Shown here one piece after another: positions 1 to 64,000 of a stretch of 64,000 nucleotides of DNA (position 1 is its first letter; each line of letters begins with the position of its first letter). Below the pieces are notes generated by a model that worked only from the letters and a program-made list of their open reading frames with translations, searched no databases and was not told the DNA's origin. The translations under genes were made by a program, and so were the position numbers. Source of the DNA: Pedobacter sp. (GTDB lineage: Bacteria > Desulfobacterota > Desulfuromonadia > Desulfuromonadales > Syntrophotaleaceae); the NCBI GenBank assembly GCA_050253415.1, contig JBFWJC010000002.1, positions 192,001-256,000 of the forward strand, in the 5' to 3' direction.

Positions 1-1128
1 GCGATCAAGACTCTGTCGGCCTATGGTGTCGACTATGCCACGGTCATGAAGACCGTTGGCGATACAGCGGCCAGTATGGGCAAGCCTCTGCAACAGGCGG
101 TTGAAGCCCTGGCCGATGCCCTGCAAGGGGAGGGCGAGCGCCTCAAGGAATTCGGCATCAAGCAATCGGTGGCCGGTGACCAGATCACCTACACCTGGGT
201 CGATGCCATGGGCAAGGTGCGTAACACTGTCGCCAAAAACAGCCCCGAGATTATCCAGCAAACCCTGCTCGCCATTTGGAATGAGAAGTACAAAGGCGGC
301 ATGGACAAGTTCGCCTCCACCTGGCAGGGCGTGACATCCACAGCCAAAAGCCTGTGGGATGATTTCAAACTCGCCGTGATGAACAGCGGCGCGTTTGAGC
401 TGATGAAGAAGAGCCTGCAAGTCATCATCGACAAGCTCAACGAGGCCAAAAAAACCGGAGATTTTCAAGCCTGGGCCGAGCGCATCGGGCAGGCGATTTT
501 TAACATCGGCAAAACGTTGATCACGTTCATTCCTCAAGCTCTGATCCTTATCCTCGATGTCGTTGCCAAGATTTCCATGGGCATACGCGGATGGCAGATG
601 CTTATCGGAGAGGCCAAGATCGCAGGACTCGGGTTCGCGGCATTTATGCAAGGCGTCATTCGCGATATCGCCAAGGTCGCTGCCGTTACGCTCGACAAAA
701 TGAATATATGGGGGCTGTACGACAACAACGTGCGCGACCTTGTCAACTTGGCACAGAGTCAATCGCAGGTCGTCAGGCAACTCAATGCCGATAAAGAAGC
801 CGCCATCCGAAAACAACAGCAAACCATCGCCGGATACACCAAGGAACAAAAGGAAATAGAGGGGTATAAAACCAAGGTCGCTGAGATGCAGGGCGCGTTT
901 GACGGGTTTGTGTCCACGATATCCGCCGTGGTCGAAGAGCAAAAAAAGATCGGCCCGGCCGCCGCCGAAGGCATGGGGCAGGCCACCGACGAAGCCGGCC
1001 GCTTTCTGGCCGTACTGAGGCAAATCAAAGCCACTCAAGCGGGGATCACCGATTTTCGCGGCAGTAATCTTGGAGGCAATCTATCCTCCCTTGAGGCCCA
1101 GCTAAAAACTGCGGAGCGCACTGAATGA
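1..1128 (+). CDS. Phage tail tape measure protein, C-terminal part (5' truncated by window)
   Basis: Frame is open from base 1; 'GDTAASMGKPLQQAVEALADALQGEGERLKEFGI' and 'KYKGGMDKFASTWQGVTS' are typical tape-measure segments; helical, Ala-rich. Confidence 0.85.
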   Translation, partial: AIKTLSAYGVDYATVMKTVGDTAASMGKPLQQAVEALADALQGEGERLKEFGIKQSVAGDQITYTWVDAMGKVRNTVAKNSPEIIQQTLLAIWNEKYKGGMDKFASTWQGVTSTAKSLWDDFKLAVMNSGAFELMKKSLQVIIDKLNEAKKTGDFQAWAERIGQAIFNIGKTLITFIPQALILILDVVAKISMGIRGWQMLIGEAKIAGLGFAAFMQGVIRDIAKVAAVTLDKMNIWGLYDNNVRDLVNLAQSQSQVVRQLNADKEAAIRKQQQTIAGYTKEQKEIEGYKTKVAEMQGAFDGFVSTISAVVEEQKKIGPAAAEGMGQATDEAGRFLAVLRQIKATQAGITDFRGSNLGGNLSSLEAQLKTAERTE

Positions 1129-3569
1129 TCCCCGTCGATTTTTTCGTCCATATCGAAGACGCTACCCTGCAGTGGCAGGACGTCACCGAGCAGCTGCGCA
1201 GTCTGACAGACGGCACCAGCGGAGAGGCCGATATCATCCCTACGGTGACCCTGACCTTTGCCGCCGATATAGACGGGTCGTTACTTACCCTGCTAAACCC
1301 GGAGATAAATAAAGACCGGGCGCGGATCCGCATCACTGACGGCGATCTGGTCACCGATTATCTTATGGAGGGAAAGTCTGGCAAGGCAGAGAATGGTCTT
1401 GACTACCCCACAGTCACCGGCCGCGCCTATGCCGGAGTGCTCGACAACTGGCGGCCGCTCTCCTGGGATTGGCCGTCCGACACGCTGTGCAGCGCCATGG
1501 CCGCGCAGGTCGCCCATCAGGATATGGCCAACCAGGGCGGCGCCACCGTCGGCGTGATCTGGCAGGCAACCCTTGACCCGACTATCCCCGGCGGGCGCTA
1601 CTCGGTCAGCAAAAAACGCCGCCGCGACATCATTGCCGAGATCGCCGAAGCCTGCGCCGCGTGCGTGCGCACCTCCGCCGACGGCCGCAATCTCGAGGTT
1701 TACGACCGCCCGAGCCGCGCCTTGACCGAAACCGCCGCCCGCAACTACGCCAATGCCCTGAGCCTGTCGTACCAGTTCGACCGTGTAGACGAGCCGGCCA
1801 ACGCTGTGCGCGTGCAGGGCGAAGTGCTCGACTATACCCGCCCGACCCTGCCGGTGGTCAAGGTCACCCTGGTGCCCGGCGCCATCGAAGCCGACGGCGA
1901 GGACACCGCCTCGGCCGTGGCGCGCGTCTATGACAGCGCCGGTCAGCCGGTGCAGCACGAAGCCGTGGTCGACGAAGCCATCACCGCCGGCAGCTATACC
2001 AGCATCCCCGTGTCCGGCTGTTTTTCCGTGCAGGGCGTATGGCTCAACACCGGCACGCAAGAGGCCCCCGTCAAGGGCGCCAAGGTGCCGCCGACCGGTT
2101 TTGACGCCAGCAGCATCACTGTGCCCGACAACGGCACCCAGCTGTTTATCGTCAGCTACACCCGCGCCGAATCGGTCAGCTGGTCAAGCGCCGACGTGCA
2201 AAAGCAGATCGACGGCGAGGGCCACACCACCAGCGGTACCCTGACGGTCTCCACCAGCAACGCCATAGGCAACGTGCGCGGCGTCTACCGCGCCAGCGAC
2301 GCCAACCGCACCGGCACCAACTACTACACCGGCGGCAGCGCCGCCGCAGGCGGCACCGCCATCACCCTCGGCATCTCCCCGGGCGCTGCAGGCACCGCCG
2401 TGATCATCGATTACGACCAGTACGAGGCCACCCCCTCGGTTAATATCAGCCCGTCCTCAAGCCTGTGCGACGCCGAGGGCAAAGCCACCACCACCATCGG
2501 CGCGGGTACCAGCGTCGGCACCGTTTCCATTGTCGCCAGCGCCCTGGGCCAGAGCGGCAGCGCCAAGCTAAGCCTGACCGGCGACGCCGTCGGCTCCCTC
2601 AGCGTCACCGCCGACCCGCAGACCATCCGCGCCCAGCAAAGCACCACCGCCGTCACGACCTTCACCGCCGAGGCCTGCCAGACCGCCGCCGACGATGACG
2701 GGGGCATATACGTCGCCGTCGACAACCTGGTCACCTACTGCGGCCAGGTGCTGCTCAGCGGCTACGGCAACGCCCCGGTGCTGCGCTGGACCAACAACGC
2801 CGCAACCGACGATTACCGCATCTACCTCATGACCAGCGCCCCGGCCGGTGTCAACGCCACGGCCGATTACACCGGTCGCGAGGTCATCGACGAAGCCGAC
2901 CAGACCAGCACCATCACCGCCAACGTGTTGACCAGCGCAGGCGCCGCGGTCAGCGACGGCACCGAAGTCAAGTTCGCCCTGTCCGGAGCAGCGGGCGGTT
3001 CAACCCTCAGCGCCCAGCAGCAGACCACCAGCGACGGCCAGGCCAGCGTCACCCTGACCGCCGGCAGCGTCGCGCAGTTTAACGTCGTGGTCACCGTAGG
3101 CCCCTACAGCGCCCGGGTACAGATCACCGTCACCGATCAACCGCTGGCCGCCGAGCAGACCAGCAGCACCGCCACTGGCACGACATCCAGCGGATACAGC
3201 GACACGGCGACCGGTGATGCGGAAACCGAAGAAGAAACATCTCTCGAAGATGGCGAATACAAACGTGCCGACGGTCGAGTTTGTCATCTGGTGCTCAAGG
3301 ATTGGGAAGACGCCAGCGGGAATATACGGGGCCGTCGTTTAGCAAAGGGCTGCGATGGGGTGTTGCCTTTTGCTAAAATCATTATCGACGGAGTGGTTGA
3401 GGTGACCACCGACGCCGAGGGTTACTTTTATTTTTCTGTGGCTGCGGCCGGATCACACACAGCCACGTATAACAACATAGAGAAAACCTTTTCCGTCGCC
3501 TCCGGTGGCGATATGCGCTGGACGCCTGGATCCTCTGATCGCTGGTATGAGGTTTGTCGCGATGAGTGA
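1125..3569 (+). CDS. Phage tail-tip/hub protein with Big-1 (invasin-like) Ig domains, 814 aa
   Basis: ATGA overlap with tape measure; hub-like N-terminus ('RDIIAEIAEAC..VRTSADGRNLEV..NAVRVQG'); Thr/Gly/Ala beta-rich segments such as 'ADGEDTASAVARVYDSAGQPV' and 'DGTEVKF..TTSDGQASVTLTA'. Confidence 0.65.
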   Translation: MIPVDFFVHIEDATLQWQDVTEQLRSLTDGTSGEADIIPTVTLTFAADIDGSLLTLLNPEINKDRARIRITDGDLVTDYLMEGKSGKAENGLDYPTVTGRAYAGVLDNWRPLSWDWPSDTLCSAMAAQVAHQDMANQGGATVGVIWQATLDPTIPGGRYSVSKKRRRDIIAEIAEACAACVRTSADGRNLEVYDRPSRALTETAARNYANALSLSYQFDRVDEPANAVRVQGEVLDYTRPTLPVVKVTLVPGAIEADGEDTASAVARVYDSAGQPVQHEAVVDEAITAGSYTSIPVSGCFSVQGVWLNTGTQEAPVKGAKVPPTGFDASSITVPDNGTQLFIVSYTRAESVSWSSADVQKQIDGEGHTTSGTLTVSTSNAIGNVRGVYRASDANRTGTNYYTGGSAAAGGTAITLGISPGAAGTAVIIDYDQYEATPSVNISPSSSLCDAEGKATTTIGAGTSVGTVSIVASALGQSGSAKLSLTGDAVGSLSVTADPQTIRAQQSTTAVTTFTAEACQTAADDDGGIYVAVDNLVTYCGQVLLSGYGNAPVLRWTNNAATDDYRIYLMTSAPAGVNATADYTGREVIDEADQTSTITANVLTSAGAAVSDGTEVKFALSGAAGGSTLSAQQQTTSDGQASVTLTAGSVAQFNVVVTVGPYSARVQITVTDQPLAAEQTSSTATGTTSSGYSDTATGDAETEEETSLEDGEYKRADGRVCHLVLKDWEDASGNIRGRRLAKGCDGVLPFAKIIIDGVVEVTTDAEGYFYFSVAAAGSHTATYNNIEKTFSVASGGDMRWTPGSSDRWYEVCRDE

Positions 3570-4227
3570 TATCCCTGACCAGACAACCTTTTGCGATCCC
3601 GCCGAAGATGCGGAAAAAGTCGGAGAAATCCTGTTTTGCGATACGGCAGAAGATGCAAAAAAAGTTGGCGAACTGCGCTTTTGCGACAAGGATGAACAGG
3701 GCCAAACAGATTTACCAGGGGAATGCCAGGGGCTCGATGAACTGGAAATTGCAGGCTCGGAAACCCCCGGAGTTGGAACCATATACGGGGCATCGGGTGG
3801 ATTGCGCCCATACAGCTGGAGCATCAGCGCCGGGGTGATCGACGGAGGCGGCCGCGTCAACAGCCTCTCGGGCGCATGCGGAGCCGGATCGGTCACCGTC
3901 ACGGACGCATGCGGAAACACCGCAACTATGGATGTCCGGTTTCCCGACGGACAATGGGTGCTGAAAGAGTCGTGGACCAACCCATGTTACTGGTGGGCCG
4001 ATGAAAAATACCTACATACCGAGGAGGTTATATCCGGTCACTCAAAGCATCACATCAATTTTTCGCACAAGGGAGTCGGGATGGATTGCGCAGCATGCGA
4101 GTGTATCGCCGGCTGGTGCTGCGATAGTAGCACGACATTTTTTGATTATTTCGGAATTCCCGGTGACGGCACCGAGGTGAGCATCTACCCGTCACTGGCC
4201 TCTATTTACGCGTGGGAATGCCCATGA
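3562..4227 (+). CDS. Cys-rich phage hypothetical protein with N-terminal 15-aa tandem repeat
   Basis: ATG at 3562 overlaps the previous stop; repeat FCDxAEDAxKVGE; Ig-like 'GASGGLRPYSWS..GSVTVTDACG'. Confidence 0.7.
   Translation: MSDIPDQTTFCDPAEDAEKVGEILFCDTAEDAKKVGELRFCDKDEQGQTDLPGECQGLDELEIAGSETPGVGTIYGASGGLRPYSWSISAGVIDGGGRVNSLSGACGAGSVTVTDACGNTATMDVRFPDGQWVLKESWTNPCYWWADEKYLHTEEVISGHSKHHINFSHKGVGMDCAACECIAGWCCDSSTTFFDYFGIPGDGTEVSIYPSLASIYAWECP
3589..3687 (+). repeat. 45-bp in-frame tandem repeat (about 2.2 copies)
   Basis: ttttgcgatcccgccgaagatgcggaaaaagtcggagaa.. / ttttgcgatacggcagaagatgcaaaaaaagttggcgaa.. / ttttgcgac. Confidence 0.85.
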
Positions 4228-4751
4228 AAATTATAGCGGAGCGCATCGTTGACGGAGAGACAGCCGAGCAGATCGGCATCGATAAAAATTCGTACGGAAG
4301 CCGTCGCGAAACCATCGACCGCTATCTGGCGACGACATCTGGACTATTTGACCGGGAAGGATACCTCGAGTGGTTAAGATCCGACCCGGCAGGATCCGTC
4401 GGGGCAAGCCGCATCGTTAAGGCAAGACAGGGTGAGGTCCGGCATGCCACACGGAGACGTACCGGGTCTGGGTGCGGATGCGGCCGGAGTATGCCGCCAG
4501 GGTTGGTGCAGCGTGTCGGCAGTCTGATGACAACCCTCGGCAGGTGGGCGGTTGCAGGTTTTAGCTGCATGCCAAAAAAGGCATACCACGAACGGCTGAA
4601 AATCTGCGCGGCCTGCGAGGAATACACCTGGGCGAAAACATGCAGCGTTTGCGGATGCTTCATGCCGGCAAAAGCCAAACTCGCATCGATCGACTGTCCA
4701 AAACTTAAATGGCACGGCCCGCCGACAGAAGCAACCATCGCGGAGGTTTAA
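4224..4751 (+). CDS. Phage protein with C-terminal Cys cluster (DUF6171-like)
   Basis: 'RLKICAAC..CSVCGCFMPAKAKL..CP..KW'; ATGA overlap with upstream gene. Confidence 0.7.
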   Translation: MKIIAERIVDGETAEQIGIDKNSYGSRRETIDRYLATTSGLFDREGYLEWLRSDPAGSVGASRIVKARQGEVRHATRRRTGSGCGCGRSMPPGLVQRVGSLMTTLGRWAVAGFSCMPKKAYHERLKICAACEEYTWAKTCSVCGCFMPAKAKLASIDCPKLKWHGPPTEATIAEV

Positions 4752-4754
4752 CGA

Positions 4755-6971
4755 ATGGGCACTATCCTCGATTTACAGAGCGAGACAATCAAAGGGTTTG
4801 CATGCAGGCCTGACATTGGCCGCCTTTATGTTTTTAGCGCCAACGGCCTCGACGTCTACCGGACCAGCGACATGCAGCGCGTCGCCTGGGCCGGAATTAA
4901 TAACGTCACCTGCGGGACTGTCAACGATGCAGGCATCTACGTCGGCACAGATGACGCAGGTATGTATCATCTTCCGCTTACGATTAAAGACTGCGCCAAT
5001 GCCGATATGACGCCGATGTTTTGGCCAGGTGCGGCAGTAGTGTTGACAAGCTACAACATTTTGGCCATATCAGGCTGCGGATCCGCTCTGGCGATCGTCA
5101 CCGATTCGGAGTTTAAATATTTGCCGACCATAGGCTCGGCATACACGTACGCCGGATCACAAACTCCGGAATTATGCGCGATTAACGGTAACTATCTGGC
5201 ATGGGCGGATGCCAACACGATAAGCCTATCCGTCCTGCCAACAGCTGACTGGAGCGCTGCTGCGACCTCCATCACCGATGTAGCCAACCACCTGACATTT
5301 GAGGCAGGCACCGACAACTTGCTGATCAGCCACACGGAGGGGTTGATGGTCCTCGACTGCACCAACCCTGGCGGCTCCGTTGCGCCAACAACAGGCATGA
5401 TTAGCCACTACTCTATGGACAACATCACGGGGTCCACGTTAACCGACGACGCTGGCACACAGGATGGGACAATAACCGGAGCGACGCAGGTTGCCGGTCA
5501 CATCGGTCAGGCGTTGCAGTTTGCCGGCGGCGGTGACCACGTATCTGTCGCGCAAAACAGTGCCCACGAATTCGGCAGCGCGACAGATTTTAGTTATGCC
5601 TTGTGGTTTAAAACAAGCCAGTCTACCAGGGGTGACATCCTTGAAAACGGCTACAACGGAAATACCGGTAAATGGTCCGGTCTGTACGTGTATAACGGTA
5701 TTTTTGCCGGGTGTATTGACGACGGGACAAGCGCGGTCTTTGCTTCCGGGGCCACCAACGCCTGGACGATAAACGACGACGAATGGCACCTCGGGGTCGT
5801 GAACTTCGACCGCGACGGGAATCTGCAGCGATATATCGACGCCGAGGCTTATGGCGATCCATACGATATTAGTTCGGTTGGGGACATAACAAACACTGAA
5901 TACGGGATGCTGATCGGCATGAGGACAGGCACAACAGACTATTTCGTCGGGCAGATGGACGAAATCCGGATTTACAGTGGATTGTTGACCGTCGAAGAAA
6001 TCCAAGACATGTACCTCGAGGGTGTCGGCGGAGGCATCGAGTACGCGGCATCCCTCGGCACCGTCACAAATTGCCAGGCGGCATGGAAAGAAGGAGAGTA
6101 CATTGCGTACGGTACAAGCAATGGCGCCGATGGCGGCCGTTTTGGGCTTTTGCTGCTCGATAATGATCTCGTCGCCACCAGCAAGACGACCATCGCCGAT
6201 ACCGATACCGATGCTGTATGGTTATCTGCAGGGGCAACCGATGCCATCCACAATAACACCCTGGAACGATATAGGTTGGTGGCGGAGGTAAGCCCCGGAG
6301 CCAACGCCATAAACGTGCGGCGCGATTGGGCGTTATACGCGGAGATCACCGACAGCCTCGGCGGGATCCAGTCCGGCACGGTTGTGCTTACGATCAATGG
6401 CCAGACCGTCAGCCCGACGGTCAGCGCCATCACCGACGGCTACGCGGCAGCCTATACCCCGGGCAGCAGCAGCGGCTACGCACAGCGCATCACCGTCAAG
6501 CTCTCCGGCACCGATGCCGACGGCAACACCGTCAGCAAAACATGGTCATTTGTGACCGCCGCCGCGCCGACAGCCACAGCCACCGACACCACTCCTCCCA
6601 ACGTGGTCTGCAAGCGAAACATCGGCCTTGAAGACTCCGAGGCCGATGAACAGGTTGACGGCGTCAACGTCATCTGGCTCGACGACATCACCGGCCCGCT
6701 GATCGTCACCGACGCCCAGGCCGCCGCCGTCGGCACCGTCGCCATCGATGGCGTCACCTACCACCGCCACCGGCGCAGCGTACGTGTCGACCCGACCGAT
6801 GCAGGCGGCCTGCGGACTCGCGACCTGCAACAGGGGCAGGTCATCACCGTGACCTGCCCAGCCATCGGCATGACCGCGCAAAAATGCGAAGTGCTGGCGA
6901 TCCAGCGCAACCTCGACGAAACCGGCGAAATCACCTTCGATCTGCAGATCGCCTACTACGAAGCGGTGTAA
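4755..6971 (+). CDS. Phage tail protein with LamG/concanavalin-like domain and hub-like C-terminus, 738 aa
   Basis: LamG signature 'GHIGQALQF..FSYALWFKT..INDDEWH..YFVGQMDEIRIYSGLLTVEEI'. Confidence 0.75.
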   Translation: MGTILDLQSETIKGFACRPDIGRLYVFSANGLDVYRTSDMQRVAWAGINNVTCGTVNDAGIYVGTDDAGMYHLPLTIKDCANADMTPMFWPGAAVVLTSYNILAISGCGSALAIVTDSEFKYLPTIGSAYTYAGSQTPELCAINGNYLAWADANTISLSVLPTADWSAAATSITDVANHLTFEAGTDNLLISHTEGLMVLDCTNPGGSVAPTTGMISHYSMDNITGSTLTDDAGTQDGTITGATQVAGHIGQALQFAGGGDHVSVAQNSAHEFGSATDFSYALWFKTSQSTRGDILENGYNGNTGKWSGLYVYNGIFAGCIDDGTSAVFASGATNAWTINDDEWHLGVVNFDRDGNLQRYIDAEAYGDPYDISSVGDITNTEYGMLIGMRTGTTDYFVGQMDEIRIYSGLLTVEEIQDMYLEGVGGGIEYAASLGTVTNCQAAWKEGEYIAYGTSNGADGGRFGLLLLDNDLVATSKTTIADTDTDAVWLSAGATDAIHNNTLERYRLVAEVSPGANAINVRRDWALYAEITDSLGGIQSGTVVLTINGQTVSPTVSAITDGYAAAYTPGSSSGYAQRITVKLSGTDADGNTVSKTWSFVTAAAPTATATDTTPPNVVCKRNIGLEDSEADEQVDGVNVIWLDDITGPLIVTDAQAAAVGTVAIDGVTYHRHRRSVRVDPTDAGGLRTRDLQQGQVITVTCPAIGMTAQKCEVLAIQRNLDETGEITFDLQIAYYEAV

Positions 6972-6974
6972 CCC

Positions 6975-7232
6975 ATGAGTCTAAAAAAACTACGCCAGCG
7001 CCTCACCATCGACCAGACCAACATCCTCACCGGCACGGTCATCAGCAACGGCACCAACACCGTGCGCGTCCGCACCAACAAGGGCGAGATCCGTGAGGCC
7101 CTCAAACCCGACAGCACCGCCACCTACGCCGCCGGCACCCGCCTCGAGCTACGCACCGACGGCCGCAGCCTGCAGGTCACCGGAGAAGCCCCGCTGTCCG
7201 ATCTGGACGGCGAAATCATCTATACGGTTTAA
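6975..7232 (+). CDS. Small phage tail-tip protein, possibly OB-fold
   Basis: 85 aa; 'TGTVIS..TVRV..YAAGTRLEL' pattern; operonic position. Confidence 0.55.
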   Translation: MSLKKLRQRLTIDQTNILTGTVISNGTNTVRVRTNKGEIREALKPDSTATYAAGTRLELRTDGRSLQVTGEAPLSDLDGEIIYTV

Positions 7233-7257
7233 CCCTACACCATAAAGGAGGCATACC

Positions 7258-7617
7258 ATGGCCCTGCAACTCAGAGAAGAAACCCCCGTCGGCGCCGGCG
7301 GACCGTTCCCAGGAACCGTCCTGCTCCACAAAGACACCACACCCCTCGCCGTCAACGAAACCCGCACCGCAGAAATTGAGATAAGCCATTGCAGCAAACT
7401 CGGAGGCAGCCTCTACGCCGACCAGGCCTGCACCCTCAACCTCTATTACGGGCAGGACGCCGTCAACTACGGCCCGGCCGAGTCTCAGTCCGTCTCTGCC
7501 GGGCAAACCATCGAATGGGACGCCGATCCGGTTTACAACCGCGCCCTCAAAATCGAGATCGTCAACGGAGCTACCGAGATGACAGCCTTCCGCAACCATA
7601 TCCGCGGGAGGGCATGA
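7258..7617 (+). CDS. Phage hypothetical protein
   Basis: Strong RBS (aaggagg), GC3-rich codons, 119 aa. Confidence 0.75.
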   Translation: MALQLREETPVGAGGPFPGTVLLHKDTTPLAVNETRTAEIEISHCSKLGGSLYADQACTLNLYYGQDAVNYGPAESQSVSAGQTIEWDADPVYNRALKIEIVNGATEMTAFRNHIRGRA

Positions 7618-7618
7618 T

Positions 7619-9280
7619 ATGCCCTCTTTAGTCGATATGACCCCGCAGCGTGTCGACCTCGTCACGCTGCGGCAACACCTCGGTCCACCGCGATCCGACC
7701 TTAGCCCGGCCGCCGTCGTCCGCCCGTTTTTTAACGGCATGAACCTTGGCGGCTACACCTACACTGGCGGCCCTGTGGCCGTTGCAGATGCCGACGGTGT
7801 GTTGCGGTCAGGCTATCTCGATGTGCCATCAATCGAGGGCGGGCGCTATGCCACCACGGTAGCAGAAGGGGCGGCGTTGGGGAGTGAGTTGGTTACTGCT
7901 CTTGATTTCAATAACGGGTGGGCAGTAGCCGCTGCTACAATCACGTCTTCTACGTCATTTTCAACAGAAGGTGTTGGCGGGTTATTTAAGGCTTTTGTCG
8001 TAAGCGGTAAAAAATATTCTGTGAGTTTGTCTGGCACTTGTTCCGCTACGTTTAAGTTGGTGAATGGTGGTAGCGGTAGTGATCCAACCATTTTAACTGG
8101 TTTTGGATCAGCAACCTTCACTGCTTCCGGTGCAAATCCTACTCTTATTTATCTCAGACTAGACGGCGCTGGGATCATGTCAGATGTATCGTTATCCGTC
8201 CGCGAAGTCATCCCCCAATGGCTCGACACCGACACCGAAGGCGCGGACCTCTACGCCTCCACACTTGTGCGCGGGCAGAAACTTTACACCGACGCCGACC
8301 ACACGGAGTTTCCACGTATAGACCTATGGGGTGCGAGTACGAACAAATGTACCTGTAGGAAGGCGAACCCTACGGATACAAGCAATATTGGAACCGGAGG
8401 CGATGCTGCTGCGGTGCTATCTGTAGTTGATGACTCTGACGCTCTCGCTGCAGCAGGGCTGGATAAGATATGCACCAGTGGCAAGGTGTATAAGCTGGAT
8501 AACAGTGCAGGCATCAGTTCTGCATGGGTATTGCTTGGTGCAGTTACTACAGCGCCGCACAGTGGCTCCGCTTATATTCGCAGCACAGGCGGGAACATTA
8601 CTATCTATGTGACATCTACGCCCCATGCAAGTCCGACATATATTCGGCGGACAGTAACCGCTGCCGGCACAGCAACACAAATGACTATATCAGCCGTTGC
8701 AGGCGCAGTCGTCTATTTCATCCTCCCACAACTTGAAGAGTCGCCTTACTGCACTCCGCCCATCTACAAAGCCACCGATGGCACCGACCCTCTCACCTCT
8801 TTGACCCGCCCGAATACCAAACTGGTGGGACAATCGGCAGGGGTGATACGGGGGAACAATCTGGCATTGATGGGGCAGGTGATACCGGGGGCGAGTGGAA
8901 CTGCTGGATACTTCGTTAGTTTTGATGCCGCAACAACAACGGGTGTTTTTTCTACGGGCACTCAAGTAAAGCTGTATAAAGATGGTATTAGCGCAACCGT
9001 CGCTATTCCAATAAGTAAAAACACCCCCATGCAATATCAAGCCTATCTGTCCAGCACCTACGGCATGGGTATCCGTGTCCGTTACGATCTCGGCTTGGCG
9101 TGGAGTGCATGGATGGCATGGGCGACCAACGCCGACACGCAGGACGCCCCGATAGCCAGCACCTTTGAGATCGGCAGCCGCGCAGATGGCAACCGCTTTA
9201 ACGGCAACTATCAGATGTTCCTGCCGTACTTCACCGCCGACCCGAAAACGTACCTTGAGAATTTGGAGATCGCCGCATGA
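7619..9280 (+). CDS. Putative phage tail fibre/receptor-binding or decoration protein, 553 aa
   Basis: Beta-rich carbohydrate-binding-like segments ('GSELVT..VSGKKYSVS..VSLSVREV', 'PQLEES..P..TR'); position at end of tail module. Confidence 0.55.
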   Translation: MPSLVDMTPQRVDLVTLRQHLGPPRSDLSPAAVVRPFFNGMNLGGYTYTGGPVAVADADGVLRSGYLDVPSIEGGRYATTVAEGAALGSELVTALDFNNGWAVAAATITSSTSFSTEGVGGLFKAFVVSGKKYSVSLSGTCSATFKLVNGGSGSDPTILTGFGSATFTASGANPTLIYLRLDGAGIMSDVSLSVREVIPQWLDTDTEGADLYASTLVRGQKLYTDADHTEFPRIDLWGASTNKCTCRKANPTDTSNIGTGGDAAAVLSVVDDSDALAAAGLDKICTSGKVYKLDNSAGISSAWVLLGAVTTAPHSGSAYIRSTGGNITIYVTSTPHASPTYIRRTVTAAGTATQMTISAVAGAVVYFILPQLEESPYCTPPIYKATDGTDPLTSLTRPNTKLVGQSAGVIRGNNLALMGQVIPGASGTAGYFVSFDAATTTGVFSTGTQVKLYKDGISATVAIPISKNTPMQYQAYLSSTYGMGIRVRYDLGLAWSAWMAWATNADTQDAPIASTFEIGSRADGNRFNGNYQMFLPYFTADPKTYLENLEIAA

Positions 9281-9675
9281 TAACCATAATCGCGCAGATT
9301 AAGACGACGATTCAGGAAGCGGCACAGGAAGTCATGGACTTGTTCGGAGAGGGTGCTAGGCCGGACGCGGAGAAGATAGAAGACTTCTTTGCGCTGAACA
9401 ATTCCGTTCTTGGCGGCGGTTATATCCGCATCCGTGTTGCGCAGCACATCGCTATGGCGCTTGATTACCTGATGGGCGAAGGGATAACCGGGGAGCACAT
9501 CGCCTGTTTGCGGGTAGAATGGCACGGGCAGGACAGGGTAAAAAGTTCAGACCCCGAAACCGGCGAGACGATTTACGTTGAGGAATATTTCCAGACCGGA
9601 ACGCAGGATATTTTAGACGACGAAGGCAACGTGATTGCAACCGTGCCGGTATACCTTGGGAGGTTTGCCGGATGA
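9277..9675 (+). CDS. Phage hypothetical protein
   Basis: ATGA overlap with upstream gene; 132 aa. Confidence 0.7.
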   Translation: MITIIAQIKTTIQEAAQEVMDLFGEGARPDAEKIEDFFALNNSVLGGGYIRIRVAQHIAMALDYLMGEGITGEHIACLRVEWHGQDRVKSSDPETGETIYVEEYFQTGTQDILDDEGNVIATVPVYLGRFAG

Positions 9676-9695
9676 AAATAGTGCGAAAAAAAGTC

Positions 9696-9723
9696 TTGAC
9701 ATAAACGCTAACGTCAGTATAAT
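9696..9723 (+). promoter_or_regulatory. Consensus sigma70 promoter upstream of tRNA-Asn
   Basis: TTGACA (9696-9701), 16 bp, TATAAT (9718-9723); A-tract upstream and C-rich discriminator. Confidence 0.85.
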
Positions 9724-9828
9724 CCAGCCCATCGCTACACGGTATTTCGGCCAGTTTTTAGGCGTTTTTGTAGACCAAAAACATAGTTAAACAACCGAAA
9801 TAAAAAAGAAAACGCGTAGCTATTCCGT

Positions 9829-9904
9829 TCCCTGGTAGCTCAGTTGGTAGAGCAGGCGGCTGTTAACCGCCTTGTCGCAGGTTCGAGTCCTGCCCGGGGA
9901 GCCA
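9829..9904 (+). tRNA. tRNA-Asn (GTT)
   Basis: 76 nt; acceptor TCCCTGG/CCGGGGA, D-arm GCTCagttggtaGAGC, anticodon stem GGCGG-ctGTTaa-CCGCC, T-arm GCAGGTTCGAGTCCTGC, encoded CCA. Confidence 0.98.
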
Positions 9905-9911
9905 AAAATTC

Positions 9912-9949
9912 AAGAGGGTTACGGAATGTCTTCCGTAACCCTCTTTTTT
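9912..9949. terminator. Intrinsic terminator, probably bidirectional
   Basis: 15-bp stem AAGAGGGTTACGGAA/TTCCGTAACCCTCTT plus T-run, between tRNA and the convergent gene. Confidence 0.9.
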
Positions 9950-9951
9950 GT

Positions 9952-12900
9952 TCAGCCAACCCCTTCATTGTCTGCCCCTGTTCTTCTCAGGTTAGCTTTT
10001 GAAGAGTCTTTGTTCTTTCCCTTTGCCTCTCCTGTCTCGGGTTCACCTGCAGTCCTTATCAGCGATTTGTTGCCGCTTAAGAGTTCCGTGATCTCCTCGG
10101 CCGGCAGTGGTCGGCTAATCAGGAAACCCTGAATCTCGTCACAACCGGCTTCGCGCAGAAATTCCAGCTGGTCATGATTTTCCACCCCTTCGGCAATGAC
10201 TTGAAGGTTGAGGCCGTGGGCCATTTGAATGATATGCCGGGCGATGTTCGCTTCGTTATTGCTGAAGGGCAGGTTCTGCACGAAGGCCCGGTCTATTTTC
10301 AGGTGGTCCGCGGGCAGGTCCTTGAGGTAGCTGAGGGAAGAAAACCCTGTGCCGAAGTCATCGATGGAGATGGTGATCCCTACCGCACGGAGCGTGCGCA
10401 AGGTCTCAAAGGCTTCGTGCATGTTGTGCATGATGACCGATTCGGTGATTTCCAGATTGAGATATTTGGGAGGCAGATCGCATTCCTTGAGTACCTGCAT
10501 CACCAGTTCGGCAAAGTCCTTTTTCTGCAGTTGATGGGCCGAGACGTTGATCCCCAGCCGCATCGGCGGAAAACCGGCATCGAGCCATGTTTTGAGCTGG
10601 TAACAGCCGGCCTGCAGGACCCATTCGCCCATGGGCACGATGAGCCCGGTCTCTTCGGCCAGGGGGACGAAGACTGAGGGGGCAATCAGGTTGCCGACCG
10701 GATGTTCCCACCGTACCAACCCCTCCAGTCCGGATATGTGGCCGTCTTTAAGATTGATCTGCGGTTGATAATGCACGCGCAATTCCTGTCGCTCGAACAT
10801 GCGGCGCAGACTGCTTTCCATGGCCATTCTTTCCAGTGCGCGGGAATTCATGGATGAGCTGTAGAACTGGAAATTGTTTCGGCCAAGATCCTTGGCCCGG
10901 TACAGGGCGGTATCGGCATTTTTGACCAGCGCGGTGGTTTCGCTCCCGTCCTTGGGATAAATAGCGATGCCGATGCTGCATGACATGAAGGCTTCATGGC
11001 CGTTGATGTCATACGGCCATGCCAGAGTCTTGAGAATTTTATGCGCCACCAGTTCGATCTCTTCTTCATGGCTCGTCTGGGTCAACAGGATATTGAATTC
11101 ATCACCGCCGAAACGACTTACGGTGTCGGTTTCCCGTAGACATGTTTCAAGACGCTTGCCGACTTCCTTGAGGGCTGTATCACCAGCCGTATGGCCGAGG
11201 GAATCGTTGATGGTTTTAAAACGGTCCAGATCGAGAAACATTACCGTGAAGCATTCGTGATGGCGGTGGGCACGTGCTATGGCCTGGTTGAGGCGATCCA
11301 TGAACAGCAGGCGATTGGGCAATCCGGTCAGCGGGTCGTGAAAGGCGAGGTGCTCGATAGTCTTTTCGGCCTCCTTGCGTTCGGTGATATCAAGCAGGCT
11401 TCCGATCAGGGCCGGTTGCCCGTCGCTTATGCCCCGTCCGATGAGAACCTCGACATGGATCGCGTCTCCGTTCTTGCGCAAGCCGACAAATTCGTAACGC
11501 AAATGGTTGGCTTGGGTACCCTCGAGGATTTTAAGATTGTTGGCGGAGACGAACAACTGGTCGTCGGGGTGGACCAATTGCGGTTGATTCTCAGCCTTGG
11601 TAATCTCGTCGGAGGTATAACCGAAAATTTCAGCAAAGCGTGGATTGACATAACTGTAACGATGGTGCTGGTAGACGAAGATGCCGACCAGGCTGTTTTC
11701 AATGAGCAGTTGGTAACGGCTTTCGGCCGCATCGATGTTGTCGATCAGTTCCTGAATCCTGTGTCGCTGGTGTTTTTCTTTTTCGAGTTGCCGGGCGGTT
11801 TTTTCCAGTTGACGGTTGGAGGTGAAAGCCTCCCAGCGGTGTTGTGCCAGTAGGTTTTCGAGGGTGTCCGTATTGCGTTGCCGCTGATTTTCCAGTTCCT
11901 TATAGCAACTGGCCAGCGCCTGGGCTGCCTGCTGGCAATGCCGGGTCAGGTCGTAAACCTCCGTGCTGGATGCCGTGGGCCAGGTGGGAACGGCTCCGGC
12001 ACGGGCTTTTTCCGGCAAGTCGCTGGTGGCGGTTGCCAGCTTCTTGATCGGGTGAATAATTTTTTTGTGCACGCGGAAGGCCATGCCCAGGGCAATGAGA
12101 CAGGGGAGCAGCATCAGAGCCATACTGCCCAGGAGCATGCGGTGGATATGCTTGTGCAGAAGCGTACTTGGCACACTCAACACCAGTTGTGGAGGTGTGA
12201 AATTTTGCGTTTGCGGCTGGGCGGGTAGTTGCAGTTGCATCCGGCCAACACGCTCCGCTTGTGGATCCCAAAGAAGAAATTGTTGATCGTCCGGGATTGG
12301 GTCGAACAGAGTTGCCGTGAGCAGGTCTGATGCATGCCATTCAGGGGTGCTGCTGACCACAATCCGGTTGTTCCCATTGACCAGCAGGGCCGCGGAGTTT
12401 TTTTCTTCCCCTATGGCCAGCAGGCTTTTGTAGTTTTGCGGATCAATGGTGGCCAGGGCAAGTCCGACGGGGGTTCCGTCCTTGGTTAACGGGCATGCAA
12501 GACAGAGTAAACTTTCGTTTTTCATCGTTGGTATGGTGAAGGTCAGCAACGACGGACCGGTTTGTCGTGCAAGGGTTTTTATTTCGTCTGTCGAAATCGC
12601 TATGAATGCGTTGGCCACTTGTTTTTCGCAAGCCGCCGACCATCTGTTGAGTAGAAGGTTGCCGCTGCTATCCCACACCGCAACTTGGAGCACATACTTT
12701 TCCTTTTGCAGTAAGCGGGCGAGCCTGGTCTCCAGACACTCCCGTTGGGGACCGTTGGCTGTCAATCCGGCCAGTTTATTCGCGAGTTCAGCATGAAATG
12801 TGTTCATGCCATGTTGAATGGTCCGGCAGTGTTTGGCTAATTCTGCTTCGATGCCGGGGTGAATAAAGTCGCGCGGGCCTGGCAGGTTAAGGGCCAGAAT

Positions 12901-13419
12901 GAGTAACCCGGGGATCAGGAAGGCTCCGGATACGGTATTGATCTCGGACTCCAGAAAAGACACGGTCGAGGGCGGAAACAGCCGTTTGCGTTGGAATGCA
13001 TACAACAGCAGACTGGCCAGTGCGGCATTGCCAAGGCCGTTGAGCGTCGTCCAGCCGATGGTATTTATCAGGGCGGTATTCGGATAGTGCAGAAGAAAGC
13101 CGTAAATTAAATACTGAATGGGCAAGGCCAGCAATCCCCAGAATATCAGAGAGGCTTCCGGCAGGCTTTTTACCCCGTGTCGCAGGAACATGCCGATGAG
13201 CAGGGCTTCTGCTACCCACAGCAAATCAGGTATTGCCGCATGCCCCAGAGTCAATGCAAAAAGGGGTGTCATTGTGGCGGCAAGTGCCCCCCACCCGGTA
13301 CCGTACAGTCGCACGATGATCAATACGGGGATGCCGGCCAGCAGGATGCGCCCCTGGGGTAAAAAGGTCAGAGGGAGGATGTTGCCTATGAAGGCAGCGA
13401 GATAAAGGATTCCAAGCAT
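9952..13419 (-). CDS. Membrane-bound PAS-GGDEF-EAL diguanylate cyclase/phosphodiesterase
   Basis: N-terminal TM helices, Cache/HAMP-like region, PAS, 'HDPLTGLPNR', RETD I-site, GGDEF, EGL variant of EAL, DDFGTG. Confidence 0.95.
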   Translation of the reverse strand: MLGILYLAAFIGNILPLTFLPQGRILLAGIPVLIIVRLYGTGWGALAATMTPLFALTLGHAAIPDLLWVAEALLIGMFLRHGVKSLPEASLIFWGLLALPIQYLIYGFLLHYPNTALINTIGWTTLNGLGNAALASLLLYAFQRKRLFPPSTVSFLESEINTVSGAFLIPGLLILALNLPGPRDFIHPGIEAELAKHCRTIQHGMNTFHAELANKLAGLTANGPQRECLETRLARLLQKEKYVLQVAVWDSSGNLLLNRWSAACEKQVANAFIAISTDEIKTLARQTGPSLLTFTIPTMKNESLLCLACPLTKDGTPVGLALATIDPQNYKSLLAIGEEKNSAALLVNGNNRIVVSSTPEWHASDLLTATLFDPIPDDQQFLLWDPQAERVGRMQLQLPAQPQTQNFTPPQLVLSVPSTLLHKHIHRMLLGSMALMLLPCLIALGMAFRVHKKIIHPIKKLATATSDLPEKARAGAVPTWPTASSTEVYDLTRHCQQAAQALASCYKELENQRQRNTDTLENLLAQHRWEAFTSNRQLEKTARQLEKEKHQRHRIQELIDNIDAAESRYQLLIENSLVGIFVYQHHRYSYVNPRFAEIFGYTSDEITKAENQPQLVHPDDQLFVSANNLKILEGTQANHLRYEFVGLRKNGDAIHVEVLIGRGISDGQPALIGSLLDITERKEAEKTIEHLAFHDPLTGLPNRLLFMDRLNQAIARAHRHHECFTVMFLDLDRFKTINDSLGHTAGDTALKEVGKRLETCLRETDTVSRFGGDEFNILLTQTSHEEEIELVAHKILKTLAWPYDINGHEAFMSCSIGIAIYPKDGSETTALVKNADTALYRAKDLGRNNFQFYSSSMNSRALERMAMESSLRRMFERQELRVHYQPQINLKDGHISGLEGLVRWEHPVGNLIAPSVFVPLAEETGLIVPMGEWVLQAGCYQLKTWLDAGFPPMRLGINVSAHQLQKKDFAELVMQVLKECDLPPKYLNLEITESVIMHNMHEAFETLRTLRAVGITISIDDFGTGFSSLSYLKDLPADHLKIDRAFVQNLPFSNNEANIARHIIQMAHGLNLQVIAEGVENHDQLEFLREAGCDEIQGFLISRPLPAEEITELLSGNKSLIRTAGEPETGEAKGKNKDSSKANLRRTGADNEGVG

Positions 13420-13767
13420 GAAAACTCAGGACCTCCAGCGGACTCACATGGTGAGCTGCTTTTCAGGCAGCCGGGCTGCAGCTGAATTTAAGTCAAAATA
13501 TATGTTTACCAGGGGCGGTTGCACGAGAGTGCAGGTGAAAACATACCATTACACGTGTAAACTATAACAAGAGGTTGCAAGCTTGGGGCATATGTCGATG
13601 ATTTTTTTTTAACCTGAGGGGCTAAGGCTGGTGGGCAGGTTTAAAATCTAAGGCCGAAGATACGAAAAAGCTTGGAGAGTTTGCACTTCAGGTATAATAT
13701 AACCAAAAAGGTAATAAATGTTCTCCGGAAGCGTCTTCTGTTTCTCATCGCGAAGAAGGAGGCTCTT

Positions 13768-14043
13768 ATGCGCATCGACATTATTTGCAAACCGGACTGT
13801 GACAATCATTGTCGCGAAGCACTGTCCAATGTACGCCAAGCCCTGGACCAGATGAGGCTTGATGCCGAGGTTCATCTTTATCAGGATACGCGCAAGATGA
13901 TCGATAACCGGGTGTATGTCACTCCGGCACTGATGCTGGATGACGTGGTGCGGATTGCAGGACGGGTGCCCGACGTGCTGGAGATCAAGTCTCTGATTGC
14001 CGAACGGGCGAGGTACATGCGGCGCCTGCGCGATGCCGTGTAA
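13768..14043 (+). CDS. Small thioredoxin-fold protein (Thioredoxin_3-like)
   Basis: RBS aaggagg; 'MRIDIICKPDCDNHC..VYVTPALMLDDVVRIAGRVP'. Confidence 0.75.
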   Translation: MRIDIICKPDCDNHCREALSNVRQALDQMRLDAEVHLYQDTRKMIDNRVYVTPALMLDDVVRIAGRVPDVLEIKSLIAERARYMRRLRDAV

Positions 14044-14069
14044 GTTCAGGGTAAAGGCGAGGTGGTGTG

Positions 14070-14606
14070 TTACTTGGCCTTGGCGCGCAGTTTTGGCTTG
14101 CCGTTCTCGATGACGACCCGAAACTCGACCTCCTGCTTGCCATAACGTTCCTGGATCTGGCATTTTTGGCGATCCAGGAAGTTGGCGAACTGGTTGCGAT
14201 CGGGTGGTGGTGTGCTCAGGGAGCATTCGCGATGGGCCTTTACCAGACTGTCATAGAGTTCGTCTGTTGGATTGATGCTGCGCAGGGCGGCATCGGGGGG
14301 GCGCTGAGAACCTCTGCGGTCCAGATGCCGCTGGTATTTGCCCTCATCCATGAGACGCAGGATGCGGTTCCAGTGAGTCGCGTAGGTGTGGTAACGGGTT
14401 GACAGGGTTTCAAAACGGAAGCGGTGGTCGGTTTTGATGATCCGCCGCGTCGAAAGAGCCCTTATCTTTCTCTCCAGTTCCGTGCGTTGTTTGAGCGGTT
14501 CCCGTTTTTCCTCCCCCGAAAAGTAACGTTCGTAGAGCAATTCGAGTTCGCGCAGATCTGCACCGAGGTCGTCGAGTTTTTTCTGAAATATTTTACGGTC
14601 GTCCAT
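14070..14606 (-). CDS. Conserved deltaproteobacterial protein (MXAN_5187 C-terminal-like)
   Basis: 'YERYFSGEEKREP', 'VEFRVVIENGKPKLRA'; RBS ggag before ATG 14606. Confidence 0.7.
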   Translation of the reverse strand: MDDRKIFQKKLDDLGADLRELELLYERYFSGEEKREPLKQRTELERKIRALSTRRIIKTDHRFRFETLSTRYHTYATHWNRILRLMDEGKYQRHLDRRGSQRPPDAALRSINPTDELYDSLVKAHRECSLSTPPPDRNQFANFLDRQKCQIQERYGKQEVEFRVVIENGKPKLRAKAK

Positions 14607-14748
14607 ATATTCTCCATTGCAGAGGCCTAATTCTACTTGTAAACTTCCCTCAATGCAAAGATTTTCCGTCGAGTCAGCTCCGGGCAATTCTTGACTCACG
14701 CTCTTGTTTGCCGGATAATGACGCCGATTTTCGCCTCGGAGGTTTGAA

Positions 14749-16143
14749 ATGAAACACGAAAAGCTTGCCGCTGTCATTCTGGCCGCTGGTAAAGGTACGC
14801 GCATGAAATCGGCACAGCCCAAGGTCGTACATCCGATAGCGGGACGGCCGATGGTGACTTTTCCCGTGGACCGGGCCCGGCAGCTCGGCTGTCAGCCGAC
14901 GGTGCTGGTGGTCGGGCACGGCGCGGAGACAGTCCAGTCCCTGTTGGCCGACAGTCCGGTGAGCTTTGCGGTGCAATCCGAGCAACTGGGCACCGGCCAT
15001 GCCTTGCTGTGTGCCCGCGAGGCGCTGCAGGGGTTTTCCGGTACCTTGTTGCTATTGTGCGGGGATGTGCCGTTGCTGCGCGACGAAACTCTGGAACAAC
15101 TGATCGAGGCGCACGAAAAAAACCGTGCGGCGGTGACCGTGCTGACGGCGGAATTGGCGAATCCTTTCGGATACGGCCGGGTGTTGCGCCAGGGGGACGA
15201 AGTCCTCGGCATTGTCGAGCAAAAAGATGCCACTGTCGAGCAACAAGCGATTCGAGAGATCAATACCGGCATCTATGCCTTCGAGGCACCGTTCGTGTTC
15301 GAGGCGCTGGATGGTGTTGGCTGCGACAATGCGCAGCGTGAATATTACCTGACCGACGTGCTGGCCGCGGCGCGCACCGCCGGGCGCCGGGTCGGTGCTG
15401 TGGTGTTGGCGGACGCCGACGAAGCCATGGGGATCAACGATCGGGTGCAACTGGCACAGGCCTCGGCAGTCATGCGGCGCCGCATCAACGAAGGTCTCAT
15501 GCGCGCCGGTGTTACCCTGATTGACCCCGAACAGACCTATATCGAACCGCAGGTGGAAATCGGAACCGATACCGTCGTTTACCCCGGTGTTTGCCTGGGC
15601 GGCGCCACGCGCATCGGCAGCGGCTGCCTCATCGAGGCGCAGGTGAGCATCCGCGATTGCCAGCTGGACGATAACATTCACGTCAAAGCCGGTTCGGTGC
15701 TGGAAGGTTCCCAGGTCGGGTCGGAGACCGCCATCGGTCCCATGGCGCATCTGCGCCCCGGTACCGTGCTGGCCGGGCACAACAAGATCGGCAACTTTGT
15801 CGAAACCAAAAAGTCCCACATCGGCCTGGGCTCCAAAGCCAGCCACCTGACCTATATCGGCGATGCCGAGCTGGGCGCCAACGTCAACATCGGTTGCGGG
15901 ACCATCACCTGCAACTACGATGGCGTCAGCAAGCACAAGACCATCATCGAGGACGACGTTTTCGTTGGCAGCGACACCCAGTTCGTGGCGCCGGTGCGCA
16001 TCGGCCGCAACAGCCTGATCGGTGCCGGTTCGACCATCACCAAGGATGTGCCGGCCAACGCCCTGGCCCTGTCCCGCAGCCAGCAGAAAGTGGTTGCGGA
16101 CTGGCGCTTGCGGCACGATCCCAAGTGCAAGAATAAAGACTGA
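14749..16143 (+). CDS. glmU: Bifunctional UDP-GlcNAc pyrophosphorylase/GlcN-1-P acetyltransferase
   Basis: LAAGKGTRMKS, EQLGTGHA, hexapeptide repeats, GNFVETK, HLTYIGD, CNYDG. Confidence 0.99.
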   Translation: MKHEKLAAVILAAGKGTRMKSAQPKVVHPIAGRPMVTFPVDRARQLGCQPTVLVVGHGAETVQSLLADSPVSFAVQSEQLGTGHALLCAREALQGFSGTLLLLCGDVPLLRDETLEQLIEAHEKNRAAVTVLTAELANPFGYGRVLRQGDEVLGIVEQKDATVEQQAIREINTGIYAFEAPFVFEALDGVGCDNAQREYYLTDVLAAARTAGRRVGAVVLADADEAMGINDRVQLAQASAVMRRRINEGLMRAGVTLIDPEQTYIEPQVEIGTDTVVYPGVCLGGATRIGSGCLIEAQVSIRDCQLDDNIHVKAGSVLEGSQVGSETAIGPMAHLRPGTVLAGHNKIGNFVETKKSHIGLGSKASHLTYIGDAELGANVNIGCGTITCNYDGVSKHKTIIEDDVFVGSDTQFVAPVRIGRNSLIGAGSTITKDVPANALALSRSQQKVVADWRLRHDPKCKNKD

Positions 16144-16205
16144 TGCACCAGGGTCCGGCGTCCGGCCGGGCCTTTTTGCTTTGAGATAACATAGAGGAAT
16201 CTGCC

Positions 16206-18035
<1,830 letters not shown>

Positions 18036-18049
18036 TCCCGGTTCCAGAT

Positions 18050-18095
18050 AAAAACAAAAGGCCCGCCTGGTAACAGGGCGGGCCTTTTGTTTTTT
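18050..18095. terminator. Bidirectional intrinsic terminator after glmS
   Basis: AAAACAAAAGGCCCGCC..GGCGGGCCTTTTGTTTT. Confidence 0.9.
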
Positions 18096-18128
18096 GGGAC
18101 AATTTTCTGCTATCCCAGCATGTGAAAA

Positions 18129-19694
18129 CTAGTTCTCGGTGTTTTGTACCAGAACATGCCATTTGGGACGCTGCCATGACGCGCGAAAAGCTTCCACATC
18201 CGATGCCGCGGCCACGGCTTCTTTTTCATGCCCATCCAGAAAAACAACCAGATCCATTTGCTGCCTGTCGGTACCGAAGCTCTTGTCAAACTGCCGGACA
18301 AACGCATTGGCCGGGGTGATCATCTGTCCCATGACATTTTCGAGGGGCAGATCAAGCCCTTGTTTTCTCTCTCCCGGCAAATACGATTTGACGACCAACT
18401 CGGTGCACACCAGGCTCTGATCGCTGGCGAAATCAAAGGCATAGTCATACGGGCGGGCATGATACCGCATGGCACGTACCACTGCTGCGGCCCGGTCCGC
18501 CTTGGATAATCGGGGTCTCAATACCGCCAGGGAATCGCAGGTGGCGGAGTAGTTTAACGAGGTTAGAGATACCCCCGCAGAGATAGCCTCGATGACTTGG
18601 GGAAGATGCCCGTCATGATAGGGGCGCTGCATACCGGCAAAGGCGCCGGGATAACGTTGATTGATAAGGGCGTCCAGGCTCTGTACCCCCATCTGATTAA
18701 GCCAGTCTTTGACCTGGGGGTCTTGTGAAAGCGCCAGGCGTTGCTCGGGGGTGCCGATATACAGGGCTGCATGCGTCCAGAATCCAGGGATGCCGACATT
18801 GGTCAGGTACCACTCCCGGCGTTCCAATAAAATATCCCCCGGCTCCAGGGTTTGAGACAGGTCATCGATCTGCTCCGGCTGGATCAGGTAGTGATGAGGC
18901 CGCCATACCTTGGTATGCCCCATCCATTCCGCTACCCCTTTTTGCACCGGCAACCAGCTTGCGTGTCCGAAATCCTTGACGATTGCCAAGCCGTTTTCCA
19001 AGGTCATCATGGGGCCGGGACCTTTGCCGGCATCAAAGATGACCTGACTGTCCTGTTTGGCCCATTGCTTCATACGGGAATCCCGAGGCGCGTCAAAAGT
19101 ATGGGCCACCGCTTCCAGCGCCGCATAGCGTCCGGCTTTGACCACATTCAGGTATTGGTACTTGAATTGCGCATAAACCCCCGGAGGCAAGCCCATGGCC
19201 GCATCGCCTTCATTCAGAATCGTGTCGACCATCGGATTTTGTTCCAGTATGTGGAGGATTTCCAGGGCGACGCGGTATTGGGTTAAAAAGGTGCCGCGCG
19301 CCAGATGGAAAGCAGACCTTCTTTCCCCTGCATCCTTCAATTGATAAAACCCCATGTATTTTTCCGCCAGAGCATCCAGCGCCAGATAGTTTTCCAGTAG
19401 CGGATACCACAGCGACAGGATCTGCCCGCGCATTTCCGGACGCAGCAACGTGGCGTCGTTTTCGGAACGGGGGCCAAACAGGTCGGATCGCTGGCGGATT
19501 TCATCTGCCAATCGAAAAAGATTGCCGCGCAAGCGTGTGAATGCTGCCAGATCCTGGTCGTAAAAGGAACGGATGGAGGCAACGGAGGGATGACGGTCGA
19601 CTTCGGCCATAACGGGGCTGTTGAGACCGGTAACCAAAAATACAGCCAGCAGCACAATGGCCATTTTCCGGAAGATTATTGGTAAGGAGTGCAT
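18129..19694 (-). CDS. Secreted permuted papain-like (YiiX/YebB, NlpC/P60) hydrolase; start uncertain
   Basis: 'LEPGDILL', 'GFWTHAALY', 'VIEA', 'YDYAFD..LVCTELV' (His before Cys); signal-peptide-like N-terminus. Confidence 0.8.
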   Translation of the reverse strand: MHSLPIIFRKMAIVLLAVFLVTGLNSPVMAEVDRHPSVASIRSFYDQDLAAFTRLRGNLFRLADEIRQRSDLFGPRSENDATLLRPEMRGQILSLWYPLLENYLALDALAEKYMGFYQLKDAGERRSAFHLARGTFLTQYRVALEILHILEQNPMVDTILNEGDAAMGLPPGVYAQFKYQYLNVVKAGRYAALEAVAHTFDAPRDSRMKQWAKQDSQVIFDAGKGPGPMMTLENGLAIVKDFGHASWLPVQKGVAEWMGHTKVWRPHHYLIQPEQIDDLSQTLEPGDILLERREWYLTNVGIPGFWTHAALYIGTPEQRLALSQDPQVKDWLNQMGVQSLDALINQRYPGAFAGMQRPYHDGHLPQVIEAISAGVSLTSLNYSATCDSLAVLRPRLSKADRAAAVVRAMRYHARPYDYAFDFASDQSLVCTELVVKSYLPGERKQGLDLPLENVMGQMITPANAFVRQFDKSFGTDRQQMDLVVFLDGHEKEAVAAASDVEAFRASWQRPKWHVLVQNTEN

Positions 19695-20026
19695 GATTTC
19701 GTCTGCTTTCTGAAAATAGATTTTGCGCGTATGCATCTCATACCCGGTGCTGGCCTTTGCTTGCGTCGGGCATATTGAAATGATCGCAAAAGTAAAATTT
19801 AAGTAGATTCTTATGTAGCCCGCCGAGAGGGAACTTGTCAAGAATAGGGGGGGTCTAAGTGGAGTTATTTAAAGGATGGAAAGAACTATGTGTTAGAAAT
19901 CTTATCGTTGTTTAAAGTTCCGATAATTGTACGCGGAGGATTTTGTAAACAACGCGTCAATTTCTTACATATAAGTATCTGTCAGACTTTCGGAGAGATC
20001 CGGGCGTACAGATATTCAGCAACATT

Positions 20027-20707
20027 TCAATCGTTCTTCAGGCCAATCGGTTTAACGCACTCCTCTCCCTCATTTCCTGCTTTATTGACGTAATTAGAAA
20101 CAGGGTGCATGATTAGAATGCCTGCCCCCGCAGGATGCATCAAGGTCCGCAATCGTTCGATGTTTTGCTCTAGGGGGTCGAGCCAGACACCAAAATCTTC
20201 CCGCTCCAAAATGACGGGCATCCTGTCGTGCAACTTTGCCAGCGGCCCTGATGCTTCTGTGGTCAAAATTGTGCACGACTCAATAACAGTTTTTCCCTCC
20301 TTGTCTTCCCAGTGTTCCCATAAGCCAGCAAGGGCCATCGGCTTGTGATTGGACCGACAGATAAAAAACGGCTGCTTGGTTCCATCCTTCTTATCCCATT
20401 CATAAAAACCCGATGCGGGAATCAGGCACCGCCGCCTACGGAGTGCGGCACGGAAGGAAGGAGTTTTGTGGGCCGTTTCGGAGCGGGCATTGATAGTGCG
20501 ATAGCCTATCTTCGGATTGTCGGCCCAGAAAGGGATAAGTCCCCAGTGAAGAGGGACTAGCTGACGCTGGCCTTCTTCAATGCGCACTGCTGCAACATCC
20601 TGAGAGGGTGCGATATTGTATCGAGGCTCCAGGGGAAAAACTTTGCCCAAGTCGAAGTGCTCCCGAAGATCCTTGGATGAGAATGTCTGTGAAAAACGTC
20701 CACACAT
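20027..20707 (-). CDS. SOS response-associated peptidase (SRAP/YedK family)
   Basis: MCGRF start (catalytic Cys2), RYNIAP, INARSET, GFYEW, HDRMP. Confidence 0.95.
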   Translation of the reverse strand: MCGRFSQTFSSKDLREHFDLGKVFPLEPRYNIAPSQDVAAVRIEEGQRQLVPLHWGLIPFWADNPKIGYRTINARSETAHKTPSFRAALRRRRCLIPASGFYEWDKKDGTKQPFFICRSNHKPMALAGLWEHWEDKEGKTVIESCTILTTEASGPLAKLHDRMPVILEREDFGVWLDPLEQNIERLRTLMHPAGAGILIMHPVSNYVNKAGNEGEECVKPIGLKND

Positions 20708-20831
20708 GGCTATAGTCTATCATTTTCAGATAGACACCGAGATCTGAAATTGACTGAGTGGCGGTTTTCTTGCAGTCTGGAAACCATATTCTCAATTTTA
20801 TTCCAGCCTGGCTTTTTAAAGGAACTCAGCA

Positions 20832-21266
20832 ATGAAAACCGCCCATTCGTTAGCGTTTGCCCTTATTTTATTTTTTACCACCTCTGCCTTGGCCGCCCCC
20901 AAAATCTATGGTGACGCCGTGGTAGCCGAAATCACCAGCATTTATGACGGAGACACGTTCAGGGCCAACCTGCAAGGCTACCCGCCCATAGTCGGCGAAC
21001 GAATCGGTATCCGAATCAATGGCATTGACACGCCAGAAATGAGGGACAACCGAACGGCGATAAAGGCCTTGGCCAGGAAAGCGAAACAGTACACTGTTCA
21101 GCGGCTGCGCGAAGGCCGACAGATCGTCTTGCGGAACATGAAGCGCGGGAAGTATTTCCGGATTGTAGCTGATGTTTATGTTGACGGTAGCAACCTAGGT
21201 CAGGAATTGGTCAGTGCGGGATTGGCTAAACCATATGATGGTGGCAGCAAGCCGAAGTGGGAGTAA
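20832..21266 (+). CDS. Secreted thermonuclease (SNase family)
   Basis: Signal peptide; 'YDGDT..IRINGIDTPE..GKYFRIVADV..GLAKPY'. Confidence 0.92.
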   Translation: MKTAHSLAFALILFFTTSALAAPKIYGDAVVAEITSIYDGDTFRANLQGYPPIVGERIGIRINGIDTPEMRDNRTAIKALARKAKQYTVQRLREGRQIVLRNMKRGKYFRIVADVYVDGSNLGQELVSAGLAKPYDGGSKPKWE

Positions 21267-21569
21267 CTGATGGGTGTTTCTCACATTGCAGGGGATGTAA
21301 GAACCGCTGAAAAAGAACCGGCAACCAGCTCGAAAACAATCTGAGATAAAAAATGAGACAGTACTTCTATAGATTTGGTGTGCCTACAAAACTAGGGGCT
21401 ATTCCAACATCTGATCCGCGAGCAACAAACAGGCGGTATCCTGTATTGTTATCCAAAGCCTCCCCCCTATCGCTAATGTATTATCACCTGCAAAGTGAAA
21501 AAAGTTGCTGGACAGCGTGCCGCGGCAACCTTCTCATTCAGGTAGTTTTCTTTGAAAGAAACATATTTT

Positions 21570-23618
21570 TTAACGATTGTTGGGTGGAATGATGGCGTAC
21601 TCCTTCATCTTGCGGTATATGGTCGACCTGCTAAGGCCAATCTCCTTTTCCGCTTTGGAGATCTGCCACTTGTGTCTCTGCAGAGCTCCAATTATCACCT
21701 GGCGTTCGGCCTGTTTCACAGTACTCAGCTCGGAAATAATATCGTCCGCAACCGGCTTTGCCTCACTTGGGGGTAATTCGGTCACGACCTCTTCGATTAT
21801 AGCAGGCAGGGCCTGTTGATCAGGAACTTCCTCGGAGGAAACAACGATAATGTCGGGGGGCAGGTCAGCATAGGTAATGATGTTGTCATTACAAACCGCC
21901 AGAGCATATCGCATGGCATTGCGCAGTTGGCGGATATTGCCAGGCCAGGAATAGTTAACCAAAAACTGTATGGCGGCTTTGCTGATGGAAACGTCACCAC
22001 CCTGATCTTCCTCCTCAATAGTCAAGACATTTTTAATCAGCAGAGCTATATCCGAACGATGGCGCAAAGGAGGTAGTTCAAAGGAGATGCCATTAAGGCG
22101 ATAATAGAGGTCTTCGCGGAAAGTGCCGCTGGCCACCATGTCGAAGATATTGCGGTGTGTAGCACATATCACGTGTAAATTGACGGGAATCGGTGTCTCT
22201 CCACCTAATGGCATAACCTCGCGTTCCGCAAGCACTCGCAACAAGCGCGGTTGCAGACTGGCCGGCATATCGCCAATTTCATCGAGGAACAGAGTGCCGC
22301 CGTCCGCTTGCAGGATCTTGCCACGCATCCCCTTGCTGCGCGCGCCTGTAAAAGCCCCTTCCTTGTACCCGAACAGCTCACTTTCGATCAGTGACTCGGG
22401 GATCGATGCGCAGTTTACCGCGACAAATGGTTTTTTGGCCCGATGACTGGCGTTATGAATGGCCTTGGCAAACAGTTCCTTACCGCATCCTGTTTCGCCA
22501 TTCAGCAAAATCGGGATTGGCTTGTTCATGACCCGCTTCATACATTCCACCGCTATGCGGAGCTTGGGTTCCTCGCCGGCAAGATAATCGAGAGACACAG
22601 GTTCGCCCTGCCGGGGAATACGCCTTTTGGGCTGAGCCCTTTCTCTGACCTGGCGAGCAGGTCTCACCGGAATAGCCTGCGGACAGCGCAGAGAGACGAA
22701 CATCTCCCGCCCCGTTCTCCGAGTATGGATCGGCAGAAACAAACTGGAATGGGCAGCCTTTTCCTGCAGCCTTTCAAAATCGACATCAAAAACTTCATCA
22801 ATCTGTTGCCCCACCAGGCTACCGTCGACCTCCCGAGCCAAAGTTCTGTCTGCGACATGATCGACATTCAGCACTCGCCCGCTGCCGTCCAAAGTAATAA
22901 AACAATCCCCCCCCGTCACTTCAGCAAGCCGCCGTTCAAAGCTCAGCTTGAGAACCCATTGACCCTCGAACTGTCTGAGAAAATAGGCCCTTTCGATCAT
23001 ACGGGCTGTTTGCGTAACAAAATGCAGCGCGAGATATTGACTGTTTTTGGAGTTCGGAGAGCAAAGGGCTGTAACGTCTATCGAGCCCAGGGTTTTGCCA
23101 TTAGGACCGATGATCGGGGAGGTGGAGCAGGTCAAGTTCGCATACCTATACCGGAAATGCTCGCCATGGTGAACTGTGAAAGGTCTCTGTTCGACAATTG
23201 CCAAGCCGATACCGTTGGTTCCCTCATGCTGCTCATCCCAGACCGCGCCGAGCCAGGAGAGCCCAGTCCTTTTCCATTCCTCAACTTGAGGGTCGATGCC
23301 CCGAATATCTAAACTTACACCGTTGGCATCAGTCAAAATGGTCGCGTACCCGAGATCCTTTACTCGGCCATAGAGATGCTGTGCTCCAACCTTGGCGATA
23401 GGCAGCAAACCTTCTAAGGGCTGGGTATATTCTCGCAATTCTCTAGAGGTGAGGACTTGGACCTGCCTGTTCACGCTTGGATCGATACCATAGTGATGCA
23501 GACAGCGTTCCCAGGAAGTGGCAATAGGCGTTTCGTCCTTCTCCCCGCTAATCTTCCGATTGCCGGAGACACGGGAGATAATCCTTTCAACGTGGCTACG
23601 CACATGCTGTTCAGCCAT
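21570..23618 (-). CDS. GAF-domain sigma54-dependent activator (AcoR-like)
   Basis: 'IATSWERC', 'GTNGIG' GAF region; GETGCGKE, GAFTGA, FLDEIG; Fis-type HTH; RBS aggagg. Confidence 0.92.
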   Translation of the reverse strand: MAEQHVRSHVERIISRVSGNRKISGEKDETPIATSWERCLHHYGIDPSVNRQVQVLTSRELREYTQPLEGLLPIAKVGAQHLYGRVKDLGYATILTDANGVSLDIRGIDPQVEEWKRTGLSWLGAVWDEQHEGTNGIGLAIVEQRPFTVHHGEHFRYRYANLTCSTSPIIGPNGKTLGSIDVTALCSPNSKNSQYLALHFVTQTARMIERAYFLRQFEGQWVLKLSFERRLAEVTGGDCFITLDGSGRVLNVDHVADRTLAREVDGSLVGQQIDEVFDVDFERLQEKAAHSSLFLPIHTRRTGREMFVSLRCPQAIPVRPARQVRERAQPKRRIPRQGEPVSLDYLAGEEPKLRIAVECMKRVMNKPIPILLNGETGCGKELFAKAIHNASHRAKKPFVAVNCASIPESLIESELFGYKEGAFTGARSKGMRGKILQADGGTLFLDEIGDMPASLQPRLLRVLAEREVMPLGGETPIPVNLHVICATHRNIFDMVASGTFREDLYYRLNGISFELPPLRHRSDIALLIKNVLTIEEEDQGGDVSISKAAIQFLVNYSWPGNIRQLRNAMRYALAVCNDNIITYADLPPDIIVVSSEEVPDQQALPAIIEEVVTELPPSEAKPVADDIISELSTVKQAERQVIIGALQRHKWQISKAEKEIGLSRSTIYRKMKEYAIIPPNNR

Positions 23619-23959
23619 GCTGCCACCTCCTAGTGATGTTATCGACTGATTGAAATCTAACTGGTACATCTCACCTACACAAGTTCATTTATATTAGCAA
23701 AATAAGCGGTATATTCGCAACTTGAGGCACAATCTATAAAACGAATGTATGGACACCGACTTACTAGATACTCCCATTCTGTCGATGGTATCACCTTGCA
23801 AAATCAGCTTGGGAACGGTTGTTATTATAGCCGTGGCGGCGAATCGAAAAGGGCATAGACATTCACAATCTGGTTTTTCATCAAATTAAACTTGTTTAAA
23901 CTCTGCTAAGCAAAACCCCTGGCAGCATGGATGGTCTTGCCATAGTTTGGTTTTATCAC

Positions 23960-24339
23960 CTACAGAGCGGGCACCTTTTCGCAGAGGAACACGCCCTTGG
24001 TGTTGATGACAGAGAGCTGACCCCAGCCTCGGCGGTAGTCTCTGCCATCAGGTTGGTATTGGCTATACTGGTGTTGGCTACCATTATGTCCAACTGACCT
24101 TACCAGGCACGGCTTTATCAACCAGTCCCTGGCAGTTAGCTTCCTTGGTGACATCGCAAGGCATTGTAATGCAGTTGACGCCCTGCGCATCGACAGTTGC
24201 TTTGGCGTCCGCCATATCGAGAACATTACCGATGATGGCGGCACCGTCTTTGGCCAGCCTGGTAGCAATACCGAAGCCGGTGCCGCGACTACCATCGGTA
24301 ACAATTGCAACTTTGCCTGCCAATTTACCTTTCTTTCAT
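23960..24339 (-). pseudogene. Short-chain dehydrogenase (SDR) remnant
   Basis: 'LAGKVAIVTDGSRGTGFGIA..CDVTKE' in one frame and 'INTKGVFLC' in another; frameshifts, stops, no catalytic YxxxK. Confidence 0.8.
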
Positions 24340-24442
24340 AAGGTAGAGGCAATCTTTCCAAAATGGTGTCATGCCAGACGGAACCTGGTGCATCCGCAAC
24401 ATGAAATCTTTCTTCATTGCAGTCTGCGGAATTCAGTTCTTT

Positions 24443-24931
24443 CTACGATTCCGGATATATAGCCAAAGGCTCAGGCCATTCGAAATCCGGTACAGGTTTG
24501 TAAATTTCAGCGATAAGGTTAAGATCTTTTTGCGAGTCGAGATAGGTATAGGTCAAACCTTCCCAATCACCGCCCTGCAAAACAGGAAGGCCTTTGCCCT
24601 CATAGAACTTAACCGCTTCTTCATAATTGTCGGTACCAAAGGCGCAATGATGTAGACCTTCTCCCTTGTCTTTCAAAAATTCAGCGTAAATGCTTTTGTC
24701 GTCTTTCGGCTCGATCAGTTCCCACTGAACACCTCCGATATCGCACAAGGCGAGTCGCATGGCATAATCGACCTTCTCGCCGCGAATAATCATGTTACTC
24801 ACGGTATTCGGATTGAATTCGTAGATTTTCCAGGGGCCGACACCATACTTGTCTGCCCATAATTTTACGGCCTCGTCGCAATCTTTTACTACCATGGCAA
24901 CCTGAAGTACTTTGTTGAACAAGGGTTTCAT
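24443..24931 (-). CDS. VOC/glyoxalase family protein (methylmalonyl-CoA epimerase-like)
   Basis: 'QVAMVV', 'QWELIEP..SIYAEFL..GEGLHH'. Confidence 0.88.
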   Translation of the reverse strand: MKPLFNKVLQVAMVVKDCDEAVKLWADKYGVGPWKIYEFNPNTVSNMIIRGEKVDYAMRLALCDIGGVQWELIEPKDDKSIYAEFLKDKGEGLHHCAFGTDNYEEAVKFYEGKGLPVLQGGDWEGLTYTYLDSQKDLNLIAEIYKPVPDFEWPEPLAIYPES

Positions 24932-25401
24932 AACAAACTCCCTTATACCGTTAGATTTTTAAATTTTGAGTTCAATACGAATAATCCAGTTATCCCATAA
25001 AAAGAGCCTGTAGCCACTTTCCATCACAGGCCGAGTAGGCATTGAACCGGACCATGCCGACAGCGGCTTTCCCCTTCACCGCCAGAACAATGTGAACGGT
25101 GGTGACATCACCGAAGCCGCTGCACAATTCAAAGGCCAACAATCCTGTACAAAAGGCACCTCCTCTCCTGGTTTCGCACCAACTTGTTTAAAAACCTTAA
25201 ACACTCTCAGGTCACGCCAATTTGCAAAATCAATCAAACCTACACCGAGATAAATCCAAACGGCTTGTGACCTCCCTTTGGACCAGTTTGTGTTGTCTCC
25301 TTTCCTTGCGGATCTCTCCGGAAAAGCTTTTTGAGTTTCCGCGATAAATTTTTCCTGCCGCGATAGTATTTCAAACAGTATTTTATTTGTGCTTTACATA
25401 A

Positions 25402-25417
25402 GGCAATCCCCGTACCA
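25402..25417 (-). promoter_or_regulatory. sigma54 (-24/-12) promoter pointing toward the VOC gene
   Basis: Minus strand TGGTAC-GGGGA-TTGCC (GG-N10-GC); sigma54 activator gene nearby. Confidence 0.7.
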
Positions 25418-25841
25418 AGGAGCTATTTATTATTTTTGTTGCAGAAAAAAACATCTAACGCCTTGTGCTGACGCATTTACTTGATTATTCATTGACGCCA
25501 ATATGCGATGTTTTGGCACATACGCTTTAAGAGACGAAGTTTTTTTAATGTCAATTTGACAAAATTGTCCCATGGGGAGAATCCCTCTCCTGGCACCAAA
25601 TTTGGTACAGAGACAGAGGATCTTTTGCGAGACCGGACAATAAACTGGAAGTTTTAAATTATCTTTTGATTATTTGAAGGAGCGATCCGGCGGGAGAAAA
25701 ATGTATAAATGACTGGAAGTAGACAAATGGGCGGGCGGGGATAGGTGAATATTTTGACGCAGGGGACTATCCGTTTAATCTATGGCATGGAAGGCAGTGC
25801 AAGAACTCTCTTTCAGTCTGAGCAGGGAAAGCATCTCAGAC

Positions 25842-26161
25842 ATTGTTATAGCGGTCCTGGTTTTCTTGGACATTGATTTGGGGTAAAGTCCCCGTGTCCA
25901 AGGAGATTAATGATGACAACAAACAACAAGAACGAAACTGTCATAGGGCCTTTGGCCGAAGGACAGAGCTGGAGTGCTGTCCGCAAGCGTGAAGTGGTGC
26001 TGCGCATGTTGCGAGGCGAATCCGTTGATGCCTTGTCCCACGAATTGAATATCGAAATCTACCGTCTGGAGGAATGGCGGGAGAAAGCGTTAACCGGCAT
26101 CGATGACTCGCTGAAAAAACAGTGCCATTCGGGACACTCCCCATATTTCCAAAAATCATGA
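25842..26161 (+). mobile_element. Truncated insertion sequence (IS3-like OrfA HTH, ORF 25910-26161)
   Basis: 'WSAVRKREVVLRMLRGESVDALSHELNIEIYRLEEWREKAL' transposase-type HTH; CTTGGACA..TGTCCAAG hairpin over the RBS; no DDE ORF follows. Confidence 0.7.
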
Positions 26162-26176
26162 TTACCAGAACATCGA

Positions 26177-26209
26177 ACGGCCCAACCTGTTTCCCATAGG
26201 TTGGGCCGT
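26177..26209. terminator. Hairpin/terminator
   Basis: ACGGCCCAACCT..AGGTTGGGCCGT, 12-bp stem. Confidence 0.6.
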
Positions 26210-26705
26210 CTTATATTTTGTCTTAAATGAATTCTCGCTTTATCTAGGATTTATCAGTCATCAGGAAGCAAGTCTGATGGACTGGTTTCCGGCATTAACA
26301 GGGCGTTATTTTGGCAAAAATAAGACATCCCCACCAAATTGCTATCCCACTGTCCGATATCGAACCATTGCCATCTGCTGACGAAATCAACCAGAAGTAA
26401 CTTCATCTTCTCTCTGCCTCGGCGATCCTGCATCGGTGCCACAATCGTTTTGCTTCCCTGACCTGTTGGGGAAGGGTGAGTGCCGGACCATTCTAGTAAA
26501 CGACAGGGCTGGGGTGTTGTCCTTGTCGTCCATCATGAATTATTTGAATAATATAAAAAGTGTTGATTAATTTTGTGAGTAGATTGTAATGTTGTGTTCA
26601 GATCCTGACACCGCCTTACAGCAGCGCGCTTTCTGTCGGGAAAGGTTGGTTTATGGGTCGCCGGGAGAGGGTCTCCCGAACTTATACCTGCCAAAGGAGG
26701 CTTTT

Positions 26706-27020
26706 ATGGAAAGGAACATGCGTAAAAAAGTCAGTTCCACGCCAAGCATTGCCAAGTTGGCCCGCGATCTCGATAAGGTGCCTTGCAATCATCTGGTGGG
26801 GCGGGAGGTGATTGAACAGCAGATCGTTGATCTGGCCAGGGGTAAGATGGATGCAAGTTATTGTCAGAACTGGGAACGCTGCGATAACGGCTGGGGGAAG
26901 TGCACCCCTGACAACAAACTGTGGCTGGAGAAAATCCATGAATTGCGGGTCGACAAGGTGTTGACCGCCGCGGAAAAGAAGATACTCGCCAATCTGCAAA
27001 TGGATGCAAGGGTCAAATGA
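26706..27020 (+). CDS. Putative RiPP precursor peptide, 104 aa
   Basis: Perfect RBS AAGGAGG; central YCQNWERCDNGWGKC; stop overlaps the rSAM start (ATGA). Confidence 0.7.
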   Translation: MERNMRKKVSSTPSIAKLARDLDKVPCNHLVGREVIEQQIVDLARGKMDASYCQNWERCDNGWGKCTPDNKLWLEKIHELRVDKVLTAAEKKILANLQMDARVK

Positions 27021-28144
27021 GTCTGCCTCTCAACCTGATCCTCAAGCTGACCCGTGCCTGTTCATTGCGTTGCAGTTACTGTCATGACCGGGTGGCTCAA
27101 TCCGATGCGATGCCCTTTGAAGTGATGGCCCTGGCCATGGCTCGGGCCTTTGCCAGTGGTTACCGCGATTTTCGGTTTATCTGGCATGGGGGAGAGCCTC
27201 TGCTCGGTGGGCTGAGTCCGCTGCGCAAGGCGTTGGTTGTTCAACAGGAGCTGGCCGGTGCCGGTCAGCGGTATCAGAACAACCTGCAGACCAACGGGAT
27301 GCATTTGAACAAGGAGACGGCGCAGTTTCTCGGCGAGTTCGGCTTTCGGGTCGGCATCAGTCTCGATGGACCGGCGGCGGTACACGATGTGCAGCGTCCC
27401 ACCGTTGATGGCAAGCCCAGCCATCTGCGCATTCTCAAAGGGATCGATCGCTTGCGTCATCATGAGGTGCCGTTTGGCGTGATTTCGGTCCTGACTGAGC
27501 GCAGTCTGGCTATTGCTCCGATGGAATTGTTGCGGTTTTATCGGGACCACGAACTGTTCGATGTGTGTTTTTTGCCGGTGCGCGGCAATGCCCGGGCGAA
27601 GGGGCAAACCCTGGCTGCCGGCCGTTATTATGCGTATATGATGCAGCTGTTCGATGCCTGGCTCGAATTGGACGATCCCCGTATGCGGGTGCGGGAGTTT
27701 GGGGACTGGCTGCTGCTGTCCATGGGGTGGCCCGGTTCCCTATGCAGCTCTGCCGCAAGTTGCGTTGGCGGTACATTGAGTGTCGAACCGGAAGGAACGG
27801 TGTACCATTGTGACAAGTATGCCGGTGAGCCCGACTACTATTACGGCCAGCTGCAGGAACTCGATTTTGATCAGCTGCCCCATTCTGCAACCGCCTGTCG
27901 ATTGCGGGCCAAGGATATGGACCTGCCGTCGGTGTGCCTGGCTTGTGATTGGCTGAAGCATTGCGCCGGGGGCTGCAGCCATGATCGCCTGGTTGAAGGG
28001 CGGCACGGCCTGGCGGCCGACATCTGCCATCGCCAGAATCTGCTCGATCATGTCCGCTTGCGGACGGCGGAGCACCCTGCCGTTCGTAAATATGTCGCCA
28101 TGGCCGCCCAACAGGCCGAAACGCCTGACTGGGCTCCTTGTTGA
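27017..28144 (+). CDS. Radical SAM/SPASM enzyme (anSME-like), probable peptide maturase
   Basis: CSLRCSYC, WHGGEPLL, QTNG, GISLDGP; SPASM Cx5Cx15C..Cx2Cx5Cx3Cx16C. Confidence 0.93.
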   Translation: MSLPLNLILKLTRACSLRCSYCHDRVAQSDAMPFEVMALAMARAFASGYRDFRFIWHGGEPLLGGLSPLRKALVVQQELAGAGQRYQNNLQTNGMHLNKETAQFLGEFGFRVGISLDGPAAVHDVQRPTVDGKPSHLRILKGIDRLRHHEVPFGVISVLTERSLAIAPMELLRFYRDHELFDVCFLPVRGNARAKGQTLAAGRYYAYMMQLFDAWLELDDPRMRVREFGDWLLLSMGWPGSLCSSAASCVGGTLSVEPEGTVYHCDKYAGEPDYYYGQLQELDFDQLPHSATACRLRAKDMDLPSVCLACDWLKHCAGGCSHDRLVEGRHGLAADICHRQNLLDHVRLRTAEHPAVRKYVAMAAQQAETPDWAPC

Positions 28145-28231
28145 TGTTTGTCATGCCTGCTTACGCAGCATAAACAGTAAATGGGTTTCGCCGCTTCACT
28201 GCTCGCAACATTGATCGTCTGCATAACAATC

Positions 28232-28266
28232 AAAAAGGGCCGCAACATGATGTTGCGGCCCTTTTA
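28232..28266. terminator. Bidirectional terminator
   Basis: AAAAGGGCCGCAACA-tga-TGTTGCGGCCCTTTT between convergent genes. Confidence 0.9.
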
Positions 28267-28275
28267 TTTGCGGCA

Positions 28276-28668
28276 TCACTCCTTGGAGGTTGTTTCCCAG
28301 CGGACAAAAGGTTCGATCGTGTATTTTTCCTTTTGAACCTCCGGTTCTTTGGTGCTGGGCCACCAGTGAAAAACATGCAGACCTGTCTGATCGATGGGAT
28401 TGGAAGACAGGGTGCTCTGGTCGGTAAGGTCCATCGATTCATAACGCATCAACACCGGTTTGTCCGGGAAATGGTCGATTTCGATGATGTCGTCGAGATA
28501 GATCTCGTCGATGTCGTCAAAGGCATGGGTGCCGTTGCGGATCGCCATGATCTTATCGCGCATGGCCTTTACCGCTTTGTCTGTATTGTCAGCGGAAAGG
28601 AGCATGGTGAAGTAACCGTGTTTTTTATGATGATTTTCGTCGAAGGTAAAATGGGCCATGTATCTCAT
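28276..28668 (-). CDS. Hypothetical protein, 130 aa
   Basis: RBS aaggagg; globular composition; ends at the terminator. Confidence 0.75.
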   Translation of the reverse strand: MRYMAHFTFDENHHKKHGYFTMLLSADNTDKAVKAMRDKIMAIRNGTHAFDDIDEIYLDDIIEIDHFPDKPVLMRYESMDLTDQSTLSSNPIDQTGLHVFHWWPSTKEPEVQKEKYTIEPFVRWETTSKE

Positions 28669-28897
28669 ATCTTAACCTCCTTGTAACGCGGTGCTTCTTG
28701 CAGATCGGAAGCTTCAAGTTTGCGTATGTGCATATTTTACCGCAAACGACCGATGCAAGGGAAGCTGGCGAGAACGCGCGCGGCCCCGTTATAGCGCCAG
28801 GGCACTGGTCAGCGGCGCTAAAGCGGTTAAAATTAAAACCATCAAGCGATTTTTCGTGGCAATTCACTCTGTTCTGACCTTATTCAAGAGGTAGCTG

Positions 28898-30190
28898 ATG
28901 AATATCCTGATGGTCACCAACACCTTTACTCCTCATGTCGGCGGCGTGGCGCGCAGCGTGCAAAGTTATTGCGATGCCTTTCGCCAGCTTGGCCACAGGG
29001 TGCTGGTTATTGCGCCGCATTTTGAAGGCGCGCCTGACCACGAACCGGATGTGCTGCGTTTTCCGGCTATTGAGCACTTTCATCGAAGTGATTTTTCCGT
29101 GCCGTTGCCGGCCCCGGTCGGTTTGCAGCGCAGGCTTGACGAATTCGCCCCCGACATCGTTCACTCCCATCACCCTTTTCTGCTGGGCGATACGGCACTG
29201 CGTACCGCGGCACAACGGCAGCTGCCGATGTTGTTCACCCATCACACCATGTACGAGCGCTACACCCACTATCTGCCCATCGATTCGGAGCGGGTGCGGC
29301 GTTTTGCCATCGAATTGGCGGCCGGCTACTGCAATTTGTGCGATGCGGTGGTGGCGCCAAGCACTACCCTGGCCGACTGTTTGCGGTCCCGCGGGGTGCA
29401 GAGCCCTATCGAGGTCATCCCCACCGGCATCGATCCGCAACCGTTTGCACAGGCCGATGGCCCGGCTTTCCGGCGCAAGCTGGGTATCCCCGAAGAGGCC
29501 TTTTTGATCGGTTATCTTGGGCGGTTGTCGCCGGAGAAGAATCTTGCCTTTCTGGCCCGGGCGGTTGCCGGGTTTATGCAGCAACACCCCGGCACCCGGA
29601 TGTTGCTGGTCGGTGAAGGGCCTGCGAAGGATGATGTCCAAAGCATTTTCAGCGAATATCAGTTGTCCGATCGCCTGCATCTGGTCGGGCTTCTCGATCG
29701 CCCCGAACTCGCATCGGCCTACCGGGCCATGGATGGGTTCGTCTTCGCCTCGCAAAGCGAAACCCAGGGTATGGTACTGGCGGAGGCGATGGCGGCCGGT
29801 ACGCCGGTGATCGCCGTGGCAGCTCCGGGGGTGCGTGATATCGTGCGGGATGGGCATAACGGACGCCTGCTGGCCAAAGAAAAAACCGATGCGTTCATTG
29901 AGGCATTGCAGTGGTTGTTCGAACTGTCGTGCGAAGACCGGCAGCGCCTGCAAGCAGGGGCGTTGGAGACTTCCAGGGATTTCAGTATGTCCCGCAGTGC
30001 GGATCGCATGCTGGCTCTGTATCAGCGCCTGATATCCGGACATAACAAAGTGCCGTCTAATCACACACGCTGGCTGGCGGCGCGCCATCGCATGGAAGAG
30101 GAATGCAAAATTCTGCACAATATCACCCACGCACTGGCGGAAGCGCTGCGCGCCGAACCGGGATTGCAACCACGGGACAACAGGGAGTGA
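28898..30190 (+). CDS. Glycosyltransferase family 4
   Basis: 'MVTNTFTPHVGGVARSV', GRLSPEKN, SETQGMVLAEAMAAG. Confidence 0.93.
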   Translation: MNILMVTNTFTPHVGGVARSVQSYCDAFRQLGHRVLVIAPHFEGAPDHEPDVLRFPAIEHFHRSDFSVPLPAPVGLQRRLDEFAPDIVHSHHPFLLGDTALRTAAQRQLPMLFTHHTMYERYTHYLPIDSERVRRFAIELAAGYCNLCDAVVAPSTTLADCLRSRGVQSPIEVIPTGIDPQPFAQADGPAFRRKLGIPEEAFLIGYLGRLSPEKNLAFLARAVAGFMQQHPGTRMLLVGEGPAKDDVQSIFSEYQLSDRLHLVGLLDRPELASAYRAMDGFVFASQSETQGMVLAEAMAAGTPVIAVAAPGVRDIVRDGHNGRLLAKEKTDAFIEALQWLFELSCEDRQRLQAGALETSRDFSMSRSADRMLALYQRLISGHNKVPSNHTRWLAARHRMEEECKILHNITHALAEALRAEPGLQPRDNRE

Positions 30191-30852
30191 GCCCCCGCCG
30201 TTCAGAGTCCGTCCCATGGCGCGCCCGTCTGTTGGGTGCCATCGGCGCTTTCGTGTTGCGGTTGTGGTGTGCGTCGTGGCGCAAGCGGCTTGTCGGAGTC
30301 GAGCATCTCGATGCCTGTATCGCTGCCGGTCAGCATACCCTGGTGCTGTGCTGGCACGGTACTTATGTACCGCTGTTTACCTTGTTGCGCGGTCGGTCGG
30401 CTTGCATTCTTACCAACAGATCCCTGCGCGGCCAGGTTATTGCGCAGATCAGCCGCCGGTTTGGCTACGCCGCTCTGGGATTACCCGATGAGCAGGGGCG
30501 GCGGTTTCTGGCGGCCTTGCGGCAGGCCTTGGATGAACATACCACCTGGGGCACCGCGGCCGACGGTCCGTTGGGTCCCTGCCATCAGGTCAAACCGCCG
30601 CTGGTAAGTCTGGCGGCGCATTTCGGGTTTTCCGTGCAGTTGGTCGGGGTGGCGGCGCGCCATGCCTGGCGCATACATAGCCGTTGGGATCGCATGCTGT
30701 TGCCGTTGCCTTTTACCCGGGTCGGTATGGTTCTCAGCGAGCCGATCCGGTTGCCATCCACCATGGATAGAAGCATGGCGGCCCGGCAGGCTGAAACCCT
30801 GCAAAACATCATGCAGCAATGCACCATGGCTGCCCAGGATTTGATACGATAA
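30187..30852 (+). CDS. DUF374 / lysophospholipid acyltransferase family protein
   Basis: GTG overlapping the upstream stop; 'CWHG', 'ADGPLGP..VKP', 'SRWDRMLLPLPF'. Confidence 0.8.
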   Translation: MSPRRSESVPWRARLLGAIGAFVLRLWCASWRKRLVGVEHLDACIAAGQHTLVLCWHGTYVPLFTLLRGRSACILTNRSLRGQVIAQISRRFGYAALGLPDEQGRRFLAALRQALDEHTTWGTAADGPLGPCHQVKPPLVSLAAHFGFSVQLVGVAARHAWRIHSRWDRMLLPLPFTRVGMVLSEPIRLPSTMDRSMAARQAETLQNIMQQCTMAAQDLIR

Positions 30853-30892
30853 AGGCGTTGCACCCCATCAAACGTAGTGCCGAGGAGGCCTT

Positions 30893-32536
30893 ATGAAACA
30901 ACCCAGTACGATAAGCGAATACCTCATCAGCCGCCTGATTGATTATGGAGTCGGCCATGTCTTTGGCGTACCCGGCGATTATGTGCTGCAGTTTTACCAA
31001 CAACTGGAAAACAGTCCCCTGCGCGTCATCAACACTTGTGATGAGCAGGGTGCCGGTTTTGCGGCCGACGCCTATGCCCGACTGCGCGGTCTCGGCGTGG
31101 TCTGCATTACCTACTGCGTCGGCGGGCTCAAGATCGCCAATACCACCGCTCAGGCCTTTGCCGAGAAGTCGCCGCTGGTGGTGATCAGTGGTTCTCCGGG
31201 CTTGGGCGAGCGCCACCACAATCCGCTGTTGCACCATAAAGTGCGCGATTTCGACACCCAGCTCAACATCTTCCGGCATCTTACCGTGGCCGCCACCGAT
31301 CTGATCGATGTCGAAAATGCCTGCTGCGAGATCGACCGGGTACTGGCCGCCGCGGTTCGTCACAAACGACCGGTTTATATCGAGCTGCCCCGCGATCTGA
31401 CCGGGATCGTTTGCAGTTGTGCCCGCAACCCGCTGCCCCAGGCTTCGGGCAGCGATCCCCATGCCCTGCGGGAGGCGCTCGCCGAAGCGGTGCACAGGAT
31501 CAGCGATGCGAAGCGCCCGGTGCTTGTCGCCGGGGTTGAAATTCAACGCTTCGGTCTGCAAAAACCTTTCATGCAGCTGGTGGAAGCTACCGGCATCCCG
31601 TTTGCCACCACCCCGTTGAGCAAGTCGACCCTGTCCGAGGACCATCCCCTGTTTGTCGGCGTCTACGAAGGGGCGGTCGGCAAGGAGCAGACGCGCCAGA
31701 TCGTGGAACAAAGCGATTGCCTGCTGATGCTCGGTGCGTTCATGACCGATGTCAACCTTGGGATCTTCACCGCCAATTTGGATCAGGCTTTGACTGTTTC
31801 CTCCTCCAGCGATGGCAGTTCCATCGCCTTCCACCAATATCCCGACGTTTTGCTGGATGATTTTCTGTCCGGCCTGCTCGACCAGGATTTGCCGCAAAGG
31901 GCTCTGACTGTCAGTGAAACACCTGCAACGCCGCCAGCATTTGAGGCGCAGGATAAGCCCATCACCATTGCCCGCCTGTTCGAATATCTGGAAAGTTTCC
32001 TCGATAACCATATCGTGCTGTTGGCCGATCCCGGCGAAGCCATGTTTGCCGCCGCCGATCTGACCATCCGCCACCCGTCCGCCTTTCTCTCCCCGGCTTA
32101 CTACACCTCCATGGGGTTTGCGGTGCCCGGCGCCATCGGCGCCCAGCTTGCCCGCCCTGATCTGCGCCCCCTGGTACTGGTCGGCGACGGCGCTTTTCAG
32201 ATGACCGGCATGGAAATCTCCACCGCCGCCCGTTTTGGCCTGTCGCCGATCGTGGTGGTGCTCAACAACGGCGGCTACGGCACCGAACGGCCCATGACCG
32301 ATGGCGGGTTCAACGATATCCCCGCATGGCGCTACAGTCGATTGCCGGAGGTGATCGGAGCAGGCCAGGGTTTCGAGGTGTTTACCGAACAGGATTTCGA
32401 CCACGCCCTCCAGTCCGCCATGGAGCGTACCGACACACCGACTATCCTTGATGTGCATCTTGACCCCAACGATCAGTCGCCGGCGTTGAAACGTCTTACC
32501 GACGCTCTGGGCAAGAAGGTGAGGGGGGAAGCCTGA
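30893..32536 (+). CDS. TPP-dependent 2-keto acid decarboxylase (indolepyruvate/pyruvate decarboxylase family)
   Basis: FGVPGDY, CDEQGAGFAADAYAR, LLHH, GDGAFQMTGME..NN. Confidence 0.93.
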   Translation: MKQPSTISEYLISRLIDYGVGHVFGVPGDYVLQFYQQLENSPLRVINTCDEQGAGFAADAYARLRGLGVVCITYCVGGLKIANTTAQAFAEKSPLVVISGSPGLGERHHNPLLHHKVRDFDTQLNIFRHLTVAATDLIDVENACCEIDRVLAAAVRHKRPVYIELPRDLTGIVCSCARNPLPQASGSDPHALREALAEAVHRISDAKRPVLVAGVEIQRFGLQKPFMQLVEATGIPFATTPLSKSTLSEDHPLFVGVYEGAVGKEQTRQIVEQSDCLLMLGAFMTDVNLGIFTANLDQALTVSSSSDGSSIAFHQYPDVLLDDFLSGLLDQDLPQRALTVSETPATPPAFEAQDKPITIARLFEYLESFLDNHIVLLADPGEAMFAAADLTIRHPSAFLSPAYYTSMGFAVPGAIGAQLARPDLRPLVLVGDGAFQMTGMEISTAARFGLSPIVVVLNNGGYGTERPMTDGGFNDIPAWRYSRLPEVIGAGQGFEVFTEQDFDHALQSAMERTDTPTILDVHLDPNDQSPALKRLTDALGKKVRGEA

Positions 32537-32573
32537 ACAGGGAGCGGTTAGCTGGTAGTTTCCTGGGGAGTAT

Positions 32574-33170
32574 ATGCAATATCTGATCGAACACTACGGA
32601 TACCTGGGGATACTGATCGGTACTTTTCTGGAGGGCGAAACCATCCTTATCCTGGGCGGGTTTGCGGCGCATCAGGGGTACCTGGGCTTGCCGGGAGTGG
32701 TTTTTTGCGCCTTCGCCGGATCCCTTTGCAGCGATCAGCTGTTGTTTTTTTTGGGACGGAGGCACAGCCAGTGGCTGTTGCGCAGACGCCCGAACTGGGA
32801 GCCTCGGATTGTCAGAGTGAAAAATCTTATCGTTCGCTATCGGATTGCTATTATTCTGACTTTCCGTTTTTGGTACGGACTGCGTATCGTCACGCCTTTT
32901 TCCCTGGGCATGAGCAAGGTTCGATGGCCGGAATTTATTATCTTCGACATTTTCAGTTCAGTACTGTGGGCGACTGTGATCGGTTACGCCGGCTATCTTT
33001 TCGGTCATGCCCTTAAAATTGTTCTGGGAGATGTCATGCAATACGAAGCGTTGGTTATACTGGGGCTTGCCCTGGTCGGATTGTTCCTCTGGGGAGGACA
33101 CTTGTTGCGAAAAAGACGGCATCCTGGTTCCGTCTCCGAAAATCTGCAGGATCCCCGTGATGACGAGTAA
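32574..33170 (+). CDS. DedA family membrane protein
   Basis: 'YGYLGILIGTFLEGET', 'RFWYGLR'. Confidence 0.92.
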   Translation: MQYLIEHYGYLGILIGTFLEGETILILGGFAAHQGYLGLPGVVFCAFAGSLCSDQLLFFLGRRHSQWLLRRRPNWEPRIVRVKNLIVRYRIAIILTFRFWYGLRIVTPFSLGMSKVRWPEFIIFDIFSSVLWATVIGYAGYLFGHALKIVLGDVMQYEALVILGLALVGLFLWGGHLLRKRRHPGSVSENLQDPRDDE

Positions 33171-33351
33171 GAATTTAGTGGATCCACACATGATTTTGCT
33201 TCCACAAGAAAGATTGGATTACGTTCAAAAAGAAATTTTGATATGCTGGGCACACGTTTCCGCTCAACAGGTAAGCTGCAGGAATTATACATAAATCGCC
33301 TGCATGGGATCTATTCTGTATCAATACCCAACGGATAGGGAGAGGAAGATC

Positions 33352-34446
33352 ATGGCGCAAAAACAGGGACTCAGATTCATTGTTATTGCCGTTTTGTTGC
33401 TTCTCGGGGTCTGGTGGTCACTGGCCTTGGCGGACAAGGGGGCAGGGCAGTTCGGCTATCCGGGGGGCAGGTTTATGGCAACAGCCGCCTGGCTCAGCCA
33501 GCACCAAAACGATACCAACCTTATTATCGTGGATGTCCGCGAGGGCAAGGATTTTGACGGCAAACTGATCCCGGGTGCGATCCACATGCCCTGGTCTGAA
33601 TTTCGCTATACCGATACGGCCCGCGGGATCGGCGGCGCTTTTGTCGGTCCGGTTCGGGCCCAGGAGATTCTCGGTGCCCATGGTATTACCCGCGCCGACG
33701 AGGTGATACTGTACGATTCGGTCAAAAAAGATGGCGGCGCCACGGCCTCCTATGTGTTCTGGGTGCTCGATCTGCTCGGTCATCAGAAGATGCGCATTCT
33801 GGATCGTGGGATCGATGCCTGGGTGGTGGCCGGGAACCAGCTCGCCACCGAAGCGCGGCAGCTAGAGCCTCTGCTCTACCAGGCGCCGACCGCCGAGATC
33901 GATCTGCGTCGGCAGGTCGACGGGGGTTTTATCTATGACCGTCTCGGCGATGCCTACTACCAGATACTGGACGTGCGCTCCCAGGAGGAGTACCTGGGTG
34001 AAAAACCGAACCCCGCTCTGGACGGCTCGGAATTGAAGCTTGGACATATCCCTACCGCCGTCAACCGGGAATACCGAAGCAACTGGGTCGACCCGGAAAC
34101 CAAAGCGGTCAAATCCTATGCGGATCTGCAGGAGCATTACCGCGGACTCAACCCGAATACGGCGGTGATCACTTACTGCCACTCCGCCCGCAGAGGGTCT
34201 TACGGTTACTACATCCTGCGCCTGATGGGCCTGCAGGACGTGCGGCTCTACGACAACTCCTGGTACGAGTGGGGCAACCCGCAGCTGTACTTCCCCACCG
34301 AAACCCAGCCGCGCGAATTTGCCGGTCAGGCTCTGCCGGCAGGCGATATGACCAGCGTCACCGGCACCACTGTCGCGCCGGCCGGCGCAGCCAAGGCCGG
34401 GGACGCCAAGCAGCCCAAGGGCGGCTACATCTCCTGTGGAGGGTGA
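33352..34446 (+). CDS. Exported tandem-domain rhodanese/sulfurtransferase
   Basis: Signal peptide; 'LIPGAIH', 'GHIPTAVN', active loop YCHSARR, 'YDNSWYEW'; C-terminal YISCGG. Confidence 0.9.
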   Translation: MAQKQGLRFIVIAVLLLLGVWWSLALADKGAGQFGYPGGRFMATAAWLSQHQNDTNLIIVDVREGKDFDGKLIPGAIHMPWSEFRYTDTARGIGGAFVGPVRAQEILGAHGITRADEVILYDSVKKDGGATASYVFWVLDLLGHQKMRILDRGIDAWVVAGNQLATEARQLEPLLYQAPTAEIDLRRQVDGGFIYDRLGDAYYQILDVRSQEEYLGEKPNPALDGSELKLGHIPTAVNREYRSNWVDPETKAVKSYADLQEHYRGLNPNTAVITYCHSARRGSYGYYILRLMGLQDVRLYDNSWYEWGNPQLYFPTETQPREFAGQALPAGDMTSVTGTTVAPAGAAKAGDAKQPKGGYISCGG

Positions 34447-34450
34447 CGGT

Positions 34451-34978
34451 ATGAAACAAGATAATAATTCCCCCTACTGGAGCGTGATGCCCGCCGCCAT
34501 GGCGCTGGCCGGCATCATCGTATTCATCTTCGCCACCTTCGGCCCACCGGCCTCATCCAGCGGTTTCATTACCTTGCTTAAAGGGGTATTGGCCCCTCTG
34601 GCGCCCGGTTACATCGCCACCAAGCAGCATTACCTGATGATGCCCGGACCCGGCTCATGGCTCATGGCCTTCGTCCTGGGGATGGCTATCGGCGGCTTCA
34701 TCGCCGGCCGGACCTTTGCGGTGCCGGTACGCGATGTGCCGGAGCTGTGGGAAAAACGTTTCGGCACGAGTCGCGTAAAACGTTTTCTGGCTGCGTTCAT
34801 TGGCGGGTTTCTGATTCTGTTCGGTGCGCGGCTGGCCGGTGGCTGTACGTTGGGTCTGTTCATCTCCGGCTCCACCCAACTGGCCATAAGCGGCCTCTAC
34901 TTCGGTGTCGTCATCTTTGCCGTGGCCATGCTTACCGCGCGCCTGGTGTATGGAAGAACAGGAAAGGAGAAGTCATGA
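34451..34978 (+). CDS. YeeE/YedE family sulfur-compound transporter subunit
   Basis: 'FGARLAGGCT' motif; TM helices. Confidence 0.9.
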   Translation: MKQDNNSPYWSVMPAAMALAGIIVFIFATFGPPASSSGFITLLKGVLAPLAPGYIATKQHYLMMPGPGSWLMAFVLGMAIGGFIAGRTFAVPVRDVPELWEKRFGTSRVKRFLAAFIGGFLILFGARLAGGCTLGLFISGSTQLAISGLYFGVVIFAVAMLTARLVYGRTGKEKS

Positions 34979-35511
34979 CGCTAATTTTGCTTGGACTCTT
35001 TTCCGGGATCGCTTTCGGATTCGTCATTCAGCGGGTCGGGGCCACCAATGCCAACAAGATGGCCTTGGCGCATCTGATGCGCGAAGCGCAAATCCCCCAA
35101 TTCATGCTGCTGGCGGTGGCCTTTTCCGCCATCGGCCTGTTCGGTCTGCAGGCGGTCGGCGTGGGGCGCACCATGGTTTTGCCGACCAGTATCGTCGCCA
35201 CCGGCCTGGCCGCCGTCATTTTCGGTGTGGGTTGGGGTATTTCGGGCTATTGCCCGGGCACTTGCTGGGCAGCCGCCGGCGAGGGGCGCATGGACGCTGT
35301 GTTTGCGCTGCTGGGAGGCTTGGCGGGTGCGGCAACTTTTGCCCAGTTTCACGAAACCCTGATTCCGGCCCTGTATCTGCCCACCAGCCAGGGGCCCATC
35401 ACCCTGAGTGACTGGCTGGGCAGCAGCTGGCTGGCTGTGGTCGCGTTGGTTGCAGCCATGAGTGGCGCCACTTGGCTGGTCGGAAAGTTGTGGGGCCGTG
35501 ATAGCGCTTAG
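34975..35511 (+). CDS. YeeE/YedE family sulfur-compound transporter subunit
   Basis: 'GIAFGFVIQRVG', 'IFGVGWGISGYCPG'; ATGA overlap. Confidence 0.9.
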   Translation: MTLILLGLFSGIAFGFVIQRVGATNANKMALAHLMREAQIPQFMLLAVAFSAIGLFGLQAVGVGRTMVLPTSIVATGLAAVIFGVGWGISGYCPGTCWAAAGEGRMDAVFALLGGLAGAATFAQFHETLIPALYLPTSQGPITLSDWLGSSWLAVVALVAAMSGATWLVGKLWGRDSA

Positions 35512-36124
35512 CCGCTGGGGGATTTTACTGCTGGCGGTCCTGTTGCTGCTCACCGCTTGCCGGGAGGGGGCACCGCCCGCAGCGGAGTTGGTCATACCCC
35601 GCGGTTACGTTGCGACTCTGGAGGTTGAGGTCGACGGCCAGCGTTACGGTTTCGGGCCGTTTGTAGGCTATTATTTTCGGCCCCTCGATCCGGCCGATCT
35701 GAGCCGCGTTGCGTTCATCTGTTTCAACGAGCGGCGTTTTTATACCCTCGATCTGCCGGAAAACAGCCGGCTGTTCGAAGGGGAAGGGGTGTTGGTGCGG
35801 CTGCCCGACAAGGGTTACCCGCTGCCTGCCGTCGGCGGGCGCATCCGGCCGGTCTTGTTCGACCAGGCTCCAGCAGCCTGGCTGGCAACCCGGCCTGCGC
35901 CGCAGGATGAATACGTCCATTTCCATTCCCTGTACAATGCCGCCGGCCCGGTTCTGCGCGGTTACTGGCTGCGCCATCGGGCGACTGCCTCGTTCCTCTA
36001 CGATATGGGGGGACGGGTCGGACCGGAAGGGCCGCTCTACCACCAGGTCGTGCCGGGAGTTGACCGCAGCTTCGCGCACCTCATCGAGTTTGACTGGGGA
36101 CCGATGTATGCAAGCATGCAGTGA
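35498..36124 (+). CDS. Uncharacterised lipoprotein
   Basis: Lipobox LTAC after a hydrophobic stretch; overlaps upstream stop; HFH motif. Confidence 0.7.
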   Translation: MIALSRWGILLLAVLLLLTACREGAPPAAELVIPRGYVATLEVEVDGQRYGFGPFVGYYFRPLDPADLSRVAFICFNERRFYTLDLPENSRLFEGEGVLVRLPDKGYPLPAVGGRIRPVLFDQAPAAWLATRPAPQDEYVHFHSLYNAAGPVLRGYWLRHRATASFLYDMGGRVGPEGPLYHQVVPGVDRSFAHLIEFDWGPMYASMQ

Positions 36125-36201
36125 GAGGCTCCCGGATGAGGTACCAGGGTTGGAAGAACAGCATCCGCGAGAGTCCCTCAGCAGTGCAGCAAACGACAAA
36201 A

Positions 36202-36771
36202 TTATCCCTGTAATCCGGAGGGAATCGGGCAGACGCTGGAATAATGATCTTTTTTGTCTCCGAGCAGACCCTGCCAACCCTGAATGATGGCCGAACAGGG
36301 CGGAGGGGTCTCGCCCTTGTGCCCCCCAAGGGATGCGACCATGGCCGGAGGAACCAGTTCGCGTCGACAGACAAAAGCGGCCCGCGCCAGGGATACGGCA
36401 TGCAATGTGCCGGCTGTCTCGAAGCGTTGTTCGAGGTAAAAATATTTATCGTCCCAGGTTACAATGCGGGTAGTGATGTCGAATTTGCGCAACGGCGGCA
36501 ACGGACGGATGAAGGTGATCTCGGTGGCGTTGAGTACCGGTAGCCAGCGCCGTCGCAACAGCGGTCCCAGCAGTTTCATGCGTGCCAGGTGTTCGATGCG
36601 GGCCACATCGAGCAGGCTGAAATAGCGACCGTTGGTCAGGTGTAAGTTGAAGTCGCAGTCGCTTGGCAACACCCGGAAGGATCTGCGGAAAACGTCCGTC
36701 AGTTCCGTTCCCGATCTCTGGCGTCTCAGCAGTCTCAACAGCATCCACAGCATGCGAAAATAGAGATTCAT
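36202..36771 (-). CDS. Hot-dog fold thioesterase family protein
   Basis: 'DCDFNLHLTNGRYFSLLDVAR', 'WDDKYFYLEQRF'. Confidence 0.88.
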   Translation of the reverse strand: MNLYFRMLWMLLRLLRRQRSGTELTDVFRRSFRVLPSDCDFNLHLTNGRYFSLLDVARIEHLARMKLLGPLLRRRWLPVLNATEITFIRPLPPLRKFDITTRIVTWDDKYFYLEQRFETAGTLHAVSLARAAFVCRRELVPPAMVASLGGHKGETPPPCSAIIQGWQGLLGDKKDHYSSVCPIPSGLQG

Positions 36772-37066
36772 CGTTGGATCCCCTATAAATAATTAGTATC
36801 CATAAGCTACTCCGCCGTTGCCTGCGGAGGCAAGCGCAATATTACGTATTTATACCTGTTTTCTGTTTCCCGGATAACTCCTTTCTCGATCCTGCCCGGT
36901 CTGCCTTACCTGTTTGACAACCATGTAAATAGCGTAACAATTAAATAAAAGAACATAATGAATGGGATGATCGACCAGCTTCGGTTTCATTGCGCACTGG
37001 ATTCCGGGCAGAGTGGAAACCGAACCATGTCCGGACGTTTTCATCCCGTGGTCAGGAGGAATTTCA

Positions 37067-38896
37067 ATGAAACATGCCCCTCACGACGAAAAACACGCAC
37101 TTGAGGCGGCCGAATCGGCTCGCGAAACAATTTGGCGGCAGCCGAGTTTCATCGGTGAACTGTTCCTCGGTCGGTTGCGTAGCGAACTGGTGCTGCCCTT
37201 TCCCGTTCAGGATGACGCCGACCGCCAGGCCGGTGATGAAGTCCTGGTTCGCCTGAAAGCGTTTCTGATCGAAAAGGTCGATGCCGACCGCATCGATCGG
37301 GAAAAGCAGATCCCTGCTGAAGTTATCGACGGCCTTCGAGAATTAGGATTGTTCGGCATCAAGATACCGAAGGAATACGGAGGGCTGGGACTCTCTCAGA
37401 TCAACTACAACCGCATCATTCAGATGGTGGCCAGTCATTGCGCCTCTACCGCGGTACTGATATCGGCACATCAGAGTATCGGCGTTCCCCAACCGCTGAA
37501 GCAGTTTGGCAGTGACGAGCAGAAACGCCAATACCTGCCGCGTCTGGCGGCGGGCGCGGTCAGTGCTTTCGCTCTGACCGAACCGGAGGTTGGTTCGGAT
37601 CCCTCACGAATGGCAACCCTCGCAATCCCGGTTGAAAATGGCGACGCCTATCTTATCAGCGGACAGAAACTGTGGACCACCAACGGCCCCATTGCCGACT
37701 TGCTTATCGTTATGGCTCGCACCAACGATCCGGCGGAGGATCGGCCGGAAATCACCGCTTTCATCGTCGAGGGTGATAGTCCGGGTTTGACGACACGGCA
37801 CCGGTGCGATTTCATGGGTCTGAAGGGTATTCAGAACGGCCTGCTCAACTTCGACCGGGTTCGTGTACCGAAGGAAAATATTCTGCAGGGTATCGGTCGG
37901 GGCCTGGCCCTGGCCCTGCGCACCCTCAACACCGGGCGTTTGACTCTGCCGGCGGCCTGTGGCGGGGCGATGAAACAGGTCCTGGCTATGTCCCGCAACT
38001 GGGCCAATGAACGTGTCCAGTGGGGGGTGCCGGTAGGGCGCCACGAAGCGGTGGCCGCCAAATTGGCAGCCATGGCCACCGATTTGTATGCGGTGGAAAG
38101 CTTGACCTGGCTGACCTCGTCCCTGGCAGACAAGGCCGCGACGGATATTCGCCTGGAAGCGGCCATGGCCAAGATGTTTTGCAGCGAAGCTCTGTGGCGC
38201 ACGGTCGACGCCGGAATGCAGATCCGTGGCGGACGTGGGTACGAAACCGCCGATTCGTTGCGTGCCCGGGGCGAAAAACCGATGCCGATGGAGCGCCTGC
38301 TGCGTGACGCGCGGATCAACATGATCATCGAAGGCACCAGTGAAATCATGCGCTTGTTCATCGCCCGGGAAGCCCTTGATCCGCATATGAAGGTCGCCGG
38401 GGTTTCGCCGACTTCGCAGCGCATCGACATGCTCGGTGCGGCGAAATTTTATGCCGGCTGGTATCCACGGCTGTGGGTGCCTTCATTCGGCACCCCGGGG
38501 GATGCGGCGGTTGCCGCCCCGCTGCGCCGGCATCTGCGCTTTGTGCAGCGCGCTGCCAGGCGTTTGGCCCGCGACCTGTTCCACATGCTGGTTTTGCACC
38601 GTCAGGGGCTGCAAAGAAAACAAATGGTACTGGGACGGCTGGTCGATAGCGGCGCCGAGCTGTTTGCCATGACCGCGGTGATCTCCCGGGCCTCGGCACC
38701 GGACGCAACACAAGGCGTGGAACTGGCCGGGCTTTTCTGCCGCATGGCACGGCGCCGGCTGCGCCAGCTGCATCGAGGTCTCTACAGCAACGACGACAGC
38801 CGACTGCGTCCACTGACAAAAAAAATTCTGGCAGGGGAGCTGGACTGGCTGGAGGATAACATCGTGAGTGGTTGGAAAGGGGAGGGATCATGCTGA
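37067..38896 (+). CDS. Acyl-CoA dehydrogenase (FadE/VLCAD-like)
   Basis: AFALTEPEVGSD, KLWTTNG, QIRGGRGY, IIEGTSEIMR. Confidence 0.93.
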   Translation: MKHAPHDEKHALEAAESARETIWRQPSFIGELFLGRLRSELVLPFPVQDDADRQAGDEVLVRLKAFLIEKVDADRIDREKQIPAEVIDGLRELGLFGIKIPKEYGGLGLSQINYNRIIQMVASHCASTAVLISAHQSIGVPQPLKQFGSDEQKRQYLPRLAAGAVSAFALTEPEVGSDPSRMATLAIPVENGDAYLISGQKLWTTNGPIADLLIVMARTNDPAEDRPEITAFIVEGDSPGLTTRHRCDFMGLKGIQNGLLNFDRVRVPKENILQGIGRGLALALRTLNTGRLTLPAACGGAMKQVLAMSRNWANERVQWGVPVGRHEAVAAKLAAMATDLYAVESLTWLTSSLADKAATDIRLEAAMAKMFCSEALWRTVDAGMQIRGGRGYETADSLRARGEKPMPMERLLRDARINMIIEGTSEIMRLFIAREALDPHMKVAGVSPTSQRIDMLGAAKFYAGWYPRLWVPSFGTPGDAAVAAPLRRHLRFVQRAARRLARDLFHMLVLHRQGLQRKQMVLGRLVDSGAELFAMTAVISRASAPDATQGVELAGLFCRMARRRLRQLHRGLYSNDDSRLRPLTKKILAGELDWLEDNIVSGWKGEGSC

Positions 38897-41265
38897 ATAT
38901 CCGTCGAACCGCGGTGATCGGAGCCGGAATCATGGGCTCCGCCATCGCCGCTCATTTGGCAAATGCCGGTCTTGAGGTGCTGCTGCTGGACCGGGTACCG
39001 GAAACCCTGACCGATGAAGAACAGCACCAGGGCCTTACTCTGGAAAGTCCCGCGGTGCGCAACCGGTTGGCTCGACAAGGCCTGGAGCGGGCCATGGACG
39101 CCAAACCTGCGGCATTTTTCACACCCCAGACGGCACGCCGGGTGATTACTGGCAACGTGACCGATGATCTGCCCCGGCTGGCCGATTGCGATTGGGTGAT
39201 CGAAGCCATCGTCGAACATCCCAAGGCCAAACAAGAGCTCTTCTCCCTGGTGGCGCCTCATCTGGCAGCCGGGGCTATCCTGTCAACCAATACCAGCGGT
39301 TTGTCGGTCAGTTCTTTGGCCGAACATCTGCCCAAGCCGCTCAGACCGCGTTTTCTGGGGAGTCATTTTTTTAACCCGCCGCGCTATATGGTTCTGCTGG
39401 AACTGATTCCCACCCCCTTTACCGATTCGCAGCTGGTCGCCGAACTCGGAGCGTTCGGCCGGCGGCGGCTTGGCAAGGGCATCGTGGTCGGCAAGGATAC
39501 CCCCAATTTTGTCGCCAACCGCCTCGGTGTGTTTGTCATGTTCAATGCCATGCGCCATGCGCAGGAACTCGGTCTGTCCTTTGCCGAGGTCGATGCTATC
39601 GCCGGACCGGCCATGGGGCGGCCCAAGACCGCAGTATTCCGCACCGCCGACCTGGTGGGGCTCGATACCTTGGCGCAGGTGGCGCGCCACTCCTATCAGT
39701 TGCTTAGCGGAGACGAAGAGCGCGAGGCCTACCGGATTCCCGATTTTCTGGCGCAGATGGTTGAAAACGGACGACTCGGCGACAAGACCGGCGGTGGATT
39801 TTATCGCCGGGACAAACAGGGCAAGCGCATGGTTTATAATCCGGACGCCGGCGACTATCTGCCTCTTGAGAAGCCGGTTTTCGCCAGCCTGGCCAAGGTG
39901 AAGGGGATCGCCGACCCCGGCCGGCGCCTGGCGGCGTTGATCGCTGAAGATGATCCGGCCGCACGTTTCGCCTGGTGCCACTTGCGTGACATCCTGCTTT
40001 ATGCGTTGCGGCGGGTGCCGGAAGTTACCGACCACATCGAGGATATGGATCGGGCCATGTGTTGGGGTTACAACTGGGAAATCGGTCCCTTCGCCATACT
40101 CGATGCCATCGGTGTGGAAACCTTCATCCGGCGGCTCGAACGAGATGGGGTCGCGGTGCCGGAAGCCCTGCTGCAGGTGCCGGCTTTCTACAAACTCGAG
40201 GCCGATCGAAAATCTGTCTGGGATACGGTTGCAAATAACTACCGGGCGGTTTCCCCGGAAAAGGGAGTGCTTTCTCTCGATCTGATCCGGGCCAGCGGCG
40301 GGGTCATGGAACAGGTTGCCGATGGTTCGCTACTCGATCTCGGCGATGGAGTGTTGTGCCTGGAATTTCATGGCAAGAAAAACACCATCGGTCCCGAGTT
40401 GCTGGACCTGACTCGTCGTGCGGTACAACGTGCCGAGGACGAGGGGGTGGCGCTGGTGATCGGCAACCAGGGTGAGCTGTTCTCCGCCGGAGCCAACCTG
40501 GCCTTATTGACTGAGGCCATGCAGCAGCAGCGTTACGACGCTATCGACGAGATGCTACAGAATTTCCAGAGTGCCACCATGGCCCTTAAATATGCCCGGA
40601 TCCCAGTGGTGGCTGCGCCGTTCCAACTTACTCTGGGCGGCGGTTGCGAATATGTGCTGCACGCCAGCGCGGTCACCGCGCATGCCGAAACCTATATGGG
40701 GCTGGTAGAGGTCGGAGTCGGACTACTGCCGGCCGGAGGCGGCACCAAGGAGCTGGCCTTGCGCGCCCTGGCCCTGGCCGAACGGTATCAGACCGATCCT
40801 TCGCCGTATCTGTTCAAGGCTTTTGAACAGATCGGTATGGCCAGCGTCTCCAAATCGGCAGATGAACTGTTCGCCCTTGGTTATCTGCGTCCCGGCGACG
40901 CAGTGAGCATGAACCGCGACTGCCTGCTCGGTGACGCCAAGCGTCAGGCATTGGGGCTGGCTGCTACTTTCCGACCGCTGATGGCCGGCGGCAATTGGCC
41001 GGCCCCGGGCCGCAGTATAGCGGCGACCATGAAAAGCCGCCTTTGGAATCTGCGCATGGGGAAATTCATCAGTGAATACGACGAGCTCATTGGCGGACTC
41101 ATCGCCGATGTGCTGTGCGGCGGAGACCTGGCGGCAGGTACCCCGATCACCGAGGATTACCTGCTGGAACTGGAACGGGAAAATTTTCTGCGGTTGTGCG
41201 GGGAAGCTCGTACCCATGAACGCATCAAGCACATGCTTGTCACTGGCAAGCCGTTGCGTAATTGA
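38890..41265 (+). CDS. 3-hydroxyacyl-CoA dehydrogenase/enoyl-CoA hydratase (FadN-type)
   Basis: GAGIMG, STNTSG, HFFNPP, crotonase FSAGANL and LGGGCE. Confidence 0.93.
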   Translation: MLNIRRTAVIGAGIMGSAIAAHLANAGLEVLLLDRVPETLTDEEQHQGLTLESPAVRNRLARQGLERAMDAKPAAFFTPQTARRVITGNVTDDLPRLADCDWVIEAIVEHPKAKQELFSLVAPHLAAGAILSTNTSGLSVSSLAEHLPKPLRPRFLGSHFFNPPRYMVLLELIPTPFTDSQLVAELGAFGRRRLGKGIVVGKDTPNFVANRLGVFVMFNAMRHAQELGLSFAEVDAIAGPAMGRPKTAVFRTADLVGLDTLAQVARHSYQLLSGDEEREAYRIPDFLAQMVENGRLGDKTGGGFYRRDKQGKRMVYNPDAGDYLPLEKPVFASLAKVKGIADPGRRLAALIAEDDPAARFAWCHLRDILLYALRRVPEVTDHIEDMDRAMCWGYNWEIGPFAILDAIGVETFIRRLERDGVAVPEALLQVPAFYKLEADRKSVWDTVANNYRAVSPEKGVLSLDLIRASGGVMEQVADGSLLDLGDGVLCLEFHGKKNTIGPELLDLTRRAVQRAEDEGVALVIGNQGELFSAGANLALLTEAMQQQRYDAIDEMLQNFQSATMALKYARIPVVAAPFQLTLGGGCEYVLHASAVTAHAETYMGLVEVGVGLLPAGGGTKELALRALALAERYQTDPSPYLFKAFEQIGMASVSKSADELFALGYLRPGDAVSMNRDCLLGDAKRQALGLAATFRPLMAGGNWPAPGRSIAATMKSRLWNLRMGKFISEYDELIGGLIADVLCGGDLAAGTPITEDYLLELERENFLRLCGEARTHERIKHMLVTGKPLRN

Positions 41266-41293
41266 GGTTCAGGTAAAGAGAAAAGGCTTATGT

Positions 41294-41389
41294 CACCACG
41301 AAGAGTGACTAAGTCCAGGGAAAAAATTTCAAGGTAAAAGGGGGCTGTCCAAATAGCTTTTCTTCATGTTCTTCTTGTCCTTCGTGGTG
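41294..41389. repeat. Intergenic palindromic element (CACCACGAAG..CTTCGTGGTG family)
   Basis: 10-bp terminal inverted repeat; 9-nt-periodic arm like 58027-58060. Confidence 0.7.
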
Positions 41390-41425
41390 TGAAGATAAGC
41401 GAATACATAAAAATTGGAGGGCATC

Positions 41426-42598
41426 ATGAAAGCTGCCTATATACTCAGCGCGCTGCGTACCCCGGGGGGCAAGGCTCCGCGCGGCCAGTTTCACCAGATG
41501 CGCCCGGACGATTTGGCTGCGACGGTCATTCGGGGCGTACTTGCAAACACCGGTATTGATCCGGCGAGAATCGAGGACGTGATCCTCGGTTGTGCTTTTC
41601 CCGAGGGTGAACAGGGGATGAACGTGGCGCGCATCGCAGCCTTGCGGGCTGGATTGCCGGTGGCGGTGCCGGCCATGACTATCAACCGTTTCTGTTCCTC
41701 AGGGTTGCAGGCCATCGCCCTGGCGGCCGAACGGGTCATGGCTGGCAATGCCGACTGCATTATCGCCGGCGGTACCGAATCGATGTCCATGGTCCCGATG
41801 GGTGGCAACAAGTACAGTGCCAACCCGCACCTGGTGGATGACTGGCCGGAGGCCTATGCGGCCATGGGCATCACAGCGGAGCTGGTGGTTGAGCGGCAGC
41901 ATATCTCCCGCGAAGACCAGGACGCCTTCGCTTGTGCCAGCCATCACAAGGCGGCGCGGGCCCAAGCCGAGGGTCGCTTCAAGGATGAGATCATACCGGT
42001 GGAAGTCAAAACCTCCCGCCTGGTGGACGGTCACCCCGAATTCCAGGTTATGACCACCAGCGAGGACGAGGGCATCCGCCCCGAAACCAGCCTTCAGGCC
42101 CTGGCCCGGCTCAAGCCGGTATTTAAACGTGACGGGACGGTCACAGCGGGCAATACATCCCAGATGACCGATGGTGCCGCAGCGACACTGGTGGTTTCCG
42201 AAGAATTTCTGAAAAGCACCGGATTGCAGCCCCAGGCCCGCTTTGCCGGTTTTGCCGTGCGTGGGGTGGCCCCGGAACTCATGGGCCTCGGCCCGGTGGA
42301 AGCGGTTCCCGTGGTCCTTAAACGGGCTGGCCTGAGTCTTGGGGACATGGGGCTTGTCGAACTCAACGAAGCCTTTGCCGGTCAGGCCCTGGCGGTGATT
42401 CGGGCGCTGGAATTTGATGAACAGCGGGTCAACGTCAACGGCGGCGCTATTGCTCTGGGGCATCCCTTGGGTTGCACCGGGGCCAAGCTGACCGCCACCC
42501 TGCTGGCGGAAATGGCTCGTAGCCAGACCCGCTACGGTCTCGTGACCATGTGTATCGGCGGTGGCATGGGCGCCGCCGGTGTTTTTGAAAGAATTTAG
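41426..42598 (+). CDS. fadA: Acetyl-CoA acyltransferase (thiolase)
   Basis: [26 protein letters not shown]. Confidence 0.93.
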
Positions 42599-42674
42599 GA
42601 GCCTGTCCGACAGCCTCCTGGAGCCTCGCAGTTCTGGCGGGGCGGCCCGTAACAGAAATGGAGGTTTCCGCGCC

Positions 42675-44543
42675 ATGCCTGAGCCAACAACGACAAACGA
42701 AACCTTGCCACTCATGATTATCAAGCAGGCCAAACTTAGTCCGTCGCGCCCCGCGTTACGGCATAAGGTTCAAGGCACCTATCTGGATATTTCCTGGGGA
42801 CTGATGGCCACACAGATCCGCCGCTACGCATCGGCCCTGCTGGCCCTCGACCTGAAACCGGGCGAGCGGGTTGCCATCATGGCACCCAACTGTGCGCGCT
42901 GGGTGTATGCCGATCTAGGAATCATGGCTGCCGGCGGGGTGACTGTGCCTCTCTACCAGACCGAGAGTCTGGAGAATATTCTGCATATCCTGCGTGATTC
43001 CGGCAGCCGTTTCCTGTTCCTTTTTTCCCTGGTGGCCGCTCAGGATCTGGCAGAACGCCTGGACGAACTGCCGCAACTGGAGAAGGTGGTGCTTTTGGAG
43101 GGGCATCTGGAACATCGGCAGTTTGAGGACGTCACAATTTTTCTCTCCCGGGCCCGCGACAGCCACGACAAAAAACTTCAAAAAATCCTGGACAAGGGGC
43201 AGGGATCGGATATCGCCACCCTGATCTACACCTCGGGCACTACTGGGCCGTCTAAAGGAGTGATCCTCACTCATAACAATATCTTTGCCGCCATCCGGGG
43301 GGGAGTGTCGGCTTTCGATATCGGCCCCAATGACGTCTGTCTGTCCTTTCTTCCCCTGTCCCATGTCTTCGAGCGGGTCGACGGCTATTATTTGATGTTG
43401 CTCAGGCGTGCGGTTATCGCCTACGCCGAGAGCATCGACACCGTGCCTCTTAATCTGCGTGAAGCCTGTCCGACCCTGGTCATCGGCGTGCCGCGCCTGT
43501 TCGAAAAGATGCATGCCCGTATCATGGAGCAGGTCATGTCCGGCTCCTGGCTGAAAAGACAGGTGTTTTTCGGCGCCCTCAAGATCGGCCGGACCTTCGC
43601 CGCATCCAGGCAGAATGGTGCAAAGCCGGCCTTCTGGTTGCGGTGCGGAATGGCTCTGGCCCGCACGGTAGTGTTTGATCGGTTGCGCCAGCGCCTCGGA
43701 GGCCGCCTGGGCTTTTTCGTCTCGGGGGGCGCTCCCCTGATGCGCAACGTCGCCGAGTTTTTTCTCGCTGCCGGTATCCCGGTATATGAAGGTTACGGTC
43801 TTACTGAAACCGCTGGCGGAATCGCCGTCAACACCGTCGAGCACTTGCGGGTCGGTACCGTTGGCAAGCTGATGCCCGATACCCGTATTCGTATCGCCGA
43901 GGACAAAGAAATTCTGCTGCATGGCCCGAGCGTATTCCAGGGCTACTGGAACAATCCGGATGCGACTGCCGCAGCTTTGCAGGATGGTTGGCTAAAGACC
44001 GGCGACATAGGCGAACTTGACAAGGATGGCTATTTAAAAATCACTGATCGGAAAAAAGATATCATCGTCACCGCCGGCGGTAAAAATATCGCCCCGCAAA
44101 ACCTGGAAAATCGTTTCAAAAGTGACAGCCTGCTGACCGACGCCCTGGTCTACGGGGATGGCAAGCCGTATCTCACCGCCCTTCTGGTGCCTGACTTCGA
44201 AATTCTGGAGAGCTTCGCCAGGCGCAACAAGATCGATTTCCTCAACCATTGCGACCTGGTCACCCATCCGAGAATTCTCGATCTGGTGCGGGAACATATC
44301 GACACCCTGCAGGAAGACCTCCCTTCTTATAGCCGCATCAAGCGCTTCATCCTTATCTCGCGTGAATTTTCCAGCGAGGGTAACGAAATCACCCCGACCC
44401 TTAAGCTCAAACGCCATATTATCGCCAGCAACTTCCATCGTGTGCTTGAAGGCCTGTATCTGGCCGAGGATCACGGCATTCACGACAGCGGTTTCTGCAT
44501 TGTCGGCGAGCCGGATGAACCGCCACCGAACAAAGATGCCTGA
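42675..44543 (+). CDS. Long-chain fatty acid-CoA ligase
   Basis: YTSGTTG, EGYGLTE, TGDIG..DRKKD. Confidence 0.92.
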   Translation: MPEPTTTNETLPLMIIKQAKLSPSRPALRHKVQGTYLDISWGLMATQIRRYASALLALDLKPGERVAIMAPNCARWVYADLGIMAAGGVTVPLYQTESLENILHILRDSGSRFLFLFSLVAAQDLAERLDELPQLEKVVLLEGHLEHRQFEDVTIFLSRARDSHDKKLQKILDKGQGSDIATLIYTSGTTGPSKGVILTHNNIFAAIRGGVSAFDIGPNDVCLSFLPLSHVFERVDGYYLMLLRRAVIAYAESIDTVPLNLREACPTLVIGVPRLFEKMHARIMEQVMSGSWLKRQVFFGALKIGRTFAASRQNGAKPAFWLRCGMALARTVVFDRLRQRLGGRLGFFVSGGAPLMRNVAEFFLAAGIPVYEGYGLTETAGGIAVNTVEHLRVGTVGKLMPDTRIRIAEDKEILLHGPSVFQGYWNNPDATAAALQDGWLKTGDIGELDKDGYLKITDRKKDIIVTAGGKNIAPQNLENRFKSDSLLTDALVYGDGKPYLTALLVPDFEILESFARRNKIDFLNHCDLVTHPRILDLVREHIDTLQEDLPSYSRIKRFILISREFSSEGNEITPTLKLKRHIIASNFHRVLEGLYLAEDHGIHDSGFCIVGEPDEPPPNKDA

Positions 44544-44765
44544 AAATGATTTTTCTCTTTAGTTGTTTATCAGGTTTACACTATCATAAAACCTTCCCTT
44601 TAACCGGTTTTAGCGAAAGATTGCCCTATACCTCGCGCGGTTCTGTTCCTTATGAATCGGGCCGGTGAAAACTGTCATTCCGTTTGTTTGGTCAAACAGC
44701 ACCGTTTTGCCCTTCCCCGGGGCGTGGAGTCGCGTGTGACCCAGTCCAAAGACCCAAAAGACGCC

Positions 44766-47489
44766 ATGGAAAATGTTTTCCAGCCGGAAACCTCCTCCGC
44801 CTGCAATGGTTCATCAACCGCCGCCGGGCTGTTCGATGAAATGGTCCACCTGATACCGGATCCGGTATTTTTTAAAAATATGGACGGTACGTACCGGCGT
44901 TGCAATGCCGCGTTTGAACGATTCCTTGGCAAGGAGTGCGCGGAAATCGTCGGTAAAACCGACCATAATCTATTTTTGCCTTCTATTGCTCATGTCAATC
45001 GCCATAACGATGCCCGTCTTTTGCAGGAAAATCTCCCTGTTCATAGGTACGATACCAGCATTGTCAGCGGGAACGGCAGACGGCGTGATGTCATTATCCA
45101 GATTGCACCCTTAACCATCAAAGGCGGGCCGACGGGGATCTTCGGTATCATCAAGGACATTACCGAACGCAGGCGTGCCGAAACCGCCCTGCGGGAGAGA
45201 AAGGATCTGCTGCACCGCATAACCGATAACATGCTTGATCTGGTAAGCGAAGCCGACGAGCATGGATTCTTCCGTTATCTGTCACCCAGCCACGAATCGG
45301 TTCTGGGGTTCGTTCCGGAAATGTTGGTCGGTACATGGCTGTACGATCTGATGCATCCGGACGACCTGGAGCGCATGCGGATTACTTTTCAAGTAACCCT
45401 GCCGGCGTTGAAAAGCGTACGGGCGGAGTTTCGTTATCGGCATGCCGACGGGCATTACATCTGGCTCGAAACCATAGCCAAATGCACTACGGACAAGCTC
45501 AACCGCATTAACGGCGCGGTGTTTGCCAGTCGCGATGTCACGGAGCGTATCCGTACCGAAAAAGCCCTGCGCAACAGCGAAGAGCATTTGCGGCGCATTA
45601 CCGACAATATGCCTGCCCTGGTCAGCACCGCCGATACAAAAGGTATTTTCACCTATCTCAGCCCTTCGCACCGGGGAATTCTGGGTTTTGATCCCGAGGC
45701 GCTGGTTGGTACCTGTCTCTGGAACTGGATGCACCCCGAAGATATGGAACGCATGCGGGAGGCTTTTCAGGTCACGTTGCCCGCCCAGAAAAAGGTGCGG
45801 GCCGAATTTCGCTACCGCCATGTCGATGGCCACTATATCTGGCTGGAAACGGTGGCCAAATGCACCACTGAGGGGTTGCGCGTCACCGGTTCGATCTTCG
45901 CCAGCCGCGACATCACCGAGCGCCGCCGTGCCGAGATTGCTTTGCGTGAGGTCAACCAGACCTTGCAGGCTACTTTTCACGCATCTCCCCTGGCCATTTT
46001 CGTCCTTGATCGGGAAGGGTGCATTCAGCTATGGAATCCGGCCTCGCAACACATGTTCGGCTGGACGGAAGAAGAGGTGCTGGGTAAATTCTACCCCCTT
46101 GCACCGGAGCATCGGGAGAATGAATTCAGGCAAAATTTGATCCGTATGAACCGGGGGGAGGAATTTCACGGCAAGGAGACCAAACGCTGTCGCAAGGACG
46201 GGACGCTGCTTGACATCAGTTTTTCCACCGCACCTTTATATGATCAGCATGGTGCAATTATCGGCACTGTCGGTATCCTGGCCGACATCAGTGAGCGTAA
46301 GCGTACGGAAGTCGCCCTGCGGGAGAGTGAAGAGCTTTTCAGGCAGATTTTCGAACAGAATGAAGATCCGTCCTTTCTACTCGATCCGGATACCCTGGCG
46401 ATCCTCGATGCCAATGCCGTGGCTGTCCGATTGTACGGTCACAGTAAAGAGACGCTGCGTGCCTGCGGGCTTGAGCTGCTCATGAGACCGCCGGTACTGG
46501 CAACTTTTTCCCAGCAGGTGGTCCAGGAACAGAGCATCCTGGCTGATGATGCGACCTGGAGCCACGTGTCGCCTCTCAGTACCATCGACAGTGTCGGCAA
46601 CGTCGTGATGGCCTCGTTTCGCGGGCGGTTACTGCGCTCCAGAGGTCAGATGTATCTTTACGGAATCTTCCGTGATATCACAGAAAAGCTGCGTATCCGC
46701 AAGGAGCGCAGCGAATTGCAGGCCAAATTGATTCAGGCCAACAAGATGACCGCCATCGGCACCCTGGCTTCGGGGATCGCGCATGAGATCAATAACCCGA
46801 ACAACTATCTGCTCGCAAACGCGCAGTATCTTGAAGGCGCCTGGCCCGATATACGCCATACCCTGCAGGACCATGCCGACCGCAATCCCGACCTGACCAT
46901 CGGCGGTCTGCCTGTTCAGGAAGCATTCAGGGATATCCCGCAGTTGCTGCAAAGCCTCATCGAGGGCTCCAGGCGCATCAAAAGTATCGTTACAAGTCTC
47001 AAGGACTTTTCCCGCCAGGACGATGAATCGATGCGCCGGCCTTTCGATATCAACCGGGTCATCAATGCCGCGCTGATCATCCTGGCCAATAAGATCAAGA
47101 AAAGCACGGACCATTTCAGCTGCAACCTGGCGGCAAATCTGCCGCAGATCGTAGGGCATTACCAGAAGATCGAACAGGTCATCATCAACTTGCTCATCAA
47201 CGCTCTGCAGTCCCTGCCGGATCGCCAGTCGGGGGTTTTCCTCAGCACGGCTCTGCAGGATTCGCCACGCAGCGTGGTCATCAAAATCCGCGACCAGGGC
47301 GTCGGTATTCCCGAGGACATCCGAAGTCGCATTCTCGATCCCTTTTTCACCACCAAACACAAAACCGGCGGCACCGGTCTCGGTTTGTCGATCTGCTACG
47401 CCATCCTCAACGATCATCAGGGCAGCATTGATTTCGATTCCGAAATCGGTGCCGGCACGACGGTCACCGTGACTCTGCCGGCCCTCTGA
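44766..47489 (+). CDS. Cytoplasmic multi-PAS sensor histidine kinase; start uncertain
   Basis: About five PAS/PAC domains, H-box AHEINNP, N/G boxes (NLLINA, DQGVGI, GTGLGL); no TM segments. Confidence 0.93.
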   Translation: MENVFQPETSSACNGSSTAAGLFDEMVHLIPDPVFFKNMDGTYRRCNAAFERFLGKECAEIVGKTDHNLFLPSIAHVNRHNDARLLQENLPVHRYDTSIVSGNGRRRDVIIQIAPLTIKGGPTGIFGIIKDITERRRAETALRERKDLLHRITDNMLDLVSEADEHGFFRYLSPSHESVLGFVPEMLVGTWLYDLMHPDDLERMRITFQVTLPALKSVRAEFRYRHADGHYIWLETIAKCTTDKLNRINGAVFASRDVTERIRTEKALRNSEEHLRRITDNMPALVSTADTKGIFTYLSPSHRGILGFDPEALVGTCLWNWMHPEDMERMREAFQVTLPAQKKVRAEFRYRHVDGHYIWLETVAKCTTEGLRVTGSIFASRDITERRRAEIALREVNQTLQATFHASPLAIFVLDREGCIQLWNPASQHMFGWTEEEVLGKFYPLAPEHRENEFRQNLIRMNRGEEFHGKETKRCRKDGTLLDISFSTAPLYDQHGAIIGTVGILADISERKRTEVALRESEELFRQIFEQNEDPSFLLDPDTLAILDANAVAVRLYGHSKETLRACGLELLMRPPVLATFSQQVVQEQSILADDATWSHVSPLSTIDSVGNVVMASFRGRLLRSRGQMYLYGIFRDITEKLRIRKERSELQAKLIQANKMTAIGTLASGIAHEINNPNNYLLANAQYLEGAWPDIRHTLQDHADRNPDLTIGGLPVQEAFRDIPQLLQSLIEGSRRIKSIVTSLKDFSRQDDESMRRPFDINRVINAALIILANKIKKSTDHFSCNLAANLPQIVGHYQKIEQVIINLLINALQSLPDRQSGVFLSTALQDSPRSVVIKIRDQGVGIPEDIRSRILDPFFTTKHKTGGTGLGLSICYAILNDHQGSIDFDSEIGAGTTVTVTLPAL

Positions 47490-47650
47490 CATATTTCCGG
47501 AGACCGGGCATTAAAAAATCCGGGAGGGGACTAGGAGGGTACCCCACCCGGATGCACAGGGTTTATCGCAGAAATCAACCCCGCTTCTTACAATGCATCG
47601 CAATGCCGTCTCTACCGGGGACATGCATCCGGTCTGTCTTTCGTCTTGGA

Positions 47651-49381
47651 TCAAAAATCCCAGAAGGCATCGATCTCTTCGGGCGTGAAATCCCATACCA
47701 CGTTGTGAGGCGGCAGGGGATCGTACTCGAAGAATTCGGGTAGGCGGTCGTCGGCGTTGCTGAATCCGGCTGCCAGATTGAAGGCGTGCTCAAGCTTGAG
47801 CACTGCTTTGCCCATCTCGATAAAGCCACCCGGGTCGATCTCGACTCCGAAGCGGGCGCTGAGCATATCGGTAAGGGCGGGAAAAGCTTCTTGCAGATCC
47901 AGAATCGGAAAGGCCACGAAGATGCACATGCCGGTGCTGTCCATGGCCGTGGTGGCGATCTGCAGGTTGCGGGAGAGTTCCACCTGACCGTCTTTCCGCA
48001 GCGGATCGACGAAACCGCCGCATTTAAGGATATTGGTGGCCACCGCGTAACCTGCCGTGTGGTCGGCACCCATGGTCGAGGTGGCGTAGGTGATACCGAT
48101 CCCCTTGACCGCACGGGGGTCGTAAGCCGGGATACTCTGATTCTTGACCACCGGTACCCGTGTCAGCCCGTAGGCTTCTCCGACCGACCCGGCGCCGTTG
48201 CCGACGATGTGGCCCAGGGCGGTGCCCCGGCCGACTTCTTCGCGCAGCAGGCGAATGGCCCCTTCGCCGTTGCCCCAGGGGATAACGCCGGCCTCCATGG
48301 CTACCCCTATGGTGACGACCCCCTCGATGGAATCGATGCCGATGTCGTCCATGATGTTGTCGCACTCGGCGATCTGGTCCAGATTATCGATCAGACAGTG
48401 CGCCCCCAGTCCCCAGATGGTTTCATATTCAAACCCCGAGGTCAGATAATTTTCCTCGGCATCGTTGTAGACCTGCGAGCACTGGATGATGCAACCGGCA
48501 TGGCAACCGTGCTTGGGGTGTCCGTTGCGGGAAACGATGATATCGTGCATGGTTTCGCCGGAGATCATGTCGTGTTTCTCGTATTGTCCGTAGCGGAAGT
48601 TTTTGGTCGGCAGGCCACCGGCCTCATTGAGGACATTGACCAGTACGTTGGTGCCGTAAGTGGGCAGACCCTGCCCCGTCACCGGATGATCCAGCACCGC
48701 TTTGGCGAAAGCGCGCGCCCCCTGTTTGAATTTGTCGTTATCGACGATCGGGACCTTGCCGGCGCCCTGACTGTCGACGGTGATGCACTTGATGCGCTTG
48801 GCACCCATAACCGCCCCCAGACCGCCGCGTCCATGGCTGCGAATCTTGTGATCCGGGTCCTTGACCGAAATATTGGCGGCGCGCATCCGTTTTTCGCCGG
48901 GCACGCCGATGGACATAACCCCGACCTTGTCGCCGTAACGTTTTTCCATGGCTTCGATAACGGCGAAATTCTGCATGCCGACGGTCTCGGTTTCTTCTTG
49001 GATCGTCACTCCATCCATGGTGACGTGCAGGTGATACCACTTATCCTGCTTGGGATGTCCTTCGATAATCATGGCCTTGATCCCCATGCGCGCGAATTGC
49101 TGGGCGGTGGTGCCTCCGGAATTCGATTCCTTGATGCCGTTGGTCAACGGACTTTTGCTGCCCAGCGACATGCGTCCCGAGTTGGCCGCCGGGGTGCCGG
49201 ACAACATCCCGGGGGCGAATACCAGCTTATTGTTCGGCCCCAGGGGATGACAGGTCGGCGGTACCTCGGCGGCCACCACGGTACTGGTCAATGCCCGCCC
49301 GCCTAAAGTCACCCACTCAGCCGGAACCGCCTCGGTTGTCACCGTCAGTTCCGTCATGTTCACCCGAATAATTTTATCCAT
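47651..49381 (-). CDS. Aldehyde:ferredoxin oxidoreductase (W/Mo)
   Basis: 'KSPLTNGIKESNSGG', 'GRGGLGAVMG', CxxxCxxxC, EYET, YDPR. Confidence 0.95.
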   Translation of the reverse strand: MDKIIRVNMTELTVTTEAVPAEWVTLGGRALTSTVVAAEVPPTCHPLGPNNKLVFAPGMLSGTPAANSGRMSLGSKSPLTNGIKESNSGGTTAQQFARMGIKAMIIEGHPKQDKWYHLHVTMDGVTIQEETETVGMQNFAVIEAMEKRYGDKVGVMSIGVPGEKRMRAANISVKDPDHKIRSHGRGGLGAVMGAKRIKCITVDSQGAGKVPIVDNDKFKQGARAFAKAVLDHPVTGQGLPTYGTNVLVNVLNEAGGLPTKNFRYGQYEKHDMISGETMHDIIVSRNGHPKHGCHAGCIIQCSQVYNDAEENYLTSGFEYETIWGLGAHCLIDNLDQIAECDNIMDDIGIDSIEGVVTIGVAMEAGVIPWGNGEGAIRLLREEVGRGTALGHIVGNGAGSVGEAYGLTRVPVVKNQSIPAYDPRAVKGIGITYATSTMGADHTAGYAVATNILKCGGFVDPLRKDGQVELSRNLQIATTAMDSTGMCIFVAFPILDLQEAFPALTDMLSARFGVEIDPGGFIEMGKAVLKLEHAFNLAAGFSNADDRLPEFFEYDPLPPHNVVWDFTPEEIDAFWDF

Positions 49382-49468
49382 TTCAATTCTCTCCCTCCGT
49401 GTTGTGAGATTTTCGGGACCGGCGGCCTCCCCGACCATCCGCGTAACCCAAGTGCGGGCAGCAACTTG

Positions 49469-49484
49469 AGCAGGGTCTGTGCCA
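49469..49484 (-). promoter_or_regulatory. sigma54 promoter of AOR
   Basis: Minus strand TGGCAC-AGACC-CTGCT. Confidence 0.8.
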
Positions 49485-49996
49485 GCAGGATGAGGGCAAG
49501 AAAAGTCGAATAAGTTCAATGTCTTGGGTGGGTTTTTGTGCGGTAGCGCTACGGGGTGGGGCTGCAATGTTACACGCGTGGCTTAACCCGGGTGCGAGGC
49601 GCCCCGCCTGCCTTGCCATCGACTCCAGGACTCTCCACGACATCGCTGCGTGCGGTAAGATCGTTGTCCGTTTCCCATTAAAATTCAAAGGCTTGGCGGA
49701 AGGGTGCAAGGGCAGACTCCTTGTGCAGGAAAAAGCAACGCATATTGCAGCCGCAGGCTGCCGCAAAAAAACCGCCCGCCTGTACCTTCCATCCCCGGTG
49801 TCGCCGGTCCCTGCAAGGTTTGTTGCATTTGCAAGACCTCTTTACCCGCCTTTGCAACCTTGATCCCACCGCCTTCCCGCTTAAATCACTCCCCGCGTGA
49901 AGCCGTAGCACCGTTGCACCCCCACAGTCGCGAAAAACTTCTCGCAAACGATATAATTAATTGAAAATACGGTTACTTAGGCAGCGTATACGAGAC

Positions 49997-50012
49997 TGGC
50001 ACTTGGCTTGCT
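49997..50012 (+). promoter_or_regulatory. sigma54 promoter of the buk operon
   Basis: TGGCAC-TTGGC-TTGCT, full consensus. Confidence 0.88.
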
Positions 50013-50097
50013 CATAGAAGGTTTCCAACTTCCGGAAAATCCGGATGAGGGCTTGCCGAGTCGGGGCTCATTTCAACCAGCTGCAAAGGATAAAACC

Positions 50098-51183
50098 ATG
50101 TCAACACCAGGCAACTATCGGATTCTGGCCATCAACCCGGGGTCTACCTCGACCAAGGTGGCACTGTTTGAGAACAACACATTGCTGTTGCAGGACACCC
50201 TGCGTTACGACACCGACGAACTGGCCGCCTTCGCCCATGTGCCCGACCAGTATTCCTTCCGGCGCGACACGGTGCTGCGTTGGCTTGAAAACCACGGCAT
50301 CGGTATCGCCAGTCTGGACGCCGTGGTTGGGCGGGGCGGCCTTTTCAATCCCCTGGAAAGCGGTACCTATGCCGTCAATCAGGCGATGCTGGAGGAAATG
50401 CGTGCCATCGGCCCTCGGGAACATGCTTCGAACCTCGGTGTGCTGATTGCCGACGAAATCGCGGATCTCGCAGGTGTGACGGCCTATACCGTTGATCCGG
50501 TGACGGTCGACGAACTGGACGACCTCGCCCGGTATTCCGGCCTTGCCGAAATTGAACGGCACAGCATCGCCCATGCCCTGAATATTAAGGCGGTGGCACG
50601 TCGGGCCGCCGCCGAGCATTTTTCCGAGTATGGGGATCTCAATCTGATCATTGCGCATCTCGGCGGAGGCGTCTCCGTCACCGCCCATCGGCACGGTCGC
50701 ATGGTCGATGTCAGCGGCGCCCTCGACGCCGGACCTTTTTCTCCGGAGCGCAGCGGCACCTTGCCCCTGTTGGATGTGGTCGAACTCTGCTTCGGGGGTA
50801 CCTTCACCAAGGCGCAAATCAAGAAAAAGCTGATCGGGCAGGGGGGGCTGGTTTCCTACCTGGGAACCAATTCAGCTATCGAGGTCGGCCGGCGTATCGC
50901 CGGGGGGGATGCCAAAGCCCTGGCGGTGGCCCGGGCCATGGCTTACCAGATCGCCAAGGAAATCGGCGCCATGGCCACCGTGCTGAATGGCGAGGTGGAT
51001 GCCATCGTCCTGACCGGCGGGGTGGCGTACTGGAGCGAACTGGTCGAATGGATCCGCGAACGGGTCGGATTTATCGCCACGGTATGGACCTATCCCGGCG
51101 AGGACGAAATGCTCGCTCTTGCCGAGGGCGCCTTGCGCGTGCTGCGGGGAGAAGAGGCCGCCCGGCAGTACATCCCCCGCTGA
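50098..51183 (+). CDS. buk: Butyrate kinase
   Basis: INPGSTSTK, GRGG, EHASNLG, HALNIKAV, HLGGGVS, GPFSPERSG, YPGEDEM. Confidence 0.95.
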   Translation: MSTPGNYRILAINPGSTSTKVALFENNTLLLQDTLRYDTDELAAFAHVPDQYSFRRDTVLRWLENHGIGIASLDAVVGRGGLFNPLESGTYAVNQAMLEEMRAIGPREHASNLGVLIADEIADLAGVTAYTVDPVTVDELDDLARYSGLAEIERHSIAHALNIKAVARRAAAEHFSEYGDLNLIIAHLGGGVSVTAHRHGRMVDVSGALDAGPFSPERSGTLPLLDVVELCFGGTFTKAQIKKKLIGQGGLVSYLGTNSAIEVGRRIAGGDAKALAVARAMAYQIAKEIGAMATVLNGEVDAIVLTGGVAYWSELVEWIRERVGFIATVWTYPGEDEMLALAEGALRVLRGEEAARQYIPR

Positions 51184-51279
51184 AATTCCCGGCGCATCCC
51201 TGCCCGAGGGGATCTGTGATGAATCATTTCAGGTGAGTCAGTCAAACAATTCGGAGTGAAACAACAGGAGGGTTACATC

Positions 51280-51915
51280 ATGAAAACCGTACAAGCCATG
51301 CACATCGTCGATCCGCCAACCGCCGCGCCGATGGAGGTCCGCTGCGCCATCCCCGATGCGACGGGCAATCCCGCGCCCTTGGGCCTGTTCGGCTTCGGCC
51401 TGACCACCGTATTGGTCAATCTGCACATCGCAGGGCTGTTCCCTACCGACAGCATGATCCTGGCCATGGGGATCTTTTACGGCGGGCTCGCCCAGATCCT
51501 CGCCGGCATCATGGAATGGAAAAAGAACAACACCTTCGCCACCACGGTGTTTACCTCTTACGGCCTGTTCTGGCTGAGCTTCATCGGCCTGATGACATTC
51601 CCGCGGCTCGGTCTCGGCGAGGCTCCCGGGATGCCTTCCCTGGTAGCTTACCTGGTGGTATGGGGATCATTCACCCTTGCCATGTTCGTAGGCACGTTCC
51701 GGCTTAACCGGGCCCTGCAGCTCACCTTTGCCCTTGCTGTGGTGTTGTTTTTCGGACTGGCCATCGGCGATGCCTTGGGTAGTCACGCCATCAAGGTCGC
51801 CATCGGTTTTGAAGGGATCCTCTGCGGCCTGTGTGCCGCCTACACGGGACTGGCCCAGGTACTCAACGAGCTTTACGGCCGCATCATCCTGCCTCTCGGT
51901 CCCGTGCGCCGATAA
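51280..51915 (+). CDS. satP: Acetate/short-chain carboxylate transporter (SatP/YaaH family)
   Basis: NPAPLGL signature, FYGG, SYGLFW. Confidence 0.9.
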   Translation: MKTVQAMHIVDPPTAAPMEVRCAIPDATGNPAPLGLFGFGLTTVLVNLHIAGLFPTDSMILAMGIFYGGLAQILAGIMEWKKNNTFATTVFTSYGLFWLSFIGLMTFPRLGLGEAPGMPSLVAYLVVWGSFTLAMFVGTFRLNRALQLTFALAVVLFFGLAIGDALGSHAIKVAIGFEGILCGLCAAYTGLAQVLNELYGRIILPLGPVRR

Positions 51916-51966
51916 GTTCGGGGTTCCATGCAGCCGGGGCATGTTCCAGAGAGGGCAAAACAGGTA

Positions 51967-52182
51967 ATGAACTTCTGCCGATTTTTCGATTCGAAGACCA
52001 AGACCATTATTGTCCTGGAAGGCTTGGCCGGAAGGCCCATTCAGGAAATTTGTCAGGAGTACAACATCCGGGAAGAGGAATACCGATGGTGGAGGAAGGT
52101 TTTTCTGCAGAACTCCCCCAAGGTATTCGACTGGGATTTTGAAGACCGCTGTATTGATGGTGGGATGCAGTCCAGGGGTTGA
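51967..52182 (+). CDS. Small HTH protein resembling IS3-family OrfA
   Basis: 'KTKTIIVLEGLAGRPIQEICQEYNI..YRWWRKVFL'; no DDE partner. Confidence 0.5.
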   Translation: MNFCRFFDSKTKTIIVLEGLAGRPIQEICQEYNIREEEYRWWRKVFLQNSPKVFDWDFEDRCIDGGMQSRG

Positions 52183-52251
52183 CCTGGCCGCATCCATCTC
52201 CGCCATCCGGAGAGCGGACTTCCATGCGATCAAACACACAGGAGGAGAAAC

Positions 52252-53595
52252 ATGGCAAAAACGATCGACCAGATGGTCCGGGCCGCACAGTCAGCCCTGA
52301 AAACATTCAGCACTTTCAACCAGGAACAGGTGGATAAAATCACCGAGGCCATGTGTCAGGCCGGGGTGGCGGCCTCTACCATATTGGCCGAAATGGCTGT
52401 AGCGGAAACCGGGCTGGGCAAAGTGGAGGACAAAATCGTCAAGAACCACTTCGGCAGCCAGGTCGTCTACGACAACATGAAGGGCAAGAAATCCGTCGGC
52501 ATCCTGCAGGACGAGGGCGGCATCGTGGAAATCGCCGAGCCATTCGGCATCATTGCGGGCGTCACCCCGACCACCAACCCGACCGCCACCACCATGTTCA
52601 AATGCCTCTCCGCCATCAAAGGGCGCAATGTCATCATCCTCGCGTTTCACCCGCGGGCCCAGCAATGCAGCGCCGAAGCCGCCCGTGCCTTGCTGGAGGC
52701 GGCGGTGGACGCTGGCGCGCCGGCCGACTGCATCCAGTGGATCGAGGAACCGTCCGTCGAGGCGACCAACGCCCTGATGACCCATCCGGACATCAGCATG
52801 GTCATCGCCACCGGCGGCGGCGCCATGGTCAAGGCCGCCTACAGTTCCGGGCATCCGGCCCTCGGTGTCGGACCCGGCAACGTGCCGGTATATATCGAAA
52901 AAACCGCCAATCTGAACATGGCGGTCGGCGACATCATCGCTTCCAAGACCTTCGACTACGGCACCTTGTGTCTCACGGAACAGTCGGTGATTTTCGACGA
53001 TGCGGCAGTCGCCGCCCGGGCCCTGGCTTTGTTCGTGGAGAAGGGCGCCTATTTATGCTCCGTGGAGGAAAAAGCCCTGCTGGAAGAGATCATGTTCGAT
53101 AAGGCACGGGGCGTGGTCGCCGCCGCCGTGGTCGGCCAGTCGCCGCAGAAGATCGCCCAATTGGCCGGTTTCAGCGTGCCCGACGCAGTGAACCTGCTGT
53201 TGGTGCCGTTGACCGCCATCGGTTCGGAGGACTGGATGAGTCACGAAAAGCTATCCCCGGTGCTCGGCTGGTATATCGCGGATGGCAAGGACGACGCCAT
53301 CGACGCCGCAGTCCGGCAGCTCGAATTCGGCGGCGCCGGGCATACGGCGGTGGTCTTTTCCAACAACGAAGAGGTCCTCAGCGAATATGCCGTCAAGGTG
53401 CCGGCCGGCCGGGTGATCTTCAATCAGCCCTCCATGCACGGCGTGGTCGGCCTGTACAGCGCCATGACCCCGTCCTTTACCCTCGGTTGCGGAGCCCGTG
53501 GCGGCAACATCACCGCCGAGAACATTACCTTCAAGCACCTGCTGAATATCAAGCGGGCCGCCAGGCGTCTGGAACCGGAGCCAGCAGACCTGTAG
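52252..53595 (+). CDS. CoA-acylating aldehyde dehydrogenase (AdhE N-domain type)
   Basis: PTTNPT, ATGGGAMV, GVGPGN, SKTFDYGTLC, EKLSP, LGCG..GGN. Confidence 0.93.
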   Translation: MAKTIDQMVRAAQSALKTFSTFNQEQVDKITEAMCQAGVAASTILAEMAVAETGLGKVEDKIVKNHFGSQVVYDNMKGKKSVGILQDEGGIVEIAEPFGIIAGVTPTTNPTATTMFKCLSAIKGRNVIILAFHPRAQQCSAEAARALLEAAVDAGAPADCIQWIEEPSVEATNALMTHPDISMVIATGGGAMVKAAYSSGHPALGVGPGNVPVYIEKTANLNMAVGDIIASKTFDYGTLCLTEQSVIFDDAAVAARALALFVEKGAYLCSVEEKALLEEIMFDKARGVVAAAVVGQSPQKIAQLAGFSVPDAVNLLLVPLTAIGSEDWMSHEKLSPVLGWYIADGKDDAIDAAVRQLEFGGAGHTAVVFSNNEEVLSEYAVKVPAGRVIFNQPSMHGVVGLYSAMTPSFTLGCGARGGNITAENITFKHLLNIKRAARRLEPEPADL

Positions 53596-53619
53596 AACCT
53601 ACGGCAATCGCTATCTGCA

Positions 53620-53657
53620 AGCCCCCGGTTCATCAGGCATGAACCGGGGGTTTTTGC
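53620..53657 (+). terminator. Intrinsic terminator between ALDH and CoA-transferase
   Basis: CCCCCGGTTCAT/ATGAACCGGGGG plus TTTTT. Confidence 0.8.
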
Positions 53658-53691
53658 ATGAACGTTTCCGACCACAGAAGGAGGAGTCAAT

Positions 53692-55029
53692 ATGTCCCTT
53701 GCTAAACAATACCGTAGCAAACTGACCTCGGCCTCAGAGGCGGTCAAGGTCGTCAAATCCGGCGACTGGGTCGATTACGGCTGGTGCCTCGGCCATCCGG
53801 TGGTTACCGACCGGGCGTTGGCCGCTCGCGCCGCGGAACTTGCTGATGTCAAGGTTCGCGGCGGCGTGACCATGTGGATGCCGGAGATCTGCGCCATCCC
53901 GGATCCGGCCAAGCATTTCACCTGGAATTCCTGGCACTGCTCCGGTGTCGATCGCAAGATCATCGCAGCCGGTTGTGGCTACTATGGGCCCATGCGTTAT
54001 TCCGAGTTGCCCCGTTTTTATCGGGACAGCGTTGATCCCGTCGATGTCGCCATGTTCCAGGTCGCTCCCATGGACGACCACGGCTATTTCAATTTCGGCC
54101 CCCAGGCCTCTCATCTGATGGCGGTTTGCGAGCGCGCCAAGGTCATCATCGTGGAGGTCAACCGCAACATGCCCCGTTGCCTGGGCGGCAACGAAGAGGC
54201 CATCCATATCTCCCGGGTGACCCATGTCGTCGAGGGGGAAGACAGTCCGCTGGCCCAGTTGCCTTCGGCGCCCCTTACCGACATCGACAACCGGGTCGCG
54301 CAACGGATCGTCGAAGAGATCCCTGACGGGGCCTGCCTGCAACTCGGTATCGGCGGGATGCCCAATGCCGTCGGCATGCTCATCGCCGAATCCGACCTCA
54401 AAGACCTGGGGGTGCATACGGAGATGTATGTCGATGCTTTCGTCGATATGTCCCTGCGAGGCAAAATCAACGGTTCGCGCAAGACCATCGATCGGTTCCG
54501 CCAGGTATTCGCCTTCGCCGCCGGTACCCCGAAGCTGTACGAGTTTTTGCATAACAACCCGCAGATCATGAGTGCCCCCGTCGATTACTGCAACGATGTG
54601 CGCAACGTCGCCATGATCGACAACTTCGTTTCAATCAACAATGCCGTGGAGGTCGACCTGTTCGGCCAGGTTTCCTCCGAATCGGCCGGGGTCCGTCAGA
54701 TCAGCGGCACCGGCGGCCAGCTCGACTTCGTTATGGGAGCCTATCTGTCCAAAGGAGGCAAAAGCTTCATCTGCCTGTCTTCGATCTATGGCAAGGGCGA
54801 CCAGGTCAAATCGCGGATTGTGCCGACGCTGGCCCCCGGCAGCATCGTGACCGACAGCCGCTCCTGCGTACAGTGGGTGGTAACGGAACACGGCAAGGTC
54901 AACCTGAAAGGCATGAATACCTGGCAGCGGGCGGAGGCTCTCATCTCCATTGCCCATCCCGATTTTCAGGAGGAGCTTATGGCCGCAGCGGACGACATGG
55001 GGATCTGGCGCCGCAAAAACTGCCGCTGA
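53692..55029 (+). CDS. but: Butyryl-CoA:acetate CoA-transferase
   Basis: '[10 protein letters not shown]', 'FTWNSWH', 'RYSELPR', [23 protein letters not shown]. Confidence 0.85.
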
Positions 55030-55143
55030 CCGGTGCAATATTTGTTGCAGGAGACAGGTATGTTGCATCCCCTTGAAACAATGAAAACAGAAGATGCAAA
55101 TGAAAGTCATTGAAATAATGGTGATTTTTTGAATAACTCAGGG

Positions 55144-55159
55144 TGGTATGGTCGCTGCA
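55144..55159 (+). promoter_or_regulatory. sigma54 promoter of pta
   Basis: TGGTAT-GGTCG-CTGCA (GG-N10-GC) with the shared upstream motifs. Confidence 0.72.
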
Positions 55160-55387
55160 ATCTGTATTTACCGTGACGCTGCCATCCAGGCATCCAGCGG
55201 CTTCGGCTGCGTGTAGCCATGTATGACAGGTAGTGCTGATGTTGCCGGGTAGAGGCGGCGCTCCCCCTTATCCTCCCAGATGATGAAATACATAGGGGAG
55301 GCGTCGCCTCTTAAATCAGGTTTGTTCGCAACACCAGCAGAGCGTGAAGTTACCGTTACCGATTAAAGAATCCATCGAGGGGAAGAC

Positions 55388-56389
55388 ATGGACCTGATTG
55401 CGAAGATCAAGCAAAATGCCCGCCGCCAGCCGCAAACCATCGTGTTGCCGGAAAGTTACGATGATCGCATGCTGCTGGCCGCCGATCAAATAACCTCCGA
55501 GGGGCTGGCCCGCATTGTGCTGCTCGGTGACCCGGAGTCCCTCAGGGACAGGGCGGTGGCGATCGGCGCCGACCTGGGCGGGGTTACCTTGCTGGCGCCC
55601 GCCGCCAGTCCCAGGCTGCAGGACTATGTCGATGAACTGGTGGCCCTGCGTAAGCACAAGGGACTTACCGCTGACGAGGCATGCAAACATCTGCTGGCGT
55701 TGGACCAGTTGTATTTTGCGGCCATGATGGTGCGCAAAGGGGATGCCGACGGCGCTGTGGCCGGGGCTTTCAACAGTACCGGCGATGTGCTGCGGGCGGC
55801 GCTGCAGGTGGTGGGGACCGCTGACGGCATCCGTACCGTATCCTCGGTTATGCTGATGGTGACCCCCAATCAGACGTTGGGAGAAAACGGCACCCTGCTG
55901 TTCGCCGACTGCGTGGTCAATCCCAGACCCGATGCGCAGGCCCTGGCCGAAATCGCCGTGACCACCGCCAGAAGCTGCCGAAGTCTGCTCGGGGTGGAGG
56001 CGCGGGTGGCGCTGCTGTCTTTTTCCACTATGGGTAGTGCCAGCCACGAGGAGGTGGACAGGGTGCGTCAGGCCCTGGACATCGCTCGTCGCCTTGCACC
56101 GGATGTGCTTATCGACGGGGAAATGCAGTTGGATGCCGCTATCGTGCCTCATGTCGCCGGCCAGAAAGCGCCGGATTCGCCGGTCGCCGGGCGTGCCAAT
56201 ACCCTGATCTTTCCCGATCTCAATGCCGGAAATATCGGTTACAAACTGACCGAGCGAATCGCCGGGGCAAAGGTTGCCGGTTTGATGGTGCAGGGGCTGG
56301 CCAAGCCGGTCAACGACATGTCCCGCGGCTGTTCGGTGGAGGATATCGTCAGTACCGTGGCCATGACCGCCGTGCAGGCCCAGGGATGA
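55388..56389 (+). CDS. pta: Phosphate acetyltransferase
   Basis: LSFSTMGS, DGEMQLDAA, FPDLNAGNIGYK, PVNDMSRG. Confidence 0.93.
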   Translation: MDLIAKIKQNARRQPQTIVLPESYDDRMLLAADQITSEGLARIVLLGDPESLRDRAVAIGADLGGVTLLAPAASPRLQDYVDELVALRKHKGLTADEACKHLLALDQLYFAAMMVRKGDADGAVAGAFNSTGDVLRAALQVVGTADGIRTVSSVMLMVTPNQTLGENGTLLFADCVVNPRPDAQALAEIAVTTARSCRSLLGVEARVALLSFSTMGSASHEEVDRVRQALDIARRLAPDVLIDGEMQLDAAIVPHVAGQKAPDSPVAGRANTLIFPDLNAGNIGYKLTERIAGAKVAGLMVQGLAKPVNDMSRGCSVEDIVSTVAMTAVQAQG

Positions 56390-56538
56390 ACGCTGCATGA
56401 GCCTTTGATCAGCACTTTTCTGGTAAAAAGAGGCAATGGCAGGTAAAATGCTTTTGTCCCCGGGCAATAATCCCGCATACATGAAGCAGGTGGGCAGCTG
56501 ACCCTGCCCATCATTCCCATCTGAAAGACGAGGAAAAC

Positions 56539-57963
56539 ATGGCGCCTGTCTGTGACAACCTGCCCGTTCTGCTGGTCGATGATGAGCCCAATATACTTTT
56601 CAGCTCCCGCACCATTCTGCGTAGTGCCGGTATCCGCGAGGTAGAAACCTGCGATGACAGCCGCATGGTTATGTCGTTGCTGGCCAAGCGCAACTTCGGG
56701 GTCGTCGTCCTTGACCTGTTCATGCCCCATGTCTCCGGCCAGGAACTGCTGGTCGATATCTGTCGTAAATACCCGCATATCCCGGTACTCATCATGACCG
56801 CCAGCGACGAGCTGGACCTGGCGGTGCAGTGCATGAAGACGGGGGCTCACGATTACCTGGTGAAACCGGTAGATAAAACCCGCTTTGTGACCAGTGTGCA
56901 ACGCACCCTGGAATTGTGCAACCTGCGCAACGAGGTTCACCTGCTCAAGGAACAACTCCTTTCGGATCAGCTCGAACATCCGGAAGTATTCGCGCCCATC
57001 ATCACCTGCAGCAAGAAGATGACCGGCATTTTCCGGTATATGGAGGTCATCGCCTGTTCCCGCCAGCCGATTCTCATTACCGGCGAAACCGGCGTCGGCA
57101 AGGAGCTGTTTGCCACCGCCATTCATCAACTCAGCGGCCTGTCCGGCAAGCTGGTGTGCGTCAATGTCGCAGGGCTGGATGATAACCTGTTTTCCGATAC
57201 CCTGTTCGGCCACGAGCGCGGCGCCTTTACCGGTGCCGACAGGCCGCGGGCCGGCCTGATCTCCCAGGCGGCCGGAGGCACCCTGTTCCTTGACGAAATC
57301 GGCGATCTCAAGGAAGCTTCCCAGGTCAAACTACTGCGTCTTTTGCAGGAGGGTGAGTATTATCCCATCGGCTCCGATGTCCCCCGCAAGAGCGATGCCC
57401 GGGTGGTGGTCGCCACCAACAAGAACCTGCAGCAGATGATGGTCAAAGAGCAGTTTCGCAGCGACCTGTATTATCGGCTCTGCGCGCACCATGTCCATAT
57501 TCCGCCCCTTCGCGAGCGGATCGAAGATATACCCTTCCTGCTCGACTATTTTGTCAGCAGGGCGGCCCGGGAATTTCATAAAAAAACACCGACCTCCAAT
57601 CCGGAAATGTCTCGCCTGCTCGGAACCTATGCCTTCCCCGGGAATGTGCGGGAGTTGCAGGCCATGGTTTACGATGCCGTCGCCCGACATCAGACCGGTG
57701 TGCTCTCCATGGACAGCTTCAAAAATATCATCTGTCGCGAGCAGGTCGAACTGTCTCCCCCTCTGAATGCAGAGGGGCCCGATGCGGAGCGACTGCGCAG
57801 TCTGTTCGGCCGGTTTCCCACCCTCAAAGAGATGACCGGTCTGCTGGTCACCTCTGCCATGGACCTGGCCAAGGGCAACCAGGGCGTCGCCAGCACGTTG
57901 CTGGGTATTTCCCGACAGGCCCTCAATCAGCGCCTCAAACGGCAGGAGCAGGCCGACGATTGA
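56539..57963 (+). CDS. NtrC-type sigma54-dependent response regulator
   Basis: REC (VDDE, LDLFMP, KP), GETGVGKE, GAFTGA, HTH. Confidence 0.95.
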   Translation: MAPVCDNLPVLLVDDEPNILFSSRTILRSAGIREVETCDDSRMVMSLLAKRNFGVVVLDLFMPHVSGQELLVDICRKYPHIPVLIMTASDELDLAVQCMKTGAHDYLVKPVDKTRFVTSVQRTLELCNLRNEVHLLKEQLLSDQLEHPEVFAPIITCSKKMTGIFRYMEVIACSRQPILITGETGVGKELFATAIHQLSGLSGKLVCVNVAGLDDNLFSDTLFGHERGAFTGADRPRAGLISQAAGGTLFLDEIGDLKEASQVKLLRLLQEGEYYPIGSDVPRKSDARVVVATNKNLQQMMVKEQFRSDLYYRLCAHHVHIPPLRERIEDIPFLLDYFVSRAAREFHKKTPTSNPEMSRLLGTYAFPGNVRELQAMVYDAVARHQTGVLSMDSFKNIICREQVELSPPLNAEGPDAERLRSLFGRFPTLKEMTGLLVTSAMDLAKGNQGVASTLLGISRQALNQRLKRQEQADD

Positions 57964-58026
57964 TATCCGTCATCATGGGTTAATCCTGAGCATACTGCCT
58001 CACGAAAATCTTAAAAACAAAGCATT

Positions 58027-58336
58027 CACCACGAAGATCACGAAGGACACGAAGAAGTTCCGATAACGACAGAGCCATTAGGAACAGGGATATTCAGGAT
58101 AGACAGGATGAAAACCAGAGGCCTTGGGTTTAGGGCTTTATCCTGATCATCCTGCATATCCCTGTAAAATCAAGATTGCCCCGGACAACGATCATCACAA
58201 ATAGGACCACAGAGGACACGAAGAAGTTCAAGTATTCTCAAAGCCCTCAACAAACAGGGATAATCAGGATGTACAGGATAAATTCTTAGAGTCCATTCCT
58301 TTGGTTTTAATCCTGCGGATCCTGTATATCCCTGTT
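58027..58336. repeat. Two tandem copies of a palindromic element with 9-nt-periodic CAGGAT/ATCCTG arms
   Basis: Palindromes 58084-58165 and 58253-58336, each preceded by GGACACGAAGAAGTTC. Confidence 0.85.
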
Positions 58337-58716
58337 AAATGCAGTTTTGGTTGCCAACTCTCCTCATGTTTCTCTTTTTTGTTTATCTGAGTACATCCAT
58401 CTTTACCACCCTTCGTCGTAGGACTTTTTTGCAATTTTTTTTCCGGATAAGGCCGTCATTCCGTGGATTGGATGATTCCTCTCCGGATTAGGCCGACGCC
58501 TCAACCTATCTTGCTCATTCATCAACTTTTCTTGCATCTCCGCTTTGCCCCTTGTACATGTCTCGCTTGACTCCCGGTTACCCGCATAACCGACTCTCCA
58601 TGTAGGGATCTCCCCTGTGCCCATGCAGGAGATGTTGCACCCCCGACGTTGTTCCCGTCATCCATTTATATCTACAAGTATCTGAAAATACATATTGTTT
58701 TCGCGTTTACGGGTTT

Positions 58717-58732
58717 TGGTACATTCTCTGCT
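58717..58732 (+). promoter_or_regulatory. sigma54 promoter of alcohol dehydrogenase
   Basis: TGGTAC-ATTCT-CTGCT. Confidence 0.75.
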
Positions 58733-58857
58733 CTTGTTTCAGGCGTACCACAAATGATTACCAGGAGGAGGACGCATCTGCGGTCCGCTGTTATGTGGCA
58801 TGTCGGAACGATCTGCATGCTTTTTTAAACCCGAAAACAAGAGAAGGAGAATGCATC

Positions 58858-60027
58858 ATGGGAGCAATGGCAGAACAGGTATATGGCTTTTTCATGCCCA
58901 CCACTTCGCTGCTCGGTAACGGCGCAGTCAAGGAAATCGGCAATCAGGCCAAGGTTCTCGGCGGCACCAAGGCCCTGATCGTTACCGACATCGGTCTGGT
59001 CAAACTTGGCATGGTCGATCAGGTTAAAGGCTATCTTGAGGCGGCCGGCATCCAGGTTGCGGTGTTTGACGGTGTAGAACCCAATCCTACCGACATCAAT
59101 GTGCGCGATTGTCTGAAAGCCTGGCAGGAAAATAACTGTGATCTGCTCATTACCTTCGGCGGCGGTAGTTCACACGACTGCGGCAAGGGCATGGGTATTA
59201 TGGCTACCAGCGGCGGCGATATTCGCGACTGGGCCGGTATCGATACCCTGGCGAGCGCCCTGCCGCCCTATATCTCCATCAACACCACCGCCGGTACCGC
59301 CAGCGAAATGACCCGTTTTGCGGTCGTCACCAATACCGATACCCACGTCAAAATGATCTATGCCGACGCGCGGCTGACCGCCGACGTGGCCATCAACGAC
59401 CCTTCCCTGATGGTCGGTTTGCCCCCCTCACTGACCGCCGCTACCGGCATGGACGCCCTGACCCATGCTGTTGAAGCCTACGTCACCACCCTGATGTCCA
59501 ACCCCATCACCGATGCTTGTGCTATCCAGGCCATTACCCTTATCGGTAAATGGCTGCGCAAGGCGGTGGCAAACGGCACAGACATGGAAGCCCGCGACGC
59601 CATGGCCTACGCCGAATATCTCGCCGGCATGGCTTTCAACAGCGCCGGCCTCGGCATCGTTCATTCCATGGCCCATCAGCCCGGCAGTCTGCTCGGCAAG
59701 CCTCATGGCGTGTGCAACGCCATCTGCCTGCCGGTGGTGTGTGAATTCAACCTCATGGCCAATGCCGAAAAATACGCCCATGTGGCCCAATTGCTGGGCG
59801 AAGATATCTCCGGACTGAACACCATGGACGCCGCCGAAAAAGCCCTGACCGCTATTCGCCGCCTGTCCAAAGATGTCGGTATCCCCTCGGGTCTGGCTGA
59901 AATCGGCGTGACCGAAAAGGATATTCCCTTCATGGCCGAAAATGCCCTGAAGGATGTCTGTACCCTGTTCAATCCCCGTACCGTCAAGCTGAACGACCTG
60001 ATCGACCTGTACAAAAAGGCTCTGTAA
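58858..60027 (+). CDS. Iron-containing alcohol dehydrogenase (DhaT/Mdh-like)
   Basis: GGGSSHDCGK, NTTAGTASE, DALTHAVE, HSMAH, HGVCNA. Confidence 0.95.
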   Translation: MGAMAEQVYGFFMPTTSLLGNGAVKEIGNQAKVLGGTKALIVTDIGLVKLGMVDQVKGYLEAAGIQVAVFDGVEPNPTDINVRDCLKAWQENNCDLLITFGGGSSHDCGKGMGIMATSGGDIRDWAGIDTLASALPPYISINTTAGTASEMTRFAVVTNTDTHVKMIYADARLTADVAINDPSLMVGLPPSLTAATGMDALTHAVEAYVTTLMSNPITDACAIQAITLIGKWLRKAVANGTDMEARDAMAYAEYLAGMAFNSAGLGIVHSMAHQPGSLLGKPHGVCNAICLPVVCEFNLMANAEKYAHVAQLLGEDISGLNTMDAAEKALTAIRRLSKDVGIPSGLAEIGVTEKDIPFMAENALKDVCTLFNPRTVKLNDLIDLYKKAL

Positions 60028-60129
60028 TATCCGGCGGGGCGTCGTATGCAGACGGCGCCCCGCTTCGCTTTCACCCGGTTTTTAATGCACGTATTTTGGT
60101 CCCGCCAGGGGCACTGTGGAGGCAGGAAT

Positions 60130-60996
60130 ATGAAAAGGTCCCTTCTCGTCAGCATTCTTTTGTGCACCATTTTCTGGCCCGACCTGGCCAAGGCTACGGA
60201 TCCCAGAGATTACATCCCGCTGGCAGCCGGTTCCATGCTGTTCTGCACCTATTTGCAACACACCACCGGCCACCGGATGAAGGTCGATGACGAGGTCGTT
60301 TCCAGCGACTTCAACCTCAGCCAGAACCTCGTCATCTTCCGACCGGTGTATTACACCAACCTCGGCCCCTTCGTGGTTGACCCGCAGGCATTGATTATCG
60401 CCGGCGAAGCCAGTCTCGACGGCGATCTGGTCAGCGACACCTCCAGTTCCGGCATCGCCGATCCGGTGTTGCTCATGACCACCTGGTTCGTCAACAATCC
60501 GGAAAAACAGCTGTGGTTCGGCTGGACACCTTACTTCACTGTTCCCATCGGCGAATACAGCAAAAAACGCCCCCTTAACCTGGGCACCAATCGTTGGGCG
60601 CTTAAAAACGAGTTGGGTCTGGTCAAAGGGTTCGGTCCTTTCTATGTTGACCTGGTCGGACATGTCACGGTGTTTGGCGACAATGATGACTTCTGGAGTG
60701 GTACCGATACGGTGACCAAAAAACAAGATGCGCTCTACGGCGCCGAAGTGCACATGAGCTACGATATCACCAAACGCTGGTGGCTCGGTTTGAGTTACTT
60801 TTACAGCGGTGGCGGTGAAACGGAAATCGACGGCATCGATCAGCAGGACGATCAGGATAACCATGCTCTGATGTTCACCTCGGCCTTTGGTATCGGCGAC
60901 AACTATCAGCTGCTATTGCAATATCGTGATGACTTTTCGGTAAAAAGCGGTATCGAAACAAAATCGATACAGGCCCGGTTCGCTTTCTTCTACTGA
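60130..60996 (+). CDS. Outer-membrane beta-barrel channel (Phenol_MetA_deg/SphA/QbdB-like)
   Basis: Signal peptide; 'SGIADP', 'PIGEY..LNLGTNRW'; terminal aromatic FFY. Confidence 0.8.
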   Translation: MKRSLLVSILLCTIFWPDLAKATDPRDYIPLAAGSMLFCTYLQHTTGHRMKVDDEVVSSDFNLSQNLVIFRPVYYTNLGPFVVDPQALIIAGEASLDGDLVSDTSSSGIADPVLLMTTWFVNNPEKQLWFGWTPYFTVPIGEYSKKRPLNLGTNRWALKNELGLVKGFGPFYVDLVGHVTVFGDNDDFWSGTDTVTKKQDALYGAEVHMSYDITKRWWLGLSYFYSGGGETEIDGIDQQDDQDNHALMFTSAFGIGDNYQLLLQYRDDFSVKSGIETKSIQARFAFFY

Positions 60997-61022
60997 TGGT
61001 TGGCCGATGAAAGGAGAGTTTT

Positions 61023-61187
61023 ATGAAAAAGTTGACGCGTTATCTGGTGCCGGCACTGTTGCTCTCTGCTCTTTTGTGGGCGGCATGCAGCAACCTGCGG
61101 CCTTTGCAAAAGGGTGAATCCGTTACCTGTCCATCCTGCGGCGCTTCTTTCACCATCGAGGAGGGGATGAAGCAAAGCAAGCTTTGA
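61023..61187 (+). CDS. Small lipoprotein with CxxC, 54 aa (not in ORF track)
   Basis: RBS aaggag; MKKLTRYLVPALLLSALLWAA-CSNLRPLQKGESVTCPSCGASFTIEEGMKQSKL*. Confidence 0.75.
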   Translation: MKKLTRYLVPALLLSALLWAACSNLRPLQKGESVTCPSCGASFTIEEGMKQSKL

Positions 61188-61221
61188 ACTCACAACTTTT
61201 AATACGTTGATTTCTGCGAGA

Positions 61222-61253
61222 TTTTCCCCTCTTGGGCGGAGGGGATTTTTTTT
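61222..61253 (+). terminator. Intrinsic terminator
   Basis: TCCCCTC..GAGGGGA plus T-run. Confidence 0.7.
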
Positions 61254-61350
61254 GCCTGCCAGAGGGGGCGGCCATCCTCATATCTTGCCAATCGGTCGGC
61301 ATTCTGGCAGACTCCAGGACAATTGAATCCCGTATTCCCGGAGCCCGTCC

Positions 61351-62226
61351 ATGTCCAAATCAGGCGCGCAGTCTGCCCAAATCGGTGAGTCGGTCCGTTT
61401 CATCCATCAGGGCCGCGAACAGACCGGCATCGTTGCGCGCGTCGATCGACACCAGTTGTTTATCCTGGGGGATGATCGCCGCAGCTACCAGGTCCCCCGC
61501 GACCAGCTGTTGCCCGTATTCCAGGCACCTCCTCGCGTGCCGCCACCGACCGTCGAGCTGCCGACTAGCGGCGCCGGCGCCTTGCAGTTCAATGTTGACG
61601 ACCGGGTTTGTTTCCGCTACCGGGAGCAGACCGTCATCGGTCGCATTGCGCGTCTCAATCCCCGCCGGGCCCTGGTGGTAAGCGACTCCAACGACGAATA
61701 CCGCGTGCCTTATGAACTGCTGACGCGCGAAACCACCGGGGCGGCAGGCCCTGTCGTCGTGGCGGACGATGCTTTGCTGCTGGCTGCCATCAAAGAGCAG
61801 GCGAGTGCGTTGCTCAAACGTCACGGACTCAAGGATTGGCGCTTCGCCTTCGATGATGCCACGCGCCGTGCCGGTAGCTGCCAGTTCACCCGTCGTACCA
61901 TCACCCTGTCCCGGCACCTGGCGCGCAACGCGCCCGAGGCCGAGATCCTCGACACCCTTCTGCATGAAATCGCCCACGCCCTGGTCGGTCCCCGTCACAA
62001 CCACGATGCCGTTTGGCGCGCCAAGGCCGTGGCGCTCGGCAGCAGCGGCGAGCGCTGTCACAATCTGCGTTTCGCGCCGCCGCGTTATATCGTCAGCTGC
62101 CGGAACGGCTGCTGGAGCGCCACCGCCGAGCGCCGCCGGCGCAATGTGGTGTGCCGTACATGCAAGGGGGAGATTGTCTACCAGACCTATACGCGTGAGC
62201 GTTGGGCCGAACAAAATCCGGACTGA
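61351..62226 (+). CDS. SprT-like zinc metalloprotease
   Basis: RRAGSC, LLHEIAHAL, H..VW, C-terminal Cys pairs. Confidence 0.88.
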   Translation: MSKSGAQSAQIGESVRFIHQGREQTGIVARVDRHQLFILGDDRRSYQVPRDQLLPVFQAPPRVPPPTVELPTSGAGALQFNVDDRVCFRYREQTVIGRIARLNPRRALVVSDSNDEYRVPYELLTRETTGAAGPVVVADDALLLAAIKEQASALLKRHGLKDWRFAFDDATRRAGSCQFTRRTITLSRHLARNAPEAEILDTLLHEIAHALVGPRHNHDAVWRAKAVALGSSGERCHNLRFAPPRYIVSCRNGCWSATAERRRRNVVCRTCKGEIVYQTYTRERWAEQNPD

Positions 62227-62326
62227 TCGACGCAAAATGTCAAACACCGGCCCTGCCTTTGCATACATCCAAGTGACACAATCGTTTCCAACGGATTTTT
62301 GTTAGAAACAACGATCTTATTCCCAC

Positions 62327-62596
62327 CTCGCGCCCGCTTCTTTCAGTCGCTCAAGACACAAAGGCACGGAGGAAAACGGTTTTATCTTCCTTTGTGATCT
62401 TATGTGTTGCCTAGCGCGCCATTTAAGGCAGGTATTAACAGGGATATACAGGATACGCAGGATTAAAACCAAAGGATTGGCACTTGAGATTTTATCTTGA
62501 ACATCCTGATTATCTCTGTTTGTTGTGGGATTTTAAGAGTGTAAGATTTTCTTCGTGATCCCTGTGGCTTGAGTGAGCGAAGTGAACGAGTGCGAG
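62327..62596. repeat. Nested palindromic element containing an inverted copy of the 58207-58338 repeat
   Basis: 62435-62567 approximates the reverse complement of 58207-58338; outer arms CTCGCGCCCG..GCTCAAGACACA / TGTGGCTTGAGT..CGAGTGCGAG. Confidence 0.8.
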
Positions 62597-62660
62597 AATG
62601 GGTTTGCTTTGAAATGTTCACCTGATTATTTGTAAGTTCAATTCATTTAAGGATATCTTT

Positions 62661-63287
62661 ATGGCCGGACATAAAACCCACTCCGCTGCCGGCGTCGCGA
62701 TTGCTGCTGTGCTGGCCGGCACCACCACCCTTGTGGGCAGCATTCCGCCGGCCCAGCAACCCTTGCTGCTGGCTTGCGGCATGGCTGCCGGGCTGGCTCC
62801 CGATCTTGACAGCGATACCAGCAGGCCGCTGATGATCCTTAAAAGCGCCGTCGGGGTGGCCGTTGTCGGCGCGGTGCTGGTTGATTCTCTCAGCCAGGGC
62901 TTGCCGACGCCCGATGTCGTTGCGCGTACCGGGCTGGCCCTCGGTCTGGTGACGCTGCTGTTTGTGGTGTTTACCCGACTGACCGTGCATCGGGGCATCA
63001 TGCATAGCGTACCGTTTGTCTGTCTGTGGGCTCTGCTCACCATGCAGGCCACTCACACTTTCGGTGGGGCTTTGTCTTTGGCGGCCGGTTTGGTGGCCCT
63101 GATCGCGGGTCTGGGGCATCTGGTGCTCGACGAGCTCTGGTCCATCGAACTCAGGGGCGGCCTGGTTCCAAGGCTCAAACCGACGTTTGGCACGGCCTTC
63201 AAATTCTGGTCCGGATCTGTGCTCGCTACTTTGGTTTGCTATGCCGGTCTGGCCGGGATGTTGTGGCTGCAGGTTTCGCGGACCTGA
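62661..63287 (+). CDS. Membrane-bound metal-dependent hydrolase (YdjM-like)
   Basis: H..H N-terminus, PDLDS, HRGIMHS, HLVLD. Confidence 0.88.
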   Translation: MAGHKTHSAAGVAIAAVLAGTTTLVGSIPPAQQPLLLACGMAAGLAPDLDSDTSRPLMILKSAVGVAVVGAVLVDSLSQGLPTPDVVARTGLALGLVTLLFVVFTRLTVHRGIMHSVPFVCLWALLTMQATHTFGGALSLAAGLVALIAGLGHLVLDELWSIELRGGLVPRLKPTFGTAFKFWSGSVLATLVCYAGLAGMLWLQVSRT

Positions 63288-63386
63288 ACTGTCACCGTTG
63301 TCGGTCCATGGCGACGGATCAAGCCGTGGCAGCGGCACCGGCCTCATTCTTCTCACCCTCTATGATGTTTTACACTCAATACTCGG

Positions 63387-63924
63387 AACTTCAAGACCGC
63401 GGGGTCGCGCCCCCGCCCGGCGCCGTACTTTTTGTCCAAGCCAACAAAAAGTAAGCAAAAAATGGCTTCCCCTGCGGGGGGCGATGTGGTCGCGAAGAGT
63501 GGAGGATTCCACCACGGCGGCGCCAATCGGTCATGCCGCTGGTTTTTTGGAGCTGTCCCTCATGCGTGAGGGATTGCTGGAGATGACCGATGTTCCTCTT
63601 GCACGGTGGGCGTCAAGGTGCTGTTGGGTAAAAACCTCAAGCAATATCAATAGCAAAAATCCATAGTAATACCGGGTTTCGGTGTGCCCTTACTCGCAGC
63701 GACGGTGTTGAAAAGATCCTCCTTCCTGCGGCGGCGAACCGCCTCCGGTGGCAATTGGAGCGCCCGAAGATACGTCGTTCCACATTCGCAGCAACGTCAC
63801 GCAAAGCCATTTCCTCCTCGCGCCAGTGTGTAGGCGCACGCCAGGCCATTTCTTTGGATACTTTCTTTGGGGCCTTGCAAAGAAAGTATCCCGGCTGCTG
63901 GCCGGGACCGGCGAACTTGAAGTT
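63387..63924. repeat. Non-coding element with inverted, hairpin-containing ends (MITE/REP-like)
   Basis: Left TACTTTTTGT..ACAAAAAGTAAGCAAAAAATGGC; right GCCATTTCTTTGGATACTTTCTTTG..CAAAGAAAGTATC; outer AACTTCAAG/CTTGAAGTT. Confidence 0.65.
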
Positions 63925-64000
63925 AAGATGATAATGTTTTGTTGGTACTCGAGGTAAACCTTTTATGCTCAATGTCGTCTGAACTCACAAATAGCCGATG

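Follow-up and report, generated by a model that had tools for sequence, protein, structure and literature searches.

A conserved small protein encoded with an RRE-less radical SAM/SPASM enzyme as a candidate substrate for peptide cross-linking

Introduction

SPASM enzymes often make Cys thioethers, and sactisynthases carry an N-terminal RRE/PqqD domain. In the quinohemoprotein amine dehydrogenase system the SPASM enzyme QhpD, which has an N-terminal extension, cross-links QhpC, a small Cys/Trp-containing protein that stays a protein. The anaerobic sulfatase-maturating enzymes (anSMEs; TIGR03942, structure 4K37) also have a protein as their substrate. DarE, the daropeptide maturase, is like DarW and DynA an anSME-like radical SAM/SPASM enzyme without RRE, and a single enzyme suffices in its case; it is described as linking Trp to Lys on W-x-K and Trp to Arg on W-x-R (PMC9055067, PMC10705402). 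The triceptide synthases are described as joining an aromatic carbon to the C-beta of the third residue in aromatic-X-X motifs, HTK, WSK and FAR among them (PMC11499958; 10.1101/2024.12.16.628070). In the triceptide accounts compared here, these enzymes (XyeB/XncB, GrrM/OscB, FxsB, YhhB, AmcB, HtkB and ChlB) often install several links per precursor, and a basic third residue is common (HTK, WSK, FAR, YDR).

In this work we have analysed a pair of genes, P0001 and P0002, in a 64-kb stretch of bacterial DNA (the window, taken at its full length). The pair is most likely a self-contained substrate/enzyme unit, with a cross-linked peptide or mini-protein as its product. It resembles the triceptide systems in having conserved aromatic-X-X motifs (YCQ, W-x-R and W-x-[KQ], in 35/36 family members, with the basic third residue in W-x-R/K of P0001) beside a radical SAM/SPASM enzyme (8/8 loci).

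Results

The small ORF P0001 (104 aa; 26706..27020, + strand) is followed by P0002 (375 aa; 27017..28144, + strand), the gene for a radical SAM/SPASM enzyme that has neither an RRE nor an N-terminal extension. Read from the sequence, the TGA of P0001 and the ATG of P0002 overlap by 4 nt (ATGA), and a strong Shine-Dalgarno sequence, AAAGGAGG (26693..26700, + strand), ends 5 nt before the P0001 ATG. A 15-bp hairpin terminator, listed on the - strand (28233..28265), lies between the P0002 gene and a convergent 130-aa gene; on the + strand the G+C core of the hairpin is followed, as judged by eye, by TTTTATTT, so the terminator can serve both convergent genes. The original prediction had described a 104-aa ORF, with the same translation, an RBS, a stop/start overlap and a terminator, and all of these were confirmed. 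A weak sigma-70-like promoter candidate, TTGTCG-18-AATAAT (26523..26552, + strand), which agrees with 9/12 consensus positions, comes from a consensus scan only. Among genomes of the same genus, one that has the module (G406) matches the window from 26450 to 32521, and in those that lack it the match begins only at 28804 (G405, G404) or 28295 (G403). Judged from this comparison, the P0001-P0002 pair is a 1.8-kb presence/absence unit in its genus (26450..28270, + strand). The promoter candidate falls inside the stretch shared with G406.

Among the sequencing runs listed by a search, no RNA run contains the locus. Four runs of one study, labelled RNA-Seq and flagged as probably DNA, gave short contigs only, which have no bearing on expression; two of these contigs span the P0001/P0002 junction. 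Most of the contigs are 90-99% alike and 6/24 are below 90%, so they come from relatives.

P0001 is a real gene under purifying selection. A sequence search found 32 homologues at 55-93% identity, and in comparison with locus L007 its + frame has a dN of 0.154 against a dS of 2.1; in the other frames the ratio is close to 1 or higher, one antisense frame at about 0.25 excepted. The N-termini of the homologues favour the start at 26706 over a longer ORF from 26589. The gene is single copy, with no further family member in the genome. Between distant lineages the small protein keeps 62-69% identity and the enzyme 52-54%, so the putative substrate is the better conserved of the two. Three true remote homologues (P0155, P0156 and P0158) came from a profile search of 1.84 billion representatives; the other matches of that search, P0157 and P0159-P0161, are repetitive and align in 4-11 stretches, and they were discarded as spurious. 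No member of the family was found fused to another protein or in a longer form. Pfam and NCBIfam have no match to P0001, to the remote homologues just named or to the small ORFs of the sister clade discussed below, a PDB profile search with P0001 returned chance-level matches only (E values of at least 0.2), and the ESM Atlas includes the P0001 sequence with no usable neighbour. A literature search on the core motif brought up only an unrelated defensin review. The P0001/P0002 family thus appears to be absent from the databases and papers searched, although it could be listed in the precursor tables that supplement the papers on triceptides, daropeptides and the radical SAM compendium.

Conservation of an upstream peptide in homologues had been proposed as a test of the pairing. 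In 8/8 loci, namely the window and L006-L012, the small ORF lies directly upstream of the radical SAM gene, at a distance of -4 to +2 nt; these loci represent four bacterial lineages, including Desulfuromonas/Pelobacter-type bacteria, Thiohalomonadaceae and Desulfobacteraceae. No further neighbour is common to the lineages across the eight loci; in the window the pair has as neighbours a VOC protein, an IS-like fragment, the 130-aa unknown and a GT4 glycosyltransferase. The remark in the original prediction that no protease or exporter accompanies the RRE-less enzyme also held, with neither conserved near the pair in the eight neighbourhoods. Unlike the darobactin cluster, these loci have no DarBCD-type transporters, and unlike the xenorceptide clusters, which are described as having a protease, exporters and a Gly-Gly leader (10.1101/2024.12.16.628070), they have none of these. 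The product might nevertheless be a released peptide, since for darobactin host proteases are reported to do the job and no dedicated protease is needed (PMC9055067).

The proposed modification sites lie in the core Y52-C-Q-N-W56-E-R58-C59-D-N-G-W63-G-K65-C66 (26859..26903, + strand). This is the aromatic/Cys patch in which W-x-[RK]-C had been noticed twice at 7-residue spacing, and W-E-R-C and W-G-K-C do start 7 residues apart in P0001. Lack of conservation of the W/C motif had been named as a possible refutation; the core Y-C-Q-x-W-x-R-C-x(2-5)-W-x-[KQ]-C is kept in 35/36 family members, the exception being a fragment. An alignment of 35 sequences shows no variation at Y52, C53, Q54, W56, R58, C59, W63 and C66; K65 is replaced by Q in P0158, and the core of P0156 has extra Cys. 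W56-x-R58 is invariant and W63-x-K65 nearly so, and these W-x-K/R motifs are candidate sites for a DarE-type Trp-Lys/Arg linkage. The xenorceptide core with NWER of the original prediction does not appear in the text of 10.1101/2024.12.16.628070 that was compared, where the motifs given are WVN, FAR and WSK; the precedent for a Trp-Arg link is DarE instead. Near the core P0001 has acidic residues (D49, E/D57, D69) and, further away, C27 and H29. Unlike darobactin, the P0001 core lacks the W-x-W used for the ether, lies in mid-protein between two conserved helices and contains three Cys, and it is followed by 38 residues, against 3 in the follower of DarA.

These features bear on the idea that the enzyme performs a daropeptide-like or mixed chemistry, with ether (C-O-C), C-N or Trp-Cys links and not plain Trp-Lys/Arg C-C bonds. 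DarW, DynA and DarE are the nearest curated peptide-maturase models for P0002, and DarE is described as making ethers and DynA-type enzymes C-N links (PMC10288494, PMC10705402). The ether is, however, described as needing an aromatic residue at motif position 3 (PMC10705402), and there is none two places after Y52, W56 or W63, where P0001 has Q, R and K; we regard this chemistry as improbable.

Pfam assigns to P0002 the Radical_SAM and SPASM domains and no PqqD/RRE. The radical SAM cluster motif C15-x3-C19-x2-C22 (27059..27082, + strand) is at the N-terminus of the enzyme, and in alignment with 4K37 the SPASM region (27743..28027, + strand) has eight Cys for two auxiliary 4Fe-4S clusters, plus C265-D266; Cys 243, 249, 265, 307, 310, 316, 320 and 337 align with the auxiliary-cluster Cys of anSMEcpe. 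An enzyme that starts directly at CxxxCxxC, without PqqD/RRE and with the full anSME-type SPASM Cys set, is what the original prediction had described. D266, which we take to be the equivalent of the catalytic Asp of anSMEcpe, is kept in 23/23 family-clade enzymes.

P0002 is below every curated family cut-off. Its scores, in bits over cut-off, are 207.9/349.45 for anSME (TIGR03942), 200.6/650 for DarW (NF041300), 194.3/450 for DynA (NF041298) and 174.8/650 for DarE (NF038005), so that with the last three it differs by scoring 174.8-200.6 against cut-offs of 450-650. It differs likewise from the triceptide maturases in being under all curated cyclophane-synthase cut-offs (YhhB 125.4/445, GrrM/OscB 122.6/310, AmcB 108/425, FxsB 106.5/370, XyeB 49.8/450), and XyeB, which the original prediction had named among RRE-less anSME-like maturases, is a poor match at 49.8 bits. 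Unlike sacti- and ranthipeptide maturases it has no PqqD domain and is below their cut-offs (SCIFF, TIGR03974, 60.9/425; PapB, NF047865, 87.6/340), and unlike QhpD (QhpD-type TIGR03906, 70/453) it is found with no dehydrogenase subunits or QhpE/G genes nearby. It also lacks the N-terminal extension of about 60 residues that DarE is described as needing for leader binding (PMC10705402): the alignment of P0002 starts at position 75 of the DarE profile, with the cluster motif already at residue 15. A literature search found no paper on DarW as a radical SAM enzyme. A defence-system reading was discarded, PADLOC having given only a generic radical SAM similarity to pVip (27.5 bits).

In a tree of 120 rows (midpoint root, SH-aLRT support only), the family clade consists of 21 rows labelled as orthologues and the unlabelled P0056 and P0059 (SH-aLRT 87), and it is sister (SH-aLRT 98) to a clade with 7 DarW-like rows, 6 unlabelled rows and 1 whose nearest model is anSME. 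These labels are best sub-threshold matches, as no protein of the tree is above the DarE, DarW or DynA cut-offs, and for the labelled members of the sister clade the top model is mostly DarW or DarE. All 42 HMM-confirmed anSMEs of the tree are inside one 55-row clade (support 99), and the P0002 clade is elsewhere. Clustering with true sulfatase maturases, which had been named as a refutation, is thus absent from the tree, with the TIGR03942 score under its cut-off.

Could P0002 be an ordinary anSME beside an unrelated small gene? It is like the anSMEs in fold class, length, three-cluster Cys pattern and active-site C-D, TIGR03942 is its top-scoring model, and its best solved structure is anSMEcpe 4K37 (112 bits), followed by ChlB 9GM3 (79.9 bits). 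Against this stand its score, far under the cut-off, its separate clade, the coupling of the small ORF to the enzyme gene in 8/8 loci, and the lack of an FGly-type sulfatase in a genome rated 100% complete; this explanation is extremely improbable. As the original prediction had stated, there is no sulfatase in the 64-kb window. The genome has two PF00884 proteins above cut-off, encoded on the contig of the window at distances of about 190 and 277 kb; by eye, both start with long hydrophobic stretches like membrane anchors. No FGly-type motif is present around the beginning of either Sulfatase domain, and the genome as a whole has no sulfatase with a Cys/Ser maturation motif. SVPER (plus SPAER in L044) occurs in the PF00884 proteins away from the expected place. 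In P0001 itself, C66-[TS]-P-D-x-[KR] was considered as a sulfatase-like CxPxR site and rejected, its basic residue being at +5 and not +4, and the stretch being lost in P0156.

Co-folding of P0001 with P0002 gave ipSAE values of 0.60/0.61/0.72 (median 0.61); none of the 3 controls scored above 0.00. At least 59% of the contacts are common to the runs, and the partner pLDDT is 53-61. The mark is reached by 116/157 solved complexes and 2/215 mismatched pairs, a calibration that is only rough here because of the custom alignments and ligands. The leader helix (residues 30-43, LVGREVIEQQIVDL; 26793..26834, + strand), nearly invariant in the family, is predicted to dock on enzyme residues 215-233; the AF2 monomer model of P0001, which is poor overall (pLDDT 46.9), has a helix at 33-44 at low confidence. 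The follower helix (residues 85-101, VLTAAEKKILANLQMDA; 26958..27008, + strand) is the predicted main docking element, and the enzyme surface formed by residues 34-46 and 70-79 (27116..27253, + strand) would hold it, the lowest-error contacts joining P0001 residues 86/90/93/94/97 to enzyme residues 34/38/71/74-79. Confident contacts fall mainly on the two flanking helices and barely include the core (W56, then 67-74). Family-clade enzymes have F34 in 23/23, A38 in 22/23 and K71 in 23/23, while in 42 true anSMEs position 34 is E/D, 38 is E and 71 is a mixture of R/K/Q/T; positions 34, 38 and 79 are hydrophobic here and charged in the anSMEs. The models thus support binding of P0001 to P0002, mainly through the helices before and after the core. 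A core in mid-protein with a long follower had seemed a puzzle, which the predicted docking of both helices and the presence of the follower motif in sister systems would explain.

These sister systems were found with a follower HMM over 3321 ORFs from 109 related loci, namely the 80 metagenome loci among the matches listed and 29 phylum loci (L014-L042). The metagenome loci were obtained with the generic patterns IWHGGEPL and FxVGVSLDGP; among the matches listed their enzymes are about 29-40% identical to P0053, and contigs of the divergent family members (P0155, P0156 and P0158) are absent. The top 4 ORFs (E values 0.0011, 0.013, 0.019 and 1.1) lie just upstream of sister-clade radical SAM genes, whose products have sister-clade members as their best matches, and E90 and L97 are invariant even in these small ORFs. 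Upstream ORFs were inspected by eye at L046-L074 (29 of the 80 metagenome loci listed). The sister cores are free of Cys and have many W-x-[KR] motifs (WEK/WDR, WDK/WDK, WLR/WIR/WLR, WLR/WLK, WRR). This motif is found at 10/21 Trp, the background frequency of K+R being 0.134 (binomial 1.6e-4, with non-independent loci). The motif is not universal: at L050, L056 and L064 the proximal small ORF has the helices, and W-x-[KR] occurs at 0/3 Trp. In L050 and L064 the proximal ORF with helices has no evident core and a distal paralogue carries the W-x-R/K core, so helix-only partners may exist.

Two further explanations can be weighed here. With the same pair and the same docking, the enzyme could act on the Cys, making thioethers (sacti- or ranthipeptide-like, or Cys-Asp/Glu links as in QhpD) or formylglycine. 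Links would run from Cys-S to C-alpha, C-beta or C-gamma, with Trp and the basic residues serving recognition or product function. C53, C59 and C66 are invariant in the 35 sequences and P0156 has its extra core Cys, acidic D49, E/D57 and D69 are close by, anSME is both the best single HMM and the best solved structure, C265-D266 is compatible with an anSME-like oxidation, and DarE variants are described as oxidising Ser to formylglycine (PMC10705402). However, the sister-clade partners share both helices and have cores without any Cys, so Cys chemistry cannot be the common reaction of the clade; the models for thioether maturases (SCIFF, PapB, QhpD-type) score far lower; and the sulfatase-motif-like stretch after C66 has its basic residue misplaced and is lost in P0156. 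Chemistry on the Cys is therefore tenable, but we consider it a minority possibility.

Alternatively, P0001 might be an accessory of the enzyme, either a Cys4 Fe-S/zinc electron donor or a chaperone-like docking protein, with the substrate encoded elsewhere. A metal could be bound by C27, C53, C59 and C66 together with H29, identity between distant lineages is higher for the small protein than for the enzyme, and the proximal ORFs of L050 and L064 have helices with their core on the distal paralogue. The sister-clade partners, however, are without Cys, so electron donation is not a conserved role; a second conserved gene is found in none of the 8/8 loci, nor a second copy or other family member in the genome; and W56 is inside the confident co-fold interface. 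An accessory role is very improbable.

Discussion

We propose that P0001 is a helix-docked substrate that receives Trp-to-Arg/Lys, and perhaps Tyr-to-Gln, C-C cyclophanes, with the Cys serving the product, and we give this reading an even chance. P0001 would be translated together with P0002 and would dock through two amphipathic helices on either side of the core, the leader helix (30-43) against enzyme residues 215-233 and the follower helix (85-101, with the motif LTxxExxxLxxL[KQ]) on the hydrophobic patch F34/A38/L39/K71/L79. This two-helix docking would replace the missing RRE, or the N-terminal extension used by DarE, and would thereby bring the inter-helix loop Y52..C66 to the active site. 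The 5'-deoxyadenosyl radical may then take the C-beta hydrogen of R58 and K65, possibly also that of Q54, and each carbon radical would attack the indole (or phenol) of the residue two positions before it, the auxiliary clusters accepting the electron. W56-R58 and W63-K65, and perhaps Y52-Q54, would in this way become three-residue C-C cyclophanes, each lowering the mass by 2 Da. The three or four invariant Cys would not be the target and may be part of the product function, as a metal/redox site or as disulfides that the rigid, cross-linked scaffold keeps in place. The chemical steps and what becomes of the product are all proposed by analogy with the described systems. A model with cyclophanes only does not require the core Cys, yet these are as invariant as the Trp. 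Neither a Cys-rich core nor a docking follower helix is among the triceptide features described in the literature compared.

The product of this proposed cyclophane formation may stay in the cytoplasm as a mini-protein, because no protease or exporter accompanies the pair and the enzyme is the less conserved of the two proteins. A fuller version, in which P0002 would staple a mini-protein that remains in the cytoplasm or turn it into a protein-derived cofactor, and the pair would belong to a wider, undescribed superfamily of mobile cassettes, is put forward tentatively and is on balance unlikely. As regards the mini-protein, 2-3 stacked cyclophanes (YCQ, WxR, WGK) could rigidify the 15-residue loop, with the Cys, C27 and H29 forming a metal/redox site. 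As regards the superfamily, each system would have 1-2 small ORFs and one RRE-less radical SAM/SPASM enzyme, which would read its substrates through two helices, with the core between or after them. A cellular function is suggested by a core almost unchanged across distant lineages and more conserved than the enzyme, and by the lack of export genes; such a role, as a metal/redox mini-protein and not as a weapon, would be rare among known radical SAM-modified peptides.

If cross-linking is confirmed, radical SAM cyclophane/RiPP research would gain both a precursor family and an enzyme clade that are new to it. The clade sits in poorly charted space between the sulfatase maturases and the darobactin-type synthases, in which function is described as not readable from sequence (PMC10288494). 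The two helices flanking the core, with their named contacts, offer a testable alternative to the RRE and, if confirmed, a portable recognition tag for engineering. The system is also minimal, with two genes in 1.8 kb.

Results

The small protein P0001 (104 aa) is encoded at 26706-27020 (+ strand), a start at M-E-[RK] that homologues back, and the radical SAM/SPASM enzyme P0002 (375 aa) at 27017-28144 (+), its start overlapping the small-ORF stop as ATGA. A Shine-Dalgarno sequence, AAAGGAGG, lies 5 nt upstream of the small-ORF ATG, and a 15-bp G+C-rich hairpin at 28233-28265, listed on the - strand by the scan and followed by a T-run on the + strand too, stands between the two-gene unit and a convergent 130-aa gene. 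Everything that the original prediction had read from the sequence (ORF, ribosome-binding site, overlap, enzyme domains and terminator) was found in place. A longer 143-aa reading from 26589 is unsupported, because homologue N-termini match the M-E-[RK] with which the 26706 reading begins. The 130-aa protein (28276-28668, -) has no match in Pfam, NCBIfam or PADLOC; conservation extends to Pelobacter sp. UBA6812 (L006) and to the same-genus genome G403, and since the latter is free of the module this protein is not part of the pair. A sigma-54-dependent activator (699 aa, 21570-23669, -), encoded about 3 kb upstream and outside the indel described below, is not conserved with the pair.

Among 5.8 billion proteins searched, P0001 has 32 homologues (55-93% identity; about 100-118 aa, one fragment excepted). 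Three more distant members, P0155, P0156 and P0158, were recovered with a word-free profile search over 1.84 billion representatives; four other profile matches were repetitive proteins and were discarded. No Pfam or NCBIfam model matches P0001, and a search for fused or longer forms of the family found none. Against the Desulfuromonas-type locus L007, the + frame gives a dN of 0.154 and a dS of 2.1, and ratios in the remaining frames are close to 1 or higher, one antisense frame at about 0.25 excepted. Judged from these sequence comparisons, the small ORF is a real gene under strong constraint. The W/C motif put forward in the original prediction proved to be conserved: Y-C-Q-x-W-x-R-C-x(2-5)-W-x-[KQ]-C is kept in 35/36 family sequences, the truncated P0034 being the miss, and L18, I40, L43, Y52, C53, Q54, W56, R58, C59, W63, C66, E90 and L97 are invariant in the 35-row alignment. 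The claimed 7-residue spacing of the two W-x-[RK]-C units was borne out, with 8 residues in P0155. P0158 has Q at the K65 position (W-G-Q in place of W-G-K), and a signal-peptide-like hydrophobic segment replaces its basic N-terminus and C27-x-H29 motif; P0156 is without T-P-D after C66.

P0002 has Pfam Radical_SAM and SPASM domains and no Pfam PqqD/RRE domain. Its C15-x3-C19-x2-C22 lies at the extreme N-terminus and eight further Cys align with the auxiliary clusters of anSMEcpe, in agreement with the RRE-less enzyme starting at CxxxCxxC, with an anSME-type SPASM Cys set, that had been proposed. All 68 NCBIfam matches fall below their cut-offs (score/cut-off), both for the families that the original prediction had named, anSME (207.9/349.45), GrrM (122.6/310), FxsB (106.5/370), SCIFF maturase (60.9/425) and XyeB (49.8/450), and for DarW (200.6/650), DynA (194.3/450), DarE (174.8/650), YhhB (125.4/445) and PapB (87.6/340). 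Among solved structures, P0002 comes nearest to anSMEcpe (112 bits), with the triceptide synthase ChlB next (79.9 bits). Database relatives form three groups: orthologues at 45-90% identity, a sparse group at 30-37% and a large number of true anSMEs.

After 81 relatives had been labelled by NCBIfam, a maximum likelihood tree of 120 rows was built (quick IQ-TREE, SH-aLRT support only, midpoint root). The family clade holds 21 orthologue-labelled rows, query included, together with P0056, nested among them (support 98), and P0059, adjacent to them (support 87). Its sister (support 98) comprises 14 rows, seven DarW-like, six unlabelled and one nearest anSME; the labelled rows score best to DarW or DarE, below cut-off, and 'DarW-like' is a best-match label only, because the tree holds no sequences above the DarE, DarW or DynA cut-offs. 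All 42 HMM-confirmed anSMEs fall within one 55-row clade (support 99), and P0002 lies outside it. The genome, rated 100% complete, encodes just two proteins whose Sulfatase domain passes the Pfam cut-off, both starting with long hydrophobic stretches that resemble membrane anchors; an FGly-type motif near the Sulfatase-domain start is absent from both, so a sulfatase-maturase role is very unlikely. That P0002 is a true anSME, despite its closeness to anSMEcpe, is opposed by the sub-threshold score, the separate clade and the lack of an FGly-type sulfatase in the genome, and we give this reading almost no credence.

The small ORF directly precedes the enzyme gene, with a gap of -4 to +2 nt, in 8/8 loci (the window, Pelobacter sp. 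UBA6812, Desulfuromonas sp. CSMB_57, four Thiohalomonadaceae MAGs and one Desulfobacteraceae MAG); locus L013, a 19-residue chance match with neither gene present, was dropped. Across these eight loci no gene beyond the pair is common to different lineages, and no protease or transporter is conserved nearby. Between distant lineages the small protein (62-69% identity) is better conserved than the enzyme (52-54%), which is unusual for RiPP precursors. No further orthologue turned up in a sample of 400 genomes from the phylum (best 164 bits vs 883 for self); among 30 relatives, orthologues occur in two genomes of the genus, one of them partial and cut by the end of a contig, and in one other-genus family member, and none was found in four other same-genus genomes, 90-100% complete. 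DNA of the carrier G406 matches window positions 26450-32521, and matches of non-carriers begin at 28804 (G405, G404) or 28295 (G403); by this DNA comparison the two-gene unit is an indel, patchy within the genus. Upstream lies an IS-like ORF fragment (83 aa, 25910-26161) with no family match. The stretch at about 26124-26300 (hairpin 26177-26209) shares 78-82% identity with many separate places in four same-genus genomes and has the look of a small repeat present in many copies, or of a MITE, at the module's left edge. The Desulfobacteraceae locus L012 has a second radical SAM gene, unrelated and fused to PqqD (587 aa, 3565-5328, -), some 1.6 kb upstream and on the opposite strand.

A metagenome scan gave at least 80 loci of related enzymes. 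With an HMM of the follower, the helical flank after the core, searched against 3321 ORFs from 109 loci, the best four matches were ORFs directly upstream of the enzyme in L047 (E-value 0.0011), L064 (0.013), L056 (0.019) and L046 (1.1), at the C-terminus in all four; the enzymes encoded there, like those of L050 and L051, have sister-clade members as best matches. Alignments reveal a common follower motif, [LF]-[TSDN]-x-x-E-x-x-[ILV]-[ILVM]-x-x-L-[KQR], with E90 and L97 invariant, and a leader pattern also common to the family and the sister-system small ORFs. The sister cores, GWEKNWLNLIVWDRNW (L046), GWDKSWLNLIIWDKSW (L047) and WLRVWIRFWLRV (L051), differ from that of P0001 and are Cys-free. 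Over eight sister ORFs, K or R stands two places after 10 of 21 Trp (K+R frequency 0.134; binomial 1.6e-4, a rough value because the loci are partly related). With cores that are Cys-free and rich in W-x-[KR], the common denominator of the wider clade appears to be Trp-x-Lys/Arg, not Cys.

In front of the enzyme gene, L050 (20-578) and L064 (2456-2982) each carry a tandem pair of paralogous small ORFs. The distal ORF has the shared helices and a C-terminal GG-V-WLR...WLK or GG-WRR, and the proximal one helices and no evident core; the three proximal ORFs, of L050, L056 and L064, give 0/3 Trp with K/R two places on. These may represent a split into substrate and docking partner. That P0001 is an accessory and not the substrate we regard as very improbable. 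L046 and L047 are bare pairs, flanked by a tyrosine recombinase (Phage_integrase and SAM-like N domain, 538-1515, -) and a DDE transposase (3971-4984, +), respectively, neighbours that suggest mobile, cassette-like modules. Among the matches listed, L048, L049, L053, L055, L057 and L059-L063 have, upstream of a related radical SAM/SPASM gene, small ORFs whose leader is almost the same throughout, FRDELEEVWVPKD.GELEGLLLTIQNEPGKKILKHKIQQ, and whose C-terminal cores are hypervariable and W/Y/D-rich; they look like a precursor family of their own in which the cores have diversified.

Both proteins were co-folded with their own alignments, SAM and three 4Fe-4S clusters. The ipSAE was 0.60, 0.61 and 0.72 (median 0.61) vs 0.00 in all three controls, with at least 59% of contacts in common between runs and a partner pLDDT of at least 53. 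In the tool's calibration the mark was reached by 116/157 solved complexes and 2/215 mismatches, counts that are only rough here because custom alignments and ligands were used. The model supports, but does not show, binding of P0001 to P0002. The lowest-error contacts lie outside the core, between follower-helix residues 86, 90, 93, 94 and 97 and enzyme residues 34, 38, 39, 42, 71 and 74-79, followed by those between leader-helix residues 34, 35 and 40 and enzyme residues 215-232; of the core, W56 alone belongs to the confident set. On the enzyme, F34 (23/23), A38 (22/23) and K71 (23/23) are conserved in the family clade; at these positions the 42 true anSMEs have E/D, E and variously R/K/Q/T, and in place of L39 and L79 mostly R and H.

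Discussion

We propose that the two helices flanking the core dock on the enzyme, which would account for the conservation of both leader and follower. DarE is described as needing an N-terminal extension of about 60 residues for its leader (PMC10705402), whereas P0002 has neither this extension nor an RRE, and the docked helices could stand in for them.

DarE is reported to form a Trp-Lys link on W-x-K, a Trp-Arg link in a natural precursor from Yersinia and in the W3R variant of DarA, and its ether only with an aromatic third residue (PMC9055067, PMC10705402). Triceptide synthases are described as joining an aromatic carbon to the third-residue C-beta in aromatic-X-X motifs such as HTK, WSK and FAR (PMC11499958; 10.1101/2024.12.16.628070). 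By analogy, P0002 would take hydrogen from the C-beta of R58 and K65, perhaps also Q54, with C-C closure onto W56 and W63, perhaps Y52, the Cys being a family-specific feature of the product; we give this route about an even chance. The aromatic-x-x-N-W-x-x spacing is common to Y-C-Q-N-W-E-R of P0001 and WEK-N-WLN of L046. Cys-directed chemistry would draw on C53, C59 and C66, invariant in the family and without counterpart in the sister cores, and we deem it unlikely. Ether, C-N or other links, of which DarE offers the ether as an example, we consider improbable. With C-beta abstraction and closure onto Trp as the preferred route, the chemistry is what we infer, and the pair itself is well supported as a candidate system.

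A radical SAM/SPASM maturase with an adjacent precursor bearing aromatic-x-basic motifs is of a known kind. What is new in this pair is the clade to which the enzyme belongs, the family of its precursor, a Cys/Trp core in the middle of the protein, docking predicted to use two helices, and a mobile format of two genes and nothing else. No curated family in Pfam or NCBIfam covers P0001 or P0002, and literature searches on DarW and on core motif strings found no description, although supplementary precursor tables of mining papers could list the family.

As to what becomes of the product, the pair is accompanied by no genes for export or proteolysis, and the whole of P0001 is highly conserved. 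The product may be more than a peptide antibiotic, and the system is cheap to test. Against a purely intracellular product, darobactin is described as released by host proteases (PMC9055067), and the P0158 N-terminus is signal-peptide-like. An intracellular redox or metal role is weakly hinted at by the gene context in Thiohalomonadaceae (L008-L011), since the pair sits there among genes for a Redoxin peroxiredoxin, Dps/ferritin, a Prx-glutaredoxin fusion and a LysR regulator, a context that counts as one observation because the four genomes are kin. In these loci a protein of no family, 186-202 aa long, is conserved directly downstream on the same strand.
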